This document shows, piece after piece, positions 1 to 64,000 of a stretch of DNA of 64,000 nucleotides. The notes below the pieces were generated by a model, which worked only from the letters and a program-made list of their open reading frames with translations, was not told where the DNA came from and searched no databases. The stretch covers positions 7,580-71,579 of the forward strand of contig WFOC01000121.1 of assembly GCA_015488295.1 (NCBI GenBank). Direction: 5' to 3'. Position numbers and translations under genes: made by a program. Every line of letters begins with the position of its first letter. Positions within the stretch are counted from its first letter, which is position 1. The DNA comes from Gammaproteobacteria bacterium. Lineage in GTDB: Bacteria; Pseudomonadota; Gammaproteobacteria; SZUA-229.

Positions 1-1624
1 CGGACATTTGCTCCATGGCGGAAGATATTTGCTCCAGTGATGCAGCCTGTTCAGATGAGCCCTCTCCTATTTCCTGTGCGGTGCTATTTACTTCCTGTGC
101 CGAGTCAGCATTTAAATCGGTGTTGTTGTGTACTTTTCCGATAACATCTGTCAGGTGTTCGATGGTGCTGTTAACATTGTTTTTAAGCTGATCGAATACA
201 CCGTTATAATCGGTTTCAATTTTCTGTGTCAGGTCGCCCTGTGCTATTGAACGCAGAACTCTGACAACATCATCAATGCCGGCATTGGTTGTTTTTACTA
301 CTTCATTAATGCCTTTTGCCAGCAGTAAATAGAAACCATCTTTGCCGGCTTCGTCAATATGCTGGCTGAAGTCACCGTTTGCGGCGGCTTCAACAATTTT
401 GGAAACTTCGTTTTCTACACTAACTTCAGCGGTGCGGTTCTTCCATTCGACGACAGTGCCAAGGCGTTTACCTGAATCATCAAATACCGGTGTTGCTGCT
501 ATCTGCATAGTAAGTTCACCCACTGGCATGGTTGCAGTGTATGTGTTTTTCAGGTTTTTCAACATGCCCTGCTGGTGTGCAGGGTTCTTGTGAAACTGGT
601 CGATGTTGCTGCCAAGCAGGTTTCTGGAATCGAAGTCAGGTAGCACGTCCTTAATTTTATCCTCGATTTCGTTAAACATTTTCTGTGTTGCATTATTTAT
701 GTAGATGATCTTGTTGTTGGTGTCAGCCATCATTACATTGGTTTCGGCAACATCAAGTGCTGTTCGTACACGATCAGATTCTCTTGCCAGGAATCTTGCG
801 TTATCAACATCGAAGCCCTGTTTTATCTGCATGGATTTTAATGCGCGCATCAGGTCGCCGGCCTCGTCGCTGCGTCTGATATTGATGGCATCATCATATT
901 TTCCTTCTGCCATGTTGTTCATGGTGGCGATGCATTGTCGTATCGGTTTATTTATACAATTGCTGATAAACAGACTGATGATAAGAGCAAGCACGGCAGA
1001 CATGCCGCCACTGAGCAGGAGAAATTTTGTAGTGAAAATATTGCTGCTATCAAATGTCAGTGTGTTTCCATTTGCGCCCAGGTCTATGCCGGCAAAAATG
1101 AAAGCCATAAACATGAAGGTGACGGTAACCACAGGAAACAGCAGTTTTGGTATTAACCGCATGCGTGTAAATATGTTCAGATTAATCAGGCGGCGCAGCA
1201 GTGAAGGTTTGTATGTATCGTTTCGCATGCTGGCATATAAAGCTTCTGCCTCATCTACCTGTGATTTTTCAGGTTTTTTTCGTACTGACATATGGCCTAT
1301 GATTTTGCCGTTTTCACGCACTGGTGTGACATTGGCTTCGACCCAGTAATAATCACCGTTTTTGCAGCGGTTCTTTACCATGCCGACCCATGGCTTGCCT
1401 TTATTTATTGCATCCCATAAACCTTTAAACGCTCTGGCTGGCATGTCCGGGTGGCGAACGATATTATGATCCTGTCCGATAAGTTCATCTTCAGTAAAAC
1501 CACTGATCTCAACGAAATCCTGATTGATGTAGGTTATTTTTCCCTGCAAGTCTGTTTTGGAAACAATTTGCTGACTTTCATCAAAAATTAATTCATTGTC
1601 TGTTATTGGCATATTTAATTTCAT
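1..1624 (-). CDS. Methyl-accepting chemotaxis protein, C-terminus cut by window edge (N-terminal Aer-type PAS, TM hairpin, HAMP, second PAS, HAMP repeats, start of signalling domain)
   Basis: My reverse-strand translation from the ATG at 1624 gives MKLNMPITDNELIFDESQQIVSKTDLQGKITYINQDFVEISGFTEDELIGQDHNIVRHPDMP... and stays open to position 1. It is absent from the ORF track because it runs off the edge. Plus-strand ORFs 342-593 and 705-1349 are its antisense shadows. The DNA is paralogous to 3079..3870. Confidence 0.85.
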   Translation of the reverse strand, partial: MKLNMPITDNELIFDESQQIVSKTDLQGKITYINQDFVEISGFTEDELIGQDHNIVRHPDMPARAFKGLWDAINKGKPWVGMVKNRCKNGDYYWVEANVTPVRENGKIIGHMSVRKKPEKSQVDEAEALYASMRNDTYKPSLLRRLINLNIFTRMRLIPKLLFPVVTVTFMFMAFIFAGIDLGANGNTLTFDSSNIFTTKFLLLSGGMSAVLALIISLFISNCINKPIRQCIATMNNMAEGKYDDAINIRRSDEAGDLMRALKSMQIKQGFDVDNARFLARESDRVRTALDVAETNVMMADTNNKIIYINNATQKMFNEIEDKIKDVLPDFDSRNLLGSNIDQFHKNPAHQQGMLKNLKNTYTATMPVGELTMQIAATPVFDDSGKRLGTVVEWKNRTAEVSVENEVSKIVEAAANGDFSQHIDEAGKDGFYLLLAKGINEVVKTTNAGIDDVVRVLRSIAQGDLTQKIETDYNGVFDQLKNNVNSTIEHLTDVIGKVHNNTDLNADSAQEVNSTAQEIGEGSSEQAASLEQISSAMEQMS

Positions 1625-1714
1625 AATATCTTCTCTATTAAGCTTTTTTATTTGTTTTTTTCTACATCCCTGTTCAGTCGTTATTCTTTTATTTGTGTGT
1701 TTCTTATATGCCTG

Positions 1715-2245
1715 TTATGCGGCTTCTGCCTCATTATTTATGGCACTGTTTTTTTCTACCCTGTTTATCTGCTCCAGGCTAAAGACTTTGTTTATGTCCA
1801 GTACCATGATGAATTGATCACCGACTTTGCCCATATGCTGCACAAAATCATTGTTGATACGTGTGCCGAAAGATGGTGCCGGTTCAAGCTGTTCTTTTTT
1901 CAGGTTAATGACTTCCTGTACGGAGTCGGCTAAGGCACCCAATACGGTTGATGTGCCTTCTATATTTACTTCAATGATAATGATGCAACTGTCGACGGTC
2001 TGTTCAGTGGCGGCCATGCCAAATTGCAGGCGCAGGTCAACAACAGGGACAACGCTGCCACGCAGGTTAATAACACCCCGCATAAAATCCGGTGATCTTG
2101 GTACAGGTGTTATCTGTGTGTACTCCAGAACTTCGCGCACTTTGCTTATCTCGGTAGAAAACGATTCACCATCAAGCTTGAAGGTAAGGTACTGAACTGT
2201 CTCGTCATTCTGTGTGATATCGTTATGCTCTGTTTCATCGTTCAT
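1715..2245 (-). CDS. cheW: CheW coupling protein (accessory chemosensory operon)
   Basis: 176 aa. CheW-like fold signature YLTFKLDGESFSTEISKVREVLEY..ITPVP..P.FMRGVINLRGSVVPVVDLR. Confidence 0.9.
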   Translation of the reverse strand: MNDETEHNDITQNDETVQYLTFKLDGESFSTEISKVREVLEYTQITPVPRSPDFMRGVINLRGSVVPVVDLRLQFGMAATEQTVDSCIIIIEVNIEGTSTVLGALADSVQEVINLKKEQLEPAPSFGTRINNDFVQHMGKVGDQFIMVLDINKVFSLEQINRVEKNSAINNEAEAA

Positions 2246-2314
2246 AGCTATGGTTTTCCCTGTTGTACTTTTTATCCAGTGGTTTTGTGTATATTCAAGC
2301 CGTTATTCTGCGAC

Positions 2315-5104
2315 CTAGTATTTAACAAAAGCACTGTTCTCATAATTATCATCAATGTCGTAATCAAAACCTTCTGTATCGTTTGATGTTTTTCTGTGTT
2401 TGTCTTCGATGTCGATTACCTGGCTATGTGTTGTGCCGGATGATTCATTGTTTCTGTGCTCAACTTTGCCTGTTGTACTGCTTCTGTTTTTTGATGCTGA
2501 ATTTTCTGCCAGCACGAAGAAGCTCATGTTCTCGCGTTGTTCTTCTGCCTGGCTGGTAAGCTGGCTTGCTGATGTTACGAGTCCTTCGGCAGATGATGCG
2601 GAGCGTTGTACAGTCTGGTCGAGTTGCTGGATAGCCTTGTTGATTTCATCGGCACCTATATCCTGTTCACGTGAGGCAACGCTGATTTCCTGTACCAGTT
2701 CTGCCGTTTTCTGGATGTCTGGCACCAGCTGCAATAATCTGGTACCTGCCTGTTCAGCGATGACTACAGTAGAGCCGGAAAGGTCGCCAATTTCGCCGGC
2801 TGCTTTCTGACTGCGTTCGGCCAGTTTTCGAACTTCGGCAGCAACCACTGCAAAGCCCTTGCCGTGTTCACCGGCACGTGCAGCTTCAATAGCAGCGTTT
2901 AATGCCAGCAAGTTTGTCTGTCGTGCAATCTCTTCAATGATGGAAATTTTTTCAGCGATAGCTTTCATGGCGACTACGGCTTCACTTACGGTCTGTCCGC
3001 TTTCTTTGGCATCGCTGGCTGCTTTCTGTGCGATTTGTTCAGTCTGACCGGCGTTGTCAGCACTTTGACGAATGTTGGCAGACATCTGTTCCATTGAAGA
3101 TGAAATTTCCTCTAGCGATGCGGCCTGTTTTGATGAGCCCTCACCAAGTTGCTGTGCGGTGTTGTTTACTTCCAGTGCTGATTCAGCACTGAGGTCGGTG
3201 TTGTTGCGAACTTTTTCAATAACATCGGTCAGACGTTCGATAGTGATATTGACATCATTTTTAAGCTGATCAAAAACACCGTTATAATCGTCTTCAATTT
3301 TCTGTGTCAGATTGCCCTGTGCCAGTGAACGCATCACGCGTACCACATCTTCAATGCCGGTGCTGGTTGTTTGCAGTACCTGGTTGATGCCTTTTGCCAG
3401 AACCAGAGAGAAGCCCTGTTTGCCATTTTCATCAATGTTTTTGCTGAAATCTCCGTTAGCTGCTGCTTCGACAATATGTGCAACTTCATTTTCAATTTCG
3501 ATGTCAGTGGTTCTGTCACTCCACTGCACGACAGTGCCCTGGCGCTCACCATTCTCGGCGAATACCGGTGTTGCGGTAATCTCCATGGTTAGCTCACCCA
3601 TAGGCATGGTCATCGTCTGTGTACTGCTGAGTTTGTCCAGTGAATCCTGATTCAGTAGCAGGTGGTTGATGTTGGTATTTATCAGGTTGCTGGAGTCAAA
3701 ATCAGGAATTACCTGTTTCAGCTTGCCTTCAATGCTGTTAAACATCTCCTGCAATGCTTCATTTATATAGATAATTTTATTGCTGGCATCAGCTACCATC
3801 ATGTTGACCGATGCCACATCCAGTGCCGTTTTGATGCGGCCACTCTCTTCTGCCATGTTGCGTATTTTGGTCCGGTTACTATCAAGGCGCGTCTGAAGTT
3901 TCTTCAGTTCGCCCATTAATATGCCAAGCTCGTCCTTGCTGCGAATATCGATAACACTGTCGAAATTACCGTCACCGATCTGGTTAAACACTTCAATGAT
4001 TTTGTTGATTGGATTGACGATACCTGTTACCACCACGAATGCTGCAAAGATGGCAATAATGACAATCAGTAATGACAGACCGATTTGCAGGTACATTGTT
4101 GTTTTGTTCGCTTTTATCCTGTCATTAAGCAGTGCCAGGAGTTCAGTTGCAGCACTGTCAAACAGATGTGTTGTTGCGTCAATGGCGTTGCTGCCGGCGG
4201 TAAATAATTCTGATGGTTCCATTTCAAGAATGCCGCCTGATTCGAGCAGACCTTTTTCCACAGTGTCTAAAAATGTCTGGCTGGCAGATATATAGTTATG
4301 CAAAGCTTCTGATAACTTTGATGATAATTCAGGGTTGTGACTAATGGCCACTTCAATGCTGCGGGTGGTGGTTTCCAGTTGTTCTTTTAATATTCCAGCT
4401 TCAATTTTGAAGTCGAGCATCTGTTCGGGTGTAATGCTTCCTGTTGCCAGAATACCTGAACCTTTACCTCGCAGGATTCCAAGTTTATCCAGCAAGGCAG
4501 GAATGCGGATGACAATTGCATCCATCAGGTAATAACTGTCCAGCTCAGGATCAAGAATGAGATTACTGGTATCACCAACGTGCATGATCATATCGTTAAT
4601 GTTTTTAACCAGTTCACTGTGTCGCCTGAAACTTTCAGCGGCAGTCATGTTTTCTGAAACTGTTGAAAACTTTTTCCAGTCTGTTTTAAATGTCTGCCAT
4701 AATTTATCCATGTCCAGCATCTCACCGAGGCGGCTATGGGTGTTTTCAACGACCTTGATTGCTTCATCGATCTGTTTACGCTTTTCTATCAGCTTTTGTC
4801 GAAATGACTTGTCACCGTTCAGCAGGCTGTTCGTCATGCCACGGTGTTGCGCTATGTTTACCACCAGACGTTCTAGTGGTCGTACGTATTCGACACCATA
4901 AGTTTCCATGGTGTCGTTGGTAATAGTCTCATTCAATTCAATAAACAGTATGCTCATCAGCCCTACAATAGGGACTATCAGCGCAGCGATAACAATGCCA
5001 AGCTTGTATGAAAGCTTCATGTTGTTGAGTATGTTTATACGTTGTGTCCAGAAAGTTACGGATTTGTTCGACTGGTTTTTTGATGCATGGTTACTTGTTG
5101 TCAT
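2315..5104 (-). CDS. Methyl-accepting chemotaxis protein, 929 aa (large helical periplasmic sensor between two TM segments, HAMP, PAS, HAMP repeats, MA domain)
   Basis: Highly conserved MCP hairpin tip [41 protein letters not shown]. Two hydrophobic segments flank a roughly 300-aa helical region ([24 protein letters not shown]). Confidence 0.9.
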
Positions 5105-5143
5105 AGCTTTTTATATTTAGTTTATTTTTTTGGGGTTAATTAT

Positions 5144-7255
5144 TTAGTGAAATGCTTTTTGGGCGGTGGATGCATCCTGAATCAATACATTTGTATCCAG
5201 AATTAATGCGACGTTACCATCCCCTAGAATGGTTGCACCGGCAAGCCCTTTGACTCCTTCGTATACTTTTCCAAGACCTTTTATAACGGTCTGATGTTGG
5301 CCAATTACCTGGTCAACGGTAAATCCAAAACGTGCATCGCCATTTCGAATGACGACGATTTGTTCTATATCCAAGGCGTTTTCATTGTTGTTAAAACATT
5401 CACGCAGGCGCAGGTATGGCACCAGCTCACCGCGGACTTCAATCAATTTATTGCCGTTGGCACTCTTGACTTCTTCTGCGGTGAGTTCGATGCACTCATC
5501 AACCTGTGATAACGGGATAACGTATTTATCGTGCTCAACCTGAACCAGCAGGCCTTCGATAATGGCCAGGGTCAGTGGCAGTTTGATGGTGACGGTGCTG
5601 CCATTACCGGGGATGCTGTCGATGCTTACTGTGCCGCGTAGTTCTTCGATGGAACGCTTCACCACGTCCATGCCGACACCGCGACCGGAGACACTGGAAA
5701 CAACTTTTGCTGTTGAGAATCCGGCATCGAATATCAGGTTGTATAGTTCCTGGTCGGTGGGTTTTGAGTCTTCACTCAGTACACCACGTTCGATGGCTTT
5801 GCTGCGTATTGCTTCTGCATCGAGGCCGGCACCATCATCCTTGATAGTGATAACGACGTGTGATTCACGGTGCACGGCCGAGATAAGCACGGTGCCTTTT
5901 TCGGGTTTGCCGGCAGCTTTACGTTGCTCTGGCATTTCAATGCCATGGTCGATGCTGTTTCGAATAAGGTGAACCAGCGGATCGCCGAGTCGGTCGATGA
6001 CTGTTTTATCCAGTTCGGTTTCTGCACCTTCAGTGACCAGGTCGATTTTTTTACCCAGGTCGTTGGAAAGGTCGCGTACCAGGCGGCGAAACCGTGAGAA
6101 TGTGGTGCCGATGGATAACATGCGCAGCCCCAGCGTGTTATCTCTCAGTTCTGTGGTCAAACGTTCGATGTCTTCAGCGATGCTGAACAGTGACGGGTCG
6201 CGTAGTTGTGTGGCGGACTGGTTAAGTCTGGCCTGGGCGATAACCAGCTCGCCGACAAGGTCCATCAAGATGTCGAGTTTTTCTGCAGGTACTTTTACGT
6301 TGGAAACGCCTTCACTTGCTTTGCGTTTTTTATGTTGTTTGCGCAGCACTTTTTGTTCATCGAGTGCGGACTGAATTTTTTCAGGGGCGATGTTTTCAGA
6401 GTCGGCTAATATTTCACCGATTTTTTTCTGTTGTGCGTGTGCGTGTGCAATCTGCTCTTCTGTGGCATCGCCCTTTTCAACCAGAATTTCTCCCAGGGGT
6501 TTGTCTTCTGGTGTGTCAGACCAGTGACCGCTCTGGTCAACGACTTTTATGTCTATTTCCCAGTCATCTTCAACAAAAATAAATACATCATTTAGTGCAT
6601 TGATACCCTGATCGGTGGTGAGGATAAGATCCCATGTCAGGTAACATTTTTCTGGATCAGCCTCTTTCAGTGTTGGTAAATCACAGGCGATGGTTGTGAT
6701 ATGGCACGGACCCAGGGAACGTATCTCACGCAGGATAGGCAAAACATCCATGCCGTTGGCAAATGAATCCAGCCCCGGATTAATACGAACGCGGTATGTC
6801 TGGGTGTTGTCGCTACTGCTGTTACCGGCTGATTTTTTTTCACTGTTAGCTTCACCAGTGTTTGCTCCGCTGTCCTGATCATCCGTATTCGGAACCAGGG
6901 AGCTTAATCGTGCCAGCAATTCATCTGAAGCCTGATCCAGCTCTTCGTTGGATTCTTTTTCTTCCAGCAGCAGCCGAATGTGATCGCCTGAATCCAGGCT
7001 GATGCTGATTAATTCTTTGGTTATTTGCAGGTCGCCGTTTCTTACCAGGTCAAAGGCATTTTCCAGGTGGTGCGTAAACGCTGCCAGCTTTTCAAAGCCA
7101 AACATTGAGCCCGAACCTTTAATGGTATGCATGGCCCGAAAAGCGCGATCTACGCAATCAGAATCATCAGGCTGTTCCTCTAGCTCCAGCATGGCAGCTT
7201 CAAGGTCGATTAATAATTCATCAGCCTCTTCACGAAAAGTGTCTTCTATGCTCAT
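5144..7255 (-). CDS. cheA: CheA histidine kinase (accessory system; P1 Hpt, P2-like, P3, P4 ATPase, P5 CheW-like)
   Basis: 703 aa. Hpt motif RAFRAMHTIKGSGSMFGF, HLIRNSIDHGIE (N box), DDGAGLD, GRGVGMDVV, C-terminal CheW-like domain. Confidence 0.9.
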   Translation of the reverse strand: MSIEDTFREEADELLIDLEAAMLELEEQPDDSDCVDRAFRAMHTIKGSGSMFGFEKLAAFTHHLENAFDLVRNGDLQITKELISISLDSGDHIRLLLEEKESNEELDQASDELLARLSSLVPNTDDQDSGANTGEANSEKKSAGNSSSDNTQTYRVRINPGLDSFANGMDVLPILREIRSLGPCHITTIACDLPTLKEADPEKCYLTWDLILTTDQGINALNDVFIFVEDDWEIDIKVVDQSGHWSDTPEDKPLGEILVEKGDATEEQIAHAHAQQKKIGEILADSENIAPEKIQSALDEQKVLRKQHKKRKASEGVSNVKVPAEKLDILMDLVGELVIAQARLNQSATQLRDPSLFSIAEDIERLTTELRDNTLGLRMLSIGTTFSRFRRLVRDLSNDLGKKIDLVTEGAETELDKTVIDRLGDPLVHLIRNSIDHGIEMPEQRKAAGKPEKGTVLISAVHRESHVVITIKDDGAGLDAEAIRSKAIERGVLSEDSKPTDQELYNLIFDAGFSTAKVVSSVSGRGVGMDVVKRSIEELRGTVSIDSIPGNGSTVTIKLPLTLAIIEGLLVQVEHDKYVIPLSQVDECIELTAEEVKSANGNKLIEVRGELVPYLRLRECFNNNENALDIEQIVVIRNGDARFGFTVDQVIGQHQTVIKGLGKVYEGVKGLAGATILGDGNVALILDTNVLIQDASTAQKAFH

Positions 7256-7569
7256 GCCTCTGCTCCTTTTGTACTGAAGGTCATATGTGTCATCAGTCGA
7301 CTGGTTTCGAGTGCATCTTTGGCTGCATCGCTGCTGGCGATAATATTTATTTCGTTACCATTGTCTGATAATTGTTTGGACATGGCTGCCAGCAATTGTA
7401 AGCCGCAGGTGTCTATTTCCTCGATGCCGGCAAGATCAACTTCAAGTGACTGTTCTGAGGAAAAGTTTTCGACCAGATACTCTTTGTATTCGGCTGCGGT
7501 ATAGATGGTTAATTCTCCATCGATACTAAGCAGAGATTTTTCATTTTCCGTGACCATTTTTATTGCCAT
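7252..7569 (-). CDS. STAS-domain protein (anti-sigma-factor-antagonist fold), translationally coupled to cheA
   Basis: 105 aa. Pattern LSIDGELTIYTAAEYKEYL...LEVDLAGIEEIDTCGLQLL matches SpoIIAA/RsbV-type STAS (D-L-x-G-x-x-x-I-D-S/T-x-G-L). Its TGA overlaps the cheA ATG as ATGA (7252-7255). Confidence 0.7.
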   Translation of the reverse strand: MAIKMVTENEKSLLSIDGELTIYTAAEYKEYLVENFSSEQSLEVDLAGIEEIDTCGLQLLAAMSKQLSDNGNEINIIASSDAAKDALETSRLMTHMTFSTKGAEA

Positions 7570-7632
7570 TTTTTTGCCTGCACTTTTATGTTTTGGTTTG
7601 CTGATTTAATCCGCTTGTCTAATGGTGGTTTT

Positions 7633-7995
7633 TTAAGCCAGCTTTGCAACGGCGGAAAGTAATGCGTTAGGTTGAAACGGTTTTACCAGCCAGCCTTTTG
7701 CGCCGGCAGATTTTCCTTCCTGTTTTTTTGCTTCACCTGATTCAGTAGTGAGCATCATGATCGGTGTGAATTTATACTGAGGATGCTGTTTCACTTCTTT
7801 TACCAGGCCAATGCCATCAAGATTAGGCATGTTGACATCGCTTACGATCAGGTGGATTTTCTGACCGGTTAATTTTGAAAGTGCATCTTTGCCATCGCAG
7901 GCTTCGATGACTTCATAACCGGCACCTTTAAGTGCGATGCTTATGACCTGTCGGATTGATGAAGAGTCATCGACTACCATAATTGTTTTTGACAT
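7633..7995 (-). CDS. cheY: CheY-like single-domain response regulator
   Basis: 120 aa. VVDDSSSIR, SDVNMPNLDG, K near C-terminus (WLVKPF). Confidence 0.85.
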   Translation of the reverse strand: MSKTIMVVDDSSSIRQVISIALKGAGYEVIEACDGKDALSKLTGQKIHLIVSDVNMPNLDGIGLVKEVKQHPQYKFTPIMMLTTESGEAKKQEGKSAGAKGWLVKPFQPNALLSAVAKLA

Positions 7996-8008
7996 GTCTT
8001 TATTTCCT

Positions 8009-9271
8009 CTAAAAAAGTGTTAAGTCTGTTTCTGCAGTGTCAGGTCCGTTATGTACCTTTGAATTATTGTGCATATAATGTTGTTCTTCCGTGGTGTAGC
8101 TATCTTTCATTTTTTGTACCTGTTCCTCAAAATTTACTGGTGAAAGTTTTTTGTTGTCCATGCGTTGTGACTGGCTGCTGTTGACGTTTTCGACCATGGT
8201 GTTCATGTCGTTGAGAACTTTGTTGAGAATTTGAGACACGCGATCCTGGAACTGAAAACTCACCAGAACATTTGATATCTGGTCTCTGATGTCTTCACTG
8301 GAAGAACGTAAAGATGAGCTGTCATCCTGCAGGGTTTCGATGGTGTCCTGTAGTCGTGCAAATACGGAATCAATGGTAGTTTTCCCATCATCGACAACAG
8401 TGCGGTTATGGTGGATTGAATCTTCTGCCTGTTTTTGTGTGTCATTAACGGCTTCAACAATGTTGGTGACTTTTTCAATCATCTTCTGACCGGTGTCAGC
8501 CGACATTGATGCCAGTTTTCTTACTTCATCGGCAACCACGGCAAAACCTCGACCATGCTCACCGGCACGAGCGGCTTCGATGGCTGCATTTAATGCCAGC
8601 AGGTTAATCTGGTCAGCAATCTGGCCAACAGCACCCGCCATCTCGTTTAATTCGCTGGTCTGTGCAGACAGCCCCTGAACTTCGCTGAGTAAACGGTCTT
8701 CCAGGCTGAGGGATGATTCAAGTGAATCCACCACTGTTTTCAGTGATTTTTCACTTTCGTTAAACAGGTTGATTATTCCCTGACCATCACCCAGATTGTT
8801 GCTTTTTGACTGTGATGCAGAGATAACATCTTCGAGTTGTGAAGCGAGTGCAGAAAAGCCGCCGGACAATTCATTAATGCTTTGTTCGGTTTGAATATTC
8901 GAGCTTTCAATCTGTCGTGAAAGTATCGGCAGCATCTGCTGGCAAAGGCTTTCCAATGCCCAGGTGTATTCCTGGTATTGCAGTATTTCTTTTGCGTGCT
9001 GTGTGTCTTCATTTTGTCTGGCATTACTGTCCAGCTTATTGATGAAAACAGCAGAGGCGACACCGGCAATTAAAAAGCCTGCGCCAACACTCATAAGAAC
9101 CGTATCACCGGTAAAAAACAATGCAATGGCCGCACCGACACCGAGTAGCACTGTCATGACCTGTGCGACCATGATGCTATCCAGTCCCGAAGTGGAAGGC
9201 ATGTTATCAGCACGACTGGTTACGTGTTCTGAAATGCCATTATCTAATATTGCTTCACCTAAACAACTCAT
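8009..9271 (-). CDS. Methyl-accepting chemotaxis protein, 420 aa, membrane hairpin with no periplasmic sensor or obvious HAMP
   Basis: [34 protein letters not shown] tip. The N-terminus has two adjacent hydrophobic helices. Confidence 0.85.
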
Positions 9272-9289
9272 ATTATTCCCCGTATATAT

Positions 9290-9580
9290 TTATTCAATAA
9301 TTTTTGCGGTTGCATACAACAATGTAAATGCTGTGATAACAACAGCAGCAGATAACATGATGGCAACAATGTCTGGTAGCAGATCTATTTCAATGCCGAA
9401 GAACAATAAGACACTGACAAAGGATAAAACGAATAATGAAAACACAGAGTACAGAACATATAATCCCGCGACTGTATTAAGGTTTAACGATGTCGTATTA
9501 TTGAAAAAAAGGGCATCATCGATGTTTCTTTCATTGAACGCAAAGATGTCTCTGTTCATTCTTTTTTCATTTTTTTTCAT
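9290..9580 (-). CDS. Small membrane protein (96 aa, two predicted TM helices), first gene of the accessory che operon
   Basis: ATG preceded by GAGGAT 6 nt upstream. Hydrophobic stretches GLYVLYSVFSLFVLSFVSVLLFFGI and IVAIMLSAAVVITAFTLLY. I recognise no family. Confidence 0.45.
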   Translation of the reverse strand: MKKNEKRMNRDIFAFNERNIDDALFFNNTTSLNLNTVAGLYVLYSVFSLFVLSFVSVLLFFGIEIDLLPDIVAIMLSAAVVITAFTLLYATAKIIE

Positions 9581-9624
9581 GTTTTATCCTCATTTTTTAG
9601 AACTGTTTATTTGTTCTGCTTTAT

Positions 9625-9651
9625 ATATCGGTATCGCCTTTTGAATCTTTA
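9625..9651 (-). promoter_or_regulatory. Sigma28 (FliA)-type promoter upstream of the accessory che operon
   Basis: Minus-strand reading TAAAGATT-N11-ACCGATAT versus consensus TAAAGTTT-N11-GCCGATAA. It lies about 45 nt upstream of the ORF start at 9580. Confidence 0.6.
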
Positions 9652-9736
9652 AGCTAATCTGGATATATTCTTTAAAATACTGATTTATTAAGCTTTCAGA
9701 AAAATGTCAAAAAATTGTCTGCGCTAGTGCTTTGAA

Positions 9737-9752
9737 TGCAATCTACGTGCCA
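9737..9752 (-). promoter_or_regulatory. Sigma54 (RpoN) -24/-12 promoter, in tandem upstream of the sigma28 promoter
   Basis: Minus-strand reading TGGCACGTAGATTGCA is a perfect TGGCAC-N5-TTGCA. Confidence 0.6.
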
Positions 9753-10019
9753 GATAGGCTGTGCCTGTGATGTGTTTTTGTTGCTTTCTCCGGAAGCCGG
9801 AGTTAGTCAGGTAAAATGGACTTTATACTGTAAATAATGTGATTTATCTGCGATGGGATGAAGCAGGGAAAGCATGAAATACGGCAAAATGTTGCCGCTT
9901 TTTCCGGCGGGATGTGAGGGTGAACTGACAGGAGCAGATCAGGCTGAACCAGCCTGTTTGTTGCCTGAAAAAAGCAGTGTAATGCCCGCCCAGGTGATAG
10001 CTAATAACTCGTTTTGTAG

Positions 10020-10544
10020 TTAAAAACCTGCAACCATATCGTATTGCTCATCAGTGATGAACTTTTCGCTGTCGAGAATAATAATCAGCTCATCTTCGCG
10101 TGACATAACGCCGGAGATATATTTTGAGCTGCCGCCTTTTGCCAGTTTTGAACTTGCATTGATCAGGGATTCTGGAAGGTCGATAATGTCGGCGACCCGG
10201 TCGACGACAACGGCAACAATATCATCCTTTGATTCCATTACAATCATGCGGGACAGATCGGTGTGTTCTGCCGGTGGTAGATTGATACGACTGCGGCCAT
10301 CAATGACCGAGACTACGTTGCCCCGAATGTTGGTAATGCCGACGATATAATCCGGTGCCCCGGGTACGGGTGAAATATTGTTTATGCGCAGTATCTCGCG
10401 AACATTTTTTACCACGACACCATAAATTTCCTGTCCCAGTTGAAACGTAACCCACCTGATCAGTGGTTCGCAGACCGGCTCATCATCAAATAAGCTGTCT
10501 TCGAGTATCGCGTGTTCCATTTTCATTGCCTCTATTTTATTCAT
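10020..10544 (-). CDS. cheW: CheW coupling protein (main flagellar chemotaxis system)
   Basis: 174 aa. WVTFQLGQEIYGVVVKNVREILR...ISPVPGAPDYIVGITNIRGNVVSVIDGR. Confidence 0.9.
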   Translation of the reverse strand: MNKIEAMKMEHAILEDSLFDDEPVCEPLIRWVTFQLGQEIYGVVVKNVREILRINNISPVPGAPDYIVGITNIRGNVVSVIDGRSRINLPPAEHTDLSRMIVMESKDDIVAVVVDRVADIIDLPESLINASSKLAKGGSSKYISGVMSREDELIIILDSEKFITDEQYDMVAGF

Positions 10545-10549
10545 ATCAT

Positions 10550-11155
10550 CTATTTAGTGCAGTTTTTTAAAAGTTTGATGACACCTTCGATGTCCAGTAA
10601 GACAAGGCCCAGCCGTGCAACGGTGCCGGCCAGCCATATGCGTTCACTTTCGGCATCACGCCAGTGTACATGTTGTTTGGAAATGGTTTGCTGATCGACC
10701 AGGTGGTTGCCGATGAAACCTGTTGTTGAGCCTTTTAGCACGATGATATCAACGGGGTTTTGCTGATGTGCTGTTGCCGAATCATGATCACCAATGCCAT
10801 TCATCAACAGGTACTCAAGGTCGATAACATTGATGGTCTGATCATTGCTGCATGCTGTTCCAACAAAAAGGTTTGCTGTATTCTGTGCCTTGTCGTTTTC
10901 CCTGATCTGCTGCTGCTTTAGTGTTTCACTGATGCTTTCTGCAGGAACAGCTATTTTCAGGCCGGCGATGTTAAAAATCTGGCACTCAAAATCTGCTTTT
11001 TCGTAGGCTGCGTTAAAGTTGACAGCTTGTTGCCGGGTTTCCTGTAATTCGATAACCTGGTCAACCGCCTGCTCATCAATGCCAAGCATATTCGATATGT
11101 AATCTTTTTCGATTTGCTGCGCCAGCTGGCAGGCATTTTGTTCGTTTTTATTCAT
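10550..11155 (-). CDS. parP: CheW-like domain protein in the ParP position (chemotaxis-array partitioning partner of ParC)
   Basis: 201 aa with a C-terminal CheW-like region. Synteny cheA-parC-parP-cheW as in Vibrio and Pseudomonas. 4-nt overlap with parC. Confidence 0.6.
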   Translation of the reverse strand: MNKNEQNACQLAQQIEKDYISNMLGIDEQAVDQVIELQETRQQAVNFNAAYEKADFECQIFNIAGLKIAVPAESISETLKQQQIRENDKAQNTANLFVGTACSNDQTINVIDLEYLLMNGIGDHDSATAHQQNPVDIIVLKGSTTGFIGNHLVDQQTISKQHVHWRDAESERIWLAGTVARLGLVLLDIEGVIKLLKNCTK

Positions 11156-11952
11156 GCGACTTCCCTGTTTTCACTGTTATTGACACGGCTAAGCAGCATT
11201 TGCTCAAGAAGTACTTCGTAAGCTTTCAGGCCATGCGTGTTTTTACTGATGAAGGAAATCGGCTTTCCGGAAAAGCTGGCATCCCTGAATTTGGTGTCGA
11301 CCGGAATGGGTTGTGAGGAAATACAGTCTTTGTATTCATCCTGTAAAATCTTCAGGCTTTTTTGTGAAGCGCGTGTGCGTTGATCATACATAGTGGGCAG
11401 CACGGTGTAACTCAGTTTTTTATGCAGTGACTTTTCAATCATCTTGATGGTGCGCAACATACGATGCAGGCCTTTTATCGCCAGCAGTTCGGTTTGTACC
11501 GGCACCACCAGCTGGTTACAGGCAACCAGTGCGTTGAGCATCAGTAATCCCAGTACCGGCGGGCAGTCGATCAATACATGTGAGTATTGTTGTGAAGCAT
11601 TTTTCAGTACCCGTGACAATATTAATCCCATGCCATTGTTTGCCCCAAAGCGTTTTTCCAGGGTGGCAACAGCGACAGATGAAGGAATGATTGATAGATG
11701 CTCTATTCCGGTTGGGTGCACCACGCTGTCAAGCTCAAGGGTTTTGTTGTTACTTTGTGCGGTGAATAATTCAAACACACCCTGACTGACGGTTTCAGGT
11801 TCCATGCCAAAGTAGCTGCTCATTGAGGCGTGTGGATCAAGATCTATTATCAGGGTTTCTTCATTGCGTCCGGCAAGAATTCCTGCCAGCGTAATTGCAC
11901 TGGTGGTTTTTCCTACCCCGCCCTTCTGATTTGCAAATGCCCAGATATTCAT
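11152..11952 (-). CDS. parC: ParA/MinD-family ATPase in the ParC position (chemotaxis array segregation)
   Basis: 266 aa. Deviant Walker A FANQKGGVGKTTSAITLA. The start codon directly abuts the cheA stop (TAG ATG). Confidence 0.75.
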   Translation of the reverse strand: MNIWAFANQKGGVGKTTSAITLAGILAGRNEETLIIDLDPHASMSSYFGMEPETVSQGVFELFTAQSNNKTLELDSVVHPTGIEHLSIIPSSVAVATLEKRFGANNGMGLILSRVLKNASQQYSHVLIDCPPVLGLLMLNALVACNQLVVPVQTELLAIKGLHRMLRTIKMIEKSLHKKLSYTVLPTMYDQRTRASQKSLKILQDEYKDCISSQPIPVDTKFRDASFSGKPISFISKNTHGLKAYEVLLEQMLLSRVNNSENREVA

Positions 11953-14010
11953 CTAGTGCACCATGTAGTTTGAGGCGTATGCGCCCATCAGTCCGGGCAT
12001 GTCAAGAACCAGTGCAATACCGCCGTCACCGGTGATGGTGGCACCGGAAAACCCCGGTACTTCGTTTAGTATTTTGCCCAGGGGCTTTATTACCACTTCT
12101 TCCTGGCCGATGATCTGATCGACTACCAGACACAGGCGTGTGCCGCCCATTTGTACCACCAGCACTTTCTGTTCATCCTTGGGACCATCAAAGCTGTTTG
12201 AGCGTACCAGCCAGGGGTGTAGATAAAACAGCGGCAGGGTTTGATCCCGGATGCGTATAACATCCTGGCCATCCACTACATTAATCTGCTCGGGTTCCAT
12301 GTTGAATGTTTCATGGACATTGGTCAGCGGCAAGGCAAACTGATGGCGGTCAAGTTTTATCATCAGTGTTGGCAGGATGGCTAAAGTTAAGGGCAGGAAG
12401 ATTGTTATCACCGAGCCTTCACCAAGTTTTGAGTCGATTTCGATACTGCCGCTGAGTTCATTAATACGGGTTTTTACCACGTCCATGCCAACACCACGAC
12501 CTGAGACATCGGAAATTTCTGACTTGGTTGAAAAGCCCGGTGCAAAGATCAGGTTGAAGGCTTCCTTATCAGAAAGTTTGCTGGCTTCATCTTCAGTCAT
12601 CATGCCGCTTTCTGCTGCTTTACGCTTGAAGACTTCTGCGTTCATTCCCTTGCCGTCATCTGACACGGTTAATAATATTTGATCACCTTCCTGTTTTGCA
12701 CTCAGTGTGACGGTGCCCTGACGTGGCTTACCGGAGGCAAATCGTTCATCCGGTGATTCGATGCCGTGATCGGCAGAGTTGCGCACAAGATGGATTAAGG
12801 GGTCGGCCAGTGCTTCGACCAGACTTTTGTCGAGATCGGTGTTTTCGCCGATCAGTTCAAGATTAATATCTTTATTGAGTTTTCTGGCGAGATCACGAAT
12901 AACACGAGGAAAGCGGCTGAAAACTTTTTTGATCGGCTGCATGCGTGTTTTCATTACCGATGACTGCAGATCAGAAGTGACCAGTTCAAGCGTGGTTATC
13001 GCTTCTTCGATGTGTTCGTGAGTTATTGTTTGTTTGAGCATGGACAGGCGGTTTTTTACCAGCACCAGTTCGCCGACCAGATTCATAATGTCATCAAGTC
13101 GTTCGGTGTCGACACGCACACTGGTGTCTTTTTGTGCCAGTGGTTTTTTAGCGGCTGTTTTTTCTTTTGTGTCTGGCTTTGATTCCTGTGGTTTTTCTTC
13201 GGCAACAGGTTTTACGGCTTCTGTTTTTTCAACCGCTGCTTTTTCAGTTTCCACAGCTTCATTTGTTTTGCTTTCTGGTGCCTTGCTTCCTGGTCCCCTG
13301 TTTTTGCCGTGCATCTGGTCGAGCATGGCTTCAAACTCATCATCAGTGATTAAGCCATCATCAGTGTCTGTATCAGCTTCAGTTTTTTCAGCTTTATTAT
13401 CGGCTGCAGAGTGTTTACCTTTGCCATGTAATTCATCGAGCAGGTTTTCAAATTCATCATCGGTAATCAGATCACTTTGTTCTGTATCGCTTTCTTTTTT
13501 CGTAGAATTTTCGCTCAGAGCCTGCTGACGCATTTGTTCAAATTCATCATCCATGCTCAGTGCTGTAACGGTTTCTGTGGCGGTTTCTGCAACGGCCGGT
13601 TCTTCCGCTTTGTCCTGTTCGGCTTTGTTACCACCAAGATAGCTATCGAGTCGGGCTAGTAATTCCGGGCTGGCGGACTCCTGCTCTTCGTTTTCGCGGA
13701 TACTTTCAAACATGTCGCCAACGATATCGAGTACCTGGAACATGACATCGATGAGGTCGGCATCAACACTGATTTTTCTATTGCGCAACAGATCAAAGAC
13801 ATCTTCAGCACGATGACAAACTTCGACCATGGGTGTCAGTTTCATAAAACCGGCACCGCCTTTTATGGTGTGAAAAGCACGAAATATGGCGTTCAGTAAA
13901 TCGTCATCCTCCGGGTTGCTTTCCAGTTCGGTTAGCTGGTCGTTGAGCAAGTCGTATAACTCGCCTGCTTCGACCAGAAAATCCTGCATTATTTCGTCAT
14001 CTATACTCAT
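11953..14010 (-). CDS. cheA: CheA histidine kinase (main system); no folded P2, acidic repeat linker instead
   Basis: 685 aa. Hpt FRAFHTIKGGAGFM, HLVRNSADHGIE, DDGKGMN, GRGVGMDVV, P5 CheW-like C-terminus. Confidence 0.95.
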   Translation of the reverse strand: MSIDDEIMQDFLVEAGELYDLLNDQLTELESNPEDDDLLNAIFRAFHTIKGGAGFMKLTPMVEVCHRAEDVFDLLRNRKISVDADLIDVMFQVLDIVGDMFESIRENEEQESASPELLARLDSYLGGNKAEQDKAEEPAVAETATETVTALSMDDEFEQMRQQALSENSTKKESDTEQSDLITDDEFENLLDELHGKGKHSAADNKAEKTEADTDTDDGLITDDEFEAMLDQMHGKNRGPGSKAPESKTNEAVETEKAAVEKTEAVKPVAEEKPQESKPDTKEKTAAKKPLAQKDTSVRVDTERLDDIMNLVGELVLVKNRLSMLKQTITHEHIEEAITTLELVTSDLQSSVMKTRMQPIKKVFSRFPRVIRDLARKLNKDINLELIGENTDLDKSLVEALADPLIHLVRNSADHGIESPDERFASGKPRQGTVTLSAKQEGDQILLTVSDDGKGMNAEVFKRKAAESGMMTEDEASKLSDKEAFNLIFAPGFSTKSEISDVSGRGVGMDVVKTRINELSGSIEIDSKLGEGSVITIFLPLTLAILPTLMIKLDRHQFALPLTNVHETFNMEPEQINVVDGQDVIRIRDQTLPLFYLHPWLVRSNSFDGPKDEQKVLVVQMGGTRLCLVVDQIIGQEEVVIKPLGKILNEVPGFSGATITGDGGIALVLDMPGLMGAYASNYMVH

Positions 14011-14037
14011 GGTTTTATACGCTTTTTAAAACTGAAT

Positions 14038-14799
14038 TTAAAATCCTAAAGTTGACAGCAGATCATCGACATCGTCCTGCGAGTTCATCACGTCATCATT
14101 TTTTATGCCCGGTACAGCGGGGCCATAACCTGTTCTGTTTTTGCTGTCATCAGTAACCTTGTTATCGTTGCTGCTATAGCTGTTAACTTTTAAAATGGCG
14201 ATCAGGTTGTGCTCGACATCCTGTACCATCTTGCTGACGCGCTGAATGATCTGACCGCTGAGATCCTGATAACCCTGTGCCATTAAAATCGTATTCATGT
14301 CCTTGTTGATGTGTTTTATATCGGTGTTCACCTTGTCGAGAAAACCTTCGAGCTCTTCTTCAATGAAGGAGAGTTCGTTGTTCTTTGTCAGTTTTTTCAT
14401 GTGACCCTGTAACAGTCTTTGCAGATAGGTTGCGCGTTCACTTAAATTATCCAGCAGTGGAGAGCTGTTTTCGATGGCGGTTAATGTCTGGTTAGCCGCA
14501 TCTTCGGTTAGCTCGATTACGTGGTTGAGGTTGTGTTTTGCATCGGGCATTTCATTGTGCATGATGTCCTGCAGGCGTGCTTCGCTACCGATGTCGTTGA
14601 TGGTTTCGTGCAATTCACGGGTGAGCTTTCCCAGGTCCTGGAAAATACCGTTTTCACGTGAGACACATAACTCGTTTATAACAAGGTCGGCCTGATCAAT
14701 GTCGCCTGCTTCGAGGTGTCTGACCAGTGCTTTTGCCTGTTTGAGATTTTCGCTCAGAGCGGTGTCACATGATACGGCTGCATTCGTTGCATTCTGCAT
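14038..14799 (-). CDS. cheZ: CheZ phosphatase
   Basis: 253 aa. Catalytic-region motif QGYQDLSGQIIQRV and C-terminal CheY-binding peptide DDVDDLLSTLGF. Confidence 0.9.
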   Translation of the reverse strand: MQNATNAAVSCDTALSENLKQAKALVRHLEAGDIDQADLVINELCVSRENGIFQDLGKLTRELHETINDIGSEARLQDIMHNEMPDAKHNLNHVIELTEDAANQTLTAIENSSPLLDNLSERATYLQRLLQGHMKKLTKNNELSFIEEELEGFLDKVNTDIKHINKDMNTILMAQGYQDLSGQIIQRVSKMVQDVEHNLIAILKVNSYSSNDNKVTDDSKNRTGYGPAVPGIKNDDVMNSQDDVDDLLSTLGF

Positions 14800-14801
14800 T
14801 G

Positions 14802-15188
14802 TTATCCCTCCAGCCTTTCAAATACCTTGTCAACTTTTTCTTTCAGGGTGTCTGCAGTGAAGGGTTTAACAACGTAACCGTTAACCCCTGCCTGTGCCGC
14901 TTCCATGATCTGTTCACGCTTTGCTTCGGCGGTGACCATCAGTACCGGCAGGGATGACAGCTTGGGATCAGCGCGCACGGCTTTCAGTAAATCGATACCT
15001 GGCATGCCCGGCATGTTCCAGTCGGTGACCAGAAAATCAATGCCGCCGCCTTCAAGAATCGGTAGTGCGGTTTTGCCATCGTCGGCTTCAACAATGTTGT
15101 TGAAGCCGATTTCGGTTAACAGGTTTTTTACGATTCGTCGCATGGTCGAAAAGTCATCGACGACGAGTATGTTCATATTTTTATCCAC
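14802..15188 (-). CDS. cheY: CheY chemotaxis response regulator
   Basis: 128 aa. [35 protein letters not shown]. Confidence 0.95.
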
Positions 15189-15228
15189 GGTTTTCTCCTA
15201 CTGGTATTTAACTTTTGTAAAATAGTTG

Positions 15229-15978
15229 TTATGCATTGTCATCGACCCATTCAGTCATTCGTGCGCGCAGGCGAAGCAATGCCTGGCCGTGTATCTGGCA
15301 CACGCGCCCTTCGGTGATGCCTAGTACTTCACCTATTTCACGCAGGTTTAACTCTTCGTCGTAATACAGTGCCATCACCATTTTTTCGCGTTCAGGTAAG
15401 CTTTTAATTTTGTCTGCCAGTCCGCATTTAAAACTTTCTTCCTGCAGGTGGTCATAAGGGTTGAGCCGTTCGCTGCTTTCGTATTCATCCTGGCAACCGC
15501 CGACGGAAACGATGTCTTCATAACTGAGCAGTTTGCAACCGGCAGCGTCTTTTACCATGCTGTAATATTCATCCATGCTGAGGCCGAGCTGTTCAGCAAT
15601 CTCGTCGTCTTTTGCATCTCTTCCCTGCTCGCTTTCGATGCTGCGGATGGCTTCGGACAGTTGTCTTGATTTTTTATAGACCGAACGGGGGGTCCAGTCG
15701 CAACGTCGCACTTCGTCGATCATTGCTCCCTGGATACGGATGCGGGCATAGGTTTCAAAACTTGCACCTTTGGACATGTCGTAGCCTTTCAGGGCTTCGA
15801 ATAATCCGATCATGCCGGTTTGTATAATGTCTTCGAGCTGTACGTTGGCGGGTAATCGCGTAATCATGTGATAAGCGATGCGCTTGACGAAAGGCGCATG
15901 TTCGGTCATCAGTGCATCATAATTGGGCGTATTATCAGAAATCGAACCTACGTCAGCATAACTTGATACCAGAGCCAT
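15229..15978 (-). CDS. fliA: Flagellar sigma factor FliA (sigma28)
   Basis: 249 aa. Sigma70-family regions 2-4 (DIIQTGMIGLFEALKGYD, ELNLREIGEVLGITEGRVCQIHGQAL). Synteny flhF-flhG-fliA-cheY. Confidence 0.95.
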   Translation of the reverse strand: MALVSSYADVGSISDNTPNYDALMTEHAPFVKRIAYHMITRLPANVQLEDIIQTGMIGLFEALKGYDMSKGASFETYARIRIQGAMIDEVRRCDWTPRSVYKKSRQLSEAIRSIESEQGRDAKDDEIAEQLGLSMDEYYSMVKDAAGCKLLSYEDIVSVGGCQDEYESSERLNPYDHLQEESFKCGLADKIKSLPEREKMVMALYYDEELNLREIGEVLGITEGRVCQIHGQALLRLRARMTEWVDDNA

Positions 15979-16904
15979 TAGTTCACCTCCTGTTGTATGG
16001 TCGAAGATTGAAGCATGCGCTCCACAAAAAACTTCATCTGGCCGTCGGGGTTTGTGTTGTCCGGCCAGTTATTAATTTGTTTGGTAATGCGTTTAAACGC
16101 CAGTGCCGACGGGCTGTTTGGAAAAGCGTCAACGACTGCACGCTGGTGCTGAATGGCTTTGCGCAGTTTGCTGTCGTATGGCACGGCACCGATAAAATCC
16201 AGCACCACATCCAGGAAACGGTCGGTGGCTTTGGAAAGTTTATTGAATAACTCACGGCCTTCACGTGCGTCATGGGTCATATTCGCCAGAATGTGGAAGC
16301 GACTGACTTTGTGTTTTTTGCTCATCACTTTAATGAAGGCATAGGCATCGGTGATGGAAGCGGGTTCATCGTGTACCACGACAACAACGTCCTGTGAGGC
16401 TCCGCAAAAACTGATGACGGAGTCGGAGATGCCGGCACCGGTGTCGATGATCATGACATCAACTGCGCAACTGAGTTCACTGAAGGCGTTGATCAGTCCC
16501 ATGTGTTCGGCAGGTTGTAAATTTGCCATATCACTGATGCCGGTTGATGCCGGAATGATTTTTATGTTGGCCGGTCCGTCAACGATGATTTCTTCCAGTG
16601 TGCGTTCACCTTTCATGACGTGTGAAAGATCATATTCGGTATTCAGGCCGAGCAGTACATCAACGTTGGCCAGACCTAAATCAGCATCCAGCAACATAAC
16701 TTCTTTATCCTGCTTGGCCATGGATAATGCCAGGTTGATGGATATGTTGGTTTTGCCAACGCCGCCTTTGCCGCTGCTGATAGCAATAATCTTCATTGGT
16801 TTCGGTGCCACGATTCGACGTAGGCCTTCGGCCTGATCTCTTGTGTTATTCATATGTGTGCTAGCCATTTCCATTATTAAGTGCCCTGCCGAATGTGTAT
16901 GCAA
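15978..16904 (-). CDS. flhG: FlhG/FleN MinD-like ATPase (flagellar number regulator)
   Basis: ISSGKGGVGKTNISINLA Walker A. The longest ORF overlaps flhF by 44 nt, so the true start is probably an internal Met (MNNTRDQAEGLRR at 16853). Confidence 0.9.
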   Translation of the reverse strand: MHTHSAGHLIMEMASTHMNNTRDQAEGLRRIVAPKPMKIIAISSGKGGVGKTNISINLALSMAKQDKEVMLLDADLGLANVDVLLGLNTEYDLSHVMKGERTLEEIIVDGPANIKIIPASTGISDMANLQPAEHMGLINAFSELSCAVDVMIIDTGAGISDSVISFCGASQDVVVVVHDEPASITDAYAFIKVMSKKHKVSRFHILANMTHDAREGRELFNKLSKATDRFLDVVLDFIGAVPYDSKLRKAIQHQRAVVDAFPNSPSALAFKRITKQINNWPDNTNPDGQMKFFVERMLQSSTIQQEVN

Positions 16905-18141
16905 GTTCTTCGTCGGATAGTGACTGGTTTGAACTGCGCATTAGTTTTACCGCTTCTTTAATTAACAGGCGACCGCGTGCCCGATGCAGATCATCAGGTA
17001 CTTTCTGACCATCACAGACGAATGAAACGGGTAATTCATGTTTGATGAGGACGGAGATAATCTCGCCCATGCTGGCGGCTTCATCGATTTTTGTGATGAT
17101 GCAGCCATCCAGATTTATTTTGCTGAAGCCGTGGATGACATCGTCCTGTAGATTCATCTGGCCGGTTGCAGATAACACCAGGTAGTTTTTAATATCGACA
17201 CCGTCGACATCCAGAGAGGTTATCTGCTCGGTTAATTTCACTTCTTTCTGACAGATACCTGCGGTGTCGATCAGGGTTAATTGATTATCGTTATTTTTAT
17301 CCTTGATTTCCTGTAACAGGTATTTCAGTTCTTCGGTGTCGGAAGCAACGTGAACCGGTATGCCGAGGATGCGGCCGTAACTGCGCAGCTGTTCATGTGC
17401 GCCGATACGATAGTTATCGGTGGTGATCAGTGTGACGGCTCTGCGACCATGTTTCAGTGCAAATCGTGCTGCCAGTTTTGCAATGGTGGTGGTTTTACCA
17501 ACGCCGGTCGGGCCGACCAGAGAAATAATGCCGCCGCTAGACAGGATATCCCGCTCATCGATTGGCACCAGGTTAGCCAGGTGGTTTAATGATTCCAGCC
17601 AGCTGTGTTTGCTCAGACCTTCTTTTTCCAGTTTTCTGGCGATGATCTGGCTCAGGTTTGAGCTGATGCCCAGGGTCATCAGCTGTTTTAACAGGTTGGC
17701 ATACAGTGGTTGCACGCGTCCGGTTTCGCCCCATGAAAACTGCATCATCGGTGCTTCCATAATGTTTCTTAAACCGGCCAGCTCATCCTGAATTTTATTG
17801 AGTGTGGCGGAATTCATGACTGGTGATGTGGTATCTTTTTCATAGGCTGCTGTTTTTGGGCTTGCCTGTTGCTTTGTTGCCGGCGACGGTTTTCCGTCTG
17901 CTGGCATTTCTGTGCCAGGCTTGCTGCTCGAAATGTTTACGTAAGGGTCGATGTCGCTTAATGTGTCGGGATTGCCCAGTGAGGTGTTCACCATTGAATC
18001 CTCGTAATCCATGGCAGCGATGATTTCAACACCGCCATTAACACGGCGATTTGACAGAATAACGGCATCCGGACCCTGTTCATCACGCAGTGCGCGTAGC
18101 GCCTGACGTGTATCGGGTGCAAAGTAACGTTTCATTTTCAT
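16861..18141 (-). CDS. flhF: FlhF SRP-type GTPase (polar flagellar placement)
   Basis: 426 aa. LVGPTGVGKTTTIAKLA, DTAG, ITKIDE motifs. Confidence 0.95.
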   Translation of the reverse strand: MKMKRYFAPDTRQALRALRDEQGPDAVILSNRRVNGGVEIIAAMDYEDSMVNTSLGNPDTLSDIDPYVNISSSKPGTEMPADGKPSPATKQQASPKTAAYEKDTTSPVMNSATLNKIQDELAGLRNIMEAPMMQFSWGETGRVQPLYANLLKQLMTLGISSNLSQIIARKLEKEGLSKHSWLESLNHLANLVPIDERDILSSGGIISLVGPTGVGKTTTIAKLAARFALKHGRRAVTLITTDNYRIGAHEQLRSYGRILGIPVHVASDTEELKYLLQEIKDKNNDNQLTLIDTAGICQKEVKLTEQITSLDVDGVDIKNYLVLSATGQMNLQDDVIHGFSKINLDGCIITKIDEAASMGEIISVLIKHELPVSFVCDGQKVPDDLHRARGRLLIKEAVKLMRSSNQSLSDEELAYTFGRALNNGNG

Positions 18142-18218
18142 GATGTATACCCGCGGATTATCAAATTTTTAACTGGATTCATGTTCATGCTGTACTCCCG
18201 CATTCCACTGAGCGGCTG

Positions 18219-20318
18219 TTAGGCTGCTGCTACTTTCTGACCACCGACAGCGGCAACAACTTTGATGTTTTTACTGTCAGGTACTTCGTTATATGACAAT
18301 ACATGCAGATTTGGTGCCAAGTTCTTCAGCAGGCGGGCAAGCTGTGTTCTGATGACCGGAGACACCAGTAAAACAGCGGCTTTATTGTCCATTTCCTGCT
18401 GTTTGATACAGACGTTAAGTTCCTGAATCATCTGTTCTGCCAGCCCCGGTTCCATGCCCAGACCCATGTCTGACGCGCTTTGCACGGATTGTTGTAAAAT
18501 CTGTTCGAGTTCTGGGCTGAGGGTGATCACGCCCATTTCCTGATCCATACCATTGATGTGCTGGTAGATCTGGCGGGACATGGCGGCACGGACAGCAGCG
18601 GTAAGAACGTCAGAGTTTTGGCTTTCAGCAGCATGCTCCGCCAAAGTTTCGGCGATGGTGCGCATATCGCGAATCGGCACGCCTTCGGCCAGCAGGTTCT
18701 GCAGAACCTTGACCACAATACCCAGTGGCAGCACTTTCGGTACCAGATCCTCGATCAGTTTTGGTGACTGTTTGGCAACCATATCCAGCAGTTGCTGTAC
18801 TTCTTCATGGCCGATCAGCTCATGAGCATGTTTATTCAGCAGATGGCTTAAATGGGTGGCAACCACGGTGCTGCTGTCGACCACGGTGTAACCCAGGGTT
18901 TGTGCTTCCTCGCGCATGCCAGGGTCAATCCACACCGCTTCCAGGCCGAAGGTCGGATCTTTTGTCTGAATGCCTTTAATGTTGCCGAATACCTGGCCGG
19001 GGTTAATCGCCAGCTCTTTTTCAGGGTAGGCCTCGCCCTCACCTGCCGGCACGCCCATTAATATGATGCGATAGGCGTTGGGAGAAAGGTCGAGATTATC
19101 TCTGATGTGTACCGGTTGAATGAGGAAGCCAAGTTCCTGTGACAGTTTTCTGCGCACGCCTTTAATGCGTGACATCATTTGTCCACCCTGGTTTTTATCG
19201 ACCATTGGAATCAGGCGATAGCCGACTTCCAGACCAACCACATCAACCATCGGGACATCGTCCCAGCTTAAATCTTTATTCTGTGGTTCGATTTCTTCTT
19301 CATTAACTTCTTCGACTTCAATTTGTTCATTGCGCTCATTAATTTTCTGCATGTAATATGCCAGTGCGCCAAAAATAAGGCCCAGGGTTAAAAACACAAG
19401 ATTAGGCATGCCAGGAATCAACCCCAGGCCGCCAACGATAGCGGCAGTGATTGCTACCGGCTTGGGTTTGTTTAATAACTGGCCGATCACCTGATCGCCC
19501 ATGTCTTTCGATGTAGAGTCGCGAGTTACCGCAATAGCGGCAGCGGTGGATAAAATCAGTGAAGGAATCTGAGCCACCAGGCCGTCACCGATGGTTAACA
19601 GGGTGTAGTATTCAGCCGCTTTTGAAAAATCCAGGCCATGTTGCACCATGCCGATGCCCAGGCCGAAAATGATATTGATAAATAAAATCAGAATGCCGGC
19701 AACCGCATCACCACGAATAAATTTACTGGCACCGTCCATTGCCCCGTAAAAATCGGCCGCACCGGAAATTTCCTGTCGTCTGGCACGTGCTTCATCCTGT
19801 GTGATGAGACCGGAGTTAAGATCGGCATCAACCGCCATTTGTTTGCCGGGCATGGCATCCAGTGTAAAGCGTGCGCTTACTTCCGAGATTCGTCCGGCAC
19901 CTTTTGTCACCACCACAAAGTTGATGATGGTAAGCACGGCGAATACCACTAGGCCTACCGCGTAGTTGCCGCCAACAACAAATTCGCCAAAAGACTGAAT
20001 GACGTTACCTGCAGCATTGCCGCCGGTATGACCTTCCAGCAGAACAACACGTGTTGATGCAACGTTGAGCGACAGGCGTAATAATGTGGCGGCCAGCAGA
20101 ATGGTTGGAAAGACCGAAAAATCCAGCGGCCGGACGGTGTAGATAACAACCAGCAAAACCACCAGTGACAGTGCAATATTAAACGTGAAGAACAGGTCCA
20201 GCATGAATGGCGGCATCGGCAAAACCATCATCGCCAGCATTGAAACCAGTAGGAAAGGAATACCCAGTCCATAAAAAGACACGGCAGGTTTCATTGGTAG
20301 AACGGCACTGTTATTCAT
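18219..20318 (-). CDS. flhA: Flagellar export apparatus protein FlhA
   Basis: 699 aa. Characteristic FlhA TM region plus cytoplasmic domain (FHIPEP-family pattern). Confidence 0.95.
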   Translation of the reverse strand: MNNSAVLPMKPAVSFYGLGIPFLLVSMLAMMVLPMPPFMLDLFFTFNIALSLVVLLVVIYTVRPLDFSVFPTILLAATLLRLSLNVASTRVVLLEGHTGGNAAGNVIQSFGEFVVGGNYAVGLVVFAVLTIINFVVVTKGAGRISEVSARFTLDAMPGKQMAVDADLNSGLITQDEARARRQEISGAADFYGAMDGASKFIRGDAVAGILILFINIIFGLGIGMVQHGLDFSKAAEYYTLLTIGDGLVAQIPSLILSTAAAIAVTRDSTSKDMGDQVIGQLLNKPKPVAITAAIVGGLGLIPGMPNLVFLTLGLIFGALAYYMQKINERNEQIEVEEVNEEEIEPQNKDLSWDDVPMVDVVGLEVGYRLIPMVDKNQGGQMMSRIKGVRRKLSQELGFLIQPVHIRDNLDLSPNAYRIILMGVPAGEGEAYPEKELAINPGQVFGNIKGIQTKDPTFGLEAVWIDPGMREEAQTLGYTVVDSSTVVATHLSHLLNKHAHELIGHEEVQQLLDMVAKQSPKLIEDLVPKVLPLGIVVKVLQNLLAEGVPIRDMRTIAETLAEHAAESQNSDVLTAAVRAAMSRQIYQHINGMDQEMGVITLSPELEQILQQSVQSASDMGLGMEPGLAEQMIQELNVCIKQQEMDNKAAVLLVSPVIRTQLARLLKNLAPNLHVLSYNEVPDSKNIKVVAAVGGQKVAAA
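18304..18319 (-). promoter_or_regulatory. Candidate sigma54 promoter inside the 3-prime end of flhA, reading toward flhF
   Basis: Minus-strand reading TGGCACCAAATCTGCA, with the GG and GC dinucleotides correctly spaced. About 160 nt upstream of the flhF ATG. Confidence 0.35.
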
Positions 20319-20342
20319 ATCGTTAATCTCGTGTTTTACTTA

Positions 20343-21488
20343 TTAGTCATCGTTTTTTAATACGTCTTTCAACTCATCCGGTATCGGCAGGTCATCCGGT
20401 TTTTCCGGGGTTACACCGCCGTGTTCGTACACGGTTTTCAGTTGATAGACGTAGGTCAGAATGGTTGCCACCGCAACATACAGACCGGCAGGAATTTCCT
20501 GGTTGATCTCGGTGCTGGCGTACAGCGCACGTGCCAGAGGCGGTGCGGAGACGATAGCGACACCGTTTTGTTCGGCAACGGAGCGAATATTGAAAGCCAC
20601 CAGGTCGGCACCTTTGGCGACGACTACCGGTGCGCCATTGCTGGACTGGTCGTACTTCAGTGCCACAGCATAATGTGTCGGGTTGGTGAGGATAACGTCA
20701 GCAGTTGGCACCTCTTCCATCATGCGGCGCTGTGCGATTTCCTGCTGCAGGGCACGGATGCGGCCTTTCACTTCCGGGCGGCCCTCGGTTTCCTTGCTTT
20801 CGTCTTTAATTTCCTGCTTGGTCATTTTCAGTTGTTTGGTGTGCTGCCAGATCTGGAACGGCACGTCGATCAGTGCCACCAGAATCAGTGCCGAGCTGCA
20901 GGCAAGAAAGGCCCAGCCGCATAAGGTGGCAACATGCAGCAGTGCTGCATCCATCGGCTCGTTGCCCAGACCCAGTAATTCATCAATGACTGACCAGATG
21001 ATGGCGGCAGAAATGGCGCTGACCAGTGCAAATTTCGCCAGAACTTTTGCCAGTTCCATCAGGCCTTTGAGAGAAAAGATGCGTCCCATGCCTTTGATCG
21101 GATCGATTTTTTCAAATTTAAAACTGACTGCTTTCATGCTGAAAGACCAGCCGCCAATGCCCAGCGGGGTCAGCAGAACGATAACGGTAAACAGTAAAAG
21201 CAGTGGCGAGATAATCATTAAACTTTCTAGCAACGCATCACTTAGCATCTTGATGATGCCATCAGAGGTGAGTTCCTGTGCATTTTGTATGGTCAGGCTT
21301 TTTTTGAATGAATCGCGTATACCGCCGAGCACGCTGTCGCCCATAAAGATGAAACCGGCGGCCGAACCCATCAGCAACATCATGGTGTTGAGTTCTTTCG
21401 AACGCGGTACCTGGCCTTTTTCCCGCGTCTCCTTGAGACGCTTGGCGGTGGGTTGTTCACTCTTTTCCTGTCCAGTTTCTTCTGACAT
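20343..21488 (-). CDS. flhB: Flagellar export switch protein FlhB
   Basis: 381 aa. N-terminal EKSEQPT.KRL...R.KGQV.RS.E and the NPTH autocleavage motif (LTNPTHYAVAL). Confidence 0.95.
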   Translation of the reverse strand: MSEETGQEKSEQPTAKRLKETREKGQVPRSKELNTMMLLMGSAAGFIFMGDSVLGGIRDSFKKSLTIQNAQELTSDGIIKMLSDALLESLMIISPLLLLFTVIVLLTPLGIGGWSFSMKAVSFKFEKIDPIKGMGRIFSLKGLMELAKVLAKFALVSAISAAIIWSVIDELLGLGNEPMDAALLHVATLCGWAFLACSSALILVALIDVPFQIWQHTKQLKMTKQEIKDESKETEGRPEVKGRIRALQQEIAQRRMMEEVPTADVILTNPTHYAVALKYDQSSNGAPVVVAKGADLVAFNIRSVAEQNGVAIVSAPPLARALYASTEINQEIPAGLYVAVATILTYVYQLKTVYEHGGVTPEKPDDLPIPDELKDVLKNDD

Positions 21489-21490
21489 GT

Positions 21491-22267
21491 CTACATCGCC
21501 AATATATGTGTCTGGATAAGGTCAACAGCCTGCGTTAACAGATGGCTTAAGTGACCGGTAATAGTCGGCAGCGTAAGAATAAGAAAGGCGATGCCAACCA
21601 TGATCATAATCGGGAAACCGACGGCAAAAATATTCAGCTGTGGTGCTGCACGAGAGGTTATGCCAAAGGCCAGGTTTACCAGCAGTAACGCAGCAACGGC
21701 TGGTAAGGCGACCAGCATGCCGCCGGTGAACATGTCACTGCCCCAGTTCACCAGTTGCCATAAAGCATCCTGTGAAGGAAACGTTGCGCCGATTGGCATG
21801 TTGTGAAAACTTTTTGCCAGCACTTCAATAAAAACAAGATGGCCATTAAGTGCCAGAAAAACCAGCGTTACCATGATGAGAAATGCCTGACTGATGACCG
21901 GCACCTGCACACCATTCTGCGGATCGACGATGGAAGCAAAACCCAGACCCATGGCGGTAGCGACACTCTGCCCGGCAATAACAAAGGCGGAAAAAACCAT
22001 CTGCAGAATAAAGCCCATGGCAACACCGATAATAACTTGCGAGATGCTGATCACCAGCGCTTCACCGCTGATCAGGTCGACAGCGGGTGGTGTCGGGATA
22101 ACCGGCAGCAATAACCATGAAATAAAAAATGCCAGCAGTACGCGGATACGCACCGGCACACTGCGAGCAGAAAAAATTGGTGCGGCAACAAACATCGCAC
22201 TGATGCGCATGAACGGCCACAATAATGAGGATATCCATGAAAGCAGTTCGGCACCGGTAATATTCAC
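21491..22267 (-). CDS. fliR: Flagellar export pore protein FliR
   Basis: The track ORF (to 22492) carries a 75-codon extension overlapping fliQ. A GTG at 22267 gives VNITGAELLSWISSLLWPFMRISAM..., and its GTGA overlaps the fliQ stop. About 258 aa, typical for FliR. Confidence 0.85.
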   Translation of the reverse strand: MNITGAELLSWISSLLWPFMRISAMFVAAPIFSARSVPVRIRVLLAFFISWLLLPVIPTPPAVDLISGEALVISISQVIIGVAMGFILQMVFSAFVIAGQSVATAMGLGFASIVDPQNGVQVPVISQAFLIMVTLVFLALNGHLVFIEVLAKSFHNMPIGATFPSQDALWQLVNWGSDMFTGGMLVALPAVAALLLVNLAFGITSRAAPQLNIFAVGFPIMIMVGIAFLILTLPTITGHLSHLLTQAVDLIQTHILAM

Positions 22268-22533
22268 CCGATCAACTCCGGGATACTCTGTATCAGAACG
22301 GTGCTGAAATCGACGATCAGGTTTAGCATCCATGAGCCGGCGATGAGCAGGGTCAGCGCCAGTACGATCAGTTTTGGAATGAAGGTTAATGTCATCTCCT
22401 GAATCTGTGTTGCTGCCTGAATCATGCCAACCAGCAGGCCGACAGCAAGCGCGGATAACAAAAGCGGTGCTGAAAGCAATGCGATAACCCATAACGCTTC
22501 GCGGCCAACATCAAGTACTACTTCAGGTGTCAT
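22264..22533 (-). CDS. fliQ: Flagellar export pore protein FliQ
   Basis: 89 aa, two TM helices, synteny fliP-fliQ-fliR. Confidence 0.9.
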   Translation of the reverse strand: MTPEVVLDVGREALWVIALLSAPLLLSALAVGLLVGMIQAATQIQEMTLTFIPKLIVLALTLLIAGSWMLNLIVDFSTVLIQSIPELIG

Positions 22534-22552
22534 TATTTATCTCCCTCTTCCA

Positions 22553-23293
22553 TCAGACATAAAAACTTGATGCCAGCGTGCCCATAATCAGTGACCAGCC
22601 ATCGATCAAAACAAACAGCATTAATTTGAATGGCAGTGAGATGATCATCGGTGACAACATCATCATACCCATGGACATCAACACGCTGGCGACCACGATA
22701 TCGATAATAAGAAAAGGAATGAAAATCAGAAAACCGATCTGGAATGCTGTTTTTAATTCACTGGTAACGAACGATGGCAACAGCAATGAAAAAGGCACGC
22801 GTTTGTTCGGATCAAGTTTTCCCCGGCCGGAGATTTCAGCGAACATTGCCAGATCGGATTCACGTGTCTGGTTCAGCATGAAGTCATAAAAAGGCTCTGA
22901 TGCTTTTTCGAACGCGACTTCAGAACTCATCTGTTCATCAAGATAAGGTTTAACGCCGTTGTTGTAGGCTGTTTCAAAAATTGGTGCCATGATGAAAAAA
23001 GTTAAAAACAGTGCCAGGCCAAGAAGAATCTGGTTTGAAGGTGTTTGTGCGGTGCCTAGTGCCTGTCGCAAAATAGAAAGCACGATGATGATGCGGGTGA
23101 ATGATGTGGTCATGATCAGTGCTGCGGGCAGCAGGCTGAGCACGGTCATCATTGCCAGAATCTGAATGGTAACGGTGTAGGTCTCGCCACCATTGGCTGT
23201 CGGGGTAACCGTTAATGCAGTCAGTCCGGGGGCGGCCCACACACTGCCAGCGGGTAAAAGGACGAAGGCTAAAGTAAAAAAAAGTTTAAGCAT
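22553..23293 (-). CDS. fliP: Flagellar export pore protein FliP
   Basis: 246 aa. Conserved [18 protein letters not shown] and [29 protein letters not shown]. Confidence 0.95.
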
Positions 23294-23298
23294 GATGA

Positions 23299-23805
23299 TT
23301 ATTTCTTTAGCGATGTGTTGCTTGCGTCAGCCATTGCGCTTTTAAACTTGTCCAAAAAGCCGGTGCTGGTTGTCCTGTCTGTGGTATTTTCCATGTTGTT
23401 AGCAGATGGCTGGTTTGTCATTTCTATCGGTGTGTCTAGCACATGGAGTGTGTTGATTCGGCCAGGAGAAATACCGATCAGTAACTGTTTGTCGCCAACC
23501 TGTAACAGTGCAACTCTTTCACGTGAGCCCATGCTCAGGCCGCCAAGCACTTTCAGTGAGCCGTCTGCCATGGAATTAAAGTGTTTCATTTTTTTCGCAA
23601 ACCATGCCAGCACGATGATGCAGAACAGCACGATAAACAAACCAATGACCAGTTGCATCAGATAGCCACCACTCATCGGGTCGGCATTTAATGTGCCTGT
23701 TGCTTTTACAGCGGCTGCGGTTTTTTCTTCTTCAGAAAAAGCCTGTGCAGGAAGCATGAATAAAAATGTGCTCAGAGTAGCGCTTATGTGTTTGTCGAAT
23801 TTCAT
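23299..23805 (-). CDS. fliO: Flagellar protein FliO
   Basis: 168 aa, single TM, central [40 protein letters not shown]. Position between fliN and fliP. Confidence 0.8.
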
Positions 23806-23820
23806 ATTTTGATCAGTGAT

Positions 23821-24279
23821 CTATCTTAGTTTTTTAACGCGTTCAGCCGGGCTGATAACATCAGTCAGGCGGATGCCGAACTTCTCATTGATGACAACAA
23901 CTTCGCCGTGAGCAATTAAGGTGCCGTTGATTAATACATCCATTGGTTCACCGGCCAGTCGATCAAGCTCAACGACTGAACCCTGGTTGAGTTGCAGCAA
24001 ACTGCTAATCGGTAATTCGGTGCGGCCTATTTCCATCGACAGGGTTACCGGAATATCCAGGATGACATCCAGATTGGTTTCAATGCTGGAGGCCAGCTGG
24101 TTGCCGTTATCGTTCAGATCCTTGAATGCTGCTCGTTCATAATCTGCGTCCGCCTGCTCCTGTGCGGCGGCCTTGTCGGCCTGGGTGCCTACATCGCTGG
24201 AGCTCTGCTCTTCCATGGCTGCGCCCCAGTCATCAGCGGCCGGTTCGTTGTTTGGTGTTTCTGATATTTCTTCGCTCAT
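23821..24279 (-). CDS. fliN: Flagellar motor switch protein FliN
   Basis: 152 aa. C-terminal SpoA domain ILDIPVTLSMEIGRTELPISSLLQLNQGSVVELD. Confidence 0.95.
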   Translation of the reverse strand: MSEEISETPNNEPAADDWGAAMEEQSSSDVGTQADKAAAQEQADADYERAAFKDLNDNGNQLASSIETNLDVILDIPVTLSMEIGRTELPISSLLQLNQGSVVELDRLAGEPMDVLINGTLIAHGEVVVINEKFGIRLTDVISPAERVKKLR

Positions 24280-24297
24280 TATTTAAATCCTCGTAAA

Positions 24298-25281
24298 TTA
24301 ATCATTTGAATATTCAGGTCGAGCGATTGCTTCGACGAACTGTATAGCGTTTTTGCCGTTTGAATTTCCAAGTGTGCCTCTGAAAATAGGAACCTGAGCT
24401 GCCCGCACTGTGACCATGTCAGGAAGGTCGATGGGAATAACATCCCCATCGTTAAGATTCAGCACTTCGCCCAGGCTGAGTTTTGTGTGTCCCATCGAAC
24501 AGTCGATCTCGACACTGGCCTGTTTCATTTCTTCTTTCAGTGTATTGATCCAGCGGTGGTCGATATTGACCTGGTCACTTTGCATGCCGGTATCGAGAAG
24601 TTCGCGGATTGGCTCCAGCATGGAATAAGGCATGACGATATGAAACTCGCCGCCGCCACCTTCCAGCTCCATTTTGAAGGTTGATACCACAACGACTTCG
24701 GTGGGACTGACGATGTTGGCAAACTGTGGGTTGATCTCGGTGCTCTGGAATTCAAAATTTAAATCCATGACCGGCTGCCAGGCTTTTTTCAGATCGCTGA
24801 ATAGCAGGTCAAGTAATATCTGCACCACGCGATTTTCAGTCGGGGTGAATTCACGACCTTCGATACGCGTGTGGTAGCGGCCGTCCCCGCCAAAGAAATT
24901 ATCCACGGTGGCAAATACCAGGTTTGGATCGATCACGCACAGGCCGGTGCCACGCAGCGGGTTGATGTGAATCAGGTTCAAGCTGGTGGGCATGAAAAGA
25001 CCACGCACATATTCCGAGAACTTGACCATTTTGACACCGCTGGTTGTGATCTCGGTAGTGCGACGCAACATGTTGAACATGCTGATGCGTATTGAGCGGA
25101 TGAAGCGCTCGTTGATCATGTCCAGGGTTGGCATGCGGCCACGAATAATACGATCCTGACTTCCCAGGTCATACGATTCAGCATCACCTGTGTCCATGAT
25201 GTCTGACGATGTTTCAACGTCGCCGCTGTCGACACCGTTTAGTAGTGTGTCGATTTCGTCCTGTGACAAATGTTCGTTCAC
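24298..25281 (-). CDS. fliM: Flagellar motor switch protein FliM
   Basis: 327 aa. N-terminal CheY-P binding LSQDEIDTLL, with middle and C-terminal SpoA-like domains. Confidence 0.95.
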   Translation of the reverse strand: MNEHLSQDEIDTLLNGVDSGDVETSSDIMDTGDAESYDLGSQDRIIRGRMPTLDMINERFIRSIRISMFNMLRRTTEITTSGVKMVKFSEYVRGLFMPTSLNLIHINPLRGTGLCVIDPNLVFATVDNFFGGDGRYHTRIEGREFTPTENRVVQILLDLLFSDLKKAWQPVMDLNFEFQSTEINPQFANIVSPTEVVVVSTFKMELEGGGGEFHIVMPYSMLEPIRELLDTGMQSDQVNIDHRWINTLKEEMKQASVEIDCSMGHTKLSLGEVLNLNDGDVIPIDLPDMVTVRAAQVPIFRGTLGNSNGKNAIQFVEAIARPEYSND

Positions 25282-25292
25282 GTTTAAAGCCT

Positions 25293-25895
25293 CTACTGAA
25301 TAACAAAAGAAGTGAAGTAAGCCGCTTCGATGGCTGTTGCCATATCGGAGCTGCCGGTGACGGTTTGCAGTGTTTTATTGATGTCTGCTGCCGTATCTTT
25401 CAGTAATTTTTCCTTGCCTTCGCGGGTTACCATTTCGTCATAACCCTGGGTGCCAAAAAGCATGAGCAAACTGCTGCGAATGACGGGATTATGTTCTTCA
25501 ACTTTTTGGATAACTTCGGCATCACGCGACATGATCTCCAGAGAGAACTGCATAAAGCGTGCATATTTCTGGTTGCTGAAACTGACAACAAATTTGGGGT
25601 CCATTGAAAAATAGTGTGGTGTTTCCAGAACCTTGTTTTCTGCGGCCTCTTCTTTATCAAGCTCTCCCCCTTCTTCACCTTCTGCGGTTTTGCTGGCACC
25701 GTCTTTGCTGTTTGAAGCCTGTGTCTGGTTCATGTTGGAGACGAAGTAAAAAGTGCCGCCGACCAGACCGCCGCCCAGCAGCAGTGTCAGTGTTACAACG
25801 ATGATGATGATTTTTACTGTTGATAAGCCGCCCTTTTTTGATGCTTCTTCTTTGCCTTTTTCTTCTGTATCTACTTCTGCGTCTTTCTTGGCCAC
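25293..25895 (-). CDS. fliL: Flagellar basal-body-associated protein FliL
   Basis: The FliL pattern is a single TM (IIIIVVTLTLLLGGGLVGGTFYF) followed by the periplasmic domain. I place the start at the GTG at 25895, with GGGTGA 7 nt upstream. The track's TTG start at 25961 lies inside the sigma54 promoter. Confidence 0.8.
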   Translation of the reverse strand: MAKKDAEVDTEEKGKEEASKKGGLSTVKIIIIVVTLTLLLGGGLVGGTFYFVSNMNQTQASNSKDGASKTAEGEEGGELDKEEAAENKVLETPHYFSMDPKFVVSFSNQKYARFMQFSLEIMSRDAEVIQKVEEHNPVIRSSLLMLFGTQGYDEMVTREGKEKLLKDTAADINKTLQTVTGSSDMATAIEAAYFTSFVIQ

Positions 25896-25944
25896 GATTT
25901 TTTCACCCTTAATGCTGTTAATATCTTTGTCTGTGAAAGATAAA

Positions 25945-25960
25945 AGCAAATGTCGTGCCA
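25945..25960 (-). promoter_or_regulatory. Sigma54 promoter of the fliL-fliR-flhB operon
   Basis: Minus-strand reading TGGCACGACATTTGCT. Confidence 0.6.
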
Positions 25961-26090
25961 ATCATTTATTTGCGATAAATTACTATGAAATACAGTGTGT
26001 TACATGATGTTTTTATGGGGCGATGGGAATTTGACAGACGATTTGAAAGCGGTGTCAGAAATTTGTCCTGTGACTAAAGTCAGGGAAATT

Positions 26091-26186
26091 GGCAGTTAGC
26101 AGCCGGCAGTTATCAGTTAAAAATAAAAGAACTACATGGTTGGTTATGTAAGTGATGCAGTTAGATTTTTACTGAGAACTGCCAAC
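26091..26186. repeat. Cluster of four GGCAGTT(A)-like short repeats in the fliK-fliL intergenic region
   Basis: ttGGCAGTTAgc (26091), ccGGCAGTTAtc (26105), atGCAGTTAga (26158), and inverted gAACTGCCaac (26177). Confidence 0.3.
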
Positions 26187-26196
26187 TTTTTTATCG

Positions 26197-27441
26197 CTAA
26201 ATATAATAATCGACCATGCTTGTCGATATGGCTGCCTGCTTCATGGCCTGCTGGCTGCCGTCAGCATTCACGGCCTGCTCGATGCTGCTGACAGAGGCGG
26301 CATTATTTTTACCGTCGGCATTCTGCTCGCGCTGTTCGGCAAAGGCGTGTTCTGAAATATCGGCATCGGCCAGTGAAAAGCCGTTTTGCTCCAGCATTTC
26401 ACGCAATCTTGGCAAGGCCTGTTCCATGGCATCACGAACCACGGCGTGGCGACTGCTCATGGAGACACTCACCTGTTCTTCACTCATGTCGATGAGTACT
26501 TCAATTGGCCCCAGGTGCGCCGGGTTCAGGCGTATTTCGGCGCTGCTGATATTCTGATTGACCATCATTAATATCTGCTTTCCCATTGCCTGTGACCAGC
26601 CCGGTCGGCCAAAAGCTTCGGCAATTCCCGGCGGTGCGGCAGCAGCCTGTAAATTCATGCTTGAAAAGCTGTTTGTGGCGGTATTTGTTATCAGCGGCAG
26701 TGCATCATCACCTGCCTCTGCTTGCGCTGAAGCGGCCTGCAGTAACAATGATGTCTGAATATTTTGCAGCGCTTGCTGTTGTGTGCCGGTGTTGATCAGG
26801 GTCTGGAATTTGTCCGCCGTTAATGTGAGGGATTCGGTTTTTACCGGTATTGTCTCGGCTTTTAAGTCCAGCGTTTTTTCTGTGCTGCCATCAAGGCCTG
26901 CTGTTGCACCGGTGCTGCGGGTAAGGGATGCTTTTTTTCTGTCAGCAGCGGTTTCGCCGTTTACTAGAGATTTCAGCTGTGAGGCGGTTTCACCGGACTT
27001 TACGGAAGCGTCTGTGGTATTAGCGGCAGCCAGTATGGTTGATGCCAGTTTAAGGTCGTTTTCGGCATCGCTGTCGATAGCATTTTCTATATCAGCATCT
27101 GTGGCGGCGGTGTTTTTTGTGTTTAATTCACCGCTCAGGTACAAACCACCCGGCACTAGCGGGCGGTCATCATCTGCCGCTAATTTGGGAAAATCGTCTT
27201 CATCCGGCAAGTTGTTGCCGCTGATTTCGTTATCACCGGTTTCTGAATTTTCTGCTTCAGCGTTGTTTTTTGAGTCGTCATAGGCCTTTCGTATGGAGTC
27301 ATGAAATGAGCGGGCGCTGGCTTCCAGTTCACCTGCCTCGCTACTGTTTGCCGTATTCTGCTCCGTTTTTTTTGTGGATGAGATAATGGCATCGCTGGTT
27401 TTTTGCGGATTGCTGCTGGCTATATTTATTGAATTATTCAT
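26197..27441 (-). CDS. fliK: Flagellar hook-length control protein FliK
   Basis: 414 aa. Low-complexity N-terminal part and a conserved C-terminal hook-length domain (RLNPAHLGPIEVLIDMSEEQVSVSMSSRHAVVRDAMEQALPRLREML). Confidence 0.85.
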   Translation of the reverse strand: MNNSINIASSNPQKTSDAIISSTKKTEQNTANSSEAGELEASARSFHDSIRKAYDDSKNNAEAENSETGDNEISGNNLPDEDDFPKLAADDDRPLVPGGLYLSGELNTKNTAATDADIENAIDSDAENDLKLASTILAAANTTDASVKSGETASQLKSLVNGETAADRKKASLTRSTGATAGLDGSTEKTLDLKAETIPVKTESLTLTADKFQTLINTGTQQQALQNIQTSLLLQAASAQAEAGDDALPLITNTATNSFSSMNLQAAAAPPGIAEAFGRPGWSQAMGKQILMMVNQNISSAEIRLNPAHLGPIEVLIDMSEEQVSVSMSSRHAVVRDAMEQALPRLREMLEQNGFSLADADISEHAFAEQREQNADGKNNAASVSSIEQAVNADGSQQAMKQAAISTSMVDYYI

Positions 27442-27481
27442 ATTTATTTATCATCACGTAACGGTATATAGTTATTCCTGG

Positions 27482-27497
27482 AGCAAACTACGTGCCA
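27482..27497 (-). promoter_or_regulatory. Sigma54 promoter of fliK
   Basis: Minus-strand reading TGGCACGTAGTTTGCT in the 74-bp fliJ-fliK gap. Confidence 0.6.
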
Positions 27498-27515
27498 GTT
27501 TTATCGGTGTTCTGG

Positions 27516-27953
27516 TCACAGGTTGCTAAAGGCTTTGTGTGGCATGTTTTCCAGTTCTGTCTGTTCGCGTTTTTCCATTTCCTGATGTTCAATTTTCTGC
27601 CGGCTTTCGATGACTTTATCGATCATCTTGCTTTTGCTGCGTTTCTGCATCCATTCTTTCTGACTGGTTTCGCACCGGATCTGGCCATGATTGACCTGTA
27701 ACTTCTGCTGCGCGATAGCCTCATCAAGACGGTTAATGAAAATTTTGTATTCCTGCATCTGTACCACTGATAATCCGGCTTCACTGGCGGCCAGGAAAGC
27801 TTTTGAATAGTGGTCGCGATAATTAATTAATTCATCAAGTTGTTTCTGCTGCTGTTCGGCCTGACGAATGGTTTCACCATGCAGGCGGCCTGCGCTGCGT
27901 TCCTGCTGTTTATTTATTTTTGCAATGGGTTGTAATTTAGTGGATCTGTTCAT
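27516..27953 (-). CDS. fliJ: FliJ-family flagellar export chaperone/stalk protein (copy 2)
   Basis: 145 aa coiled coil at the position after fliI. The pattern ...GLSVVQMQEYKIFINRLDEAIAQQKLQV...W..K... is typical of FliJ. Confidence 0.75.
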   Translation of the reverse strand: MNRSTKLQPIAKINKQQERSAGRLHGETIRQAEQQQKQLDELINYRDHYSKAFLAASEAGLSVVQMQEYKIFINRLDEAIAQQKLQVNHGQIRCETSQKEWMQKRSKSKMIDKVIESRQKIEHQEMEKREQTELENMPHKAFSNL

Positions 27954-28015
27954 CTTTTAATTCCTGATTACGACACATGTTTTTTTATTAGTAATGTTTT
28001 TTCCCATTTTTGAAA

Positions 28016-28465
28016 TCAACCTAAATGGCCATAATATTTTTTCTCAATAGCATCTGGTTTCTTTGCTGTTTCTTCTTCATCTTCATAAATAATGTCATCA
28101 AGCCTGGGGGTGTCTTTTTTGCTGGCTTCTTTGACTTTTTCAAAATATTCATTTTTTTGTTGCCAGGTCTGCTGGGCTTTATCCAGATTGTCCTGGCTGG
28201 TGTTAACTTTGTATTCAACTACCTCTACAATCGAACTGATGTGTTTCATCAGTAACTGGTATTCACGCACATGGGCAGGTGTTAAGCCGCTTTCTCTGGC
28301 GTTGGCCAGACCGTCCAGGCATTCATTTTTATATTCGAGTAATGCCTCTAGCTGTGATTTTTGTTCTTTTGCCTGCTGTGAGCGAAATGCCATCTCGTTG
28401 TAGGCTTTGCTTTCCTGGCGGCGTGCTATGTCCAGATCAGTTCGCTCTTTTCCAAATTTATCCAT
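28016..28465 (-). CDS. FliJ-like coiled-coil protein (copy 1, directly after fliI)
   Basis: Start chosen at Met14 of the track ORF (28465), with GAGGA 10 nt upstream and 14 nt after the fliI stop. It aligns by eye with the downstream FliJ (SGLTPAHVREYQLLMKHISSIVEVVEYKV..AQQTWQQK versus AGLSVVQMQEYKIFINRLDEAIAQQKLQV..SQKEWMQK). Confidence 0.6.
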   Translation of the reverse strand: MDKFGKERTDLDIARRQESKAYNEMAFRSQQAKEQKSQLEALLEYKNECLDGLANARESGLTPAHVREYQLLMKHISSIVEVVEYKVNTSQDNLDKAQQTWQQKNEYFEKVKEASKKDTPRLDDIIYEDEEETAKKPDAIEKKYYGHLG

Positions 28466-28478
28466 TGTTCCAAATTCC

Positions 28479-29843
28479 TCAGTTTCCGGGGGTGCGGACA
28501 ACATCGATCAGCCCCTGCACGCTTTCGTTATAAGCAAAAGCGTCTCCAGTATCCTGCTGTAAAAAATTATTGAGTGAGTCATTGAAGTCGATGGCTTCAT
28601 CAATTGCACCATCACTGCCGTACTGATATGCACCAACGCTGATGAGGTCCTGGTTTTTCTGATAGGTTGAGTACATTTTTTTGAAGCGCTGTGCGGCCTG
28701 TTTATGTTCATCGCTGATGACATCGTTCATTACACGGCTGACTGAGGCTTCAATATCAATCGCCGGGAAGTGGCCCTCTTCAGCAATTGCACGTGACAAC
28801 ATGATGTGGCCATCGAGCACTGCACGGGCAGAATCAACGATGGGGTCATTGGTGTCATCGCCTTCTGCGAGTACTGTATAGAATGCTGTTATCGAGCCAC
28901 CCTTTTCGCCATTGTTGCCGGCGCGTTCTACCAGTTGTGGCAGTTTTGCAAACACGGAAGGTGGGTAGCCTTTGGTCGCCGGTGGTTCACCAATGGCAAG
29001 CGCAATTTCACGTTGTGCCTGTGCAAAACGGGTTAATGAATCCATGAGCAATAAAACGTTAAGACCTTTATCGCGAAAATATTCGGCGACGGTGGTTGCC
29101 AGCAGTGCACCGTGCATGCGCATCAATGGCGGACTGTCGGCCGGGCTGGCGATAACCACGGAGCGTTCCAGCCCCTGCTCGCCCAGAATTTTGTCGACAA
29201 AATCTTTTACTTCACGGCCACGTTCACCGATCAGACCAACGACGATAACATCGGCTTCGGTGTAACGTGTCATCATACCGAGCAGGACACTTTTACCGAC
29301 ACCACTGCCGGCGAATAAACCCAGGCGTTGGCCGCGGCCGACGGTGAGTAATGAATTAATGGCGGCGACACCGACATCCAGTGGTTCGTTGATTGCCCAG
29401 CGTGCCAGCGGGTTGACCTGTTTGCCTGCCAGTGGCAATGATGTGTCGCAGTGGATAGGCCCCTTGCCGTCCAGCGGTTTACCGGCGGCATCGATTACGC
29501 GGCCGAGCAGTTCGTCACCGACCTGTGCCCTGTACATGCCTTTGCCGGGTACTACGCGTGCATCCGGCACCAGGCCTTTGATGTCTCCTGTGGGCATGAG
29601 ATAAAGTCGTTCACCGGAAAAACCGACAACTTCGGCTTCGATCTCGCCTTCGCTGGATTCGACGGTGCAACGTGCACCAACAGCTGCCTGACAGCCGACG
29701 GTTTCCAGCGTAAGGCCGACCATGCGGTTGAGCTTGCCTTCGACAATCAATGGCACATCTTTCTGTGCGCGAGTCTGATATTTTTGCAGGTGCTCGCACC
29801 AGATGGCGCTGCGATTAAAGGCGGATGCGGTATCAGTCGTCAT
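28479..29843 (-). CDS. fliI: Flagellum-specific ATPase FliI
   Basis: 454 aa. Walker A GSGVGKS, Walker B LLLMDSLTR, F1/T3SS ATPase pattern. Confidence 0.95.
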   Translation of the reverse strand: MTTDTASAFNRSAIWCEHLQKYQTRAQKDVPLIVEGKLNRMVGLTLETVGCQAAVGARCTVESSEGEIEAEVVGFSGERLYLMPTGDIKGLVPDARVVPGKGMYRAQVGDELLGRVIDAAGKPLDGKGPIHCDTSLPLAGKQVNPLARWAINEPLDVGVAAINSLLTVGRGQRLGLFAGSGVGKSVLLGMMTRYTEADVIVVGLIGERGREVKDFVDKILGEQGLERSVVIASPADSPPLMRMHGALLATTVAEYFRDKGLNVLLLMDSLTRFAQAQREIALAIGEPPATKGYPPSVFAKLPQLVERAGNNGEKGGSITAFYTVLAEGDDTNDPIVDSARAVLDGHIMLSRAIAEEGHFPAIDIEASVSRVMNDVISDEHKQAAQRFKKMYSTYQKNQDLISVGAYQYGSDGAIDEAIDFNDSLNNFLQQDTGDAFAYNESVQGLIDVVRTPGN

Positions 29844-30510
29844 CGCGATAATCTACTTTGCGCTCACCACCCATGACTTCGGCGATGACGGTATTCATGC
29901 GTTTTTCGACAGTGGCATCGATGCGTGAGGTGTTGGTCAGCACACGACAGCCACCGCGGGTTAATAAACTGTCTTCAACAATTGTCCAGGCTGGTGTTGC
30001 TTCGGGATGTACCAGATTGTCGCGAATAATTTTTGCGTCTTCCGGGTGCAGCTCCAGGGTTATTTCAGCAGCGGCGACCGGTAATAAACTGAGCGCCTCT
30101 CTGACCACGGCGACGATTTCACCGGGGGATATTTTTAATTCGCGCCGGACCATTTGTCTGACCACGGCCATGCTCAGCTGTACCAGTTCATCGACAACCT
30201 GATTATCCAGATCTGATAACGGCATGCTTAATGTTGCCATCAGTGAATTCAGCCGGCCGACCTGCTCCTGAATTTCTTTCTGTCCCTGTGCGAGTCCTTC
30301 CATGTAACCCTTGGCGAAACTTTTTTCGTACGACTGCTGGCGAATCTGTTCCTGTTGTTCGTGGTGTGTGCCTGATTCCGGATTGACCAGTTTATAATCG
30401 TAGTCGTTGTTGCTGGTGCTGGTGTCCAGACTGGGTGCGCGCCATGGCTTGCAATTATCGGGCGCATCATAACTTATAACTCTAGACATATTCTTCATCT
30501 CCCTTACCAC
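29833..30510 (-). CDS. fliH: Flagellar assembly protein FliH
   Basis: 225 aa at the position between fliG and fliI. FliH-type helical N-terminus and C-terminal domain. The start is uncertain, with alternative Met codons at 30498 and 30489. Confidence 0.8.
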   Translation of the reverse strand: MVREMKNMSRVISYDAPDNCKPWRAPSLDTSTSNNDYDYKLVNPESGTHHEQQEQIRQQSYEKSFAKGYMEGLAQGQKEIQEQVGRLNSLMATLSMPLSDLDNQVVDELVQLSMAVVRQMVRRELKISPGEIVAVVREALSLLPVAAAEITLELHPEDAKIIRDNLVHPEATPAWTIVEDSLLTRGGCRVLTNTSRIDATVEKRMNTVIAEVMGGERKVDYRDDD

Positions 30511-31492
30511 CTAAGGATATTTCGCCGGCATCAGCCAGGCGTTTGGCGACAGCCAGTACTTCTTTCTGTGCATCTTCAACATCTTTCAGACGTACCGGAC
30601 CTTTGGCTTCCAGATCCTCGCGCATCATCTCGGCAGCGCGTGATGACATGTTGCTAAAGATTTTTTCCTTGATTGCATCGTCTGCACCTTTTAATGCCAG
30701 GATTAACTGTTCTGACTGAACTTCACGCAGTATCGTTTGCATGCCACGGTCATCAATTTCCAGCAGGTTGTCAAAGACAAACATCTGTCCCTGGATTTCC
30801 TGTGCCAGTTCGGCATCGTGTTCGGTAATGGCTTCGGTGATGGCAGATTCCATTTCGCCGTCCATGAAGTTAAGAATGCCGGCAGCGGTTTTAATGCCAC
30901 CGACACCGGAGCTCTGTACATTACTGTTGCCGGCAAACTGTTTTTCCAGAACCTGGTTTAGTTCCTGCAGTGCAGCTGGCGGTACACCGTCGAGGGTGGC
31001 AATGCGCATTAAAACGTCTGAGCGTGCACGTTCCGGCAGATGTTGTAATACTTCGGCGGCATGTTCGCTTTCCAGGTATGAAAGTACGATGGCGATGATC
31101 TGCGGGTGTTCGTTCTGCACTACGCCGGCCACTGAGCGCGGGTCCATCCATTTTAGTGAATCCAGCCCTTTGGAATTCTTGCCCAGCAAAATGCGATCAA
31201 TAACATTGCTCGCTTTGTCTTCACCGAGTGCAGAGGTCAGCATGTTTCTGATGTATTCATCTGAATCAACGCCGACACCGGACTGTTTGTTGGCCTCTTC
31301 GACGAAAGCACCCAGTACGTATTCGACTTTTTCATTGGAAACGTTACTGAGCGATGCCATGATCGTGCCTATTTTCTGCACTTCTTTTGGCCCCATGTGT
31401 TTCAGTACTTCGGCGGCTTTCTGCTCACCGAGACTCATCATAAATATGGCGGCTCGCTCTGAGCCTGATACGTTATCGATGGTATCACTCAT
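30482..31492 (-). CDS. fliG: Flagellar motor switch protein FliG
   Basis: 336 aa. GSERAAIFMMSLGEQKAAEVLKHM and the C-terminal torque-helix region. Confidence 0.95.
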   Translation of the reverse strand: MSDTIDNVSGSERAAIFMMSLGEQKAAEVLKHMGPKEVQKIGTIMASLSNVSNEKVEYVLGAFVEEANKQSGVGVDSDEYIRNMLTSALGEDKASNVIDRILLGKNSKGLDSLKWMDPRSVAGVVQNEHPQIIAIVLSYLESEHAAEVLQHLPERARSDVLMRIATLDGVPPAALQELNQVLEKQFAGNSNVQSSGVGGIKTAAGILNFMDGEMESAITEAITEHDAELAQEIQGQMFVFDNLLEIDDRGMQTILREVQSEQLILALKGADDAIKEKIFSNMSSRAAEMMREDLEAKGPVRLKDVEDAQKEVLAVAKRLADAGEISLGGKGDEEYV

Positions 31493-33101
31493 CTTTTTCT
31501 ACCCATGAATTCAATACCTGTGCAACACGTTTGGGATCTTCTTTAACCATGGTGCTGGCTACATCCATCAGTTGCTGACTGTTCGGTGGTTGCTGATTAC
31601 TTAATGTGAGCTGGTCTTCACCGGCGTTAATATCGCCGCTTTGTGATTCCTGTGGCAAGGCAGCATAATTTTCTTCGAGACTTTCACCCTGTTTTGCCAG
31701 ATTGCTGAGCATGGGGCGTAACACACCGAATGCAATCAGCAATACAACCAGGCCGCCAAGTAACTGCTTGGCCAGGGTCAATGCCCATGGCTGTTCCCAG
31801 ATTGGCAGCTCAGGCAGTGGTTCAACTTCTTCGGGTAACTGGAATGGTGTGTTGACGATTTTTATGGTGTCGCCACGTGTTTCATCCAGGCCAACGGCTT
31901 CTTTAATCAGCATGGTCAGGCGCTGCATTTCTTCTTCGTTTAATGGCTCGCGTTTTACTTTGCCTTTTTTGTTGACGGTTGAACGGTAATCGATAACAAC
32001 GGCAACGGACAGACGTTTTAATGTGATGGGTGACTGGCGTGTATGACTGATGGTGCGGTCAATTTCATAATTACGTACTGTGCGAGATGATTTATTGCCG
32101 GATGCGTTTTCCAGACCCTGGGCGTTTTGTCCGCCTGCCAGTGTTCCGCCAGCGGGTGGCTGGTTGCTTAATGCACCGGGAATACCGGAGGGGCCGGACT
32201 GGTTGCTGTTTTGTTCGAACAGCTGTTCACTGCGCACCACGCGTTGATCCGGCTGGTAGCTTTCTCTGGTTTCTTCCTGTGAGGTAAAGTCGATATCGGC
32301 CACTACCTGCGCCCGCACACCTTCGATGCCGCTTACTGGTGAGACGATGTCGAGGATGCGATTGACATAACGTTCTTCCAGTTTTCGTGTGTAGTCAAAC
32401 TGTGTGCTGGTCAGCAACATATCCGAACGACTGCCTTTGCTGCTGAGCAAGCGCCCTTTGCCGTCGACCACAGTTACCTGTTCAGCATCCAGCCCCGGCA
32501 CACTGGATGCGACGATGTTTACGATAGAAGCTGTTTGTGTATCATCAACAACCCAGCCCGGCGCGATGTTGAGCACCACGGAGGCAGCGGGTTTGCTTAT
32601 TTTTCGCATGAAGGCGGACTGTTTGGGAATGGCCAGATGCACGCGTGCACTTTCAACAAAATTCAGTTGAGAAATGGACTGTGAAAGCTCGCCTTCGATG
32701 GCGCGTTTGTAACGTGCTTTCAGTAAAAAGCTGCTGCTGCCCAGGCCCTGGTTTTTATCAAGTAATTCGTAACCGACCACACCACCGGGGGCGATGCTGG
32801 TTGATGCCAGTTTCATTCGTGCTTCGTTTAATTTTTCAGAAGGAACCAGTAAGCCGCCGTTGCCTTCGAACTTGTATTTGATGCCAGCGCTTTCCAGTGA
32901 TTTGGTTACCTGTGATAAATCTTTTGCTGACAGGTTGCCGTACAGCATGCTGTAGTTAGGGGTCTGCGACCACATTGCAACAGTGACACCGAGGGCGACA
33001 CTTATTGCAAGGCCGATCATTAAACCTAACTGACGAAATGCCGGTAAGGAATTAAATCCCCGACTTCCTACTGCTAAATCATCTGCTGTTACTAGTGCCA
33101 T
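31485..33101 (-). CDS. fliF: Flagellar MS-ring protein FliF
   Basis: 538 aa with two TM segments flanking a large periplasmic ring domain. Synteny fliE-fliF-fliG. Confidence 0.95.
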   Translation of the reverse strand: MALVTADDLAVGSRGFNSLPAFRQLGLMIGLAISVALGVTVAMWSQTPNYSMLYGNLSAKDLSQVTKSLESAGIKYKFEGNGGLLVPSEKLNEARMKLASTSIAPGGVVGYELLDKNQGLGSSSFLLKARYKRAIEGELSQSISQLNFVESARVHLAIPKQSAFMRKISKPAASVVLNIAPGWVVDDTQTASIVNIVASSVPGLDAEQVTVVDGKGRLLSSKGSRSDMLLTSTQFDYTRKLEERYVNRILDIVSPVSGIEGVRAQVVADIDFTSQEETRESYQPDQRVVRSEQLFEQNSNQSGPSGIPGALSNQPPAGGTLAGGQNAQGLENASGNKSSRTVRNYEIDRTISHTRQSPITLKRLSVAVVIDYRSTVNKKGKVKREPLNEEEMQRLTMLIKEAVGLDETRGDTIKIVNTPFQLPEEVEPLPELPIWEQPWALTLAKQLLGGLVVLLIAFGVLRPMLSNLAKQGESLEENYAALPQESQSGDINAGEDQLTLSNQQPPNSQQLMDVASTMVKEDPKRVAQVLNSWVEKDE

Positions 33102-33153
33102 TTACATACCCTTAAAATATTTATTGCTGATTTTCTGTGCTTTTATAAAACGC

Positions 33154-33486
33154 TTAAACCGACATGTTCATAACTTCTTTATATGCTGAAACCAGGTTGT
33201 TTCTTACCTGTGTCATCGCCTGAAATGAAACGCTGGCTTTTTGAATGGCAATCATTACTTCACTCAGATCTACCGACGGATCACCGGATTCAAAAGCGGT
33301 TGCCATACCAGATGCTGTTTTTTGCATGTGATTAACCTGGTTCACAGAATCTTTCAGTAACTGTGAAAAATCAGGTTTTGATATTTCTGCGGTCGGATCG
33401 AGTGGCAGTTTGTTTCCTGCCATCGAACTCATGTCGCGCATTTGCTGTAATACTTGATTTATTTCTACACTACTCATTGTGTTCAC
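33154..33486 (-). CDS. fliE: Flagellar hook-basal body protein FliE
   Basis: 110 aa. C-terminal VMIAIQKASVSFQAMTQVRNNLVSAYKEVMNM. Confidence 0.9.
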   Translation of the reverse strand: MNTMSSVEINQVLQQMRDMSSMAGNKLPLDPTAEISKPDFSQLLKDSVNQVNHMQKTASGMATAFESGDPSVDLSEVMIAIQKASVSFQAMTQVRNNLVSAYKEVMNMSV

Positions 33487-33525
33487 CTGTTTACGTTGTT
33501 CGCTTTATCTTTGTTTAGTGTTTTA

Positions 33526-34872
33526 TCAGGCCGGTATTGCAACACCGGCATCTCGCATTTTTGCCAGTTTGTAACGCAGCGTGCGTGAGCTGATGCCCAG
33601 TCGTTCGGCAACTTCCTTGCGGCTGTTTCTGGCTTTTAATGCAGAGATAATCAGATCCTGTTCACGGGTTTTAAGGTCAGTGCTGAGATCTGGCTCAAAT
33701 GTTTCCTGTTTGTTTTTAATCGGTGCATGCAGTTTGAATTCCTGCGTGCTGTGCTCGATGTGTATGTCTTTATCTTCAATGATGTTGCCTGATTTAAGAA
33801 TCAGGGCACGTTGTACTACGTTATCCAGCTCACGCACATTGCCGGGCCAGGCGTGGGTTTTTAACAGCATATTTGCTGATTCAGAAAAATATACCGGCTC
33901 GCTGATGTTGGTGTGCAGGTTCAATATTTTGTTTGCCAGTGGCAGTATGTCGTCGCTGCGGTCACGTAATGGTGGAATGCATAATGGAAAAACGTTCAGG
34001 CGGTAGAACAGATCTTCACGAAACTGCCCTTCGGCAACCGCCTGATAGATATTACGGTTGGTGGTTGACAGAATTCTGACATCGAGTGCGATGGCTTTTC
34101 TGCCACCCAGGCGTTCGACTTCACGCTCCTGCAGGACGCGTAATAATTTTGCCTGCAGGGCAAAGTCCATTTCTGTTATCTCGTCGAGTAACAAAGTGCC
34201 GCCCTGCGCCTGTTCGAATTTTCCTGCCTTGGATTTATAAGCGCCGGTGAATGCGCCTTTTTCGTAGCCGAATAATTCAGATTCAAGCATGTTCTCCGGA
34301 ATGGCGGCACAGTTGATAGCGACGAACGGGCCGGATGAACGGGATGAGTTTTCGTGGATGAAGCGTGAGATCACTTCTTTGCCGACACCTGATTCCCCGC
34401 TTATCATAACGCTGGCTTCGGTTAGTGCAACGCGTTTTGCGACTTCGGCGAGTTGCACGCTGTGTTGATCAACAGCAATGAATCCATCGTTGCGCGAGCT
34501 GGTTATTGGTGAGATAAAACGGCCAACCATTTCGATCAGCGTGTCTGATTCAAAAGGTTTGGTCAGGTAATCTGCAGCACCGTCGTGTAGTGTCTGCACG
34601 GCTTTTTCAATGGTGCCATAGGCCGTCATCAGAATGAACGGGATTGCCGGGAAGTTTTCTTTGCAATTATTCAACAGTTCATAGCCACCCATAGGATGCA
34701 TCTGCACGTCACTTAGCAGCAAGGCGATGTCATTATTGCTGTGTAATATTTCCAGCGCTTCCTCGCCATGACTGGCAGTGGCTACCCTGTAACCTTCAAG
34801 TCGCAGTGTTTCTGATAATACCTCTCGTAGAGACTGATCATCTTCGACGATTAAAACTGTATTCTGCTTCAT
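33526..34872 (-). CDS. flrC: Sigma54-dependent response regulator FlrC/FleR (REC, AAA+, HTH)
   Basis: 448 aa. REC (LIVEDDQSLR, SDVQMHPMGG), AAA+ (GESGVGKE, GAFTGA, ELFG), C-terminal Fis-type HTH. Confidence 0.9.
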   Translation of the reverse strand: MKQNTVLIVEDDQSLREVLSETLRLEGYRVATASHGEEALEILHSNNDIALLLSDVQMHPMGGYELLNNCKENFPAIPFILMTAYGTIEKAVQTLHDGAADYLTKPFESDTLIEMVGRFISPITSSRNDGFIAVDQHSVQLAEVAKRVALTEASVMISGESGVGKEVISRFIHENSSRSSGPFVAINCAAIPENMLESELFGYEKGAFTGAYKSKAGKFEQAQGGTLLLDEITEMDFALQAKLLRVLQEREVERLGGRKAIALDVRILSTTNRNIYQAVAEGQFREDLFYRLNVFPLCIPPLRDRSDDILPLANKILNLHTNISEPVYFSESANMLLKTHAWPGNVRELDNVVQRALILKSGNIIEDKDIHIEHSTQEFKLHAPIKNKQETFEPDLSTDLKTREQDLIISALKARNSRKEVAERLGISSRTLRYKLAKMRDAGVAIPA

Positions 34873-36095
34873 AATTCAACCTCTTGACCGTCTGTTACTC
34901 TCAGATTTGTTTGTGCGGTTAATGTGCTGGGCAACATGCCGTTTTCTTCAGCACATGGGAACTGGATGTTAAAATTGCTGCCCTCTCCGTATTTTGAGTC
35001 AATACGCAGCTCACCGTTATAACGGTTGATGGTGGCGTTGACCACGGCAAGTCCCAGACCGGTGCCGTTGGTACGGGTGGTGAAAAATGGTTCCAGTATT
35101 TTTTTCAGGGTTTGTTCTTTCATGCCACAGCCGTTGTCTTTAATGTTTATTTCAAATTTATTTTTGCTGTTTAAAAAAGCAGATATTTCGATACGGGTTC
35201 TGTTTTCATGGTTTTTTTCACAGGCGGCGATAGCGTTGTCGACAATGTTCTGGATAGCGCTTAACAGTGCGTCCTGATTTGCTCTAACAGCAATGTTGTT
35301 TAAATTGTCATTCAGACGCAGTGAAATTTCCTGTGATTTATAACCAGGCTCGAGCAGGCTTTTTAGCTGTATAAAGAATCTGTCAACGTGCATGTACTCT
35401 GCATCGGATACATCTCCTCGGGCAAAAATCAGCATGTCATCCACCATACGTTGCAGGTAGCGCAATCTTTCTTTGGCGTTTTCGGTGAACTGTTGTCGCC
35501 GGTCTTCGTTGTTGGCCGGATGACTGGAATTGGATATGTTGAGCAGAGCTGATGACAGTGGCGTGCGTATTTGATGTGCCAGGCTGGCAATCATTTCACC
35601 CAGTGAGCTCAAGCGTTGCTGGCGATTAAGCTTTTCGTGAAGGGCGTGTGTTTCACTGACATCCGAGATCAGCATGATTTTTTCAGAAGCCTGGTTTAAC
35701 TGGCATGCTGACAGATTGACCCAGCGACCATCTTTTAAGCGCAGTTCGTCACCATCGTTTATAAAGGCATCAGCAGCAATTTTTTCCCAGTGAGTGGTTT
35801 CGCTGCCGAGCATTTGCTGGGCAATACAGTTGCTCTGTGTGATGTGGCCGCTTGAATCAAGAACCACCACGCCTGCGGGCAGTGCGTCGAATAAACTTTC
35901 CAGTCTTTTTGCCAGCTTTTCTTTTTCCGCCAGTTCGACAAGTCGTTTGCTTCGCTCTTTCGCCAGTTCTTTTGACAGACGAGTAACCTGCTGTTCCAGG
36001 TCGCCGTATGAATCGGCAAGTTTTTCAGAAAACTGATTAAACAGATGAAAAGCATTTTCAAGTTGTTCGCCGGCTTCATTAATCTGACTGTACAT
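34869..36095 (-). CDS. flrB: Sensor histidine kinase FlrB/FleS (cytoplasmic PAS, HisKA, HATPase)
   Basis: 408 aa. H box [13 protein letters not shown] box [20 protein letters not shown]. 4-nt overlap with flrC. Confidence 0.9.
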
Positions 36096-36133
36096 GTTTC
36101 ACTCTCGTTATATTATTCTTCTGCAATCATCAA

Positions 36134-36149
36134 AGCAAAGAGCGTGCCA
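36134..36149 (-). promoter_or_regulatory. Sigma54 promoter of flrBC
   Basis: Minus-strand reading TGGCACGCTCTTTGCT, about 40 nt upstream of the flrB ATG. Confidence 0.6.
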
Positions 36150-36197
36150 CTTTTTTAAATCTATATTTATCATTAACTTAGGTGTGGTGCATGAGTG

Positions 36198-36217
36198 CCT
36201 GACAAGATTTTGTCAGG
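36198..36217. promoter_or_regulatory. Inverted repeat CCTGACAA-gatt-TTGTCAGG, candidate enhancer/operator about 84 bp upstream of the flrB sigma54 start
   Basis: Perfect 8-bp arms. The related direct repeat AGTGCCTG(A/T)CA occurs at 36194 and 36227. Confidence 0.35.
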
Positions 36218-36284
36218 TGATTTAAAAGTGCCTGTCAGCATTATGTCGCCACATAACTGGCGCATAAAATATGCAAATTCTGTT

Positions 36285-36311
36285 TAAGAAAAAGCCTGTT
36301 GCTGCCGATAC
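36285..36311 (+). promoter_or_regulatory. Sigma28-type promoter candidate for the 162-aa orphan
   Basis: Plus-strand TAAGAAAA-N11-GCCGATAC. The -10 matches 7/8 and the -35 is weak. It ends 28 nt before the ATG at 36340. Confidence 0.45.
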
Positions 36312-36339
36312 CTTGCATATAGATAACGGGATTTAAACT

Positions 36340-36828
36340 ATGTCTTTATATTCGATTGATAAATTGATTAATGAAACGCGTCGCCTGGCGGCTGAATTCA
36401 AGCGCACCACAGGTACTATGTTGCCTGTTTCGGGCGAGATAGCACGCTATGATGTTTCTCACCATCTTGATCTGGCATTAAGCAATGATCATACCTGTGG
36501 TTATGATGCTATCGGCAGCGGCGTACGTGAAGGCCTGCGGGTGCAGATAAAGAGCCGCGTTATTGGTGATGCAGTTAAATCCGGCCACCGGCTTGGGCAG
36601 TTAAATACCAATGGTAACTGGGACATTGTGATCCTGTCTTTGATGGATGATGAATTTGAACCGATAGAGATGTATCAGATTAGTCGTGAAAGAATCATTG
36701 ATGTTCTGAATGCGACCAGCAAGAAAAACCGTACTATGTCGGTTGCCAAATTCAAGATTATCAGTGACCTGGTCTGGTCGAAACAGGATGGTGTTTTAAC
36801 TCACCAGGAATACAAAAAAGTTTTATAA
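36340..36828 (+). CDS. Hypothetical 162-aa cytoplasmic protein with a PD-(D/E)xK-like motif arrangement; the only plus-strand gene inside the flagellar regulon
   Basis: Clean ORF. E33 ... GYD56 ... VQ69-I-K71 spacing resembles a restriction-endonuclease-fold core. No TM or signal peptide. The family assignment was not verified. Confidence 0.55.
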   Translation: MSLYSIDKLINETRRLAAEFKRTTGTMLPVSGEIARYDVSHHLDLALSNDHTCGYDAIGSGVREGLRVQIKSRVIGDAVKSGHRLGQLNTNGNWDIVILSLMDDEFEPIEMYQISRERIIDVLNATSKKNRTMSVAKFKIISDLVWSKQDGVLTHQEYKKVL

Positions 36829-36980
36829 CCCCTCTCCTGCCGTACCGGCAAGCAACGATGCGTTGCATGGCAATCATGTCTGTGATTGATATTTTTTATT
36901 GAGATTTTTGAAAACCGGAATGTTTTAAAGCAGTCGGTGTTAATAGCGGGTGCCGGATCTGGCAGGTTTGTGGGCTTATG

Positions 36981-37039
36981 CCTCTGTTCCTGTCAAGCAA
37001 CTGAAAACAGATGACATGCAGAACAGAGGTGTTTTTTCC
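36981..37039 (+). terminator. Stem-loop plus T-tract (possibly bidirectional, lying between the orphan and fliT)
   Basis: CCTCTGTTC ... GAACAGAGG (9-bp stem with inner TGTCA/TGACA pairing) followed by TGTTTTTTCC. An A-tract sits on the other side. Confidence 0.45.
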
Positions 37040-37074
37040 TGGGTGTCTACCCGATGGGTGTATTTGCCAGTGCT

Positions 37075-37386
37075 TTATTGAAAGGCATTTTGCTGGTAGG
37101 AGTTGACTGCATGTCGCCCCTTTTTGAGGGATGCGATGTCATCGCCTGTGCTGTTTCTGGTTTTGAGTGTGATCGCTTCCAGTTTTTTATTGATGGCGAT
37201 AATTTTTCTTATTTTGTCGTCCATGTCCTGCACATTGTTTTGTTTGCTTGTGCCCGAGAACAGTTTTTCCAGCAGTGCACTGCGCTGTGCTTCAATATCA
37301 AAAACTTTTTTCCAGTTACCGGCTTCTGCATCTATCAGCATTTTTTTACTGTATTCGATGGCTTCATGTAATTGTTTAGCACTCAT
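37075..37386 (-). CDS. fliT: FliT-like flagellar chaperone
   Basis: 103 aa helical protein directly after fliS. The pattern AEAGNWKKVFDIEAQRSALLEKL is typical of FliT. Confidence 0.55.
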   Translation of the reverse strand: MSAKQLHEAIEYSKKMLIDAEAGNWKKVFDIEAQRSALLEKLFSGTSKQNNVQDMDDKIRKIIAINKKLEAITLKTRNSTGDDIASLKKGRHAVNSYQQNAFQ

Positions 37387-37415
37387 TTTTTAAAGTCTCT
37401 TTAAGCCGGGTTGCG

Positions 37416-37847
37416 TTATGATGCAACTGACAGGGTTGTGGAAGAAGAATTTTTCATTTCAGCAGGAATTGATTCCCAGCCAGCTTTTATTTCATGCAGC
37501 AGCTTTGATACTTCATCCAGAATGGTGACATCATTTTGCAGGTTTGAAGTTAACAAACGATGTTCGATGTATTCATACAGGTTATCCAGGTTGGTTGCTA
37601 TTTCGCCACCTGCTTCTTTGTTCAGGCTGGACCTCAAGCCACCGACGATAGCGATTGTCTGGCCGATAAGCTCTCCTTTTTTGGCGACATCCTTTCTTAT
37701 CATTAATCCCTTGACGATGGCTATTTTACTGATAGCACCTTCCAGCAACATCAGAACAAGTCGATGTGGGCTTGCTTCTGTTACACCACTAAATCGATCT
37801 ACCTGGTTGTAATGAGAGATATTATTACCCATCAACGAATTACCCAT
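37416..37847 (-). CDS. fliS: Flagellin-specific chaperone FliS
   Basis: 143 aa. ASPHRLVLMLLEGAISKI and NLDNLYEYIEHRLL motifs. Confidence 0.9.
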   Translation of the reverse strand: MGNSLMGNNISHYNQVDRFSGVTEASPHRLVLMLLEGAISKIAIVKGLMIRKDVAKKGELIGQTIAIVGGLRSSLNKEAGGEIATNLDNLYEYIEHRLLTSNLQNDVTILDEVSKLLHEIKAGWESIPAEMKNSSSTTLSVAS

Positions 37848-37925
37848 TATGTTTTCTCCGATTTTTATTAGTTATTTAAAAAATATGCACTATTTGATTT
37901 ATAAATACTGCAATTAAAGTGCTGA

Positions 37926-38330
37926 TCAGATGTATTCACTGAATATCTTGAGGTCAGCGCCTTCGTTTAACTTACGTGCAAATACCAGAGCTTCTTCATT
38001 GGGTATTTGCCGGATGACCTCGTTAGTTGCCAGGTCCATGATCTTTATCACAGTTTTACCGCTGTCTTCATCAATGTTGAATTTGATTTCATGCCGTACA
38101 ACCTGTTCATTTTCATTGATTTGCTGTATGGCTTTGTCGAGTACCTCACTGTTAACTGCCTGGGGTAACTCAACACCATGTTCAGAATTTCCCGTATTGC
38201 CGGGCAAGTTATTGCCGTCCTGACGGTGCGCCTGTACTGCTGAGATATTTTGCACGGCTGATACTTTTTCTACCTGGCCCTGCTTGATATCTGTTACATT
38301 GCTTTCATCACTGTTCATAACTATCATCAT
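37926..38330 (-). CDS. flaG: FlaG family protein
   Basis: 134 aa. C-terminal FNIDEDSGKTVIKIMDLATNEVIRQIPNEEALVFARKL. Confidence 0.85.
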   Translation of the reverse strand: MMIVMNSDESNVTDIKQGQVEKVSAVQNISAVQAHRQDGNNLPGNTGNSEHGVELPQAVNSEVLDKAIQQINENEQVVRHEIKFNIDEDSGKTVIKIMDLATNEVIRQIPNEEALVFARKLNEGADLKIFSEYI

Positions 38331-38450
38331 GATGTCACCTTCCTCTACTGATTTTAATCTTTAAAAATTGCCTTTCAGGCATGATTGCAAACGTTTAGGA
38401 ATTTGACGGTAATATCTTAATTGCTGTGATATTTACCACTTCTAATTATT

Positions 38451-38477
38451 TTATCGACAAACTAAAAACGAACTTTA
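38451..38477 (-). promoter_or_regulatory. Sigma28-type promoter upstream of flaG
   Basis: Minus-strand reading TAAAGTTC-N11-GTCGATAA. This implies a leader of about 110 nt. Confidence 0.55.
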
Positions 38478-38526
38478 GGGTTTATTGTTTTTCGCTTGAT
38501 GGTTTTCTTTTGTTCATTCAAGGCTT

Positions 38527-39891
38527 TTAATTCTGGTTAACAGATGGCAGGTTATCCAGTTGCTGTGTCAGAAAATCGCCGGTACTTTTCAGCTGTGCGA
38601 CCAGAATATCCATCGCCGTGAACTGTGCGGTTAAACGTGCTTCCAGAGAAGCCATGCGCCGATCCAGCGCATCTCGTTTATCATCAATGCCGTCCAGCCG
38701 GCTCTGTAAGCCATCACTGCGGACATCGATGATGCCGTTATCCTCAACATAACCGGAGATGGCTGAAGAGAAATTTTTTGCGATGCCATCTGGTGAGGAA
38801 AAGAACTGTTTAACATCAGACAGATTGTTGGCGATATTTGCATCTAATGCGGCATCATCAATAGTCAGGCTGCCGCCATCACCCAGGGTGATACCCAAAG
38901 ATGACAGGCTTGAAAAGTTGCCGGGGATGACACTTGATCTTGCCTGTCGCAGACTGCCTTCGATACCCCGAACCACGGAGTCACCATTCAACGGGCCGGC
39001 AACATTGGTAGAGATGTCATAATTAGACAAGCCTTTCATGACCCCCACCAGATTATTGTAACTTGTTACAAAACTCTGGATGTCATTTTTGATTTTCTGT
39101 GTATCAGATGTTACGGATAAGGTTTCCTGTACGCCCACTTGTGCACTTGCCAGGTTAAAAGTAACGCCTGAAATAACATCGGAAAAACTGTTACTGCTGC
39201 GGGTGACTGTTTGTGAGTCGACTTTGATGATGGCATCAGAGGCCGCCTGCAGGGTTTGTAAATTTACCGAATCAAGCCTGGTCAGGTCAAAGCCGTCTGC
39301 CGGTGCATCATCGACTGCAGCAATGCTGATATTGTTACTGGCCCCCACTTCATTTGAGGTCAGGATCAATTGTGTGCCTGTATCTACAGAAATTAATGAA
39401 GCGCTTATGCCGGGGTTGTCCGCTGCTGCATTAATTGCATCGCGTATGCCTGCCAGTGTGTTGTTACTGCTGTCAATGGTCAGCTGAAAACTGTTTGCTC
39501 CCAGAGATAAATCCAGCGTGCCTGTGCCCATTACTTCGCTGCCTGAACTAAAGTCAGCAGATCGAAGTTTTTCAGCCTGTGCCAGTTGTACAACTTCAAT
39601 ACTGTAACTGCCGGCGACGGCGGTATTATCGGTACTTGCTGTAAATACACTATCATTGCTGGAGCGGCTGGTAAAAGCCTGAAATGTGGTGGCATCTTCA
39701 AGTTTTGCTGCGCTTGCCTCAAATGTCGACAGTGCGCCTTTTAAAGTGCCGAATGCGGATAGCTCGGACCCCAGATCAGTTTCCTGGCTGTTTAAACGTG
39801 CATTAACCGGTTCGGCTTCTGCGGCAACTAATTGAGATACTAATCCAGCAGTATCCAGTCCTGAACCGATTCCACCTGCAGTAATTGGCAT
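38527..39891 (-). CDS. fliD: Flagellar filament cap protein FliD
   Basis: 454 aa. N-terminal GIGSGLDTAGLVSQLVAAE and C-terminal FTAMDILVAQLKSTGDFL. Confidence 0.95.
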   Translation of the reverse strand: MPITAGGIGSGLDTAGLVSQLVAAEAEPVNARLNSQETDLGSELSAFGTLKGALSTFEASAAKLEDATTFQAFTSRSSNDSVFTASTDNTAVAGSYSIEVVQLAQAEKLRSADFSSGSEVMGTGTLDLSLGANSFQLTIDSSNNTLAGIRDAINAAADNPGISASLISVDTGTQLILTSNEVGASNNISIAAVDDAPADGFDLTRLDSVNLQTLQAASDAIIKVDSQTVTRSSNSFSDVISGVTFNLASAQVGVQETLSVTSDTQKIKNDIQSFVTSYNNLVGVMKGLSNYDISTNVAGPLNGDSVVRGIEGSLRQARSSVIPGNFSSLSSLGITLGDGGSLTIDDAALDANIANNLSDVKQFFSSPDGIAKNFSSAISGYVEDNGIIDVRSDGLQSRLDGIDDKRDALDRRMASLEARLTAQFTAMDILVAQLKSTGDFLTQQLDNLPSVNQN

Positions 39892-39975
39892 AGTTTTACC
39901 CTCTCGCTATTTATTAAATTCATGCTGTTTGCACGTCTGTTTTTGCGGTTTAATTCTCCGGTTTAACTAAACCGC

Positions 39976-40006
39976 AAAAACTCTGGCAGTTTTAAGGCTG
40001 CCAGAG
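39976..40006 (-). terminator. Rho-independent terminator after fliC
   Basis: Minus-strand CTCTGGCAG-ccttaaaa-CTGCCAGAG followed by TTTTTG. It is nested with a second 13-14 bp hairpin (39939..39981). Confidence 0.6.
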
Positions 40007-40073
40007 CTTGTCAAAAGTCCATTATGACCATAGTCAGGCAAGCCTGTTAAAGCTGCCTGACCATCTCCATTAT

Positions 40074-41210
40074 TTACCGAAGTAAACTTAATACGTTCTG
40101 TGGTACCTGGTTTGCCTGAGCCAGCATTGCAGTACCTGCCTGTTGCAGAATCTGGTTACGGGACAGGCTTGCTGTTTCAGCAGCAAAGTCAGCATCACGG
40201 ATTCGACCACGAGCCGCACTGGTATTTTCAGAGTTAATCGCCAGGTTTGAAACAACACTTTCGAAACGTGTTTGAATTGCACCAAGATCAGCACGTGCAG
40301 TATTAACTGCTTCCAGAGCTGCATCCATAGTGCCAATTGCTGTGTTTGCACCAGCGACTGTAGAAAGATCAAGCGTTGAAAAGCCAGTTGTCGTTGCTGT
40401 TGCTGTTGTCGCAGCTGTTAAACCAGTTGTTGTGGTATCTGCTGAAAGGCCAGCAAAGGCAACGGTTATCGCATTGGTTGATGTTAATGAGACCGTTGTT
40501 GAAGTATCATTTGTCGCGTAAACACCTGTCTGGTCGGAAACCGAGTTAATCGCATCACGTATGCTTCCAGCACGTTCAACCGCTGAAGTATCTGCCGCAA
40601 TTCCGCCTACTGAAACACCATTGATTGTAAGGTCACCAGCTGTAATAGCAGTAAATGAGGTAGCCGCAACGCCGGTTACACCAGCAGATGTTGTAGTACC
40701 CAGAGCGGTTGACTGTGCATTAACGATACTGTTTACAGAAATGGTTTCACCGCTGTTAGCGCCAACCTGAAAGGTCTGGTTGGTAAAACTACCATCGAGC
40801 AGCTTAACGCCGTTAAAGTTAGTTTGTGTTGCAACACGGTCGATTTCACTTTTCAGCTGTTGTGCCTCTGCATCCAGTGCAGCACGGTCTGAAGCGCTGT
40901 TGGTGGCGTTGGCAGACTGTACAGCCAGCTCACGAATACGTTGCAGTGCACTACTGACACTGTCCAGTGAACCCTCAGCTGTCTGAGCCAGTGATACACC
41001 GTCATTTGCGTTACGCATAGCCACGTTCATACCACGGATCTGGGTAGTCATTCTTTCAGAAATAGCCAGGCCAGCCGCGTCATCTTTTGCGCTGTTGATA
41101 CGCAGACCAGATGACAAACGTTGCAGTGACGTGGAAAGATCCATTGATGAAGAGTTCAGGTTACGCTGAGCATTCAGTGAGGACACATTGGTATTGATTG
41201 TTAAAGCCAT
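40074..41210 (-). CDS. fliC: Flagellin
   Basis: 378 aa. [19 protein letters not shown]...[19 protein letters not shown] and C-terminal [24 protein letters not shown]. The central region is Thr/Ser/Ala-rich. Confidence 0.95.
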
Positions 41211-41275
41211 GTTAATTCTCCGATAGAGTGAGCAGATATACGACCGACATGGTGTATTTACTGCTTCTGGTATCC

Positions 41276-41302
41276 TTAACGACCATCACTTGAATAACTT
41301 TA
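41276..41302 (-). promoter_or_regulatory. Sigma28-type promoter of fliC
   Basis: Minus-strand reading TAAAGTTA-N11-GTCGTTAA, about 65 nt upstream of the ATG. Confidence 0.55.
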
Positions 41303-41366
41303 ATATCTTTTTTCATTATTTTTGATGAATGCATCAGCGTTTAATCAATAGCAGGAAAATGGCCGG

Positions 41367-42920
41367 CTATCGTGCGTTTATGACCTTTGTTGTGCCATCG
41401 GAAACACCCGGCAAGGTCAAACCCTTTATCAGATCATGGGCATACTTTCTGTAGTTTCTCCAGTGCCTGGCGGGTGACTTATATATATTGTGTTTGCGCT
41501 GTATGCTGTTTTTTGCATCGGTTTTCCGGGCGCTGGCGAAATTCTCGATATATTCCGGCTGCCATGCCAGGTCAACAAAATCGAACAGCTGACGGCTGAT
41601 TTTATCGGGTGCCTTTACCATCTCATCATAATTTACAGTGTGAATATCGATGGGTAATACCTTGTTCCAGTGTGCCATCAACCGCTCATATTGCTGGTAA
41701 TACAGAGCGATGTTTTTCTGGTCATAGGAATAGCGGTTATCGACGGAAAAATTCTTGAAATAATTCGACAGGCAGATATCCAGCGGATTAGCAATGCAGT
41801 GTATGATTCTGGCTTTTGGAAACAGCAGTGAAATCAAGCCAAGATGCAAAAAGTTTGCTGGTTTTCTATCTGTGATACGTGCCGGGATTTTGCAATCATT
41901 ATTCAGCGCCATGGCGTTAACCTGATTAAGATAGCTTTTTGAAAAATCAGATAGCAGTTCTTCATTGAGATCTTCCAGAGACACCTGCCCAGCCGGACTG
42001 CCTTCTGCTGTAAGGTCTAACTTCTGCGCGATTTGTTCAATCAGGTCAAGCTCACCTGCTGCATAGATGTCATTGTGATTTGCCAGCAAGCGGTCGACAG
42101 AGCTGATGCCAGACTGTGGCATTCCGACAATAAAGACAGGCTGGGATGAGTTGTTTAAAACAAAAGCTTTTTGCTGCTCAAAAAAATCTGGTGAGAAAGT
42201 CCGGATGATTCCTGAAATATAGTCAACATGTCTGTCAGCATCAAAAGCGGCAACTTTCGAGATGTTGGCCACGGCATAATTAGCAAAGGCCTCATCATAT
42301 TTTTCCGAAACATCATAGACCGCGCCCAGAGAAAAATAAAAGCTGCAGCGAACTTCCAGCGGCAGGTTCGGCTTCAACAGATAGTTTTCAACTATGTTGA
42401 TATTTTCAGTGGTGACTGAGCGAGCATCCAGTTTAACCATGCCCTGAAAATTTCTGGGATCAGCCGGGTTGAGCTCAAAGGCAGAGCGATAATGATTCAG
42501 TGCCGCATCTGTATCATTGAGCTGCATATACAGGCGCGCTAACTCACCATGGACTTCGCCATTGTTTTTGTCAGTGTCCAGGATATAACTGTAATGCTGT
42601 ATTGCTTTTTTGTAATCAGACAGCCTGGTATAAACCATGGCAAGGTTTTTATTTACTGTTGCATGATTTGGCTGAGTAGTATGGGCGGCATTAAAAAATT
42701 CTGAGGCAAGTACCAGCATGCCGGCATTGAGGGCGATGACACCCAGTCCGTTCAGGGCATGGATGTTTTCCGGTGCCAGCTCCAGAACTTTCTGGTACAG
42801 AAAATTTGCCTGCTCAAGCTGATTCTTTTCCTGATAATCGAGTGCATCTGCAAGTAATTTTTTTATGGCATTTTTAGTGTTGTTATTTGCGTGCTGTGTT
42901 TTCTTTTTGGCTGTATTCAT
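41367..42920 (-). CDS. TPR-repeat protein fused to a sulfotransferase-family domain
   Basis: 517 aa. N-terminal TPR-like repeats (about aa 25-160). C-terminal FIVGMPQSGISS (5-prime-PSB-like loop, aa 263-274) and IIHCIANPLDICLSNY (3-prime-PB-like, aa 372-387). Only 33 bp after flgL. Confidence 0.7.
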   Translation of the reverse strand: MNTAKKKTQHANNNTKNAIKKLLADALDYQEKNQLEQANFLYQKVLELAPENIHALNGLGVIALNAGMLVLASEFFNAAHTTQPNHATVNKNLAMVYTRLSDYKKAIQHYSYILDTDKNNGEVHGELARLYMQLNDTDAALNHYRSAFELNPADPRNFQGMVKLDARSVTTENINIVENYLLKPNLPLEVRCSFYFSLGAVYDVSEKYDEAFANYAVANISKVAAFDADRHVDYISGIIRTFSPDFFEQQKAFVLNNSSQPVFIVGMPQSGISSVDRLLANHNDIYAAGELDLIEQIAQKLDLTAEGSPAGQVSLEDLNEELLSDFSKSYLNQVNAMALNNDCKIPARITDRKPANFLHLGLISLLFPKARIIHCIANPLDICLSNYFKNFSVDNRYSYDQKNIALYYQQYERLMAHWNKVLPIDIHTVNYDEMVKAPDKISRQLFDFVDLAWQPEYIENFASARKTDAKNSIQRKHNIYKSPARHWRNYRKYAHDLIKGLTLPGVSDGTTKVINAR

Positions 42921-42953
42921 AGTATGACCTTATTATTTTTTTGCTAATGATTT

Positions 42954-43856
42954 TTAAAGGTAATTAAACAATGATAATCCCTGTACTTTTACGAAGGACT
43001 GTTGCGATGCCTGCAGGGCAAGTAATTGTCTTTCAAAACGGCTGACAGCTTCGGCGTAATCCAGATCTTCCAGGCTGGAGCGATTTTCCTGAAGTAGCAG
43101 GGAAAAACTGTCGTTGGCGCTTTTCTGGTTTTCAATGGTGTTTAATCTGGCACCGACGGAGGCACGGGTATCAAGAACAGAATCCAGTGCTGAATCAATA
43201 CGTGCCAGTGTTGTTGTTGAAGGTGTATTAGATTCAAGATCGATGACAAAATCATAGAGCGCACTAAACATGCTGTCGACACCGCCGGCACCATCATCTA
43301 CTTTCATGAAAACATCATTGCCTGAGTCACCGATAGCAACCTGTCGTCGGGCACCAATCTGTAAATTACGTTGACCCTGGTCTCCTTCATAGGTGAAGTT
43401 GCCTGCGCCATCATCGGTAAAAGGAATGGTGTCGGTTTTAAAGCCGGCAAACAGGTATTCACCGGTGGCATCCGTGCTGTTTGCCAGTTGCACCAGAGCT
43501 TCAATACTTTCCCGTACCTCGAAGGCAATGCTCTGTCGGTCGGATGCATTGAGTGTGTCGTTGTTTGCCTGCACAGAAAGTTCGCGGGTGCGCTGTAATA
43601 TGTCACCGACTTCGGTGAGCACGGCCTCCTCCATGTACAGCCGGGAATTGGCGAAATCGGCATTCCGCTGATACTGGTCGTTGGTTTCAATCACATTGTT
43701 CAGATTCAGAATGCGCGTTGCCGCCGCAGGATCATCACTGGGTGACAGATTGTTTTTACCAACTGAAAGCTGCATCTGTGTTTTAGCCAGGTCTGTTTGC
43801 TGGCTCTGCATGGCAGTGACAGATTGCTGAAATATTTGTGATGTTGAGAGTCGCAT
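42954..43856 (-). CDS. flgL: Hook-filament junction protein FlgL
   Basis: 300 aa with flagellin-like N- and C-termini. Synteny after flgK. Confidence 0.9.
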   Translation of the reverse strand: MRLSTSQIFQQSVTAMQSQQTDLAKTQMQLSVGKNNLSPSDDPAAATRILNLNNVIETNDQYQRNADFANSRLYMEEAVLTEVGDILQRTRELSVQANNDTLNASDRQSIAFEVRESIEALVQLANSTDATGEYLFAGFKTDTIPFTDDGAGNFTYEGDQGQRNLQIGARRQVAIGDSGNDVFMKVDDGAGGVDSMFSALYDFVIDLESNTPSTTTLARIDSALDSVLDTRASVGARLNTIENQKSANDSFSLLLQENRSSLEDLDYAEAVSRFERQLLALQASQQSFVKVQGLSLFNYL

Positions 43857-43869
43857 TTTACTTACCTAC

Positions 43870-45840
43870 TTATCGTCTAACGGCGTTGAGTAATATATCG
43901 AACATATCATTGGCTACGGTGATGACCTGGGCGGCGGCCTGATAAGCCTGTTGATAGCGCACCAGGTTTGCCGCCTCCTCGTCCAGATTGACACCGGAAA
44001 TGGATTCACGGGTAGCAATAGCCTGGTCGAGAACCCGGCTTTGTGCCAGTGCATTGAGTTCAGCCTGTTTTGTATCCGAGCCGACATCGGCAACCAGTGT
44101 GTTGTAACTGTCGGCAATGGTGGCGGTGCCACTGGCCATTAATTTCAGGTTTGCAGTGGCTGATAACAGCAGTGCATTTCGATTATCGCCAACACCACCG
44201 GTGTTGTATTCGGTGCTGAATTCATCGCCCGCAGCCGGTGCGCCATTCAGGCTGACGCTGTAGCCATAATCCAGACCGCCGGGGGTGGGGAAAACTTCAC
44301 CGCCGGTTGCCGGGTTGTAAGCAATGCCGGCTTCCAGCAAAACCGGGCTTGCCGGATTGCTGTTATCAAAAACATCGTAGCTGGTGGCGCTATTGAACCT
44401 GACCAGCACGGGCGGTGTTAACTGCCCTGCGGTGGTTTGAAATGCAGCATTGTTGATGTCGGTAACAACACCGGCACTGATTGCCCCGGTGCCGGTATTG
44501 GCGTTTGCTGCTGAGCTTCTTATCGGCGCAGCAGCGGCAATCTGGCGATTGTTTGCCAGCGTCATTTGTATGTCGTTTGCACCGCTGCGTGTTGGCCGAA
44601 TAATGTAGGCATCACCATTTGCTGGTGGCACACCGATTTCAAAGCTGAGACCATCAGCAATGAAAGGGTCTGCCGCGGTGCCGGTGCCGGTCATGGTTAC
44701 GATCTGATTGGTGTCGTTGCGGGTTAGCTGCCAGGCGCTGCCGTTGTAGCGCATGGTATAGTCATTATTGGTTAGCTGTGAAATATCATTGAAAGCAACA
44801 GATACGTTTCCGGGTGTGCCGGACAGTGTGAGCGCCTGTGGCTGTGCTACGCTGAAAAAGTCCACGCCCAGTGCGCCATCCAGATCCATGCCCTGATTCT
44901 GCTGCAGATTAATATAGTTACCCAGGTTGATAGCGGTCAGGCCCAGGCTGTTGCTGGCCGGGTCAAGCATGCGGTCACGAAATGATAACAGGCCACCGAT
45001 TTTTCCACCGGAAAGCTGCTCGGTGACTGGAACCTGTATGCCGCCACTTCCTTTGATAGCAATACCAAGCTGATTCGGGTCACTGGCTTCGATATAAACT
45101 TCCAGGGTGGAGGCTTTGTTGCCGACGACCATTACCTGCCCGGTGCCAGCCATGACATTTATCGAACCATCATCCTGGGTCACGGTTGTGACGGATACCA
45201 GTTCTGACAGGTCGCGTATTAATGTGTCACGCTGGTCAAGCAGGTCATTTGCCGGTTGCCCGCCCGAACGCCCCTGCTGTATAACGATGGATTCATTAAG
45301 ATTGGCAATGGCATTATTGATGCGGTTTATTTCAGAAACACTGCTACGGATATCATTGTTTACCTGACCACGCACACTGTTCATCCAGGAAGCCAGTTGA
45401 TTAAACTGCCCGGATAAATTATCACCCTGTCTTAATAGCACTTCACGGGCTGCCGGGTCGGATGGTGTATCGGCGACATCCTGCATGGCATTAAAAAAGT
45501 CCTGCATGGAATTGGAAATGCCGGCATCCGGGTCGGCCAGCACATTATCAAGCTGTGTAGCCAGCGCCTGAAAGGTTTCAAACTCTTTGGCGGATGATGT
45601 TGTGTTGCGAATGCTGCCTTCAATAAAAGCATCAAATGAGCGTGTGATGCTTGTTGTCTGCACACCGGATCCGGCAAAACCATAACCCGTTGGTTGTGGA
45701 ATCTGCGATGATAATTCGACACGCTGTTTACTGTAACCTTCGGTATTTACATTTGAAATATTGTTGCCAATGGTATTTAGTGAACGCTGGAATGCCTGCA
45801 AACCAGAACTACCAATACTTAATAAACTACTGCCTGCCAT
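43870..45840 (-). CDS. flgK: Hook-filament junction protein FlgK
   Basis: 656 aa. N-terminal GSSGLQAFQRSLNTIGNNISNVNTEGYS and C-terminal EEAANLVRYQQAYQAAAQV. Confidence 0.95.
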   Translation of the reverse strand: MAGSSLLSIGSSGLQAFQRSLNTIGNNISNVNTEGYSKQRVELSSQIPQPTGYGFAGSGVQTTSITRSFDAFIEGSIRNTTSSAKEFETFQALATQLDNVLADPDAGISNSMQDFFNAMQDVADTPSDPAAREVLLRQGDNLSGQFNQLASWMNSVRGQVNNDIRSSVSEINRINNAIANLNESIVIQQGRSGGQPANDLLDQRDTLIRDLSELVSVTTVTQDDGSINVMAGTGQVMVVGNKASTLEVYIEASDPNQLGIAIKGSGGIQVPVTEQLSGGKIGGLLSFRDRMLDPASNSLGLTAINLGNYINLQQNQGMDLDGALGVDFFSVAQPQALTLSGTPGNVSVAFNDISQLTNNDYTMRYNGSAWQLTRNDTNQIVTMTGTGTAADPFIADGLSFEIGVPPANGDAYIIRPTRSGANDIQMTLANNRQIAAAAPIRSSAANANTGTGAISAGVVTDINNAAFQTTAGQLTPPVLVRFNSATSYDVFDNSNPASPVLLEAGIAYNPATGGEVFPTPGGLDYGYSVSLNGAPAAGDEFSTEYNTGGVGDNRNALLLSATANLKLMASGTATIADSYNTLVADVGSDTKQAELNALAQSRVLDQAIATRESISGVNLDEEAANLVRYQQAYQAAAQVITVANDMFDILLNAVRR

Positions 45841-45845
45841 GATAA

Positions 45846-46286
45846 TTATTCCTGTTCACTCATAAGTTTTGTTTGTGTCGGGGTGTTTGAAAGCTCGATC
45901 TGTTTGCGAATTAATGCAAGGTTGTCTGCCGCTTTCTGTTTTTCCAGATTCTGTTGCTGGCTACCTCCCATGTCTCTTTCCAGCAGGTCAGCGATTCCAA
46001 GACCACCATTTTTGTTGTTGGCTAGATCCAGGGCGATTTGTTTGTCAAACATTTCCTGATAAAAACGGGTTTGATCTGATTCCTGAGAATCGCCTGTGGT
46101 GGTTGCATCGCGCATTGATTTCAGCATCATCTGTAAAAACAGGGTTTCAAACTGCTTGGCGACTTCTTTAGTCGCCTGCTTTGATTCCGTTGAATTTTCA
46201 GGGCCGGAAACTTTTGCGCGCAGTTTTTGCAGACCATTGAAGTCTGTATAAAGTCCAGCGTCAGAAATGCTTTGTGTGCTATTCAT
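45846..46286 (-). CDS. flgJ: FlgJ, rod-binding domain only (no muramidase domain)
   Basis: 146 aa. AKQFETLFLQMMLKSMR motif. flgK starts 6 nt after its stop, leaving no room for a glucosaminidase domain. Confidence 0.85.
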   Translation of the reverse strand: MNSTQSISDAGLYTDFNGLQKLRAKVSGPENSTESKQATKEVAKQFETLFLQMMLKSMRDATTTGDSQESDQTRFYQEMFDKQIALDLANNKNGGLGIADLLERDMGGSQQQNLEKQKAADNLALIRKQIELSNTPTQTKLMSEQE

Positions 46287-46301
46287 ATCAGTTCAGTTAA
46301 A

Positions 46302-47444
46302 TCAGATCACGATTAATTCAGCGTGTAAGGCACCGGCCATTTTTAATGCTTCGAGGATGGCAACAAGATCCCCCGGCGCAGCGCCGACCTGATTAACCGC
46401 ACGTACAATGTCGTTCAGGTCGACACCGGGGTTGAACAGAAACATGCGGTTATCTTCATTGCTGATACCGATTTGTGTATCTGCAACAACCGCTGTGTTG
46501 CCGCCTTTTGAAAAAGCATTTGGCTGGCTTACCTGCTGGCTTTCCTTGATGGTAACTACCAGGTTGCCATGTGATACCGCAGCCGGTGAAACCCGTACGC
46601 TGCTACTGATTACCACAGTGCCGGTTCGCGAATTAATAATGACGCGTGCAGCTGCTGCGCCCGGTGCAATGGTGATGTTTTCAATCATTGAGATAAAAGC
46701 AATTTTGTCCGATGTTTTTACTGGTGCCTGAACTTCAATAGAAATGGGATCCAGTGCTTTTGCAGTGCCTGCACCGTATTGACTATTAATGGCTTCGGCC
46801 ATTCTGGTTGCAGTGGTAAAATCAGCTGAAAAAAGATTGAGTACCAGACGGTTAGTGTCACCCAGTGAGTTTTTAATACTGCGTTCAACTATTGCACCTT
46901 TGGGAATGCGACCAACGCTGGGGATATTGATGGTTATTTTTGATCCGTCCGAGCCTTCAACACCCAAACCACCGACCAGCAGATTGCCCTGTGCGATAGC
47001 GTAAACTTTTCCATCAGCTCCTTTTAAAGGTGACATTAACAGCGTGCCGCCACGTAAACTTTTTGCATTACCGACGGAAGAAGCCGTGACATCAATTTTC
47101 TGCCCTTTTTTGATAAACGGTGGCAAGGTGGCATGCAATATAACGGCGGCAACATTTTTGGGTTTAAGTTTTACCCCCGGCGGTGTCACGATGCCTAATT
47201 GTGACAACATGTTTTTTAGACTTTGCTCGGTAAAAGACACCTGGTTAACTTTGTCACCGCTACCATCAAGACCAACGACCAGACCGTAACCGATTAACTG
47301 GTTGTCGCGCATGCCCTGCACCGAAGATAAATCCTTGATGCGCTCTGCATGCAATGATGCAACAGGAGATAACAACATAAATAAAAAAAGCAATTTAAAT
47401 ATGTTGTGTTGTGGTTTTAAACCTTTCATTAGAATGGCATCCAT
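46302..47444 (-). CDS. flgI: Flagellar P-ring protein FlgI
   Basis: RIKDLSSVQGMRDNQLIGYGLVVGLDGSGD. The start is more likely the ATG at 47429 (TAATG overlap with the flgH stop), giving a normal signal peptide. Confidence 0.95.
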   Translation of the reverse strand: MDAILMKGLKPQHNIFKLLFLFMLLSPVASLHAERIKDLSSVQGMRDNQLIGYGLVVGLDGSGDKVNQVSFTEQSLKNMLSQLGIVTPPGVKLKPKNVAAVILHATLPPFIKKGQKIDVTASSVGNAKSLRGGTLLMSPLKGADGKVYAIAQGNLLVGGLGVEGSDGSKITINIPSVGRIPKGAIVERSIKNSLGDTNRLVLNLFSADFTTATRMAEAINSQYGAGTAKALDPISIEVQAPVKTSDKIAFISMIENITIAPGAAAARVIINSRTGTVVISSSVRVSPAAVSHGNLVVTIKESQQVSQPNAFSKGGNTAVVADTQIGISNEDNRMFLFNPGVDLNDIVRAVNQVGAAPGDLVAILEALKMAGALHAELIVI

Positions 47445-48103
47445 TTGCTATTAAAGAATTTTGTTAACCAGCCGGGTTCATTTGAATCAGCAAAGGTACC
47501 CTGGCCGCTGTATTCGATTTGTGCATTTGCTACCCGCTCGGATGAGATGGTGTTGTCAGGATTAATATCACTGGCGCGAACGATGCCTCGTAAACGAATA
47601 TATTCATCGCCCTGGTTGATGTTTATCCATTTTTCGCCCTGCACTACCAGGTTGCCGTTGGCCAGGACATCAACCACGGTGACTGTCACGCTGCCGGTAA
47701 GTGAGTTGCTTTGATCACTGTCGGATTCACCTTTAAAGTCATAGGTGGATGCAAGTTTGGTGGCGAGTATTTCACGATCTCTGGCAGTAATCGGTGCACC
47801 CAGAAGGGTCGCTGAAGCAATTGCCAGGTCGGTTTCTTTTTTCGTTTCTGTGTTGGCAGTTTTGGTTGCGTCGGTTCTTTCCTGCAGGGTTACGGTCAAC
47901 ATATCACCGATGTGTCGCGGTTTTATATCTTCAAGTAAAAACCATGTGGATGTGGTCTGGTAGATTGAATCAGAGGCTTCGTTCTGGGTCATTTGTCTAA
48001 CAGGCATGGCCGGTGCATATTCCGGATCACCACGTTTTGGTGAGGCACAGGCAGCCAGCATTAAAACAGACATTAATAAAAGTGAGTACTTGATGATTTT
48101 CAT
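47429..48103 (-). CDS. flgH: Flagellar L-ring lipoprotein FlgH
   Basis: 224 aa. Lipobox LMLAAC. Conserved GDMLTVTLQE and NSL.GSVTVTV. Confidence 0.95.
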   Translation of the reverse strand: MKIIKYSLLLMSVLMLAACASPKRGDPEYAPAMPVRQMTQNEASDSIYQTTSTWFLLEDIKPRHIGDMLTVTLQERTDATKTANTETKKETDLAIASATLLGAPITARDREILATKLASTYDFKGESDSDQSNSLTGSVTVTVVDVLANGNLVVQGEKWININQGDEYIRLRGIVRASDINPDNTISSERVANAQIEYSGQGTFADSNEPGWLTKFFNSKWMPF

Positions 48104-48122
48104 AGTGATCTTTGTTTTATGA

Positions 48123-48908
48123 TTACATGTTGTTGGTGGCGTACTGCAACATCTGGTCGGCTGTCGAAATTGCTTTGGAATTCATTTCGTAAGCACGTTG
48201 TGTTTCGATCATGTTGACCAGTTCTTCAACGGTGTTGACGTTGGAACCTTCCAGTGAAGACTGGATGAGTGTGCCAAGTCCTGTCAGTCCCGGGGTGCCG
48301 GTAATGGGTGAACCACTGGCACCTGATTCAAGGAACAGGTTGTTACCTATGGCCTGTAATCCGGTCGGGCTGACAAAATCTGCCAGCTGAATACTGCCCA
48401 CCTGTGTTGGTGATGCCTGCCCCTGTGTGACCACGGAAACGATACCGTCTGAACTGATGGAAACACTCAGGGCATCGTCTGGAATACTGATGCTTGGATC
48501 AAGCATGTAACCGGTGGAAGTTACCAGTTCGCCGGTCGGGCCTTTTTGTAGGGCACCATCACGGGTGTAAGCCAGTGAACCATCGGGCATCAGTATCTGT
48601 AAAAAGCCCCTGCCCTGAATGGCAACATCCAGGGTATTACCTGTTTGTACAATATTGCCCTGGGTGAACAGTTTTTCGGTGGCGACGGTACGTACACCGG
48701 TGCCGATGTTTAAACCGGATGGGTTGACGGTATCCTGTGAGGACTGTGCGCCGACCTGTACCACGTTCTGGTAAATTAAATCTGCGAACACAGCGCGGTC
48801 ACGTTTGAAACCGGTGGTGCTGGCGTTGGCAAGGTTGTTGGAAATCGTTGCCATGCGTGTCTGTTGTGCTTCAAGACCGGTTTTTGCAATCCATAATGCT
48901 GAACTCAT
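48123..48908 (-). CDS. flgG: Distal rod protein FlgG
   Basis: 261 aa. [32 protein letters not shown] and C-terminal [13 protein letters not shown]. Confidence 0.95.
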
Positions 48909-48957
48909 AATATTTCTCCACGAACTTTTTTAATAACGTAATTTAATTAATCTTTGA

Positions 48958-49698
48958 TTAACTCATTTTTACAATTTGTGCGGCGGCTCTGTCTGTATCC
49001 TCGGCACTCTTCATTAATTTGATATTGGTTTCGTACTGGCGTGCCAGTTCGATCATTCTTACCAGTGTGCTGACGGTGTTGACGTTGCTTGATTCAAGCG
49101 AGCCGGAAACAACTTTAACGCTGGCATCGGCAATACCTTTGCCGTCATTTCTTATGTGCATCAAACCATCAGGGCCTTTTTCCAGCTGATCTTTTGGCGG
49201 GTTAATTAATTTGATGCGATCAATAACTGCCAGTGAATTAACCTGCTGACCGATGGGGCGAATGGAGATGGTGCCGTCCGAACCGATTTCCAGTTTTTCA
49301 TTTGCCGGTATTGATATTGGACCGCCCTCACCTAATATGGTGTGGCCGGCACCGTTGGTCAGGCGACCCAGGTTATCAATTTTTAAATCACCCGCCCGGG
49401 TATAGGCTTCGCTGCCGTCTGCTGCCTGTACGGCAATCCAGCCTTCGCCGTCGACTGAGATATCCAGTTCACGGCCAGTTGTTACAATGCTGCCCTGTGT
49501 CTGATCGACCCCGGCATTTTCGACCGTGGCATAAACACGACTGGGTAGACCGGGGCCATAGACCTGCTGGCTCAGGCTGTTCTGGAAGTCTGCCTTGAAA
49601 CCAGTGGTGTTGGCGTTGGCCAGATTACTGGAGTTGATAGCCTGTGCATTCATGGTTTGCTTGGCAGCATTCATGGCTATAAAAAGCATGCGATCCAT
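48958..49698 (-). CDS. flgF: Proximal rod protein FlgF
   Basis: 246 aa with rod-family N- and C-termini. Synteny. Confidence 0.95.
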   Translation of the reverse strand: MDRMLFIAMNAAKQTMNAQAINSSNLANANTTGFKADFQNSLSQQVYGPGLPSRVYATVENAGVDQTQGSIVTTGRELDISVDGEGWIAVQAADGSEAYTRAGDLKIDNLGRLTNGAGHTILGEGGPISIPANEKLEIGSDGTISIRPIGQQVNSLAVIDRIKLINPPKDQLEKGPDGLMHIRNDGKGIADASVKVVSGSLESSNVNTVSTLVRMIELARQYETNIKLMKSAEDTDRAAAQIVKMS

Positions 49699-49737
49699 AA
49701 TAATTACCCGTTCAGTCGTTCTTTGTTAACTATCGAT

Positions 49738-50958
49738 TTAACGAAGGTTAATAATGGTTTGTGTAATGGTATCTTCGGCCTGAATAGTCTGTGCATTGGC
49801 CTGGAAGTTACGTTGTGCCTCGATCATGCGAACCAGTTGTTCGGTGAGGTCAACATTTGAATCTTCCAGTGCGTTTGACTGCACCAGACCAAGACCGGCA
49901 GTACCGGGCTCACTGACTACCGGTGAACCTGATGAAAATGTTTCTACCCAGGAAGAATCACCGACAGGTTTCAAACCCTGTTTATTGGCGAAGTTTGCCA
50001 GCACCACCTGAGCGCTTACCTGTGACTGACCATTGCTGTAACGCGCGAACACTACGCCGGTATCATCAACATCAACACCCAGTAACTGCCCTGCGGTGTA
50101 ACCGTCCTGGCTCAGGCTGTTTACTGCAAAGTTACTGCCGTATTGTGTGCTGTTGGAAAGGTCGATAGTAAAAGACTGTCCTGCTGTAGCACCACCGCCC
50201 GGGTTCCAGGTGATTGGAATAGAGGACGGTGAGTTAAATGAACCGTCACTGTTGAAAGTAACTGCGGTGGTATCCTGCAGTGTGCCATCAATAATGGTTC
50301 TTACATTCCATTCATTCGGGTTGGTGGCAGGATCAAGCTTGCTGAAATACATGGAAATTGTATGATCGTTACCCAGGCTATCGTAAATGGTTGTTGTGGT
50401 TGATGAGTTATAACCTGCTGTAGCAGGCACGCCGGCAACCAGAGACCAGCTTGAATCTGTTTCTGCTTCGCGGGCATCAAAGTTGATGCCGCCGTTTACC
50501 GCTGCTGTCGGATTGGCATCGAGATAGGCATTGTTTAATTGCAGTGGTGCTATGGCACCGGTGATGGCTCCATTGGTGTCAGCCTGTCTTGCCATTAATG
50601 AGTAACCTTCGTTATTTACAACGAAGCCATTTGCATCAAGCTTGAATGCACCGGAACGGCTGTAAATCTGTGAGCCATTGGCTTCCAGTTGAAAAAAACC
50701 TTCGCCACTGATCGCCATGTCCAGCGGATTATCTGTGAAATTGATGCCGCCCTGTGAAAACTGCTGCGCAGCGTTTTGCATGCGAACACCCTGTCCGACG
50801 GTGGTAGATGCCGCGCCGTTACTGGCAGCGTAAACATCGGCAAATTCAGCGCGTGATGATTTAAAACCGGTGGTAGCAGAGTTGGCAATGTTGTTGCCGA
50901 TGACACCTAAATCGCTTGATGCTGCCTGGATGCCGCTTAATGCTGTGTTAAAACCCAT
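49738..50958 (-). CDS. flgE: Flagellar hook protein FlgE
   Basis: 406 aa. [33 protein letters not shown] and C-terminal [16 protein letters not shown]. Confidence 0.95.
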
Positions 50959-51034
50959 GGTTTTCTCCTACTTGTTTCGTGTGATTTGTATGTTTTACTT
51001 TTTGTATAAATTCATTTTTTAACTGCCGGTGAAT

Positions 51035-51724
51035 CTATCTAATCTGTTGTATATCGTTAAGTGATACTGACTGGCCACTGGCAAGGTTTAATAAAGTTCC
51101 GCCAGATGAGCCATCAATATTTTGGTTAATGGAAATACTGTCGATACGTGATTCGAGTGAGACTTCAATTGCCTGTTGATTACCATCGATAAGGGCATCA
51201 GCCGTAACCAGGTAATTACCCGGTGCTGCAACGCTGCCATCATCTTTAAAGCCATCCCACTTAAACAACATATCGCCAGCACCGTTAGCGCCCAGTGGTA
51301 ATGTTCTTACCTGTTCACCGCTGCTGTTGAAGATATTGATAGTGACTTCACTTGTTGGTTTGGCAAGACTGATTTGACCGCTGATTGAATTGCCGGTTGT
51401 CAACAGGCCTTCACCACCGGGTAACAAGGCAGATTTGCCAACAAGTCCTGCGGCCTGTAGCGACTGGTCGGAGGTAAGTTTTGTTGATAGCGAATCAAAA
51501 GAAGTTTGCAGCTCGTCCAGACCATTCACAACAGAAGACTGGGTTAACTGGTTCATGAACTCACTTGAATCCATCGGTTCAGTTGGGTCCTGGTTTTTTA
51601 TTTGTGCAACCAGAAGTTCAATGAAGTCTGCCTGTGTCAGTTCATCATTTGATTTTTCCTGTGTGGCATTATTCGATACCGGGTTTAGTGCGGAAAAACT
51701 GTTTTCTGTTGAAGTATTTATCAT
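51035..51724 (-). CDS. flgD: Hook capping protein FlgD
   Basis: 229 aa. FIELLVAQIKNQDPTEPMDSSEFMNQLTQ. Confidence 0.95.
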   Translation of the reverse strand: MINTSTENSFSALNPVSNNATQEKSNDELTQADFIELLVAQIKNQDPTEPMDSSEFMNQLTQSSVVNGLDELQTSFDSLSTKLTSDQSLQAAGLVGKSALLPGGEGLLTTGNSISGQISLAKPTSEVTINIFNSSGEQVRTLPLGANGAGDMLFKWDGFKDDGSVAAPGNYLVTADALIDGNQQAIEVSLESRIDSISINQNIDGSSGGTLLNLASGQSVSLNDIQQIR

Positions 51725-51751
51725 AATTGGTTCCTGTTAAAACGAATACGC

Positions 51752-52174
51752 CTAGCGACCCATGTTTAAAGTTTTAAGTAATAACTGTTTTGATGTATTG
51801 AACACCTCAACGTTGTTCTGGTATGAGCGTGAAGCTGCCATCATGTTTGCCATCTCCTCAATAGAGTTGACGTTTGATTTAAAGATGTAACCATCTTTGT
51901 TTGCCATTGGATGGTCCGGCTGAAATTCTTTTCTGGCAGATGCCGTGCTTTCGACGATGGCAGAAACACGAACTGAGGCAGATGCATTATTGGTGTTGTC
52001 GCCATTGAGTGAATTCATCACCGCAGAAAAAACCGGTTGCCGTGAGCGATACACATTTTTTTCATTGGTGTTGACTACATCGGCGTTGGCCAGATTACTG
52101 GCGACAGTGTTAAGTCGTACTGACTGTGCACTCATCGATGATCCTGCGATGTTAAATACGTTGTAAAGAGCCAT
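51752..52174 (-). CDS. flgC: Proximal rod protein FlgC
   Basis: 140 aa. AGSSMSAQSVRLNTVASNLANA and C-terminal MMAASRSYQNNVEV. Confidence 0.95.
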   Translation of the reverse strand: MALYNVFNIAGSSMSAQSVRLNTVASNLANADVVNTNEKNVYRSRQPVFSAVMNSLNGDNTNNASASVRVSAIVESTASARKEFQPDHPMANKDGYIFKSNVNSIEEMANMMAASRSYQNNVEVFNTSKQLLLKTLNMGR

Positions 52175-52188
52175 AATTATTTCCTCTG

Positions 52189-52596
52189 TTATTCGCCTTT
52201 GATGGCAGCTTTCATGCCTTTGAATTTGCCACTAAGAAAGGTAAGGCTTGCCTGGTAGCGTAAAGCGTTTTCTGCAAAGGCGCTTTTTTCGAGCAACCCG
52301 TCTACAGTGTTGCCATCAAGCGAAGACTGATTCGGTGTGCGATAAAGCACTTCAGCATTATTGTTTATTGTGTTTATCTGTATGTGTTTTGGGTTGGTGC
52401 GTGCCAGCTCACCACTGGCGCGCGTATTGAGGCTTGCCATGGTGGATTTGAAATCAATGTCCCGTGCTTTGTATCCAGGTGTATCGGCATTGGCGATATT
52501 GGATGCAAGTATTTCTGCACGCTGCGATCTGAACGCAAGTGCTTTCTGGTGGATCCCCAGAGCGGAATCGAATGATATCGGCATGTCTTTCTCCAA
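52189..52596 (-). CDS. flgB: Proximal rod protein FlgB
   Basis: 135 aa. RAEILASNIANADTPGYKARD. Confidence 0.95.
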   Translation of the reverse strand: MEKDMPISFDSALGIHQKALAFRSQRAEILASNIANADTPGYKARDIDFKSTMASLNTRASGELARTNPKHIQINTINNNAEVLYRTPNQSSLDGNTVDGLLEKSAFAENALRYQASLTFLSGKFKGMKAAIKGE

Positions 52597-52622
52597 CTTT
52601 AACTTTATCTTGTTAGTTAAAA

Positions 52623-52638
52623 TGCAATCGTTGTGCCA
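52623..52638 (-). promoter_or_regulatory. Sigma54 promoter of the flgB-L operon
   Basis: Minus-strand reading TGGCACAACGATTGCA is a perfect consensus. About 27 nt upstream of the flgB ATG. Confidence 0.65.
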
Positions 52639-52874
52639 ACTATCAAAAAAAGTAAAAATTGGGAATGAATTTCAGGCGAAAGCCTTATTGAATGGCGCTT
52701 GCTGCCTTTAAAATATTACAGGTGATAATATTTCAAAAGTTTTTTAATATAATGATATGACGGAAAAAATGTGATGCCGGCAATTTTTTTCCACCATGCG
52801 GCAAAAAACTGTCGTGTGAGTAAAATGGAGCGCTATGGGGATAGCGCTAATTTGGATTTTATCGGTGTATGGTA

Positions 52875-53822
52875 TCAGGCAGCCTTGGCATCAATATCAT
52901 CAGTTTTTTCAATAATCGGCAGGATAACCTTGACCAGTTCGTCAGCGCTGAATTTGGGCACGAAGCGGTTGGCACCGACTTTTTTCACCATGGTTTCATT
53001 AAATACGCCGCTTAATGATGAATGCAGCAGGACATAAAGGTCTTTTAAGCATGGGTCACGCCTGATTTCAGAAGTTAGTGTGTAACCATCCATTTCCGGC
53101 ATTTCTATATCCGAGATGACCATTGCGATTCTGCTGTTGATTGGTATATCGCTCTTTGCCCAGGCCTGTAACTGTTCCAGCGCGAGAACGCCGTTGTTAA
53201 AAGTTGTGCATTCCACACCTATTTGTTTCAGTGCGCTGCTTATCTGGTTGCGTGCTACTTTGGAATCATCAACCACCAGGATGTGTCTTACCTGATCTTC
53301 TTCAATGTTTATGGCTTCAGTGATACTGCTGGACACCATTTCCGGTGTGCCGACAACCTCCGTCAACACCTGTTCAACGTCAATCAGCTGTACCAGTTTG
53401 CCGTTAATGGTGGTGACGGCATTGATATAGCTGTCTACATCTGTACCGGCAGGCGGTAATCGAATATCTTCCCACTTCAGGTTAACGATGTGTTCAACAG
53501 AAGAAACCATGAAGCCCTGAATGCTGCGATTGAATTCGGTAATAATGACGTAACTTTCGTCTTCTTCATTAACGGCCGGGCCTTTGATAGCCAGCCCCAG
53601 ATCCATAACAGAAAGCGTGTGATTGCGTACGTTGGCAACGCCGCGTACTACTGTGTGTGAAGAATGTACTGTGGTTAGTTTTGGGCAGCGGATAACCTCA
53701 CGAACCTTGAATACGTTAATGCCGTATAACTCACCATCGCCAAGGCGAAACATGAGTAGTTCCAGACGGTTTTTGCCAACAAGTTGTGTACGTTGATTAA
53801 TACCATCAAGTATATTGCTCAT
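52875..53822 (-). CDS. cheV: CheV (CheW-like domain fused to REC)
   Basis: 315 aa. N-terminal CheW-like domain (LELLMFRLGDGELYGINVFKVREV) and C-terminal REC (ILVVDDSKVAR, SDIEMPEMDG). Confidence 0.9.
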   Translation of the reverse strand: MSNILDGINQRTQLVGKNRLELLMFRLGDGELYGINVFKVREVIRCPKLTTVHSSHTVVRGVANVRNHTLSVMDLGLAIKGPAVNEEDESYVIITEFNRSIQGFMVSSVEHIVNLKWEDIRLPPAGTDVDSYINAVTTINGKLVQLIDVEQVLTEVVGTPEMVSSSITEAINIEEDQVRHILVVDDSKVARNQISSALKQIGVECTTFNNGVLALEQLQAWAKSDIPINSRIAMVISDIEMPEMDGYTLTSEIRRDPCLKDLYVLLHSSLSGVFNETMVKKVGANRFVPKFSADELVKVILPIIEKTDDIDAKAA

Positions 53823-53859
53823 ATTATTTTCCAGCCTGCAAAGTTAATCTATGATTAAT

Positions 53860-53886
53860 TTATCGGCAGAAAATAAAATTTCTTGA
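53860..53886 (-). promoter_or_regulatory. Sigma28-type promoter of cheV
   Basis: Minus-strand reading TCAAGAAA-N11-GCCGATAA, with a perfect -10. Confidence 0.55.
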
Positions 53887-53960
53887 TGCTGTTTTGAATT
53901 AAATTTTCAGGTAAAGAGAGGTCTTGCTGAAAAATGGTTTAAAGAAAGAAAAAGGATGAT

Positions 53961-54461
53961 TCAGACCTGTACCAGAGATCGTTTGTTGGCTGATCTCGTT
54001 GCCTGCCCGGTGTTGTCGTATAGTTCTGACATGGATGATGTGTTAGGCAGGATGCCCTGTAATATGTCCAGTGCATGACGTGACTGTCTTGAAACCAGTT
54101 CAACAATGCTGCCGTTAACGCGGTTTTTGTCGCGACATTTTTCTGCGATATCAACCAGTTCATTCCATAAACTGTTCAACTGAGCGTTGTTACCAAACTG
54201 GTACTGGTGGTGCACCTGTTCATCGTCCCCGGTAACCGGTGTTTTGAATGGAGCAAGTAATTTTTCTCTCTGCCTTGAGATCAGCTCAAGCTGATTGATT
54301 CTTTCCTGTTTTTCACGCACGACTTCTTCCAGTGCATCGGCATGCTGTTTTGCCAGTGCGTCGTATTCCAGCTCCAGTGACTGTAGCAGCAAGCGTGCAC
54401 AGTCTATTTCCTGCTGGAACACCTGTTTGATTTCTAGCTGTTGTGCGTTTTCTATAGACAT
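53961..54461 (-). CDS. flgN: FlgN chaperone for FlgK/FlgL
   Basis: 166 aa helical protein. Synteny flgM-flgN. FlgN-like N-terminal pattern (LLLQSLELEYDAL). Confidence 0.75.
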   Translation of the reverse strand: MSIENAQQLEIKQVFQQEIDCARLLLQSLELEYDALAKQHADALEEVVREKQERINQLELISRQREKLLAPFKTPVTGDDEQVHHQYQFGNNAQLNSLWNELVDIAEKCRDKNRVNGSIVELVSRQSRHALDILQGILPNTSSMSELYDNTGQATRSANKRSLVQV

Positions 54462-54532
54462 GTTGATTTATACTCTATAATGTTATTTTGCTAGTTATTA
54501 TCATGCGTGTTATTTGTGTTTTTGTCGTCTGC

Positions 54533-54859
54533 TTATCTTTCAGACTTCAGAATGCTTTCAAATTGCGTCACTCTGTCGGCAATTTTTTCAGCATTTACTT
54601 CATAGGTGCCATTTTCAATGGCCTGTTTGATCTGTTCGACGCGTTTGGCATCAACAACTGGTGCTGAGATGGCGACAGCCACATTATCAAGTTTGCCAAG
54701 TTGTACTGCATTGTCAGACAGGCTGACAGTATCCGCTGTGGATGACTGACCTGTCTCGGTTTTGTTCTGTAGTTGTTCAGTAGACTGTTTAAGCTGGCTA
54801 TCATCTGTTGTTGGTGCCTGTACCTTTGGCATTGATAACCCATTGATATCTATTGTCAT
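54533..54859 (-). CDS. flgM: Anti-sigma28 factor FlgM
   Basis: 108 aa. C-terminal VDAKRVEQIKQAIENGTYEVNAEKIADRV. Confidence 0.9.
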   Translation of the reverse strand: MTIDINGLSMPKVQAPTTDDSQLKQSTEQLQNKTETGQSSTADTVSLSDNAVQLGKLDNVAVAISAPVVDAKRVEQIKQAIENGTYEVNAEKIADRVTQFESILKSER

Positions 54860-54899
54860 AATTTTGCTCCTGACGCTTTTTTATTTGCTCTCATATACG

Positions 54900-54926
54900 T
54901 TAACGGCCACTGCCGGGGAAACTTTA
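54900..54926 (-). promoter_or_regulatory. Sigma28-type promoter of flgMN
   Basis: Minus-strand reading TAAAGTTT-N11-GCCGTTAA, with a perfect -35 and 7/8 in the -10. It lies in the 81-bp flgA-flgM gap. Confidence 0.65.
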
Positions 54927-54940
54927 GTACTCAGTAATAT

Positions 54941-55663
54941 TTATATATCAACTTTTACCTCTCCGCCTGGTGTGATGATGCCTTCCAGTTTTTTTCTGGA
55001 TTTTGTGTTTATTACCTTGATGCGGTCGCCGATTGCGCCGCTACCCAGTGCTTTTCCCTTCATTCGCACCAGCATGCTTCCTGACTGTGCCATTATTGTG
55101 ATTTTTTGCCCACGTGCGACCTTTTGAGGCTTTTTTAACATGGATGGTGTCAGAACTGCACCGGCAGAAACACGCCTTTTGAGTTTCATGCCAATTCCAC
55201 TTTGCAGGTCTTCATAATAGCCGAATGACAGGTTTGCCAGGTTATATTTTCTTAGTTTAATATCTGCGGCCGTCAGAATGCTGCCTTTTTGCAGCTGGCG
55301 TGATGATACCAGAACTTTTCCGTACAGGTTGATGGTTACCGGGACATGTATAGACCAGGATTTTTTACCGTTGCATTTAATACCGACGGTTGTTTTTCCG
55401 GTGTCACGACTGCCTCTGGGCAGGAAAGCCTGTAATTTTTTACTGCATTTTTTAAGTTTTAAGCGTGAATCCAACTTGCCTATTTTAATTTCTGGGCGCT
55501 GGTTGTGCAGTGATACAACATGATCACGAATAAAAACCTTTGCTGTTTGGTAAATGCTTTTATGGCTCTGATAGCTTGCAGCAGACACTAGTGGTGCGTA
55601 TAACAATGCGCATACACAACTATAGCTGATTAATGTTTTTAACAGATGGGGTTTTAATTTCAT
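54941..55663 (-). CDS. flgA: P-ring assembly chaperone FlgA
   Basis: 240 aa with a signal peptide. C-terminal GDRIKVINTKSRKKLEGII (SAF/FlgA pattern). Confidence 0.85.
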   Translation of the reverse strand: MKLKPHLLKTLISYSCVCALLYAPLVSAASYQSHKSIYQTAKVFIRDHVVSLHNQRPEIKIGKLDSRLKLKKCSKKLQAFLPRGSRDTGKTTVGIKCNGKKSWSIHVPVTINLYGKVLVSSRQLQKGSILTAADIKLRKYNLANLSFGYYEDLQSGIGMKLKRRVSAGAVLTPSMLKKPQKVARGQKITIMAQSGSMLVRMKGKALGSGAIGDRIKVINTKSRKKLEGIITPGGEVKVDI

Positions 55664-55674
55664 GATAAGAGTTC

Positions 55675-56634
55675 TCAGCTTTTTCTTATGCGGCTGCCTT
55701 TCATGCCGTATTTCTCACCGGCTTTGCGTATAAATGATTCTGCTTCGCCTCGGTCAAAAAATCCGCTAACGCTTAATCTGTAGACACGCTCGCCCCTGAC
55801 GATAGCTTGCTGCATATTCGGTACCAGCCCTTCGGCATATAGTTGTTCTATGATTTTTTCAGCTTTGCTTTTATTGGTGAGCGATGCCAGCATTACGGTT
55901 AAGCCGTTACTGGCGGCTGTTTTTATGACCGGGCTGTTTTCGGGTTTGATTGTTTTCAGCTTGCTTTTTACAGCCTGTAATTCAGTTTTTAGCGATAAAA
56001 TCTCATTTTTAAAGACATTGACATCATCCTGTAAAGCAGCATTGTTTTTTGTTTTTGCTGCGGCTTTGTTTTGTGCCAGGGCGACATATTTCTTGTCCAG
56101 TGCTGAGTAATCCTTTTTTATAGCTTGTAGTTCATTTTGTAAAGATAACAGTGTTGCTTTGATTTTTGTTGTGCCATCGGATGACAGGCTCTTTTGTAAA
56201 TTGACACTTTCCTGTATTTTCTCCTCAATGCTCTCATCATAAATGCTTAATGAGCTTTCAATGTCATTGCTTTGAGCATCCAGTTTGAATAATGTTGATG
56301 CCAGTAATGCAGCTGAAATTAATAACAGCAGTAACTGCAGCCAGATACCAGGAGTGATTTCCTTTTTTGTTTGAGCTGTGTTTGATGAGCGGCTCTGTGG
56401 CTTTTTCTGTGCCCCGTCAGATGAAATTGATACGGTGTCATCACCGTATAATGTATCGCTCGGCTGATTGCAGCTTGCCGCATTATAGTTTTCCACACCT
56501 TGAGGAGGCGTATTTTGTGTGCTTCTGGTTTTTGCTGATTCCGGATAGGCAGGGCCGTTATCCTGTATCTGTGATAGCACACTGCTCAGGTTGTGGTTGG
56601 CGATGGAATTATAATTGTCTGCTGTCATGTTCAT
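55675..56634 (-). CDS. Bitopic membrane protein: disordered N-terminus, TM, periplasmic coiled coil, C-terminal SPOR (peptidoglycan-binding) domain
   Basis: The C-terminus GLTVMLASLTNKSKAEKIIEQLYAEGL...GERVYRLSVSGFFDRGEAESFIRKA fits the SPOR pattern. Start placed at the ATG at 56634 (AGGAG 8 nt upstream); the track start is 56658. 11 bp before flgA. Confidence 0.6.
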   Translation of the reverse strand: MNMTADNYNSIANHNLSSVLSQIQDNGPAYPESAKTRSTQNTPPQGVENYNAASCNQPSDTLYGDDTVSISSDGAQKKPQSRSSNTAQTKKEITPGIWLQLLLLLISAALLASTLFKLDAQSNDIESSLSIYDESIEEKIQESVNLQKSLSSDGTTKIKATLLSLQNELQAIKKDYSALDKKYVALAQNKAAAKTKNNAALQDDVNVFKNEILSLKTELQAVKSKLKTIKPENSPVIKTAASNGLTVMLASLTNKSKAEKIIEQLYAEGLVPNMQQAIVRGERVYRLSVSGFFDRGEAESFIRKAGEKYGMKGSRIRKS

Positions 56635-56752
56635 TAATTTATCTCCTATAAGCTGCATCGTTGGACTTTGTTTTACTCTGCTGATTGAGTAACGGCCTGC
56701 CTGGCCGGTTTGCGTCTTATAAAATCATTCTGGTAATATTGCGATTAGATAA

Positions 56753-56768
56753 AGCAACAACTGTGCCA
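56753..56768 (-). promoter_or_regulatory. Sigma54 promoter of the SPOR gene-flgA unit
   Basis: Minus-strand reading TGGCACAGTTGTTGCT. Confidence 0.55.
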
Positions 56769-56924
56769 AAAAATAATACCCATTAATAACAATGGCTTAC
56801 AGGCAGTTTTTTCAAGGGTGGCGGATTTTTGTCACGATTGGCGATGCAGGTGGCAGGACTGGCGTGAGCTAAAAGACGGATTATTGACGTAATAACCCGG
56901 TTTAGTAATTTTATTTATTCGCTA

Positions 56925-58304
56925 TTAAAGAAGGCTGACGGTTGGTTTAAGTGGCAGTGTGAATGTAAAGACTGCGCCGCCATTATCGGCCGCATTGCCG
57001 GCTTTGATCACACCGCCATGGCGTTTGATGATTTCCTTGCTGATAGATAAGCCCAGGCCTGTTCCCCCCGCACCGTGTTCTGTTTTACTGGATTGCACAA
57101 ATTCATCAAACACTATTTCCAGCTCGTCTTCAGGAATGCCGGTGCCCTGATCCCAGATAGAGACAGAAACAGCGGGGATTTCACTGGAAGAAGATTCACT
57201 GCCATCAATATTCAGTGTTGCCTCGGCAAAATGTACCATCACGCTTCGGCCTTCGGGGGAAAATTTTATGGCGTTTGAAAGCAGATTTCTCACAACCTGC
57301 GATATTTTTTCGTCATCATATATAGCAACGGTGTTAATACTGGCTGGTTCTATGTCGATGGTTAGTAACCGGTCTTTAAATAAGGGCCTTAGTTCTTCAA
57401 CAATGTTGGCGACCGTTGCCTGCAAATCGTTTTCTGAAAATTCAAAATTCATTCGACCGGCTTCTAATTTGGACAGATCCAGCAGGTCATTCAACAGAAC
57501 CAGTAGACGCTGACCGCTTTCATTGATACGTGAAAAATAACTGGCAATTTTTTCACTGCTGGCGGTTTCAACTTTGCTTGATCCCAGACTGGAAAAGCCC
57601 AGAATGGCATGCATCGGGGTGCGTAGTTCGTGTGACATGTTCGCCAGGAATTCCGATTTTGTACGATTAGATTGCTCGGCTTTTTCACGTTGTACTAACA
57701 GCTCATGTTCGCGCTCATGTGAACGAGCCTGTAGCAGCAACATGTTTTTACAACTGCTATAAAAAACTTCAGCATTTTTCAATAAAAAAAGCATGAGTAT
57801 CAGCAGCATTAGTTCAAGTGACAGTAGATGATAACCAACGATATATGTTTGCATTGGTAAACATAACAATAAAGGAACAATGACGAGTATGACGAATATA
57901 AACGAAAGCTGATAGTGGTAGGATAATGTAGTGGTCGAGCTTGTGGCTAAAGCCGTTAACGTAACAACGACCAGTAGAGCGCTTGGGCCATCAACAGTAG
58001 GAATCAGAATGATAGCGATACTGCCCCAGCATAAACCGGAAAGAATTGTGCCCAGAAAAAGAAATTGACTGGCTCGTTTATAATTTACACGGTTGTTTTT
58101 TTTAGCAAGACTATACGAGATGGTCGCAAACATACGAAAAGCATCGACGGCCAGTATAGTGGTTACCCAGAACAGCAGTGTTGAATCTTTTATCTGTGGA
58201 TTGAAGATGATATATAAAATTGTCGCTGCCAGTGACATAACTGCTATTGAATAAATCCGGTTGTTATTTATGAGATCAATTTGTGATTTTTCGATATATG
58301 TCAT
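56925..58304 (-). CDS. Membrane sensor histidine kinase (multi-TM N-terminus, HisKA, HATPase)
   Basis: 459 aa with about 6 hydrophobic helices. H box FLANMSHELRTPMHAILGF. N box NAIKFSP, DQGTGI, GTGLGLSI. Confidence 0.85.
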   Translation of the reverse strand: MTYIEKSQIDLINNNRIYSIAVMSLAATILYIIFNPQIKDSTLLFWVTTILAVDAFRMFATISYSLAKKNNRVNYKRASQFLFLGTILSGLCWGSIAIILIPTVDGPSALLVVVTLTALATSSTTTLSYHYQLSFIFVILVIVPLLLCLPMQTYIVGYHLLSLELMLLILMLFLLKNAEVFYSSCKNMLLLQARSHEREHELLVQREKAEQSNRTKSEFLANMSHELRTPMHAILGFSSLGSSKVETASSEKIASYFSRINESGQRLLVLLNDLLDLSKLEAGRMNFEFSENDLQATVANIVEELRPLFKDRLLTIDIEPASINTVAIYDDEKISQVVRNLLSNAIKFSPEGRSVMVHFAEATLNIDGSESSSSEIPAVSVSIWDQGTGIPEDELEIVFDEFVQSSKTEHGAGGTGLGLSISKEIIKRHGGVIKAGNAADNGGAVFTFTLPLKPTVSLL

Positions 58305-58403
58305 GGGGTTTGCCCCGCCCTCATTGTTATAATTTTATAGCTGACTGGTTCGAAATGTATGTGACTTCTTCTGAGATCCTTTTTATTTTAAATCAATAGC
58401 TTA

Positions 58404-58430
58404 TCTTTTTTCCAGGTGCTGAGCCGATAA
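58404..58430 (+). promoter_or_regulatory. Possible sigma28-type promoter (perfect -10 only) ahead of the plus-strand signalling operon
   Basis: Plus-strand TCTTTTTT-N11-GCCGATAA. The -35 is poor. Confidence 0.3.
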
Positions 58431-58549
58431 TGTTTTATGGTTAAGCCGTTACCCGGTTTCAAGCACGGGCACAGCATAGAAAAACTAAAGTTTCTCCTGT
58501 AACGGCCGAACAACAGGTTAACTAATTATAATTTCTATTCGGCTAAATT

Positions 58550-58852
58550 GTGATGATGCTCGTAGTGTCAGTAAATAAAATACAAATTGCTTCAATGTTA
58601 CAACGGTTGTACCGGGTGATGGTACATAATGAAGATAACAAGGCAGTTAAACTATCCCTGGAACGATTAACAGGGGTGGTCAAGTACTTTTTTTACAAAC
58701 CTGCTGGTAGCATTGCACCTCACATTTCTACCGCCAATATAATAACACCTGAAGGTGCTAATAAATACGGATATGGAAAATCATCACTGATTATGGACAG
58801 CCATGGATATGCAATGGTGGGAAATGGCGCGGGTTTAAATTATGGCGGATAA
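58550..58852 (+). CDS. Doubtful 100-aa ORF upstream of, and overlapping, the hybrid signalling gene
   Basis: Open frame only. No convincing RBS, no recognisable motif, GTG start. Confidence 0.25.
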   Translation: MMMLVVSVNKIQIASMLQRLYRVMVHNEDNKAVKLSLERLTGVVKYFFYKPAGSIAPHISTANIITPEGANKYGYGKSSLIMDSHGYAMVGNGAGLNYGG

Positions 58853-61800
58853 AAAAATAGCAGAGCTGCAACTGGAAATTGCCCGCTTGAAAAAAATCAA
58901 CGACAGTTTGTCAAAACGGCTTGATGGTTTAGAGTCGGGCAATGCTGGCGTTGCCGGTTCTGGTGGATCTCCCCGTCGTTCTGAGTCATTCAAAGATAAT
59001 AATGTCAGGCAGTTAAAAACATTTGAACCTGCATCTCAGCCGGCAACGATAGATGCTAGCGAATGCACATCCATGAATGGTGTGATGAGTATGCTGGAAT
59101 CAATGCTAGATTCACCTGTTGATGAAGGCTCTGAGCAGTTAATGGAGGACGTTCATAGCTCTGAAGCTTCTTTGCTTGGTGTCATTAGTGATATCCTTGA
59201 TTTTTCAAAAATCAAATCCGGCAAGCTCAGTTTGCATGAAGAAGCTTTTAACCTGCATGATTTGCTTGTTGATGCCGTTGAACAGATTGCTGGTGAAGCA
59301 CAGAAAAAAAACCTGCAATTGATAACTCACCTTCCAGAAGATGTTGAATATGAGGTGGTTGGTGACCCTGCCCGTTTACGTCAGGCTATCGTTAATATTC
59401 TCAGCAATGCTGTCAAATTTACCGAACGGGGTGAAATCAAACTGACCGCTGATGTTGAAATTATTGATGAACTTATTCACCTGAATGTTGCGATACAGGA
59501 TACCGGTAAAGGTATCGATCCTGCGTACCAGCTGACCATTTTTGAACCTTTCGAACAGGAAGGTGACGTGAATGCGATAAGAGACTTTTCCGGCACGGGC
59601 CTGGGGCTTTCTATCACGCGTGATCTGATACAGCTTATGGGCGGTGAAATATCGTTGCAGAGCACACCGGGCAAAGGCAGTATTTTTAGTTTCAGTGTTG
59701 AGCTGGCCATGGGTAATAAAGCGGGCACCGTGGTAGATGATCATGAAACCCGTATCTTGCTGGCTGAAGATACTCTGGCAAATCAGGAAATCATGTATGA
59801 ACAGATGGATTTGCTGGGATACAAGATTGAGATCGTTGAAAATGGTCTGCAGGCACTTGAAGCAATCAGCCAGAATAATTATGCACTGATTTTTATGGAT
59901 ATACATATGCCCTACATGGATGGCTTTGCTGCCACTGAAGCCATTCGTGCGGTGGAGAAGGAGCAGAACCGTAAACCGGTGCCGATTATTGCGGTAACCG
60001 CTGACTTGTCACATAATGTACAGGCACGTTGTGAACAGGTCGGCATGAATGCTTATTTAAGTAAACCCTTTTCTATCAGTGACATAGAGGGTATTCTTGA
60101 GACATGGGTTAGCAATAATCCTGCCACGGAATCACCGCCTGGCAGCATCAATAAAACACCGATTTTAAGCTCGCCAAAAGACTTGAGTCGCGCAGTTATC
60201 GAGCAGTTACGCGCCTTAAGCGACAATGGGGATCATGATACACTGGGTAATGCGGTTAATCATCTTAACCTTGCTTACACCATTCTCTTTACCCTGCAGA
60301 AAACACGCAATGCAAATGCGCTCTGGCAACATCAGCAATTACTGGAGGCTGCCGAGCATACTGCACAGGTAAGCCACTGGTCATGGGAACCGAATAAGCA
60401 ACATATACAGTTTTCGCGTCATTTGCAGCGGTATTTCAATCATTCATTAAGCAACATTAAAACGCTGGATGATTTTGTCAGAAGCATTGGTGATGATGGT
60501 ATGGATGCCGCGATTCAATCGTGCCTCAGCAGTGGTCAGGATAGCAGCTGGGAACAGGAAATTATTCACTCACATTCGGATGAGCCACGCTACCTGCTGC
60601 ACCGTTTTCGTCTTGTCAGCAGTGATGATAAAAACCCCATGTTGATCGGTACTGTTCAGGAGATCTCCTCTATCCGGCGTGCTGAACAACGTATTATGGA
60701 ACTGGCGTTTTATGATTCATTAACAAAACTGAGCAGTCGCTCCAGCTTTAACAAACAGCTGCAGGAATTAATTGTCAGTAGCCAGCGCCGTTCGGAAAAA
60801 TTTGCCGTGCTGTATCTGGATCTGGATGACTTCAAGAATATCAACGACAGCTTTGGTCATGATGTTGGCGACAAACTGCTTATCGAAGTTGCCAATCGTC
60901 TGCGTAACCTCTTGCGTGAATCAGACTTTGCCAGCCGTTTAGGAGGCGATGAATTCTGCATGTTGATCAATGATGTCAAAGATAATCATTCAGCAGAAAA
61001 TGTTGCGCGGCGTTGCCTGGAGCTGCTCTCTCAGCCTTTTATTCTGGCTGGCAGAGAAATTATTCCTCACGCAAGTATCGGGATTGCCATTTATCCTCAG
61101 GATGGTAGTGATGCAAGCGTGCTGATCAAGGCGGCGGACACCGCCATGTATGAAGCCAAAAAAGCCGGCAAAAAACAATACATGTTATACGATGCGGCAA
61201 TGACTGCTGCAGCACAGCATCGTTTGACCATTGAAGATGATCTGCGAACCGCACTCAAAGAACAGCAGTTTGAATTATATTATCAGCCGAAAATTTCACT
61301 TTCTAGCGGGAAAACGGTCAGCGTTGAAGCGCTTATTCGCTGGAACCATCCGGAAAATGGCCTGCGCGCACCGGATAGTTTTATTCCCGATGCTGAGCGT
61401 TTGGGGTTGATTACTGAACTGGGTGAATGGGTTGTCGGCGAGGCCTGTTGCCAGATTAAAAAATGGCAGCAGCATGGCCTGGAAAATATTGCTATCGCTG
61501 TCAATATCTCACCGCAGCATTTTGAAGAAATACAGTTTGCCAGGGATGTGGCAAAAATTGTCAATGATTCAGGAGTGTCGCCCTCACTTATCGAGATCGA
61601 AATTACTGAAAGCACCTCGCGCAATCAGCGGGTATTTTTAAAGACCTGCCAGCAGCTGCGTAAACTGGGATTTCGAACCGCTATCGATGATTTCGGCACC
61701 GGGTATTCATCCTTGTCAGTACTCAAGGATGCGACCGTTGACGTGTTGAAGATAGACAGGGAATTTATCCGGCACCTGCCAAACGACTCGCAGGCATCCA

Positions 61801-62012
61801 TACTTATCGGTACCATTCTGGGCATGAGCAAAGCGCTGGGGCTTAAAGTTGTTGCTGAAGGGGTGGAAACTGAGGCACAGTTAAAACTTCTGGTAAGCAT
61901 GGGCTGCCATATGGCGCAGGGCTATTACTTTAGCCGCCCGGTACAGGCGGATAAAATACCGGCATTAACAGAACTGTGTTTTCGTCGACCGAAAGAGAAC
62001 CAGGTAGCCTGA
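58842..62012 (+). CDS. Multidomain signalling protein: coiled coil, degenerate HisKA (no H-box His), HATPase, REC, PAS, GGDEF, EAL
   Basis: 1056 aa. SECTSMNGVMSMLE sits where SHEIRTPLNGV is expected. Intact N/G1/F/G2 boxes (NAVKFTERGEI, DTGKGI, FEPFEQ, GTGLGLSI). REC (FMDIHMPYMDG). RESD-x5-GGDEF. EALIRW, DDFGTGYSS, EGVET. Confidence 0.9.
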   Translation: MADKKIAELQLEIARLKKINDSLSKRLDGLESGNAGVAGSGGSPRRSESFKDNNVRQLKTFEPASQPATIDASECTSMNGVMSMLESMLDSPVDEGSEQLMEDVHSSEASLLGVISDILDFSKIKSGKLSLHEEAFNLHDLLVDAVEQIAGEAQKKNLQLITHLPEDVEYEVVGDPARLRQAIVNILSNAVKFTERGEIKLTADVEIIDELIHLNVAIQDTGKGIDPAYQLTIFEPFEQEGDVNAIRDFSGTGLGLSITRDLIQLMGGEISLQSTPGKGSIFSFSVELAMGNKAGTVVDDHETRILLAEDTLANQEIMYEQMDLLGYKIEIVENGLQALEAISQNNYALIFMDIHMPYMDGFAATEAIRAVEKEQNRKPVPIIAVTADLSHNVQARCEQVGMNAYLSKPFSISDIEGILETWVSNNPATESPPGSINKTPILSSPKDLSRAVIEQLRALSDNGDHDTLGNAVNHLNLAYTILFTLQKTRNANALWQHQQLLEAAEHTAQVSHWSWEPNKQHIQFSRHLQRYFNHSLSNIKTLDDFVRSIGDDGMDAAIQSCLSSGQDSSWEQEIIHSHSDEPRYLLHRFRLVSSDDKNPMLIGTVQEISSIRRAEQRIMELAFYDSLTKLSSRSSFNKQLQELIVSSQRRSEKFAVLYLDLDDFKNINDSFGHDVGDKLLIEVANRLRNLLRESDFASRLGGDEFCMLINDVKDNHSAENVARRCLELLSQPFILAGREIIPHASIGIAIYPQDGSDASVLIKAADTAMYEAKKAGKKQYMLYDAAMTAAAQHRLTIEDDLRTALKEQQFELYYQPKISLSSGKTVSVEALIRWNHPENGLRAPDSFIPDAERLGLITELGEWVVGEACCQIKKWQQHGLENIAIAVNISPQHFEEIQFARDVAKIVNDSGVSPSLIEIEITESTSRNQRVFLKTCQQLRKLGFRTAIDDFGTGYSSLSVLKDATVDVLKIDREFIRHLPNDSQASILIGTILGMSKALGLKVVAEGVETEAQLKLLVSMGCHMAQGYYFSRPVQADKIPALTELCFRRPKENQVA

Positions 62013-62014
62013 CG

Positions 62015-62839
62015 ATGGAATGCCATCAATTACTTCGTAGGGAAATGGAGCAGGATCAGGGTTTTCCTGTATTACCACCTGATATTCCAAGTTTGTTAAA
62101 AATATTGAACAATGATGATATCGGCTATACCCGTCTGGCTGAAGAACTTGAAAAGTTTCCATCAATTGTAATAAAAATTGTGTCAACGGCTAATTCTGCC
62201 TGGGCATCGCCGGTCAGACCGATTACCACGCTGCGAGATTCCTGTGCAAGGATCGGCGTTCAGGCCGTTCGCAGTATTTCTATTGCACTATCCATTGCAG
62301 AGGTTTTTGACCCCTCTCGCTGCCCACCTTTTGATTCAAAAATTTTCTGGGTAAGTGCCTTGCTCACAGCCGAATCTGCACATATCTGTGCAAGAAAAAA
62401 TGCTGATGTTTGCGCTGATACCGCACGGCTTGCCGGCTTGCTGCATAATATGGGGCTGCTGTGGCTGGCAACTCAAAGGCCTGAAGAGACCGCTCGCGTT
62501 ATTGCTTTGAGACAGAAAAATGAAATTGAATCGATTTCTGCAGGATTAACTGATCAGCTGGGTATGAATTTATATACCGCTGGCAGTTACCTTGCTTCAT
62601 ATATCGACCTGCCGGATGTTATCGTCGAAGCTATCGCCAGCCCAACGGTTGATGCATCTGATGATAAACCACTGGTACATAATCACCGGAATGCCCAAAA
62701 ACTGGCATCTGCTGTTTTACTGGCAGCAGATCCGGCTCATGAATATGAACCTGAATATGAAGACGAAGCATGTTTCGAACAACTTTCTGAAAAGTTACCG
62801 GGCGTTCAGGCATTGGCAAAGTCATTATTTTTCAGATAA
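62015..62839 (+). CDS. HDOD-domain protein
   Basis: Start at the ATG 2 nt after the upstream stop. LPPDIPSLLKILNNDDIGYTRLAEELEKFPSIVIKIVSTANSAW...GVQAVRSISIAL is a typical HDOD pattern. Confidence 0.8.
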   Translation: MECHQLLRREMEQDQGFPVLPPDIPSLLKILNNDDIGYTRLAEELEKFPSIVIKIVSTANSAWASPVRPITTLRDSCARIGVQAVRSISIALSIAEVFDPSRCPPFDSKIFWVSALLTAESAHICARKNADVCADTARLAGLLHNMGLLWLATQRPEETARVIALRQKNEIESISAGLTDQLGMNLYTAGSYLASYIDLPDVIVEAIASPTVDASDDKPLVHNHRNAQKLASAVLLAADPAHEYEPEYEDEACFEQLSEKLPGVQALAKSLFFR

Positions 62840-62919
62840 ATATTGATGTTTCTGGCCAGATGTAGCGGCCCTTTCAAAAAAGTTTTTGGTGACGGTTTCT
62901 GGTGAGCAGTTAGTTATGT

Positions 62920-63819
62920 TCATGTATTACTGGATACGGTTACGCGTACTTTATTTCCTGTTCCAAGGTATTTTATTTTGTTTAAACTGATTGAATTGGC
63001 CATGGCGATACCTCGACCATGACTGTCGAATGCCCGCTTGGGGCTGACTTCCATATATTGCTGCCAGTCGAATCCCTTACCCTGATCGGTGATAAGAAAA
63101 GTTATTTCATCAGCATTACGGGTGAATTTGATGGTTACCTGCTTGTCCCTGTTTTCCGGTAATGTCAGGCGGTGTAATACTTCGCCTTCCCATTTTTCTT
63201 CGCTGATCAAACGGGATTTTTCCTTATAACTAATGCCCAGGTTGCCATGTTCGACAGCATTCACCATCAGTTCGGTTAATATGAAAACCACGCTGTCTGA
63301 TTCAGGGCAGGCTCTGGCCAGCAAGGCAGAAAGACACCTGGCTTCATCGAGTGACTTAAAACTGAACTCACCCTGTTCCATCAGTTTTAGGGTCTGGGCC
63401 GATTGCTCCAGGTTCTCCTGTATGTCTTTGTAGCGTTGGTAATCACGTATAGCTGTCGAGATGATAGCCAGCAGAGTCTGCTGATCGTAAGGTTTCGACA
63501 GATAGTAGTGGGCACCGGCGTTAAGACCTTCCAGCATATTATGCTTGCCGGATTTTGCTGTCTGCATGATGACGGGGAGATGGCAGGTGTTTTCATCGGC
63601 TTTTATTTTTTTCAGTACTTCGATGCCATCAATGCCGGGCATCATTCTGTCGAGTAGTACCGCGCTGAACCGTTGTGGCGAATTTTTCAGAACAATTAAT
63701 GCCTGTTCACCTGATTCAACACAGACTGTTTCTATGTTTATTGCTGACAGGTATTCCCTGATTATTTCAAGATTGAACTGCTCATCATCAACGGCTAAAA
63801 CAGCAGGTTTATTATCCAT
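62920..63819 (-). CDS. Response regulator: REC fused to an RsbW/SpoIIAB-like ATPase (serine-kinase-type HATPase)
   Basis: 299 aa. REC (VLAVDDEQFNLE, LDRMMPGIDG, YLSKPY). C-terminal ELMVNAVEHGN ... DQGKGFD ... GRGIAM. Confidence 0.8.
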   Translation of the reverse strand: MDNKPAVLAVDDEQFNLEIIREYLSAINIETVCVESGEQALIVLKNSPQRFSAVLLDRMMPGIDGIEVLKKIKADENTCHLPVIMQTAKSGKHNMLEGLNAGAHYYLSKPYDQQTLLAIISTAIRDYQRYKDIQENLEQSAQTLKLMEQGEFSFKSLDEARCLSALLARACPESDSVVFILTELMVNAVEHGNLGISYKEKSRLISEEKWEGEVLHRLTLPENRDKQVTIKFTRNADEITFLITDQGKGFDWQQYMEVSPKRAFDSHGRGIAMANSISLNKIKYLGTGNKVRVTVSSNT

Positions 63820-64000
63820 AGTAATTCACCAGATTATCGTGTTCGAAAATAATGGCTTCGAGTCGATTTCCTGAGTTTTTATTTCTGGTTAATTTGTTCA
63901 GTTCAAATACCAGTGGATATTCATTATCATGTGAATCTGTGGTTTTGTTTTCCTGGTGGTCTAGTGAACTCAGTAAGGCATCCTGAGTAAATTGTTTGCC
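63812..64000 (-). CDS. C-terminal end of an unidentified protein (N-terminus outside the window), overlapping the downstream REC-kinase start by 8 nt
   Basis: My translation gives ...GKQFTQDALLSSLDHQENKTTDSHDNEYPLVFELNKLTRNKNSGNRLEAIIFEHDNLVNYYG*, open to the window edge. Confidence 0.4.
   Translation of the reverse strand, partial: GKQFTQDALLSSLDHQENKTTDSHDNEYPLVFELNKLTRNKNSGNRLEAIIFEHDNLVNYYG

Follow-up and report, generated by a model that had tools for sequence, protein, structure and literature searches.

Chemosensory clusters of F7 stage 1, as described by Ortega et al. 2020 (PMC7184735), include cluster III of V. cholerae and Che1 of S. oneidensis with CrsR/CrsA (PMC9855816), Che2 of P. 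aeruginosa being assigned to stage 2. In Shewanella Che1, a cluster homologous to the one considered here, the CrsR/CrsA partner switch controls RpoS (PMC9855816). Receptors of the 34H class have been linked to F8 systems, such as cluster II of P. syringae pv. tomato and MEALZ_2939-2942 of M. alcaliphilum (PMC11253619, PMC7184735), and are also found in the 'E. coli-like type 2' clusters of Geobacter, for which Tran et al. use no F-class names and report xF/YxxF/Y as the 34H-specific pentapeptide (PMC2577667).

The operon analysed here lies in a 64,000-nucleotide stretch of gammaproteobacterial DNA (the window), where eight co-directional minus-strand genes encode, in order, orf96, a hairpin MCP, CheY, a STAS protein, CheA, a 929-aa MCP, CheW and a PAS-MCP, with intergenic gaps of 18, 13, 63, -4, 39, 69 and 87 nt (Table 1). 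Pfam and NCBIfam confirm the assignment of seven of the eight genes, the exception being orf96, for which neither collection gives a family match. All eight open reading frames are present with the short gaps described in the initial annotation, but its count of an eight-gene operon falls short: extension of the sequence to the left adds one CheW and three MCPs, although no cheR, cheB, cheD or cheZ. The full operon comprises 11 genes, in which orf96, an McpA-like MCP, CheY, STAS and CheA are followed by four 34H receptors interleaved with two CheW (CheW176 and CheW182, both single-domain). The neighbouring F6 set was confirmed as FliA, CheY, CheZ, CheA, ParC-like, ParP-like and CheW proteins, and cheV is also in the window. 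The earlier description of a second set of CheA, CheW and CheY, served by receptors of its own and adjoining the F6 genes, is supported.

Table 1. Positions of the operon, its promoter region and associated features in the window
Feature	Position	Strand	Description
MCP800 (PAS-MCP), first 542 of 800 codons	1..1627	-	Starts at 1627 and runs off the left edge of the window; Aer-type FAD-PAS, TM hairpin, HAMP, Aer2-type heme PAS (NIDQFHKNP ... W), HAMP, 34H signalling domain, EFVKY tether
CheW176	1715..2245	-	One CheW domain
MCP929	2315..5104	-	TM1, NIT-like periplasmic domain, TM2, HAMP, Aer2-like PAS, HAMP, 34H signalling domain, AFVKY tether
CheA703	5144..7255	-	P1 (Hpt), P2-like region, MshEN-like insert, P3, P4, P5
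Tandem MshEN-like 24-residue motifs (CheA residues 252-300)	6356..6502	-	NF053729 E 6e-9, 35.5 bits (cut-off 38)
STAS105	7252..7569	-	Anti-sigma-antagonist type; Thr at phospho-acceptor position (EIDTCGLQLL)
CheY120	7633..7995	-	Single-domain response regulator of V. cholerae CheY4 (F7) type
MCP420	8009..9271	-	McpA-like; N-terminal TM hairpin, no sensor domain, long signalling hairpin, C-terminus ...DLTLF
orf96	9290..9580	-	Two predicted TM segments; GAGGA ribosome-binding site
sigma28 (FliA) element	9625..9651	-	TAAAGATT-N11-ACCGATAT; -10 box ends 44 nt before the orf96 ATG
A/T-rich near-palindrome	9706..9719	-	GACAATTTTTTGAC, between both promoter elements; partly conserved in L088 and L170
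sigma54 -24/-12 element	9737..9752	-	TGGCACGTAGATTGCA; exact match to TGGCAC-N5-TTGCW (GG-N10-GC core) on the coding strand of the operon
Palindrome GGCAA-N4-TTGCC	9883..9896	-	Exact match ~145 nt upstream of the sigma54 element
F6 context: fliA, then cheY-cheZ-cheA-parC-parP-cheW	10020..15978	-	Directly upstream of the accessory operon
REC-HATPase_c_2 protein	62920..63819	-	RsbW/anti-sigma-kinase type; last gene of the second half

The four long receptors show the same shortened MCPsignal match, with one MCPsignal domain each, and all contain TM segments. Alignment to Tsr (36H) reveals one 7-residue deletion on each arm, in a symmetric arrangement corresponding to the 34H class. Their C-termini (AFVKY, EFVKY, EFVKF and AFVKF) form an x-F-V-K-[Y/F] tether, which is kept clade-wide in most receptors encoded downstream of cheA, including those of loci with a cheR-less sensing half. 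In these receptors the Aer2-type PAS-HAMP modules are joined to an Aer-type FAD-PAS or to large periplasmic domains, of which one is NIT-like (24.4 bits over the full-length profile). In MCP800 the N-terminal PAS matches E. coli Aer (E 3e-38). The Aer2 homology reaches E 7e-46 to P. aeruginosa Aer2 (PDB 3VOL). The heme His and Trp are retained in two of the 34H receptors, MCP800 and MCP930, and the heme His is missing from the Aer2-like PAS of MCP929, whose periplasmic domain spans ~280 aa.

MCP420, which has a Pfam MCPsignal match and a TM hairpin at about residues 33-78, aligns over its full length with the 44H receptor TM1143 of T. maritima and is 28-38% identical to the McpA-like receptors (~400 aa, ending in ..E[IV][ED]LF) that gammaproteobacterial F7 clusters encode. 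It has the attributes of an McpA-like receptor, namely a length of ~400 aa, an N-terminal TM without sensor domain, a non-aromatic C-terminus and an F7-type cluster beside it, with the qualification that the adjoining cluster is F7/F8-like and not canonical F7. McpA-like receptors of known species join the F6 array (PMC9855816, PMC7534058). MCP420 belongs to a different length class and, given where its type is found, probably does not serve the second array as a dedicated receptor. Of the three dedicated receptors initially proposed, the architectures stand, but the dedication of the hairpin MCP probably does not.

Relatives of CheA703 with 60-93% identity occur in uncultured Gammaproteobacteria from marine and vent settings. 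Its nearest cultured relatives are those of Geotalea/Geobacter, at ~54% identity; identity is 50-54% for Geobacter-type CheAs in general, 36-39% for gamma/beta F7 CheAs and 34% for the F6 CheA of the window. The MshEN-like motifs are conserved throughout the whole CheA family. The c-di-GMP-binding domain MshEN is defined by two 24-residue RLGxx(L/V/I)(L/V/I)xxG(L/V/I)(L/V/I)xxxxLxxxLxxQ motifs with a 5-residue spacer; against the relaxed motif of PMC5013675 the CheA repeats have two mismatches each, a spacer of 1 residue instead of 5, and P or K in place of the lead Arg. The best PDB matches of CheY120 are 4H60 and 4HNR (VcCheY4; E 8e-37, 55% identity, gapless), against E 1e-19 for E. coli CheY and E 1e-16 for VcCheY3, and the F6 CheY of the window is 38% identical to it. 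All phospho-acceptor residues are present in CheY120, with an aromatic W at the Y106 position. Although VcCheY4 has the same W 'in' residue, it does not bind FliM (PMC3774744); a role as phosphate sink has been proposed for it. As judged from this resemblance, the CheY4 type of CheY120 argues against direct motor output, although at 55% identity CheY120 may still have kept the ability to bind FliM.

Upstream of these genes, a 76-98 aa ORF occupies the orf96 position in all six flagellar-adjacent loci compared, and in three of these loci it runs into the MCP start; its sequence is poorly conserved (12-29% identity, the closest relative excepted), and locus L173 has no convincing counterpart. 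The 3' end of the STAS105 gene and the beginning of cheA overlap by 4 nt. In L172 and L175 the STAS gene is decayed, so that STAS cannot be essential everywhere for the core function.

The absence of cheR, cheB, cheD and cheZ noted, with a reservation about the left edge, in the initial annotation holds for the sensing operon but not for the contig, which encodes orthologous CheR, CheB and CheD beyond the right edge of the window; the operon is thus one half of a bipartite system. The two halves lie ~55 kb apart on the same contig and bracket the flagellar island. The remainder of the distal half (REC-Hpt, CheR, CheB, REC-GGDEF-EAL, CheD, STAS119 and REC-PP2C) is found just beyond the window. 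Its CheR, CheB and CheD are 61%, 75% and 57% identical to those of the contiguous locus L173, whose CheA homologue is 61% identical, and a relative with a 71% identical CheA has the same split layout. CheR311 aligns without gaps to the pentapeptide-dependent CheR of Salmonella, keeping its 3-residue beta-subdomain segment, whereas P. aeruginosa CheR1 lacks this segment and shows a 3-residue gap against CheR311. The two halves contain no CheZ, CheC or CheX phosphatase. CheR, CheB and CheD at the edge of the flagellar island could also work for the F6 system, whose genes in the window include neither cheB nor cheR, and other copies of cheR, cheB and cheD may be located elsewhere in the genome.

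A REC-coupled c-di-GMP enzyme lies beside cheB and cheD in all three layouts (REC-GGDEF-EAL in L176 and L178, REC-HD-GYP in L173). The parts of a partner switch are also present: STAS105 with Thr (DTCGL), STAS119 with Ser (DSSALG), the HATPase_c_2 kinase and the PP2C phosphatase, a REC-SpoIIE/PP2C protein being encoded in L176. Their link to the pathway is weaker than that of REC-GGDEF-EAL, because in L178 the partner-switch genes are absent from the position adjacent to flgA/M/N. In P. aeruginosa the HptB-HsbR-HsbA partner switch sits beside flgM/flgN/cheV/cheR and is not known to be driven by a chemosensory kinase. The genes described here share with HptB-HsbR-HsbA and CrsR/CrsA a STAS antagonist with a DSS(A/G)LG serine, REC-PP2C, REC-HATPase_c_2, nearby REC-Hpt and c-di-GMP enzymes, and a location at the end of the flagellar cluster where flgA/M/N lie; they differ in that phosphatase and kinase are two proteins, contiguous with the accessory cheR-cheB-cheD. 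The partner-switch genes next to flgA/M/N thus resemble an HptB-like module, which counts against their chemosensory link.

Judged by the length of its receptors, the genes it contains and their pairwise identities, the system appears to fall into the described F7 stage-1 / F8 (34H) lineage. The gene content of F7 stage 1 is found on one contig (STAS, cheY, cheA, two cheW, aer2-like, cheR, cheD, cheB, mcpA-like, a second STAS and a Ser phosphatase), together with the complete F6 system with which such clusters coexist, represented in the window by cheY-cheZ-cheA-parC-parP-cheW and cheV. The F8 markers are likewise present, with 34H receptors and the xF/YxxF/Y pentapeptide accompanied by a CheR with the beta-subdomain insertion. 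As in F7 stage 1, a STAS gene lies next to cheY-cheA and a tethered Aer2-like PAS-heme/poly-HAMP receptor is encoded. The F7 stage-1 clusters, however, are contiguous, ordered STAS-cheY-cheA, equipped with 36H receptors and under RpoS control, whereas the cluster described here is split, ordered cheY-STAS-cheA, equipped with 34H receptors and preceded by sigma54 and sigma28 motifs. Its four Aer2-like receptors have TM segments and NIT-like, other periplasmic or Aer-PAS inputs, whereas Aer2 is soluble; REC-GGDEF-EAL is embedded between cheB and cheD, and the phosphatase and anti-sigma kinase are separate REC proteins, in further contrast to F7 stage 1.

Common to this system and the F8/Geobacter systems are the xF/YxxF/Y pentapeptide (EFEKF in Geobacter, EFVK[Y/F] here), a pentapeptide-type CheR, the presence of CheD and multiple CheW. 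Geobacter-type loci differ in having STAS before cheY and both cheB and cheR within the cluster, and the P. syringae F8 system has a single 34H receptor, with no McpA-like or Aer2-like receptor reported for it. Cluster I (F9) of V. cholerae begins at its 5' end with a TM-hairpin MCP, cheY, a small gene and cheA, an order that the present operon shares. Membership in F9 was rejected: the locus has no DosM-type double-signalling-domain receptor and no triple CheW, and its receptors are membrane-anchored and 34H. Nor does the locus reproduce a well-characterised class with known output and an identical gene set, an outcome that the initial annotation had allowed for, because the F7 stage-1 / F8 lineage is itself poorly characterised in its output.

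Both promoter elements proposed previously, a perfect sigma54 element and a sigma28 element downstream of it, are present at a distance of 86-101 nt. A sigma28 promoter was recognised as a TAAAG-N14-15-GCCGATAA-like -35/-10 pair at a suitable distance from a gene; the accessory operon has such a pair, and FliA is encoded in the window. Allowing up to one mismatch, the sigma54 pattern has 13 matches in the window (4.8 expected). Seven are exact, six of them on the minus strand, and several exact matches are found in gaps just upstream of flagellar operons, e.g. flgB and flrBC. The sigma28 pattern has 6 matches (0.35 expected), one of which, at flgB, is spurious as it overlaps the start codon. 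Among the six flagellar-adjacent loci, the sigma54 element is kept as TGGCA(C/T)-N5-TTGC(A/T) in five (L087, L088, L170, L171 and L175) and the sigma28 element as TAAAG-N15-(C/T)CGATA(T/A) in all (L172 in addition), and a sigma28-similar element also occurs in the Geobacter-like L174. The order and spacing of the motifs are preserved, while the intergenic DNA around them averages 49% column identity. On this comparative evidence the motifs appear to behave like real promoter elements, since they form conserved islands in the otherwise diverged intergenic DNA of the relatives. The palindrome recurs 142-167 nt upstream of sigma54 in L088, L170, L171 and L175, L172 has neither palindrome nor sigma54 motif, and the flgB sigma54 promoter has related TTTTGCCG half-sites equally far upstream. 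GGCAA-N4-TTGCC is a candidate enhancer (bEBP) site; it would make a poor terminator because no T-run follows it.

It is very unlikely that the promoter motifs are unused and that the operon is instead transcribed by read-through from fliA-cheYZA-parCP-cheW or from another sigma factor, e.g. RpoS as in the Vibrio and Pseudomonas F7 clusters. The lack of a convincing or strong intrinsic terminator between the F6 cheW and the accessory operon would agree with read-through, as would the demonstrably spurious sigma28 match with chance occurrence, and stage-1/2 F7 clusters of model species are RpoS-controlled (PMC7534058). Such an explanation is difficult to reconcile with the retention of both motifs in five to six loci amid diverged sequence, with their constant order and spacing, with the co-occurrence of palindrome and sigma54 element, and with the six further exact occurrences of the sigma54 pattern in the window, several of which closely precede flagellar operons. 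A genuine second taxis pathway, serving aerotaxis or energy taxis, in which the 34H array generates CheY120~P that binds FliM and changes rotation in parallel to F6, would explain the promoters as co-production with the motor. It would fit the position of the operon in the flagellar island directly after the F6 che genes and behind a conserved FliA-type promoter, the typical energy-taxis inputs (Aer PAS, Aer2 heme PAS and NIT), the intact phosphorylation site of CheY120 with W at the Y106 position, and a lineage within the 'F' classes whose E. coli descendant drives the motor (PMC7184735). We nevertheless regard it as unlikely, given that CheY120 is far closer to VcCheY4, a non-binder of FliM with the same W, than to motor-binding CheYs, that no CheZ, CheC or CheX belongs to the system, and that characterised stage-1/2 F7 relatives are without swimming phenotype (PMC7534058, PMC9855816).

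Alternatively, the operon might modulate F6, with CheY120 acting as a phosphate sink or competitor and MCP420, possibly with other receptors, plugging into the F6 array, so that F6 gain is tuned by oxygen or redox. In P. aeruginosa and S. oneidensis, the McpA-like receptors encoded in F7 clusters join F6 arrays, the like-built VC1394 may do the same according to a review on V. cholerae, the sink role has been proposed for VcCheY4, and the operon immediately adjoins the F6 operon with no strong terminator between them. This seems quite unlikely, however, because 34H and 40H receptors differ by three heptads per arm and such a length mismatch excludes receptors from the array (PMC7534058), the system is equipped with a CheA, two CheW and CheR/CheB/CheD of its own, and the two CheAs are only 34% identical.

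We consider it somewhat probable (∼0.55) from the sequence comparisons that the region encodes one half, that for sensing and kinase activity, of a bipartite accessory pathway of the F7 stage-1 / F8 (34H) lineage in an uncultured Thiotrichaceae-like vent gammaproteobacterium. In this bipartite pathway, bEBP-dependent sigma54 and FliA promoters would have the operon transcribed with the flagellar regulon, and the 34H receptors, CheA703 and two CheW would build their own array apart from the 40H F6 array. The 34H array may report electron-acceptor or redox status (O2, nitrate/nitrite and FAD redox), with adaptation supplied in trans by the tethered CheR, CheB and CheD. CheA~P would then pass phosphate to the CheY4-like CheY120 and to the distal REC domains of REC-GGDEF-EAL, REC-PP2C and the REC-anti-sigma kinase. 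Both systems would be linked by MCP420, which, perhaps together with orf96, probably takes a place in the F6 array. The output would probably be c-di-GMP turnover and/or a partner switch with the two STAS proteins rather than direct switching of the motor; against this, a sigma28 promoter and a position beside flagellar genes fit a motility-related output. In the region, a known pathway class that is still poorly understood takes a rearranged form.

Positions 1–9752 lie within one large flagellar island on the minus strand and hold eight ORFs, all in one direction, with intergenic gaps from orf96 through the PAS-MCP of 18, 13, 63, −4, 39, 69 and 87 nt. ORF calls, Pfam and NCBIfam assignments and motif positions confirm the eight-gene operon and its sigma54 and sigma28 elements as written in the initial annotation. 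The leftward extension proposed there shows that the operon continues on near-identical contigs (L081, L084, L087 and L089) and in a relative (L088, whose MCP929 homologue is 74% identical). These contigs complete the PAS-MCP (800 aa, here MCP800) and add three genes after it, for CheW182, MCP930 and a 1040-aa PAS-MCP. The accessory operon comes to 11 genes in all, of which five encode MCPs and two CheW, the others being CheA, CheY, STAS and orf96; beyond it are a 400-nt gap, unrelated sensor kinases and mfd. No cheR, cheB, cheD or cheZ is found on the left side of the operon, up to mfd, on the near-identical contigs or in L088. MCP-CheW modules seem to have been copied recently, by tandem duplication or by gene conversion: in DNA the 3' halves of receptor genes are ~80% identical (window 2517..3610 and L081 11714..12807), and CheW176 is a close paralogue of CheW182. 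The number of such modules varies among relatives, and in the related locus L171 a carbonic anhydrase gene lies among them.

Features of the accessory chemosensory system, including the distal block on the contig that extends the window to the right (L176)
Feature	Position	Strand	Remark
sigma54 element TGGCACGTAGATTGCA	9752..9737	coding strand	pattern match
sigma28 element TAAAGATT-N11-ACCGATAT	9651..9625	coding strand	pattern match
orf96	9580..9290	-	no family; two hydrophobic segments; GAGGA ribosome-binding site
MCP420	9271..8009	-	Pfam/NCBIfam domains confirmed
CheY120	7995..7633	-	Pfam/NCBIfam domains confirmed
STAS105	7569..7252	-	Pfam/NCBIfam domains confirmed
CheA703	7255..5144	-	Pfam/NCBIfam domains confirmed
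MCP929	5104..2315	-	Pfam/NCBIfam domains confirmed
CheW176	2245..1715	-	Pfam/NCBIfam domains confirmed
PAS-MCP	start 1627, past left window edge	-	Pfam/NCBIfam domains confirmed
REC-HATPase_c_2, anti-sigma kinase type	62920..63819	-	ORF at right end of window
REC-Hpt	distal block (L176)	same as 62920..63819	
CheR311	distal block (L176)	same as 62920..63819	
PDDEXK protein	distal block (L176)	same as 62920..63819	
CheB369	distal block (L176)	same as 62920..63819	
REC-GGDEF-EAL	distal block (L176)		GGDEF, EAL, RxxD motifs intact
CheD127	distal block (L176)	same as 62920..63819	
STAS119	distal block (L176)		DSSALG serine
REC-PP2C	distal block (L176)	same as 62920..63819	

All CheA domains, P1 to P5, are intact in CheA703, which is 34% identical to the CheA of the neighbouring main (F6) set, 36–39% to gamma- and betaproteobacterial F7 CheAs, ~54% to those of Geotalea/Geobacter and 60–93% to those of many uncultured marine Gammaproteobacteria. 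Between its P2-like region and P3 it carries two tandem MshEN-like repeats (residues 252–300, window 6356..6502), of the forms (L/I)GEILVE(K/R)GDAT..Q...A..QQ and K.GE(I/L)L.....(I/V)..EK(I/V)..AL.EQ, which are kept in all ~115 members of the CheA family, including the Geobacter-type ones; Wang et al. (PMC5013675) had already remarked on MshEN-CheA fusions. The repeats are a degenerate version of the c-di-GMP-binding consensus, for which reason the insert is taken as no more than a candidate for c-di-GMP binding.

Aligned with E. coli Tsr (heptad class 36H), MCP929 has one 7-residue deletion per arm, which places it in class 34H, and the three other long receptors show the same shortened match. 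Receptors of class 34H go with F8 systems (PMC11253619, PMC7184735), and their specific CheR tether, xF/YxxF/Y, takes the form EFEKF in Geobacter (PMC2577667). The four long receptors end in AFVKY, EFVKY, EFVKF and AFVKF, and the tether motif is present clade-wide in most receptors encoded 3' of cheA. A second acidic motif, G[FY]x[YL]D[ILM](D/E), lies ~12–15 residues before the pentapeptide (e.g. window 2315..2400), is conserved from Geobacter-like to vent loci and may be a second docking site. The cytoplasmic PAS-HAMP module matches P. aeruginosa Aer2 (PDB 3VOL, E 7e-46), with the NIDxFHKNP heme-His context and distal Trp kept in MCP800 and MCP930 and the heme His lost from the PAS of MCP929. 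At its N-terminus the PAS-MCP has a PAS of Aer type (E 3e-38 against E. coli Aer), with an Aer-like TM hairpin after it. For the periplasmic domain of MCP929 (window 3920..4940, residues ~56–340) the nitrate/nitrite-sensing NIT profile matches along its entire length but scores 24.4 bits, just short of the gathering score (24.9). From the heme PAS, the FAD-type PAS and the NIT-like domain, the predicted inputs are oxygen or another gas, redox state and probably nitrate/nitrite, and the array would also receive one further periplasmic ligand.

The initial annotation saw no adaptation enzymes, and this holds to the left, but the self-contained operon it implied is an incomplete picture, as orthologues of cheR, cheB and cheD lie past the right window edge. 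A relative with a 61% identical CheA (L173) has a contiguous cluster, away from flagellar genes, of MCP, CheY, STAS, CheA, an Aer2-like MCP, CheW, CheR, CheB and CheD, ending with REC-HTH and REC-HD-GYP. A homology search with its CheR gave matches on contigs equal in length to those that bear the CheA family, and this located a distal block just past the right edge, on the same contig and strand (L176 1515..10008). The distal CheR, CheB and CheD share 61%, 75% and 57% identity with their L173 counterparts, in line with the CheA identity, which argues that these enzymes are orthologous to those of the accessory pathway. CheR311 aligns without gaps with the pentapeptide-dependent Salmonella CheR, whereas a 3-residue gap in the beta-subdomain is required with P. 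aeruginosa CheR1, a pattern that fits the receptor tethers. In a relative with a 71% identical CheA (L178), CheR-CheB-REC-GGDEF-EAL-CheD lies 5' of flgA/M/N and cheV on the same contig, with the CheR-CheB block ~58 kb from the CheA half on the same strand, so that both the bipartite layout and the REC-GGDEF-EAL gene are conserved. The partner-switch genes, present in the window's species, are absent from the corresponding place in that relative. A sigma54-like motif 70 nt 5' of cheR (L176) is not kept in L178 and was discarded as evidence of co-regulation. Together with the REC-HATPase_c_2 gene, the distal block is similar to the Shewanella CrsR/CrsA and Pseudomonas HptB-HsbR-HsbA modules.

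The combined parts list is that of the F7 'stage 1' systems, which comprises STAS, cheY, cheA, two cheW, aer2-like, cheR, cheD and cheB together with mcpA-like, a second STAS and a Ser phosphatase (Ortega et al., PMC7184735). In contrast to those systems, the receptors here are of class 34H (F8-type), the layout is split and re-ordered, there are extra receptor inputs and an embedded REC-GGDEF-EAL, and the promoter motifs are of flagellar type rather than under RpoS control. On the basis of parts list and receptor class we place the system as a probable variant within the F7 stage-1/F8 lineage. The MCP-cheY-small gene-cheA order suggested F9 (V. cholerae cluster I), which was rejected because the system has neither a DosM-type receptor nor a triple CheW. 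Rather than a new category, the system is a rearranged member of a lineage lacking an assigned output.

The proposal that the operon is wired into the flagellar hierarchy gains comparative support. The sigma54 pattern, with at most one mismatch, occurs 13 times in the window (4.8 expected) and the sigma28 pattern six times (0.35 expected); six of seven exact sigma54 matches are on the coding strand, several of them in gaps directly 5' of flagellar operons. In all five further loci in which the operon directly follows the F6 cheW (L087, L088, L170, L171 and L175), the order palindrome, sigma54, sigma28 is kept amid otherwise diverged spacer DNA (49% mean column identity), with a GGCAA-N4-TTGCC palindrome 142–167 nt from a sigma54 element of the form TGGCA(C/T)-N5-TTGC(A/T) and, 68–113 nt from the latter, a sigma28 element of the form TAAAG-N15-(C/T)CGATA(T/A). 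Locus L172 keeps the sigma28 element alone, with an ordinary terminator in the palindrome's place, the Geobacter-like L174 has a sigma28-like element, and the contiguous cluster of L173 has neither motif. This is good comparative evidence that both predicted elements are functional, and it is very unlikely that the promoter motifs go unused. The palindrome at 9883..9896, flagged by a scan as an opposite-strand terminator, has no T-run on the coding strand and is conserved in sequence, not only in pairing; it is more likely a candidate enhancer site. The flgB sigma54 promoter has related TTTTGCCG half-sites at a matching 5' distance: half-sites of the form TTTTGCCG or GGCAA, at 52779..52813 and 9882..9897, are ~145–175 nt 5' of the sigma54 elements of flgB and of the accessory operon, respectively, which hints at an activator shared by the two. 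With CTGCC(G/A) repeats at a similar distance from the sigma54 element at 25960, these may represent a shared enhancer motif; the sole bEBP gene in the window is of FlrC/FleR type (33526..34872). A second tandem sigma54 and sigma28 arrangement, at flgB, was rejected, since the 'GCCGATAT' of the sigma28 match (52575..52601) is the flgB start codon with the codons that follow (ATG CCG ATA TCA) and the match is due to chance.

Most likely, and by inference save where the sequence evidence is direct, the system forms a separate 34H array that monitors electron acceptors and redox status, is produced together with the flagella and adapts in trans through tethered CheR, CheB and CheD; its signal would pass to a CheY4-like CheY and to REC-domain effectors (c-di-GMP turnover, partner switch), and not through FliM binding. 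The solved structures closest to CheY120 are 4H60 and 4HNR, both V. cholerae CheY4 (E 8e-37, 55% identity over 113 gap-free residues, against 1e-19 for E. coli CheY and 1e-16 for the motor-binding VcCheY3), and VcCheY4 showed no FliM binding in pull-downs (PMC3774744). Direct control of the motor by the accessory system, next to whose operon the flagellar genes lie, is rather unlikely. Modulation of the F6 system is improbable too. MCP420 stands apart from the four long receptors. It has a TM hairpin and no sensor domain, its signalling hairpin aligns over the full length with the 44H receptor TM1143, and its C-terminus (..DLTLF) is similar to the ..E[IV][ED]LF end of ~400-aa McpA-like receptors of gammaproteobacterial F7 clusters, which reportedly associate with F6 arrays and not with the system encoding them (PMC9855816, PMC7534058). 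In the favoured mechanism MCP420 is therefore probably a bridge to the F6 array, and the three receptors initially taken as dedicated to this system would be fewer by one.

Past a 439-nt gap 5' of the operon are FliA and the F6 set (CheY, CheZ, CheA, a ParC-like ATPase, a ParP-like protein and CheW). Vibrio and Pseudomonas F6 clusters have cheB between cheA and parC; none lies there in the window (10550..14010), and no cheR adjoins cheV (53822..52875). The distal CheR and CheB may serve the F6 system as well. Its ParP-like protein is just 201 aa long, with a weak CheW match. In Vibrio and Pseudomonas a master regulator of flrA/fleQ type lies between fliS-like genes and the flrB/flrC-type pair (here at 36095..33526), a place in which none is found in the window. 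The 1.2-kb stretch 36150..37415 contains solely a 162-aa opposite-strand ORF, and a CTGACAAAATCTTGTCAG palindrome lies 65 nt 5' of the sigma54 element at 36149. Two opposite-strand genes (58842..62839, +), for a HATPase-REC-GGDEF-EAL hybrid (1056 aa) and an HDOD protein (287 aa), separate the partner-switch from the flagellar genes, and a further histidine kinase gene is at 58304..56925(-).

The preferred mechanism can be carried further, to an electron-acceptor array that sets lifestyle rather than steering, although as a whole this is doubtful to a high degree. On O2, nitrate or redox signals from the 34H receptors, CheA703 would phosphorylate REC-GGDEF-EAL and the REC-PP2C/REC-anti-sigma-kinase pair, the STAS pair would then free or hold back a sigma or anti-sigma factor (e.g. 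FlgM/sigma28 or RpoS), and the MshEN-like insert would bind c-di-GMP in a feedback loop on the kinase. Were this true, the array, encoded behind sigma54 and sigma28 promoters, would be both product and regulator of the flagellar hierarchy. STAS105 is of SpoIIAA/RsbV type with Thr at the phospho-acceptor position, and its stop overlaps the cheA start. In two relatives the STAS gene has decayed: the gene in its position (L172 9594..9920, L175 9632..9973) is unmatched by STAS profiles, with a different N-terminus, a truncated C-terminus and the DT.GL motif lost.

Identical or near-identical proteins come only from hydrothermal-vent metagenomes and MAGs, the sequencing runs listed with this region are all DNA metagenomes, and FlhA is at most 69% identical to that of any species representative. 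Within the genome collection, the closest relatives of the receptors and of CheA come from uncultured Thiotrichaceae MAGs (CheAs 64–66% identical to CheA703), and the host is an uncultured, probably Thiotrichaceae-like, vent gammaproteobacterium.

These findings leave the basic picture of chemosensory systems unchanged. Stage-1/2 F7 and F8 systems are widespread, and none of the model-species examples (V. cholerae cluster III, P. aeruginosa Che2, Shewanella Che1, P. syringae F8) has an assigned output; the layout of the accessory system suggests concrete tests. The lineage offers natural experiments in which one parts list is split between an operon for sensing and kinase and a block for adaptation and output, and the REC-coupled c-di-GMP enzyme, kept beside cheB and cheD in all three layouts seen, points to a testable output. 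The move of the sensing half behind flagellar sigma54/sigma28 promoters, beside F6, bears on the recruitment of F7-type systems to the enteric motor, and the set of Aer-PAS, Aer2 heme-PAS and NIT-like domains suggests how a bacterium of the vent sulfur-oxidiser type integrates oxygen, nitrate and redox cues.

What the first reader, a model, noticed from the sequence alone, without database searches (positions are those of the whole stretch)
36096..37074. The fleQ/flrA master-regulator slot is empty and holds an opposite-strand 162-aa orphan with a nuclease-fold-like motif and a sigma28-type promoter
Seen: 979 bp separate fliT (stop at 37075) from flrB (start at 36095). The only ORF there is 36340..36828, on the opposite strand, and it is the only plus-strand gene in about 47 kb of flagellar genes. 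Established: in Vibrio (flrA-flrB-flrC) and Pseudomonas (fleQ-fleS-fleR), the roughly 490-aa sigma54-dependent master activator sits exactly here. FlrC is the only AAA+ sigma54 activator I can find in the 64 kb, yet six strong TGGCAC-N5-TTGC promoters are present. The orphan shows E33 ... G-Y-D56 ... V-Q69-I-K71, the spacing of a PD-(D/E)xK core. It is preceded by TAAGAAAA-N11-GCCGATAC (36285..36311), which ends 28 nt before its ATG. Inference: either a FliA-controlled nuclease-fold protein of unknown role has been recruited into the flagellar regulon, or a small insertion accompanied the loss or relocation of fleQ. Either way, the top of the regulatory hierarchy here is unexplained.
Basis: partly seen in the sequence, partly recalled or inferred. 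Interest (0 to 1): 0.7.

Follow-up and report, generated by a model that had tools for sequence, protein, structure and literature searches.

The report
Nuclease-derived gene fixed in flagellar cluster
The lone opposite-strand gene between fliT and flrB is not an orphan: it is a strongly conserved relative of the BisI methyl-directed restriction enzymes that has lost the family's catalytic glutamate, has sat in this spot across a whole clade of uncultured marine bacteria, and carries a conserved flagellar (sigma-28) promoter.

Summary
All coordinates are right, and FlrC is the only sigma-54 activator in the 64 kb.

The word "orphan" is wrong. The 162-aa protein has more than 355 close homologues and belongs to the DUF6998 / BisI family of type IIM restriction endonucleases:
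- PADLOC mREase_II, E 1.8e-24.
- PDB Eco15I, E 2.4e-6.
- Foldseek top hits NhoI and Eco15I.

D56 and Q69-x-K71 are the family's catalytic D...QxK. The family's catalytic glutamate falls at position 36, which is Arg in 119 of 120 clade members. Q69 is Leu in 23 of 120.

In all 28 related loci examined the gene lies on the opposite strand next to flrB (or flrC), and none has fleQ there. It diverges in step with the flagellar genes (dN/dS about 0.1).

A sigma-28 box sits at a fixed distance upstream in 12 of 23 loci, against 0.05 expected by chance.

More distant orthologues lie beside a DinG-like helicase and tsaB. Canonical relatives lie on plasmids.

Best reading: an old, vertically inherited nuclease-fold protein, probably DNA-binding rather than DNA-cleaving, that has been drawn into the late flagellar regulon. 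It is not a recent insertion.

Whether fleQ exists elsewhere in the genome could not be tested.

The parts
36340..36828 (+). Coding sequence of the 162-aa protein. It is a member of the DUF6998 / BisI restriction-endonuclease fold with Arg in place of the catalytic Glu. Layout by analogy with NhoI and Eco15I: dimerisation helix at residues 6-24, invariant linker at 25-32, helix alpha-1 at 31-42 (E33, R36), D56, Q69-I-K71, and a conserved loop at 75-95 (R84, G86, Q87).
   Evidence: PMC11347163.
36285..36311 (+). Sigma-28 (FliA)-type promoter, TAAGAAAA-N11-GCCGATAC, 28 nt upstream of the ATG.
   Evidence: An exact match in the window. The same box lies at -47 to -67 in 12 of 23 related loci, against 0.05 expected from shuffles. 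Similar boxes precede flaG, cheV, flgM and the flagellin gene. fliA is in the window at 15229..15978.
36135..36149 (-). Sigma-54 promoter TGGCAC-GCTCT-TTGC, driving flrB-flrC and probably fliE onward.
   Evidence: A GGCA(C/T)-N5-TTGC box is found upstream of flrB or flrC in 22 of 22 loci.
36233..36248 (.). Conserved enhancer-like element TGTCAGCATTATGTCG. It lies at a fixed distance of about 102 bp from the sigma-54 box.
   Evidence: It is the most conserved k-mer of the intergenic region, present in 15 of 20 loci. Its spacing to the sigma-54 box is 102-104 bp in most loci. Which protein binds it is unknown.
36200..36215 (.). Perfect palindrome TGACA-AGATTT-TGTCA, 33 bp from the conserved element. 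It is a likely second half of a tandem activator-binding site.
   Evidence: It is the only exact match in the window, but the pattern itself is not enriched.
34869..36095 (-). flrB (fleS-type) sensor histidine kinase, transcribed divergently from the ORF.
33526..34872 (-). flrC (fleR-type) response regulator and sigma-54 activator. It is the only one in the window, and its phospho-acceptor Asp is intact.
37075..37386 (-). fliT, convergent with the ORF. Adjacency to fliT recurs in a second subclade of the family.

Best explanation
ORF 36340..36828 is a real gene under strong purifying selection. It encodes a small protein with the homodimeric BisI-type restriction-endonuclease fold (Pfam DUF6998; PADLOC type II methyl-directed REase).

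Shown:
- It belongs to a chromosomal, vertically inherited branch of that family.
- In this branch the catalytic glutamate of helix alpha-1 is replaced. In the flagellar clade the replacement is an invariant Arg, and the metal-binding Gln is replaceable by Leu.
- The parts that in NhoI and Eco15I form the dimer helix and the DNA-contacting linker and loop are almost invariant.
- In an uncultured Thiotrichaceae-like clade the gene is a fixed resident of the flagellar cluster, between fliT and the sigma-54-driven flrBC operon.
- It carries a conserved sigma-28-type promoter.

Inferred:
- FliA transcribes it together with the late flagellar genes.
- The product binds DNA as a dimer without cutting it in the canonical way.
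- It couples some DNA-level event to completion of the flagellum. Most plausibly this is transcriptional feedback or reading of a DNA site or modification, possibly at the neighbouring flrBC control region.

It neither replaces nor resembles FleQ. The flrBC sigma-54 promoter, with its conserved upstream element, still needs an AAA+ activator: either FlrC itself or an unlinked FleQ.
For: Family and fold:
- PADLOC PDLC03209 mREase_II, E 1.8e-24, covering residues 8-148.
- A profile search of PDB sequences hits Eco15I (E 2.4e-6) and NhoI.
- The AF2 model has pLDDT 75.7 and pTM 0.72. Its 12 best Foldseek matches are NhoI and Eco15I (prob 1.0, TM about 0.5), followed by PvuII.
- hhalign against canonical DUF6998 gives 100% probability, E 1.9e-42.

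Active site:
- Eco15I E49, D69, Q79 and K81 are each essential (PMC11347163).
- They align to positions 36, 56, 69 and 71.
- Canonical members have E36 in 60 of 60 and Q69 in 56 of 60.
- The flagellar clade has R36 in 119 of 120 and L69 in 23 of 120, with E33, D56 and K71 invariant.

Conservation and selection:
- Residues 1-47 are almost invariant among proteins that are only about 65% identical overall. In the solved BisI-family structures the corresponding parts are the alpha-0 dimer helix and the alpha-0/alpha-1 linker that contacts the minor groove.
- dN/dS is 0.10.

Synteny:
- All 28 loci, including 20 species-level MAGs, have the gene on the opposite strand next to flrB or flrC.
- Its identity to the window protein (56-93%) tracks that of FlrC and FliF, and exceeds that of FliT and usually FlrB.
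- Its G+C is 0.438 against 0.41-0.48 for its neighbours.

Promoter. fliA is present in the window.
Against: - There are no expression or biochemical data, so FliA dependence rests on a promoter motif alone.
- 11 of 23 clade loci lack the box. The deeper branches (L024, L025) show a TATACT-type -10 instead.
- E33, D56 and K71 are invariant, and Q69 is kept in 80% of members. A non-canonical nuclease activity is therefore not excluded.
- Orthologues outside the clade sit beside a DinG-like helicase and tsaB with sigma-70-like promoters. The ancestral role is thus not flagellar, and the present location could be partly historical.
- Toxin-antitoxin genes separate the ORF from flrB in L011 and L012. 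In the second fliT-adjacent subclade flrBC is not next door. Both weaken the idea of a specific action on the flrBC promoter.
- The model's coordinates could not be inspected, so where R36 sits relative to D56 and K71 is inferred from alignment only.
Confidence: 0.5

Rival explanations
1. The gene is a general DNA-metabolism factor, ancestrally the partner of a DinG/YoaA-like helicase. In this clade it merely happens to lie at the edge of the flagellar cluster. The sigma-28 box gives it some co-expression, but the protein has no role in motility.
For: - The basal grade of the chromosomal branch (cluster 4) and clusters 1 and 5 lie next to a DinG-like helicase and/or tsaB, in housekeeping neighbourhoods. 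Gaps of 4-70 nt suggest an operon.
- In the NJ tree the flagellar clade is nested inside this branch.
- Position 36 already varies (E, N, Q, R, K) among helicase-linked orthologues.
Against: - The position next to fliT/flrB is kept over a divergence down to 56% identity. It recurs beside fliT in a second subclade.
- The sigma-28 box is held at a fixed distance while the flanking DNA has diverged.
- R36 and the N-terminal 47 residues are much more tightly fixed in the flagellar clade than in the helicase-linked relatives.
Confidence: 0.25
2. The gene is still an active modification-dependent restriction endonuclease. It is expressed with the flagellum to guard motile cells, for example against flagellotropic phages with modified DNA.
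For: - Clear membership of the BisI / type IIM superfamily.
- D56, Q69 and K71 are present in the window protein, and E33 is invariant one helical turn from position 36.
- BisI enzymes are solitary genes without a methyltransferase partner (PMC4926085).
Against: - The glutamate whose loss abolishes Eco15I activity is Arg in 119 of 120 members. The essential Gln is Leu in 23 of 120.
- Strict vertical inheritance and very slow evolution are unlike defence genes. Canonical relatives, by contrast, sit among IS and toxin-antitoxin genes on plasmids.
- There are no phage-borne relatives.
Confidence: 0.12
3. This is the reader's second alternative: a small, recent insertion that accompanied loss or relocation of fleQ in this strain.
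For: Only the absence of fleQ from the slot and the opposite-strand orientation.
Against: - The same arrangement is found in 28 loci from at least 20 species-level genomes, none with fleQ in the slot.
- There is no compositional anomaly.
- No repeats, integrase or IS element was noticed in the flanks, though no repeat search was run.
- dN/dS is 0.10.
Confidence: 0.03
4. The nuclease-derived protein is itself a top-level or feedback regulator of the flagellar hierarchy. It would bind the palindromic elements between itself and flrB, in a clade that lacks FleQ altogether.
For: - Divergent arrangement with the sigma-54-driven flrBC operon in every clade locus.
- Conserved palindromic elements in the shared intergenic region.
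- A dimeric fold of the kind that reads short palindromes.
- No fleQ within the 64-kb cluster.
Against: - The conserved element keeps a fixed 102-bp spacing to the sigma-54 box. That is what is expected of an AAA+ activator site, not of a new factor.
- A sigma-28-driven gene is made late, so it cannot start the cascade.
- Absence of FleQ from the genome is untested.
- Toxin-antitoxin insertions between the ORF and flrB are tolerated.
Confidence: 0.08

Closest known systems
BisI family of type IIM modification-dependent restriction endonucleases (BisI, NhoI, Eco15I N-terminal domain; PDB 8q5m, 8q5n, 8q5o, 8rpx)
   Same: - Similar size (about 160-175 aa).
- Significant sequence-profile and fold matches.
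- The same order of elements: alpha-0 dimer helix, linker, alpha-1, then D...QxK on beta-2 and beta-3.
- D56, Q69 and K71 align with Eco15I D69, Q79 and K81.
   Different: - The catalytic Glu (Eco15I E49, NhoI E50) is Arg, and the Gln is not universally kept.
- The gene is vertically inherited inside a flagellar cluster under a sigma-28-type promoter, rather than being a sporadic solitary defence gene.
- The C-terminal (H/R)(V/I/T/M) methyl-sensing motif could not be aligned.
- pI is 7.9, whereas the paper describes Eco15I_Ntd as acidic.
Pfam DUF6998 (PF22522), canonical members
   Same: Homologous over 149 columns (hhalign 100%, E 1.9e-42). They share the motifs TG.xLxxxGE, GYDA, QIKxR and WD.
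   Different: - Canonical members keep E36 (60 of 60) and Q69. Many are fused to extra domains or lie on plasmids among IS and toxin-antitoxin genes.
- The window protein scores 20.1 bits, below the gathering threshold of 27.
FleQ / FlrA, the usual occupant of the slot between fliT and fleS/flrB in Pseudomonas and Vibrio (gene order from established knowledge)
   Same: Only the position in the gene order.
   Different: There is no AAA+ or sigma-54 interaction domain and no HTH_8. The protein is 162 aa rather than about 490, lies on the opposite strand, and has a sigma-28-type promoter.
PvuII-type homodimeric type IIP endonucleases
   Same: The next-best structural matches (E 3e-3, TM about 0.42-0.45). 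The BisI paper also names PvuII as the nearest canonical relative of NhoI and Eco15I.
   Different: There is no detectable sequence similarity, no partner methyltransferase, and the active site is altered.
Catalytically inactive PD-(D/E)xK fold proteins reused for binding rather than cleavage (general class; from my own knowledge, not tested here)
   Same: The fold is retained, a metal-binding acidic residue is lost, and selection on the surface elements remains strong.
   Different: No described example that I could find is a sigma-28-controlled member of a flagellar cluster. Literature searches found nothing.

Membership tests
BisI family / type II methyl-directed restriction endonucleases | Significant match to family sequence profiles | tested here: met
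   PADLOC PDLC03209 E 1.8e-24 (84.6 bits), residues 8-148. PDB Eco15I E 2.4e-6 and NhoI E 3.9e-3.
BisI family / type II methyl-directed restriction endonucleases | [quoted passage not shown] | tested here: met
   The AF2 model (pLDDT 75.7) has helices at 6-24 and 31-42 followed by strands. The Foldseek top 12 hits are NhoI and Eco15I, prob 1.0, TM about 0.5. Dimerisation itself was not modelled.
BisI family / type II methyl-directed restriction endonucleases | Complete catalytic set: Glu on alpha-1, Asp, and Gln-x-Lys (each essential in Eco15I) | tested here: not met
   The position of the Glu is R36 (119 of 120 in the clade). Q69 is L in 23 of 120. D56 and K71 are kept.
BisI family / type II methyl-directed restriction endonucleases | Cleavage of GCNGC carrying 2-4 5-methylcytosines | not testable with these tools
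   This needs the purified protein and methylated substrates.
BisI family / type II methyl-directed restriction endonucleases | Sporadic, horizontally acquired solitary gene (as described in PMC4926085) | tested here: not met
   Fixed synteny in 28 loci, divergence in step with the flagellar genes, and dN/dS 0.10. Canonical relatives are plasmid-borne.
Pfam DUF6998 (PF22522) | Score at or above the gathering threshold (27 bits) | tested here: not met
   20.1 bits, E 6e-4, covering 4-132 of 136. Some close homologues carry a precomputed PF22522 hit, and the profile-profile match is unambiguous. The protein is a divergent branch of the same superfamily.
FliA (sigma-28) regulon / late flagellar genes | Sigma-28-type promoter (TAAA-N15-GCCGATAA type) at a suitable distance, conserved in relatives | tested here: met
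   An exact GCCGATA -10 element and a TAAG -35 element at 36285..36311. 12 of 23 loci have the box at -47 to -67, against 0.05 expected.
FliA (sigma-28) regulon / late flagellar genes | fliA present in the organism | tested here: met
   15229..15978 (-) has Sigma70_r2, r3 and r4 domains and lies next to flhG and flhF.
FliA (sigma-28) regulon / late flagellar genes | Transcription depends on FliA | not testable with these tools
   This needs 5' RACE or RNA-seq in wild type versus a fliA mutant, or a heterologous reporter.
FleQ / FlrA master regulators | AAA+ sigma-54 interaction domain (GAFTGA) plus a C-terminal HTH | tested here: not met
   Pfam gives only a weak DUF6998 hit for the ORF. No GAFTGA motif or AAA+ paralogue exists outside FlrC in the window.

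The most novel reading that the evidence does not exclude
This clade of marine Gammaproteobacteria has no FleQ. A restriction-enzyme-derived, non-cleaving DNA-binding dimer, made from a FliA promoter, reads a palindromic or methylated site in the flrBC control region. In this way it closes a feedback loop on the FlrBC/sigma-54 tier. That would be a new class of flagellar regulator, born from a defence nuclease.
Probability: 0.08. Interest if true: 0.85.

Novelty: new variant of a known kind. Interest (0 to 1): 0.55.

Why it matters
Restriction-enzyme folds are normally mobile, fast-evolving defence genes. This branch has instead become a slowly evolving chromosomal gene. It has swapped its catalytic glutamate for an invariant arginine. 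In one clade it has been wired to the late flagellar sigma factor, inside the flagellar cluster.

If the inferred non-cleaving DNA-binding role is right, it is a clean example of a defence nuclease turned to cellular regulation, and it adds an unrecognised member to the flagellar regulon.

The finding also shows that the Pseudomonas/Vibrio gene order fliT-fleQ-fleS does not hold for a whole clade of uncultured Thiotrichaceae-like bacteria. In that clade flrBC keeps a sigma-54 promoter and an enhancer-like element, but the activator that acts on them has not been identified.

Tried and rejected
1. Locating fleQ elsewhere in the genome.
- The window matches a 105.9-kb scaffold at 99.8% identity. 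None of six other window proteins exists as an exact sequence in the collection, so I could not walk along that scaffold.
- A FleQ query in the protein search would have been swamped by hits from unrelated lineages, so I did not run it.

The single-protein scan gave one locus.

3. Rfam and a simple terminator/sigma-70 scan of the interval found nothing of note.

4. NCBIfam has no model for the family. There is no literature on DUF6998, and none links BisI-like proteins to flagella.

5. I tested whether the long gaps between flrB and the ORF in L011 and L012 hide a fleQ. They hold toxin-antitoxin genes instead.

6. I rejected it because both PDB alignments and the canonical DUF6998 profile place the catalytic Glu at position 36. 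E33 is conserved in canonical members as well, so it is not a compensating change.

7. A first tree script timed out. It was redone with a faster distance calculation. The NJ tree is crude, and support for the deeper nodes is weak (53-63 of 100).
Full report
**1. The observation**

The interval is as described. flrB (34869..36095, -; HisKA and HATPase_c), flrC (33526..34872, -; REC, Sigma54_activat, HTH_8), fliT (37075..37386, -) and fliS flank a 979-bp gap. Its only substantial ORF is 36340..36828 on the plus strand.

A six-frame search for GAFTGA, ELFG and the Walker A motif found only FlrC. tblastn with FlrC found only receiver-domain paralogues. So no second sigma-54 activator lies in the 64 kb.

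Six exact TGGCAC-N5-TTGC boxes lie on the minus strand. One, at 36135..36149, is about 40 nt upstream of flrB.

The window holds a complete polar-flagellum and chemotaxis cluster, including fliA, flhF, flhG, cheYZA, flgM, flgN and flgA.

**2. The ORF is not an orphan**

A search of 5.8 billion proteins gave 355 homologues. The best 120 are 66-93% identical and come from marine and subsurface metagenomes. An exhaustive HMM search found 721 clusters at 50% identity.

The window is 99.8-100% identical at the DNA level to scaffolds from several metagenomes and to MAG GCA_026995915.1.

A scan of one genome per species returned 20 loci. All are from uncultured Thiotrichaceae or Gammaproteobacteria MAGs.

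**3. What the protein is**

- Pfam gives only a sub-threshold DUF6998 hit (20.1 bits against a threshold of 27), although it spans the whole domain.
- PADLOC's model for type II methyl-directed restriction enzymes matches at E 1.8e-24 over residues 8-148.
- A profile of the clade hits the solved structures of Eco15I (E 2.4e-6) and NhoI.
- An AlphaFold2 model (pLDDT 75.7, pTM 0.72) has NhoI and Eco15I as its 12 best PDB matches (prob 1.0, TM about 0.5). PvuII and I-Ssp6803I follow.
- hhalign against canonical DUF6998 proteins gives 100% probability, E 1.9e-42.

D56 and Q69-I-K71 are the family's D-X(10-12)-QxK motif (PMC4926085; PMC11347163).

**4. The active site is altered**

In Eco15I, the changes E49A, D69A, Q79A and K81A each abolish activity. 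The alignments to Eco15I and to NhoI both place the catalytic Glu at window position 36, not 33.

| Position | Canonical DUF6998 | Flagellar clade, best 120 |
|---|---|---|
| 33 | E conserved | E, 120 of 120 |
| 36 (catalytic Glu) | E, 60 of 60 | R 119, K 1 |
| 56 | D invariant | D, 120 of 120 |
| 69 | Q, 56 of 60 | Q 96, L 23, R 1 |
| 71 | K invariant | K, 120 of 120 |

In the wider non-canonical branch, position 36 is R, K, N, Q, V, A and others. Even D56 and E33 lapse in some members.

By contrast, residues 1-47 are almost invariant among proteins that are only about 65% identical overall, and the loop at 75-95 keeps R84, G86 and Q87. In NhoI and Eco15I, the alpha-0 helix makes the dimer, the alpha-0/alpha-1 linker contacts the minor groove, and beta-3 and beta-4 approach the backbone and the major groove. 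Matching residues 1-47 and 75-95 to those elements rests on the sequence alignments.

The simplest reading is a dimeric DNA-binding protein that no longer cleaves in the canonical way. This is an inference. I could not inspect the model's coordinates, and non-canonical catalysis is not excluded.

**5. Genomic behaviour**

In every one of 28 loci the gene lies on the opposite strand next to flrB, or next to flrC in a lineage that has lost flrB. The gap is usually 230-500 bp. fliT follows directly downstream in most loci, or after one to a few inserted genes.

fleQ was seen in none of these loci. The two long gaps, in L011 and L012, hold toxin-antitoxin genes.

Identity to the window protein (56-93%) tracks that of FlrC, FliF and FliE. 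It exceeds that of FliT and, in most loci, FlrB. dN/dS against the 93%-identical relative is 0.10. G+C matches the neighbours. A recent insertion is therefore excluded.

**6. Promoter**

The box TAAGAAAA-N11-GCCGATAC (36285..36311) is one of two exact matches to TAAR-N15-GCCGATA in the window. With one mismatch allowed there are 12 matches against 1.6 expected. Several lie upstream of flaG, cheV, flgM and an MCP gene. The flagellin and flaG promoters have the same architecture.

Across relatives, 12 of 23 upstream regions carry the box at -47 to -67 from the ATG, within otherwise diverged DNA. Shuffles give 0.05 loci with the box. Deeper branches lack it, and some of them have a TATACT-type -10 instead.

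So FliA control is well supported as a prediction for the window's lineage. It is not universal in the clade.

**7. The shared control region**

The sigma-54 box upstream of flrB or flrC is present in 22 of 22 loci. The most conserved intergenic element, TG(A/T)CAGCATTATGTC(G/A) at 36233..36248, keeps a fixed spacing of about 102 bp to that box. In the window a perfect TGACA-N6-TGTCA palindrome lies 33 bp away, at 36200..36215. Related GACA-N6-TGAC motifs occur near two other sigma-54 promoters.

This looks like an ordinary tandem enhancer for an AAA+ activator. flrBC therefore still needs one: FlrC itself, through autoregulation, or an unlinked FleQ. I could not test which.

**8. Wider family and history**

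| Group | Position 36 / 69 | Genomic setting |
|---|---|---|
| Canonical DUF6998 | E36, Q69 | On plasmids of Pseudomonas, rhizobia and Burkholderiales, among IS and toxin-antitoxin genes; none in phages |
| Cluster 4 (basal grade of the chromosomal branch) | Mostly E36 | mrcB-TPR-X-dinG-like helicase-tsaB, with a TGTACAAT extended -10 |
| Cluster 1 | R36, L69 | X-LemA-GIDE-helicase, with a CAAAGTTT-N11-TCCGATAT box |
| Clade 5 | Further degenerate | Beside tsaB, with no sigma-28 box |
| Cluster 3 | R36, Q69 | Between an MSHA-type pilus cluster and fliT-fliS-fliD |

A crude NJ tree gives these bootstrap values:
- non-canonical branch, 100 of 100;
- flagellar clade, 99 of 100;
- the R/K36 group (flagellar clade plus clusters 1, 3 and 5), 63 of 100;
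- the two fliT-adjacent groups together, 53 of 100.

The likely history has four steps. A mobile nuclease became a chromosomal gene linked to a helicase. The catalytic Glu was lost. The gene moved to the fliT border of the flagellar cluster. In the window's lineage it then acquired a sigma-28 promoter.

**9. Verdict**

"Orphan" and "small insertion" are rejected.

The identity and evolutionary behaviour of the gene are well supported. The mechanism is inferred, at moderate confidence: a FliA-driven, non-cleaving DNA-binding dimer that acts at the DNA level late in flagellar assembly.

The main rival is that the flagellar location is incidental to a general DNA-metabolism role.

The top of the regulatory hierarchy remains open only because the rest of the genome could not be searched.

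Noticed in passing
window 41367..42920 (-): A TPR-plus-sulfotransferase protein is encoded between the flagellin gene (40074..41210) and flgL (42954..43856). The same arrangement is seen in L001, L004 and L007. It suggests sulfation of a flagellin glycan or of the filament.
   Followed up: no
L001-L006 and L009 (e.g. L001 8257..11415): A sub-lineage has lost flrB. The orphan flrC keeps its phospho-acceptor Asp and its sigma-54 promoter, and in L001 it carries an odd LSD-repeat insertion. A 258-aa spermidine-synthase-like class I methyltransferase-fold gene follows the nuclease-fold gene on the same strand (NCBIfam PRK04457, E 9e-41, below cutoff).
   Followed up: partly
L011 7850..10000; L012 8335..10000: Toxin-antitoxin pairs (ParE/RelE-like, HepT/MNT-like and PIN-like; assigned by eye from the ORF translations, no family search run) are inserted between flrB and the nuclease-fold gene. 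An HDOD-like protein follows it.
   Followed up: partly
window 9290..9752 (-): A 96-aa ORF with no Pfam match is preceded by both an exact sigma-54 box (9738..9752) and a sigma-28-like box (9626..9651). A GACAATTTTTTGAC motif lies downstream of the sigma-54 box.
   Followed up: no
window 55675..56768 (-): A 327-aa SPOR-domain protein next to flgA has an exact sigma-54 box at 56754..56768. It may be a peptidoglycan-binding protein within the flagellar regulon.
   Followed up: no
window 36200..36248, 26050..26065 region, 9700 region: GACA-N6-TGAC or TGACA-N6-TGTCA motifs occur at -97 and -64 of the flrB promoter, at -106 of the promoter at 25946, and at +34 of the promoter at 9738. They are a candidate common enhancer motif for the FlrC-type activator.
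   Followed up: partly
window 5144..9271 (-) and 10020..14010 (-): There are two CheA-containing chemotaxis modules. One has a STAS-domain protein and its own MCPs. The other has a ParA-like ATPase and CheW pairs next to cheYZ-fliA.
   Followed up: no
L030 8001..11177; L031 8001..11216; L032 8001..11942: In other Gammaproteobacteria the orthologue sits immediately upstream of a DinG/YoaA-like helicase and tsaB, after mrcB and a TPR protein. This looks like a conserved, undescribed operon.
   Followed up: partly
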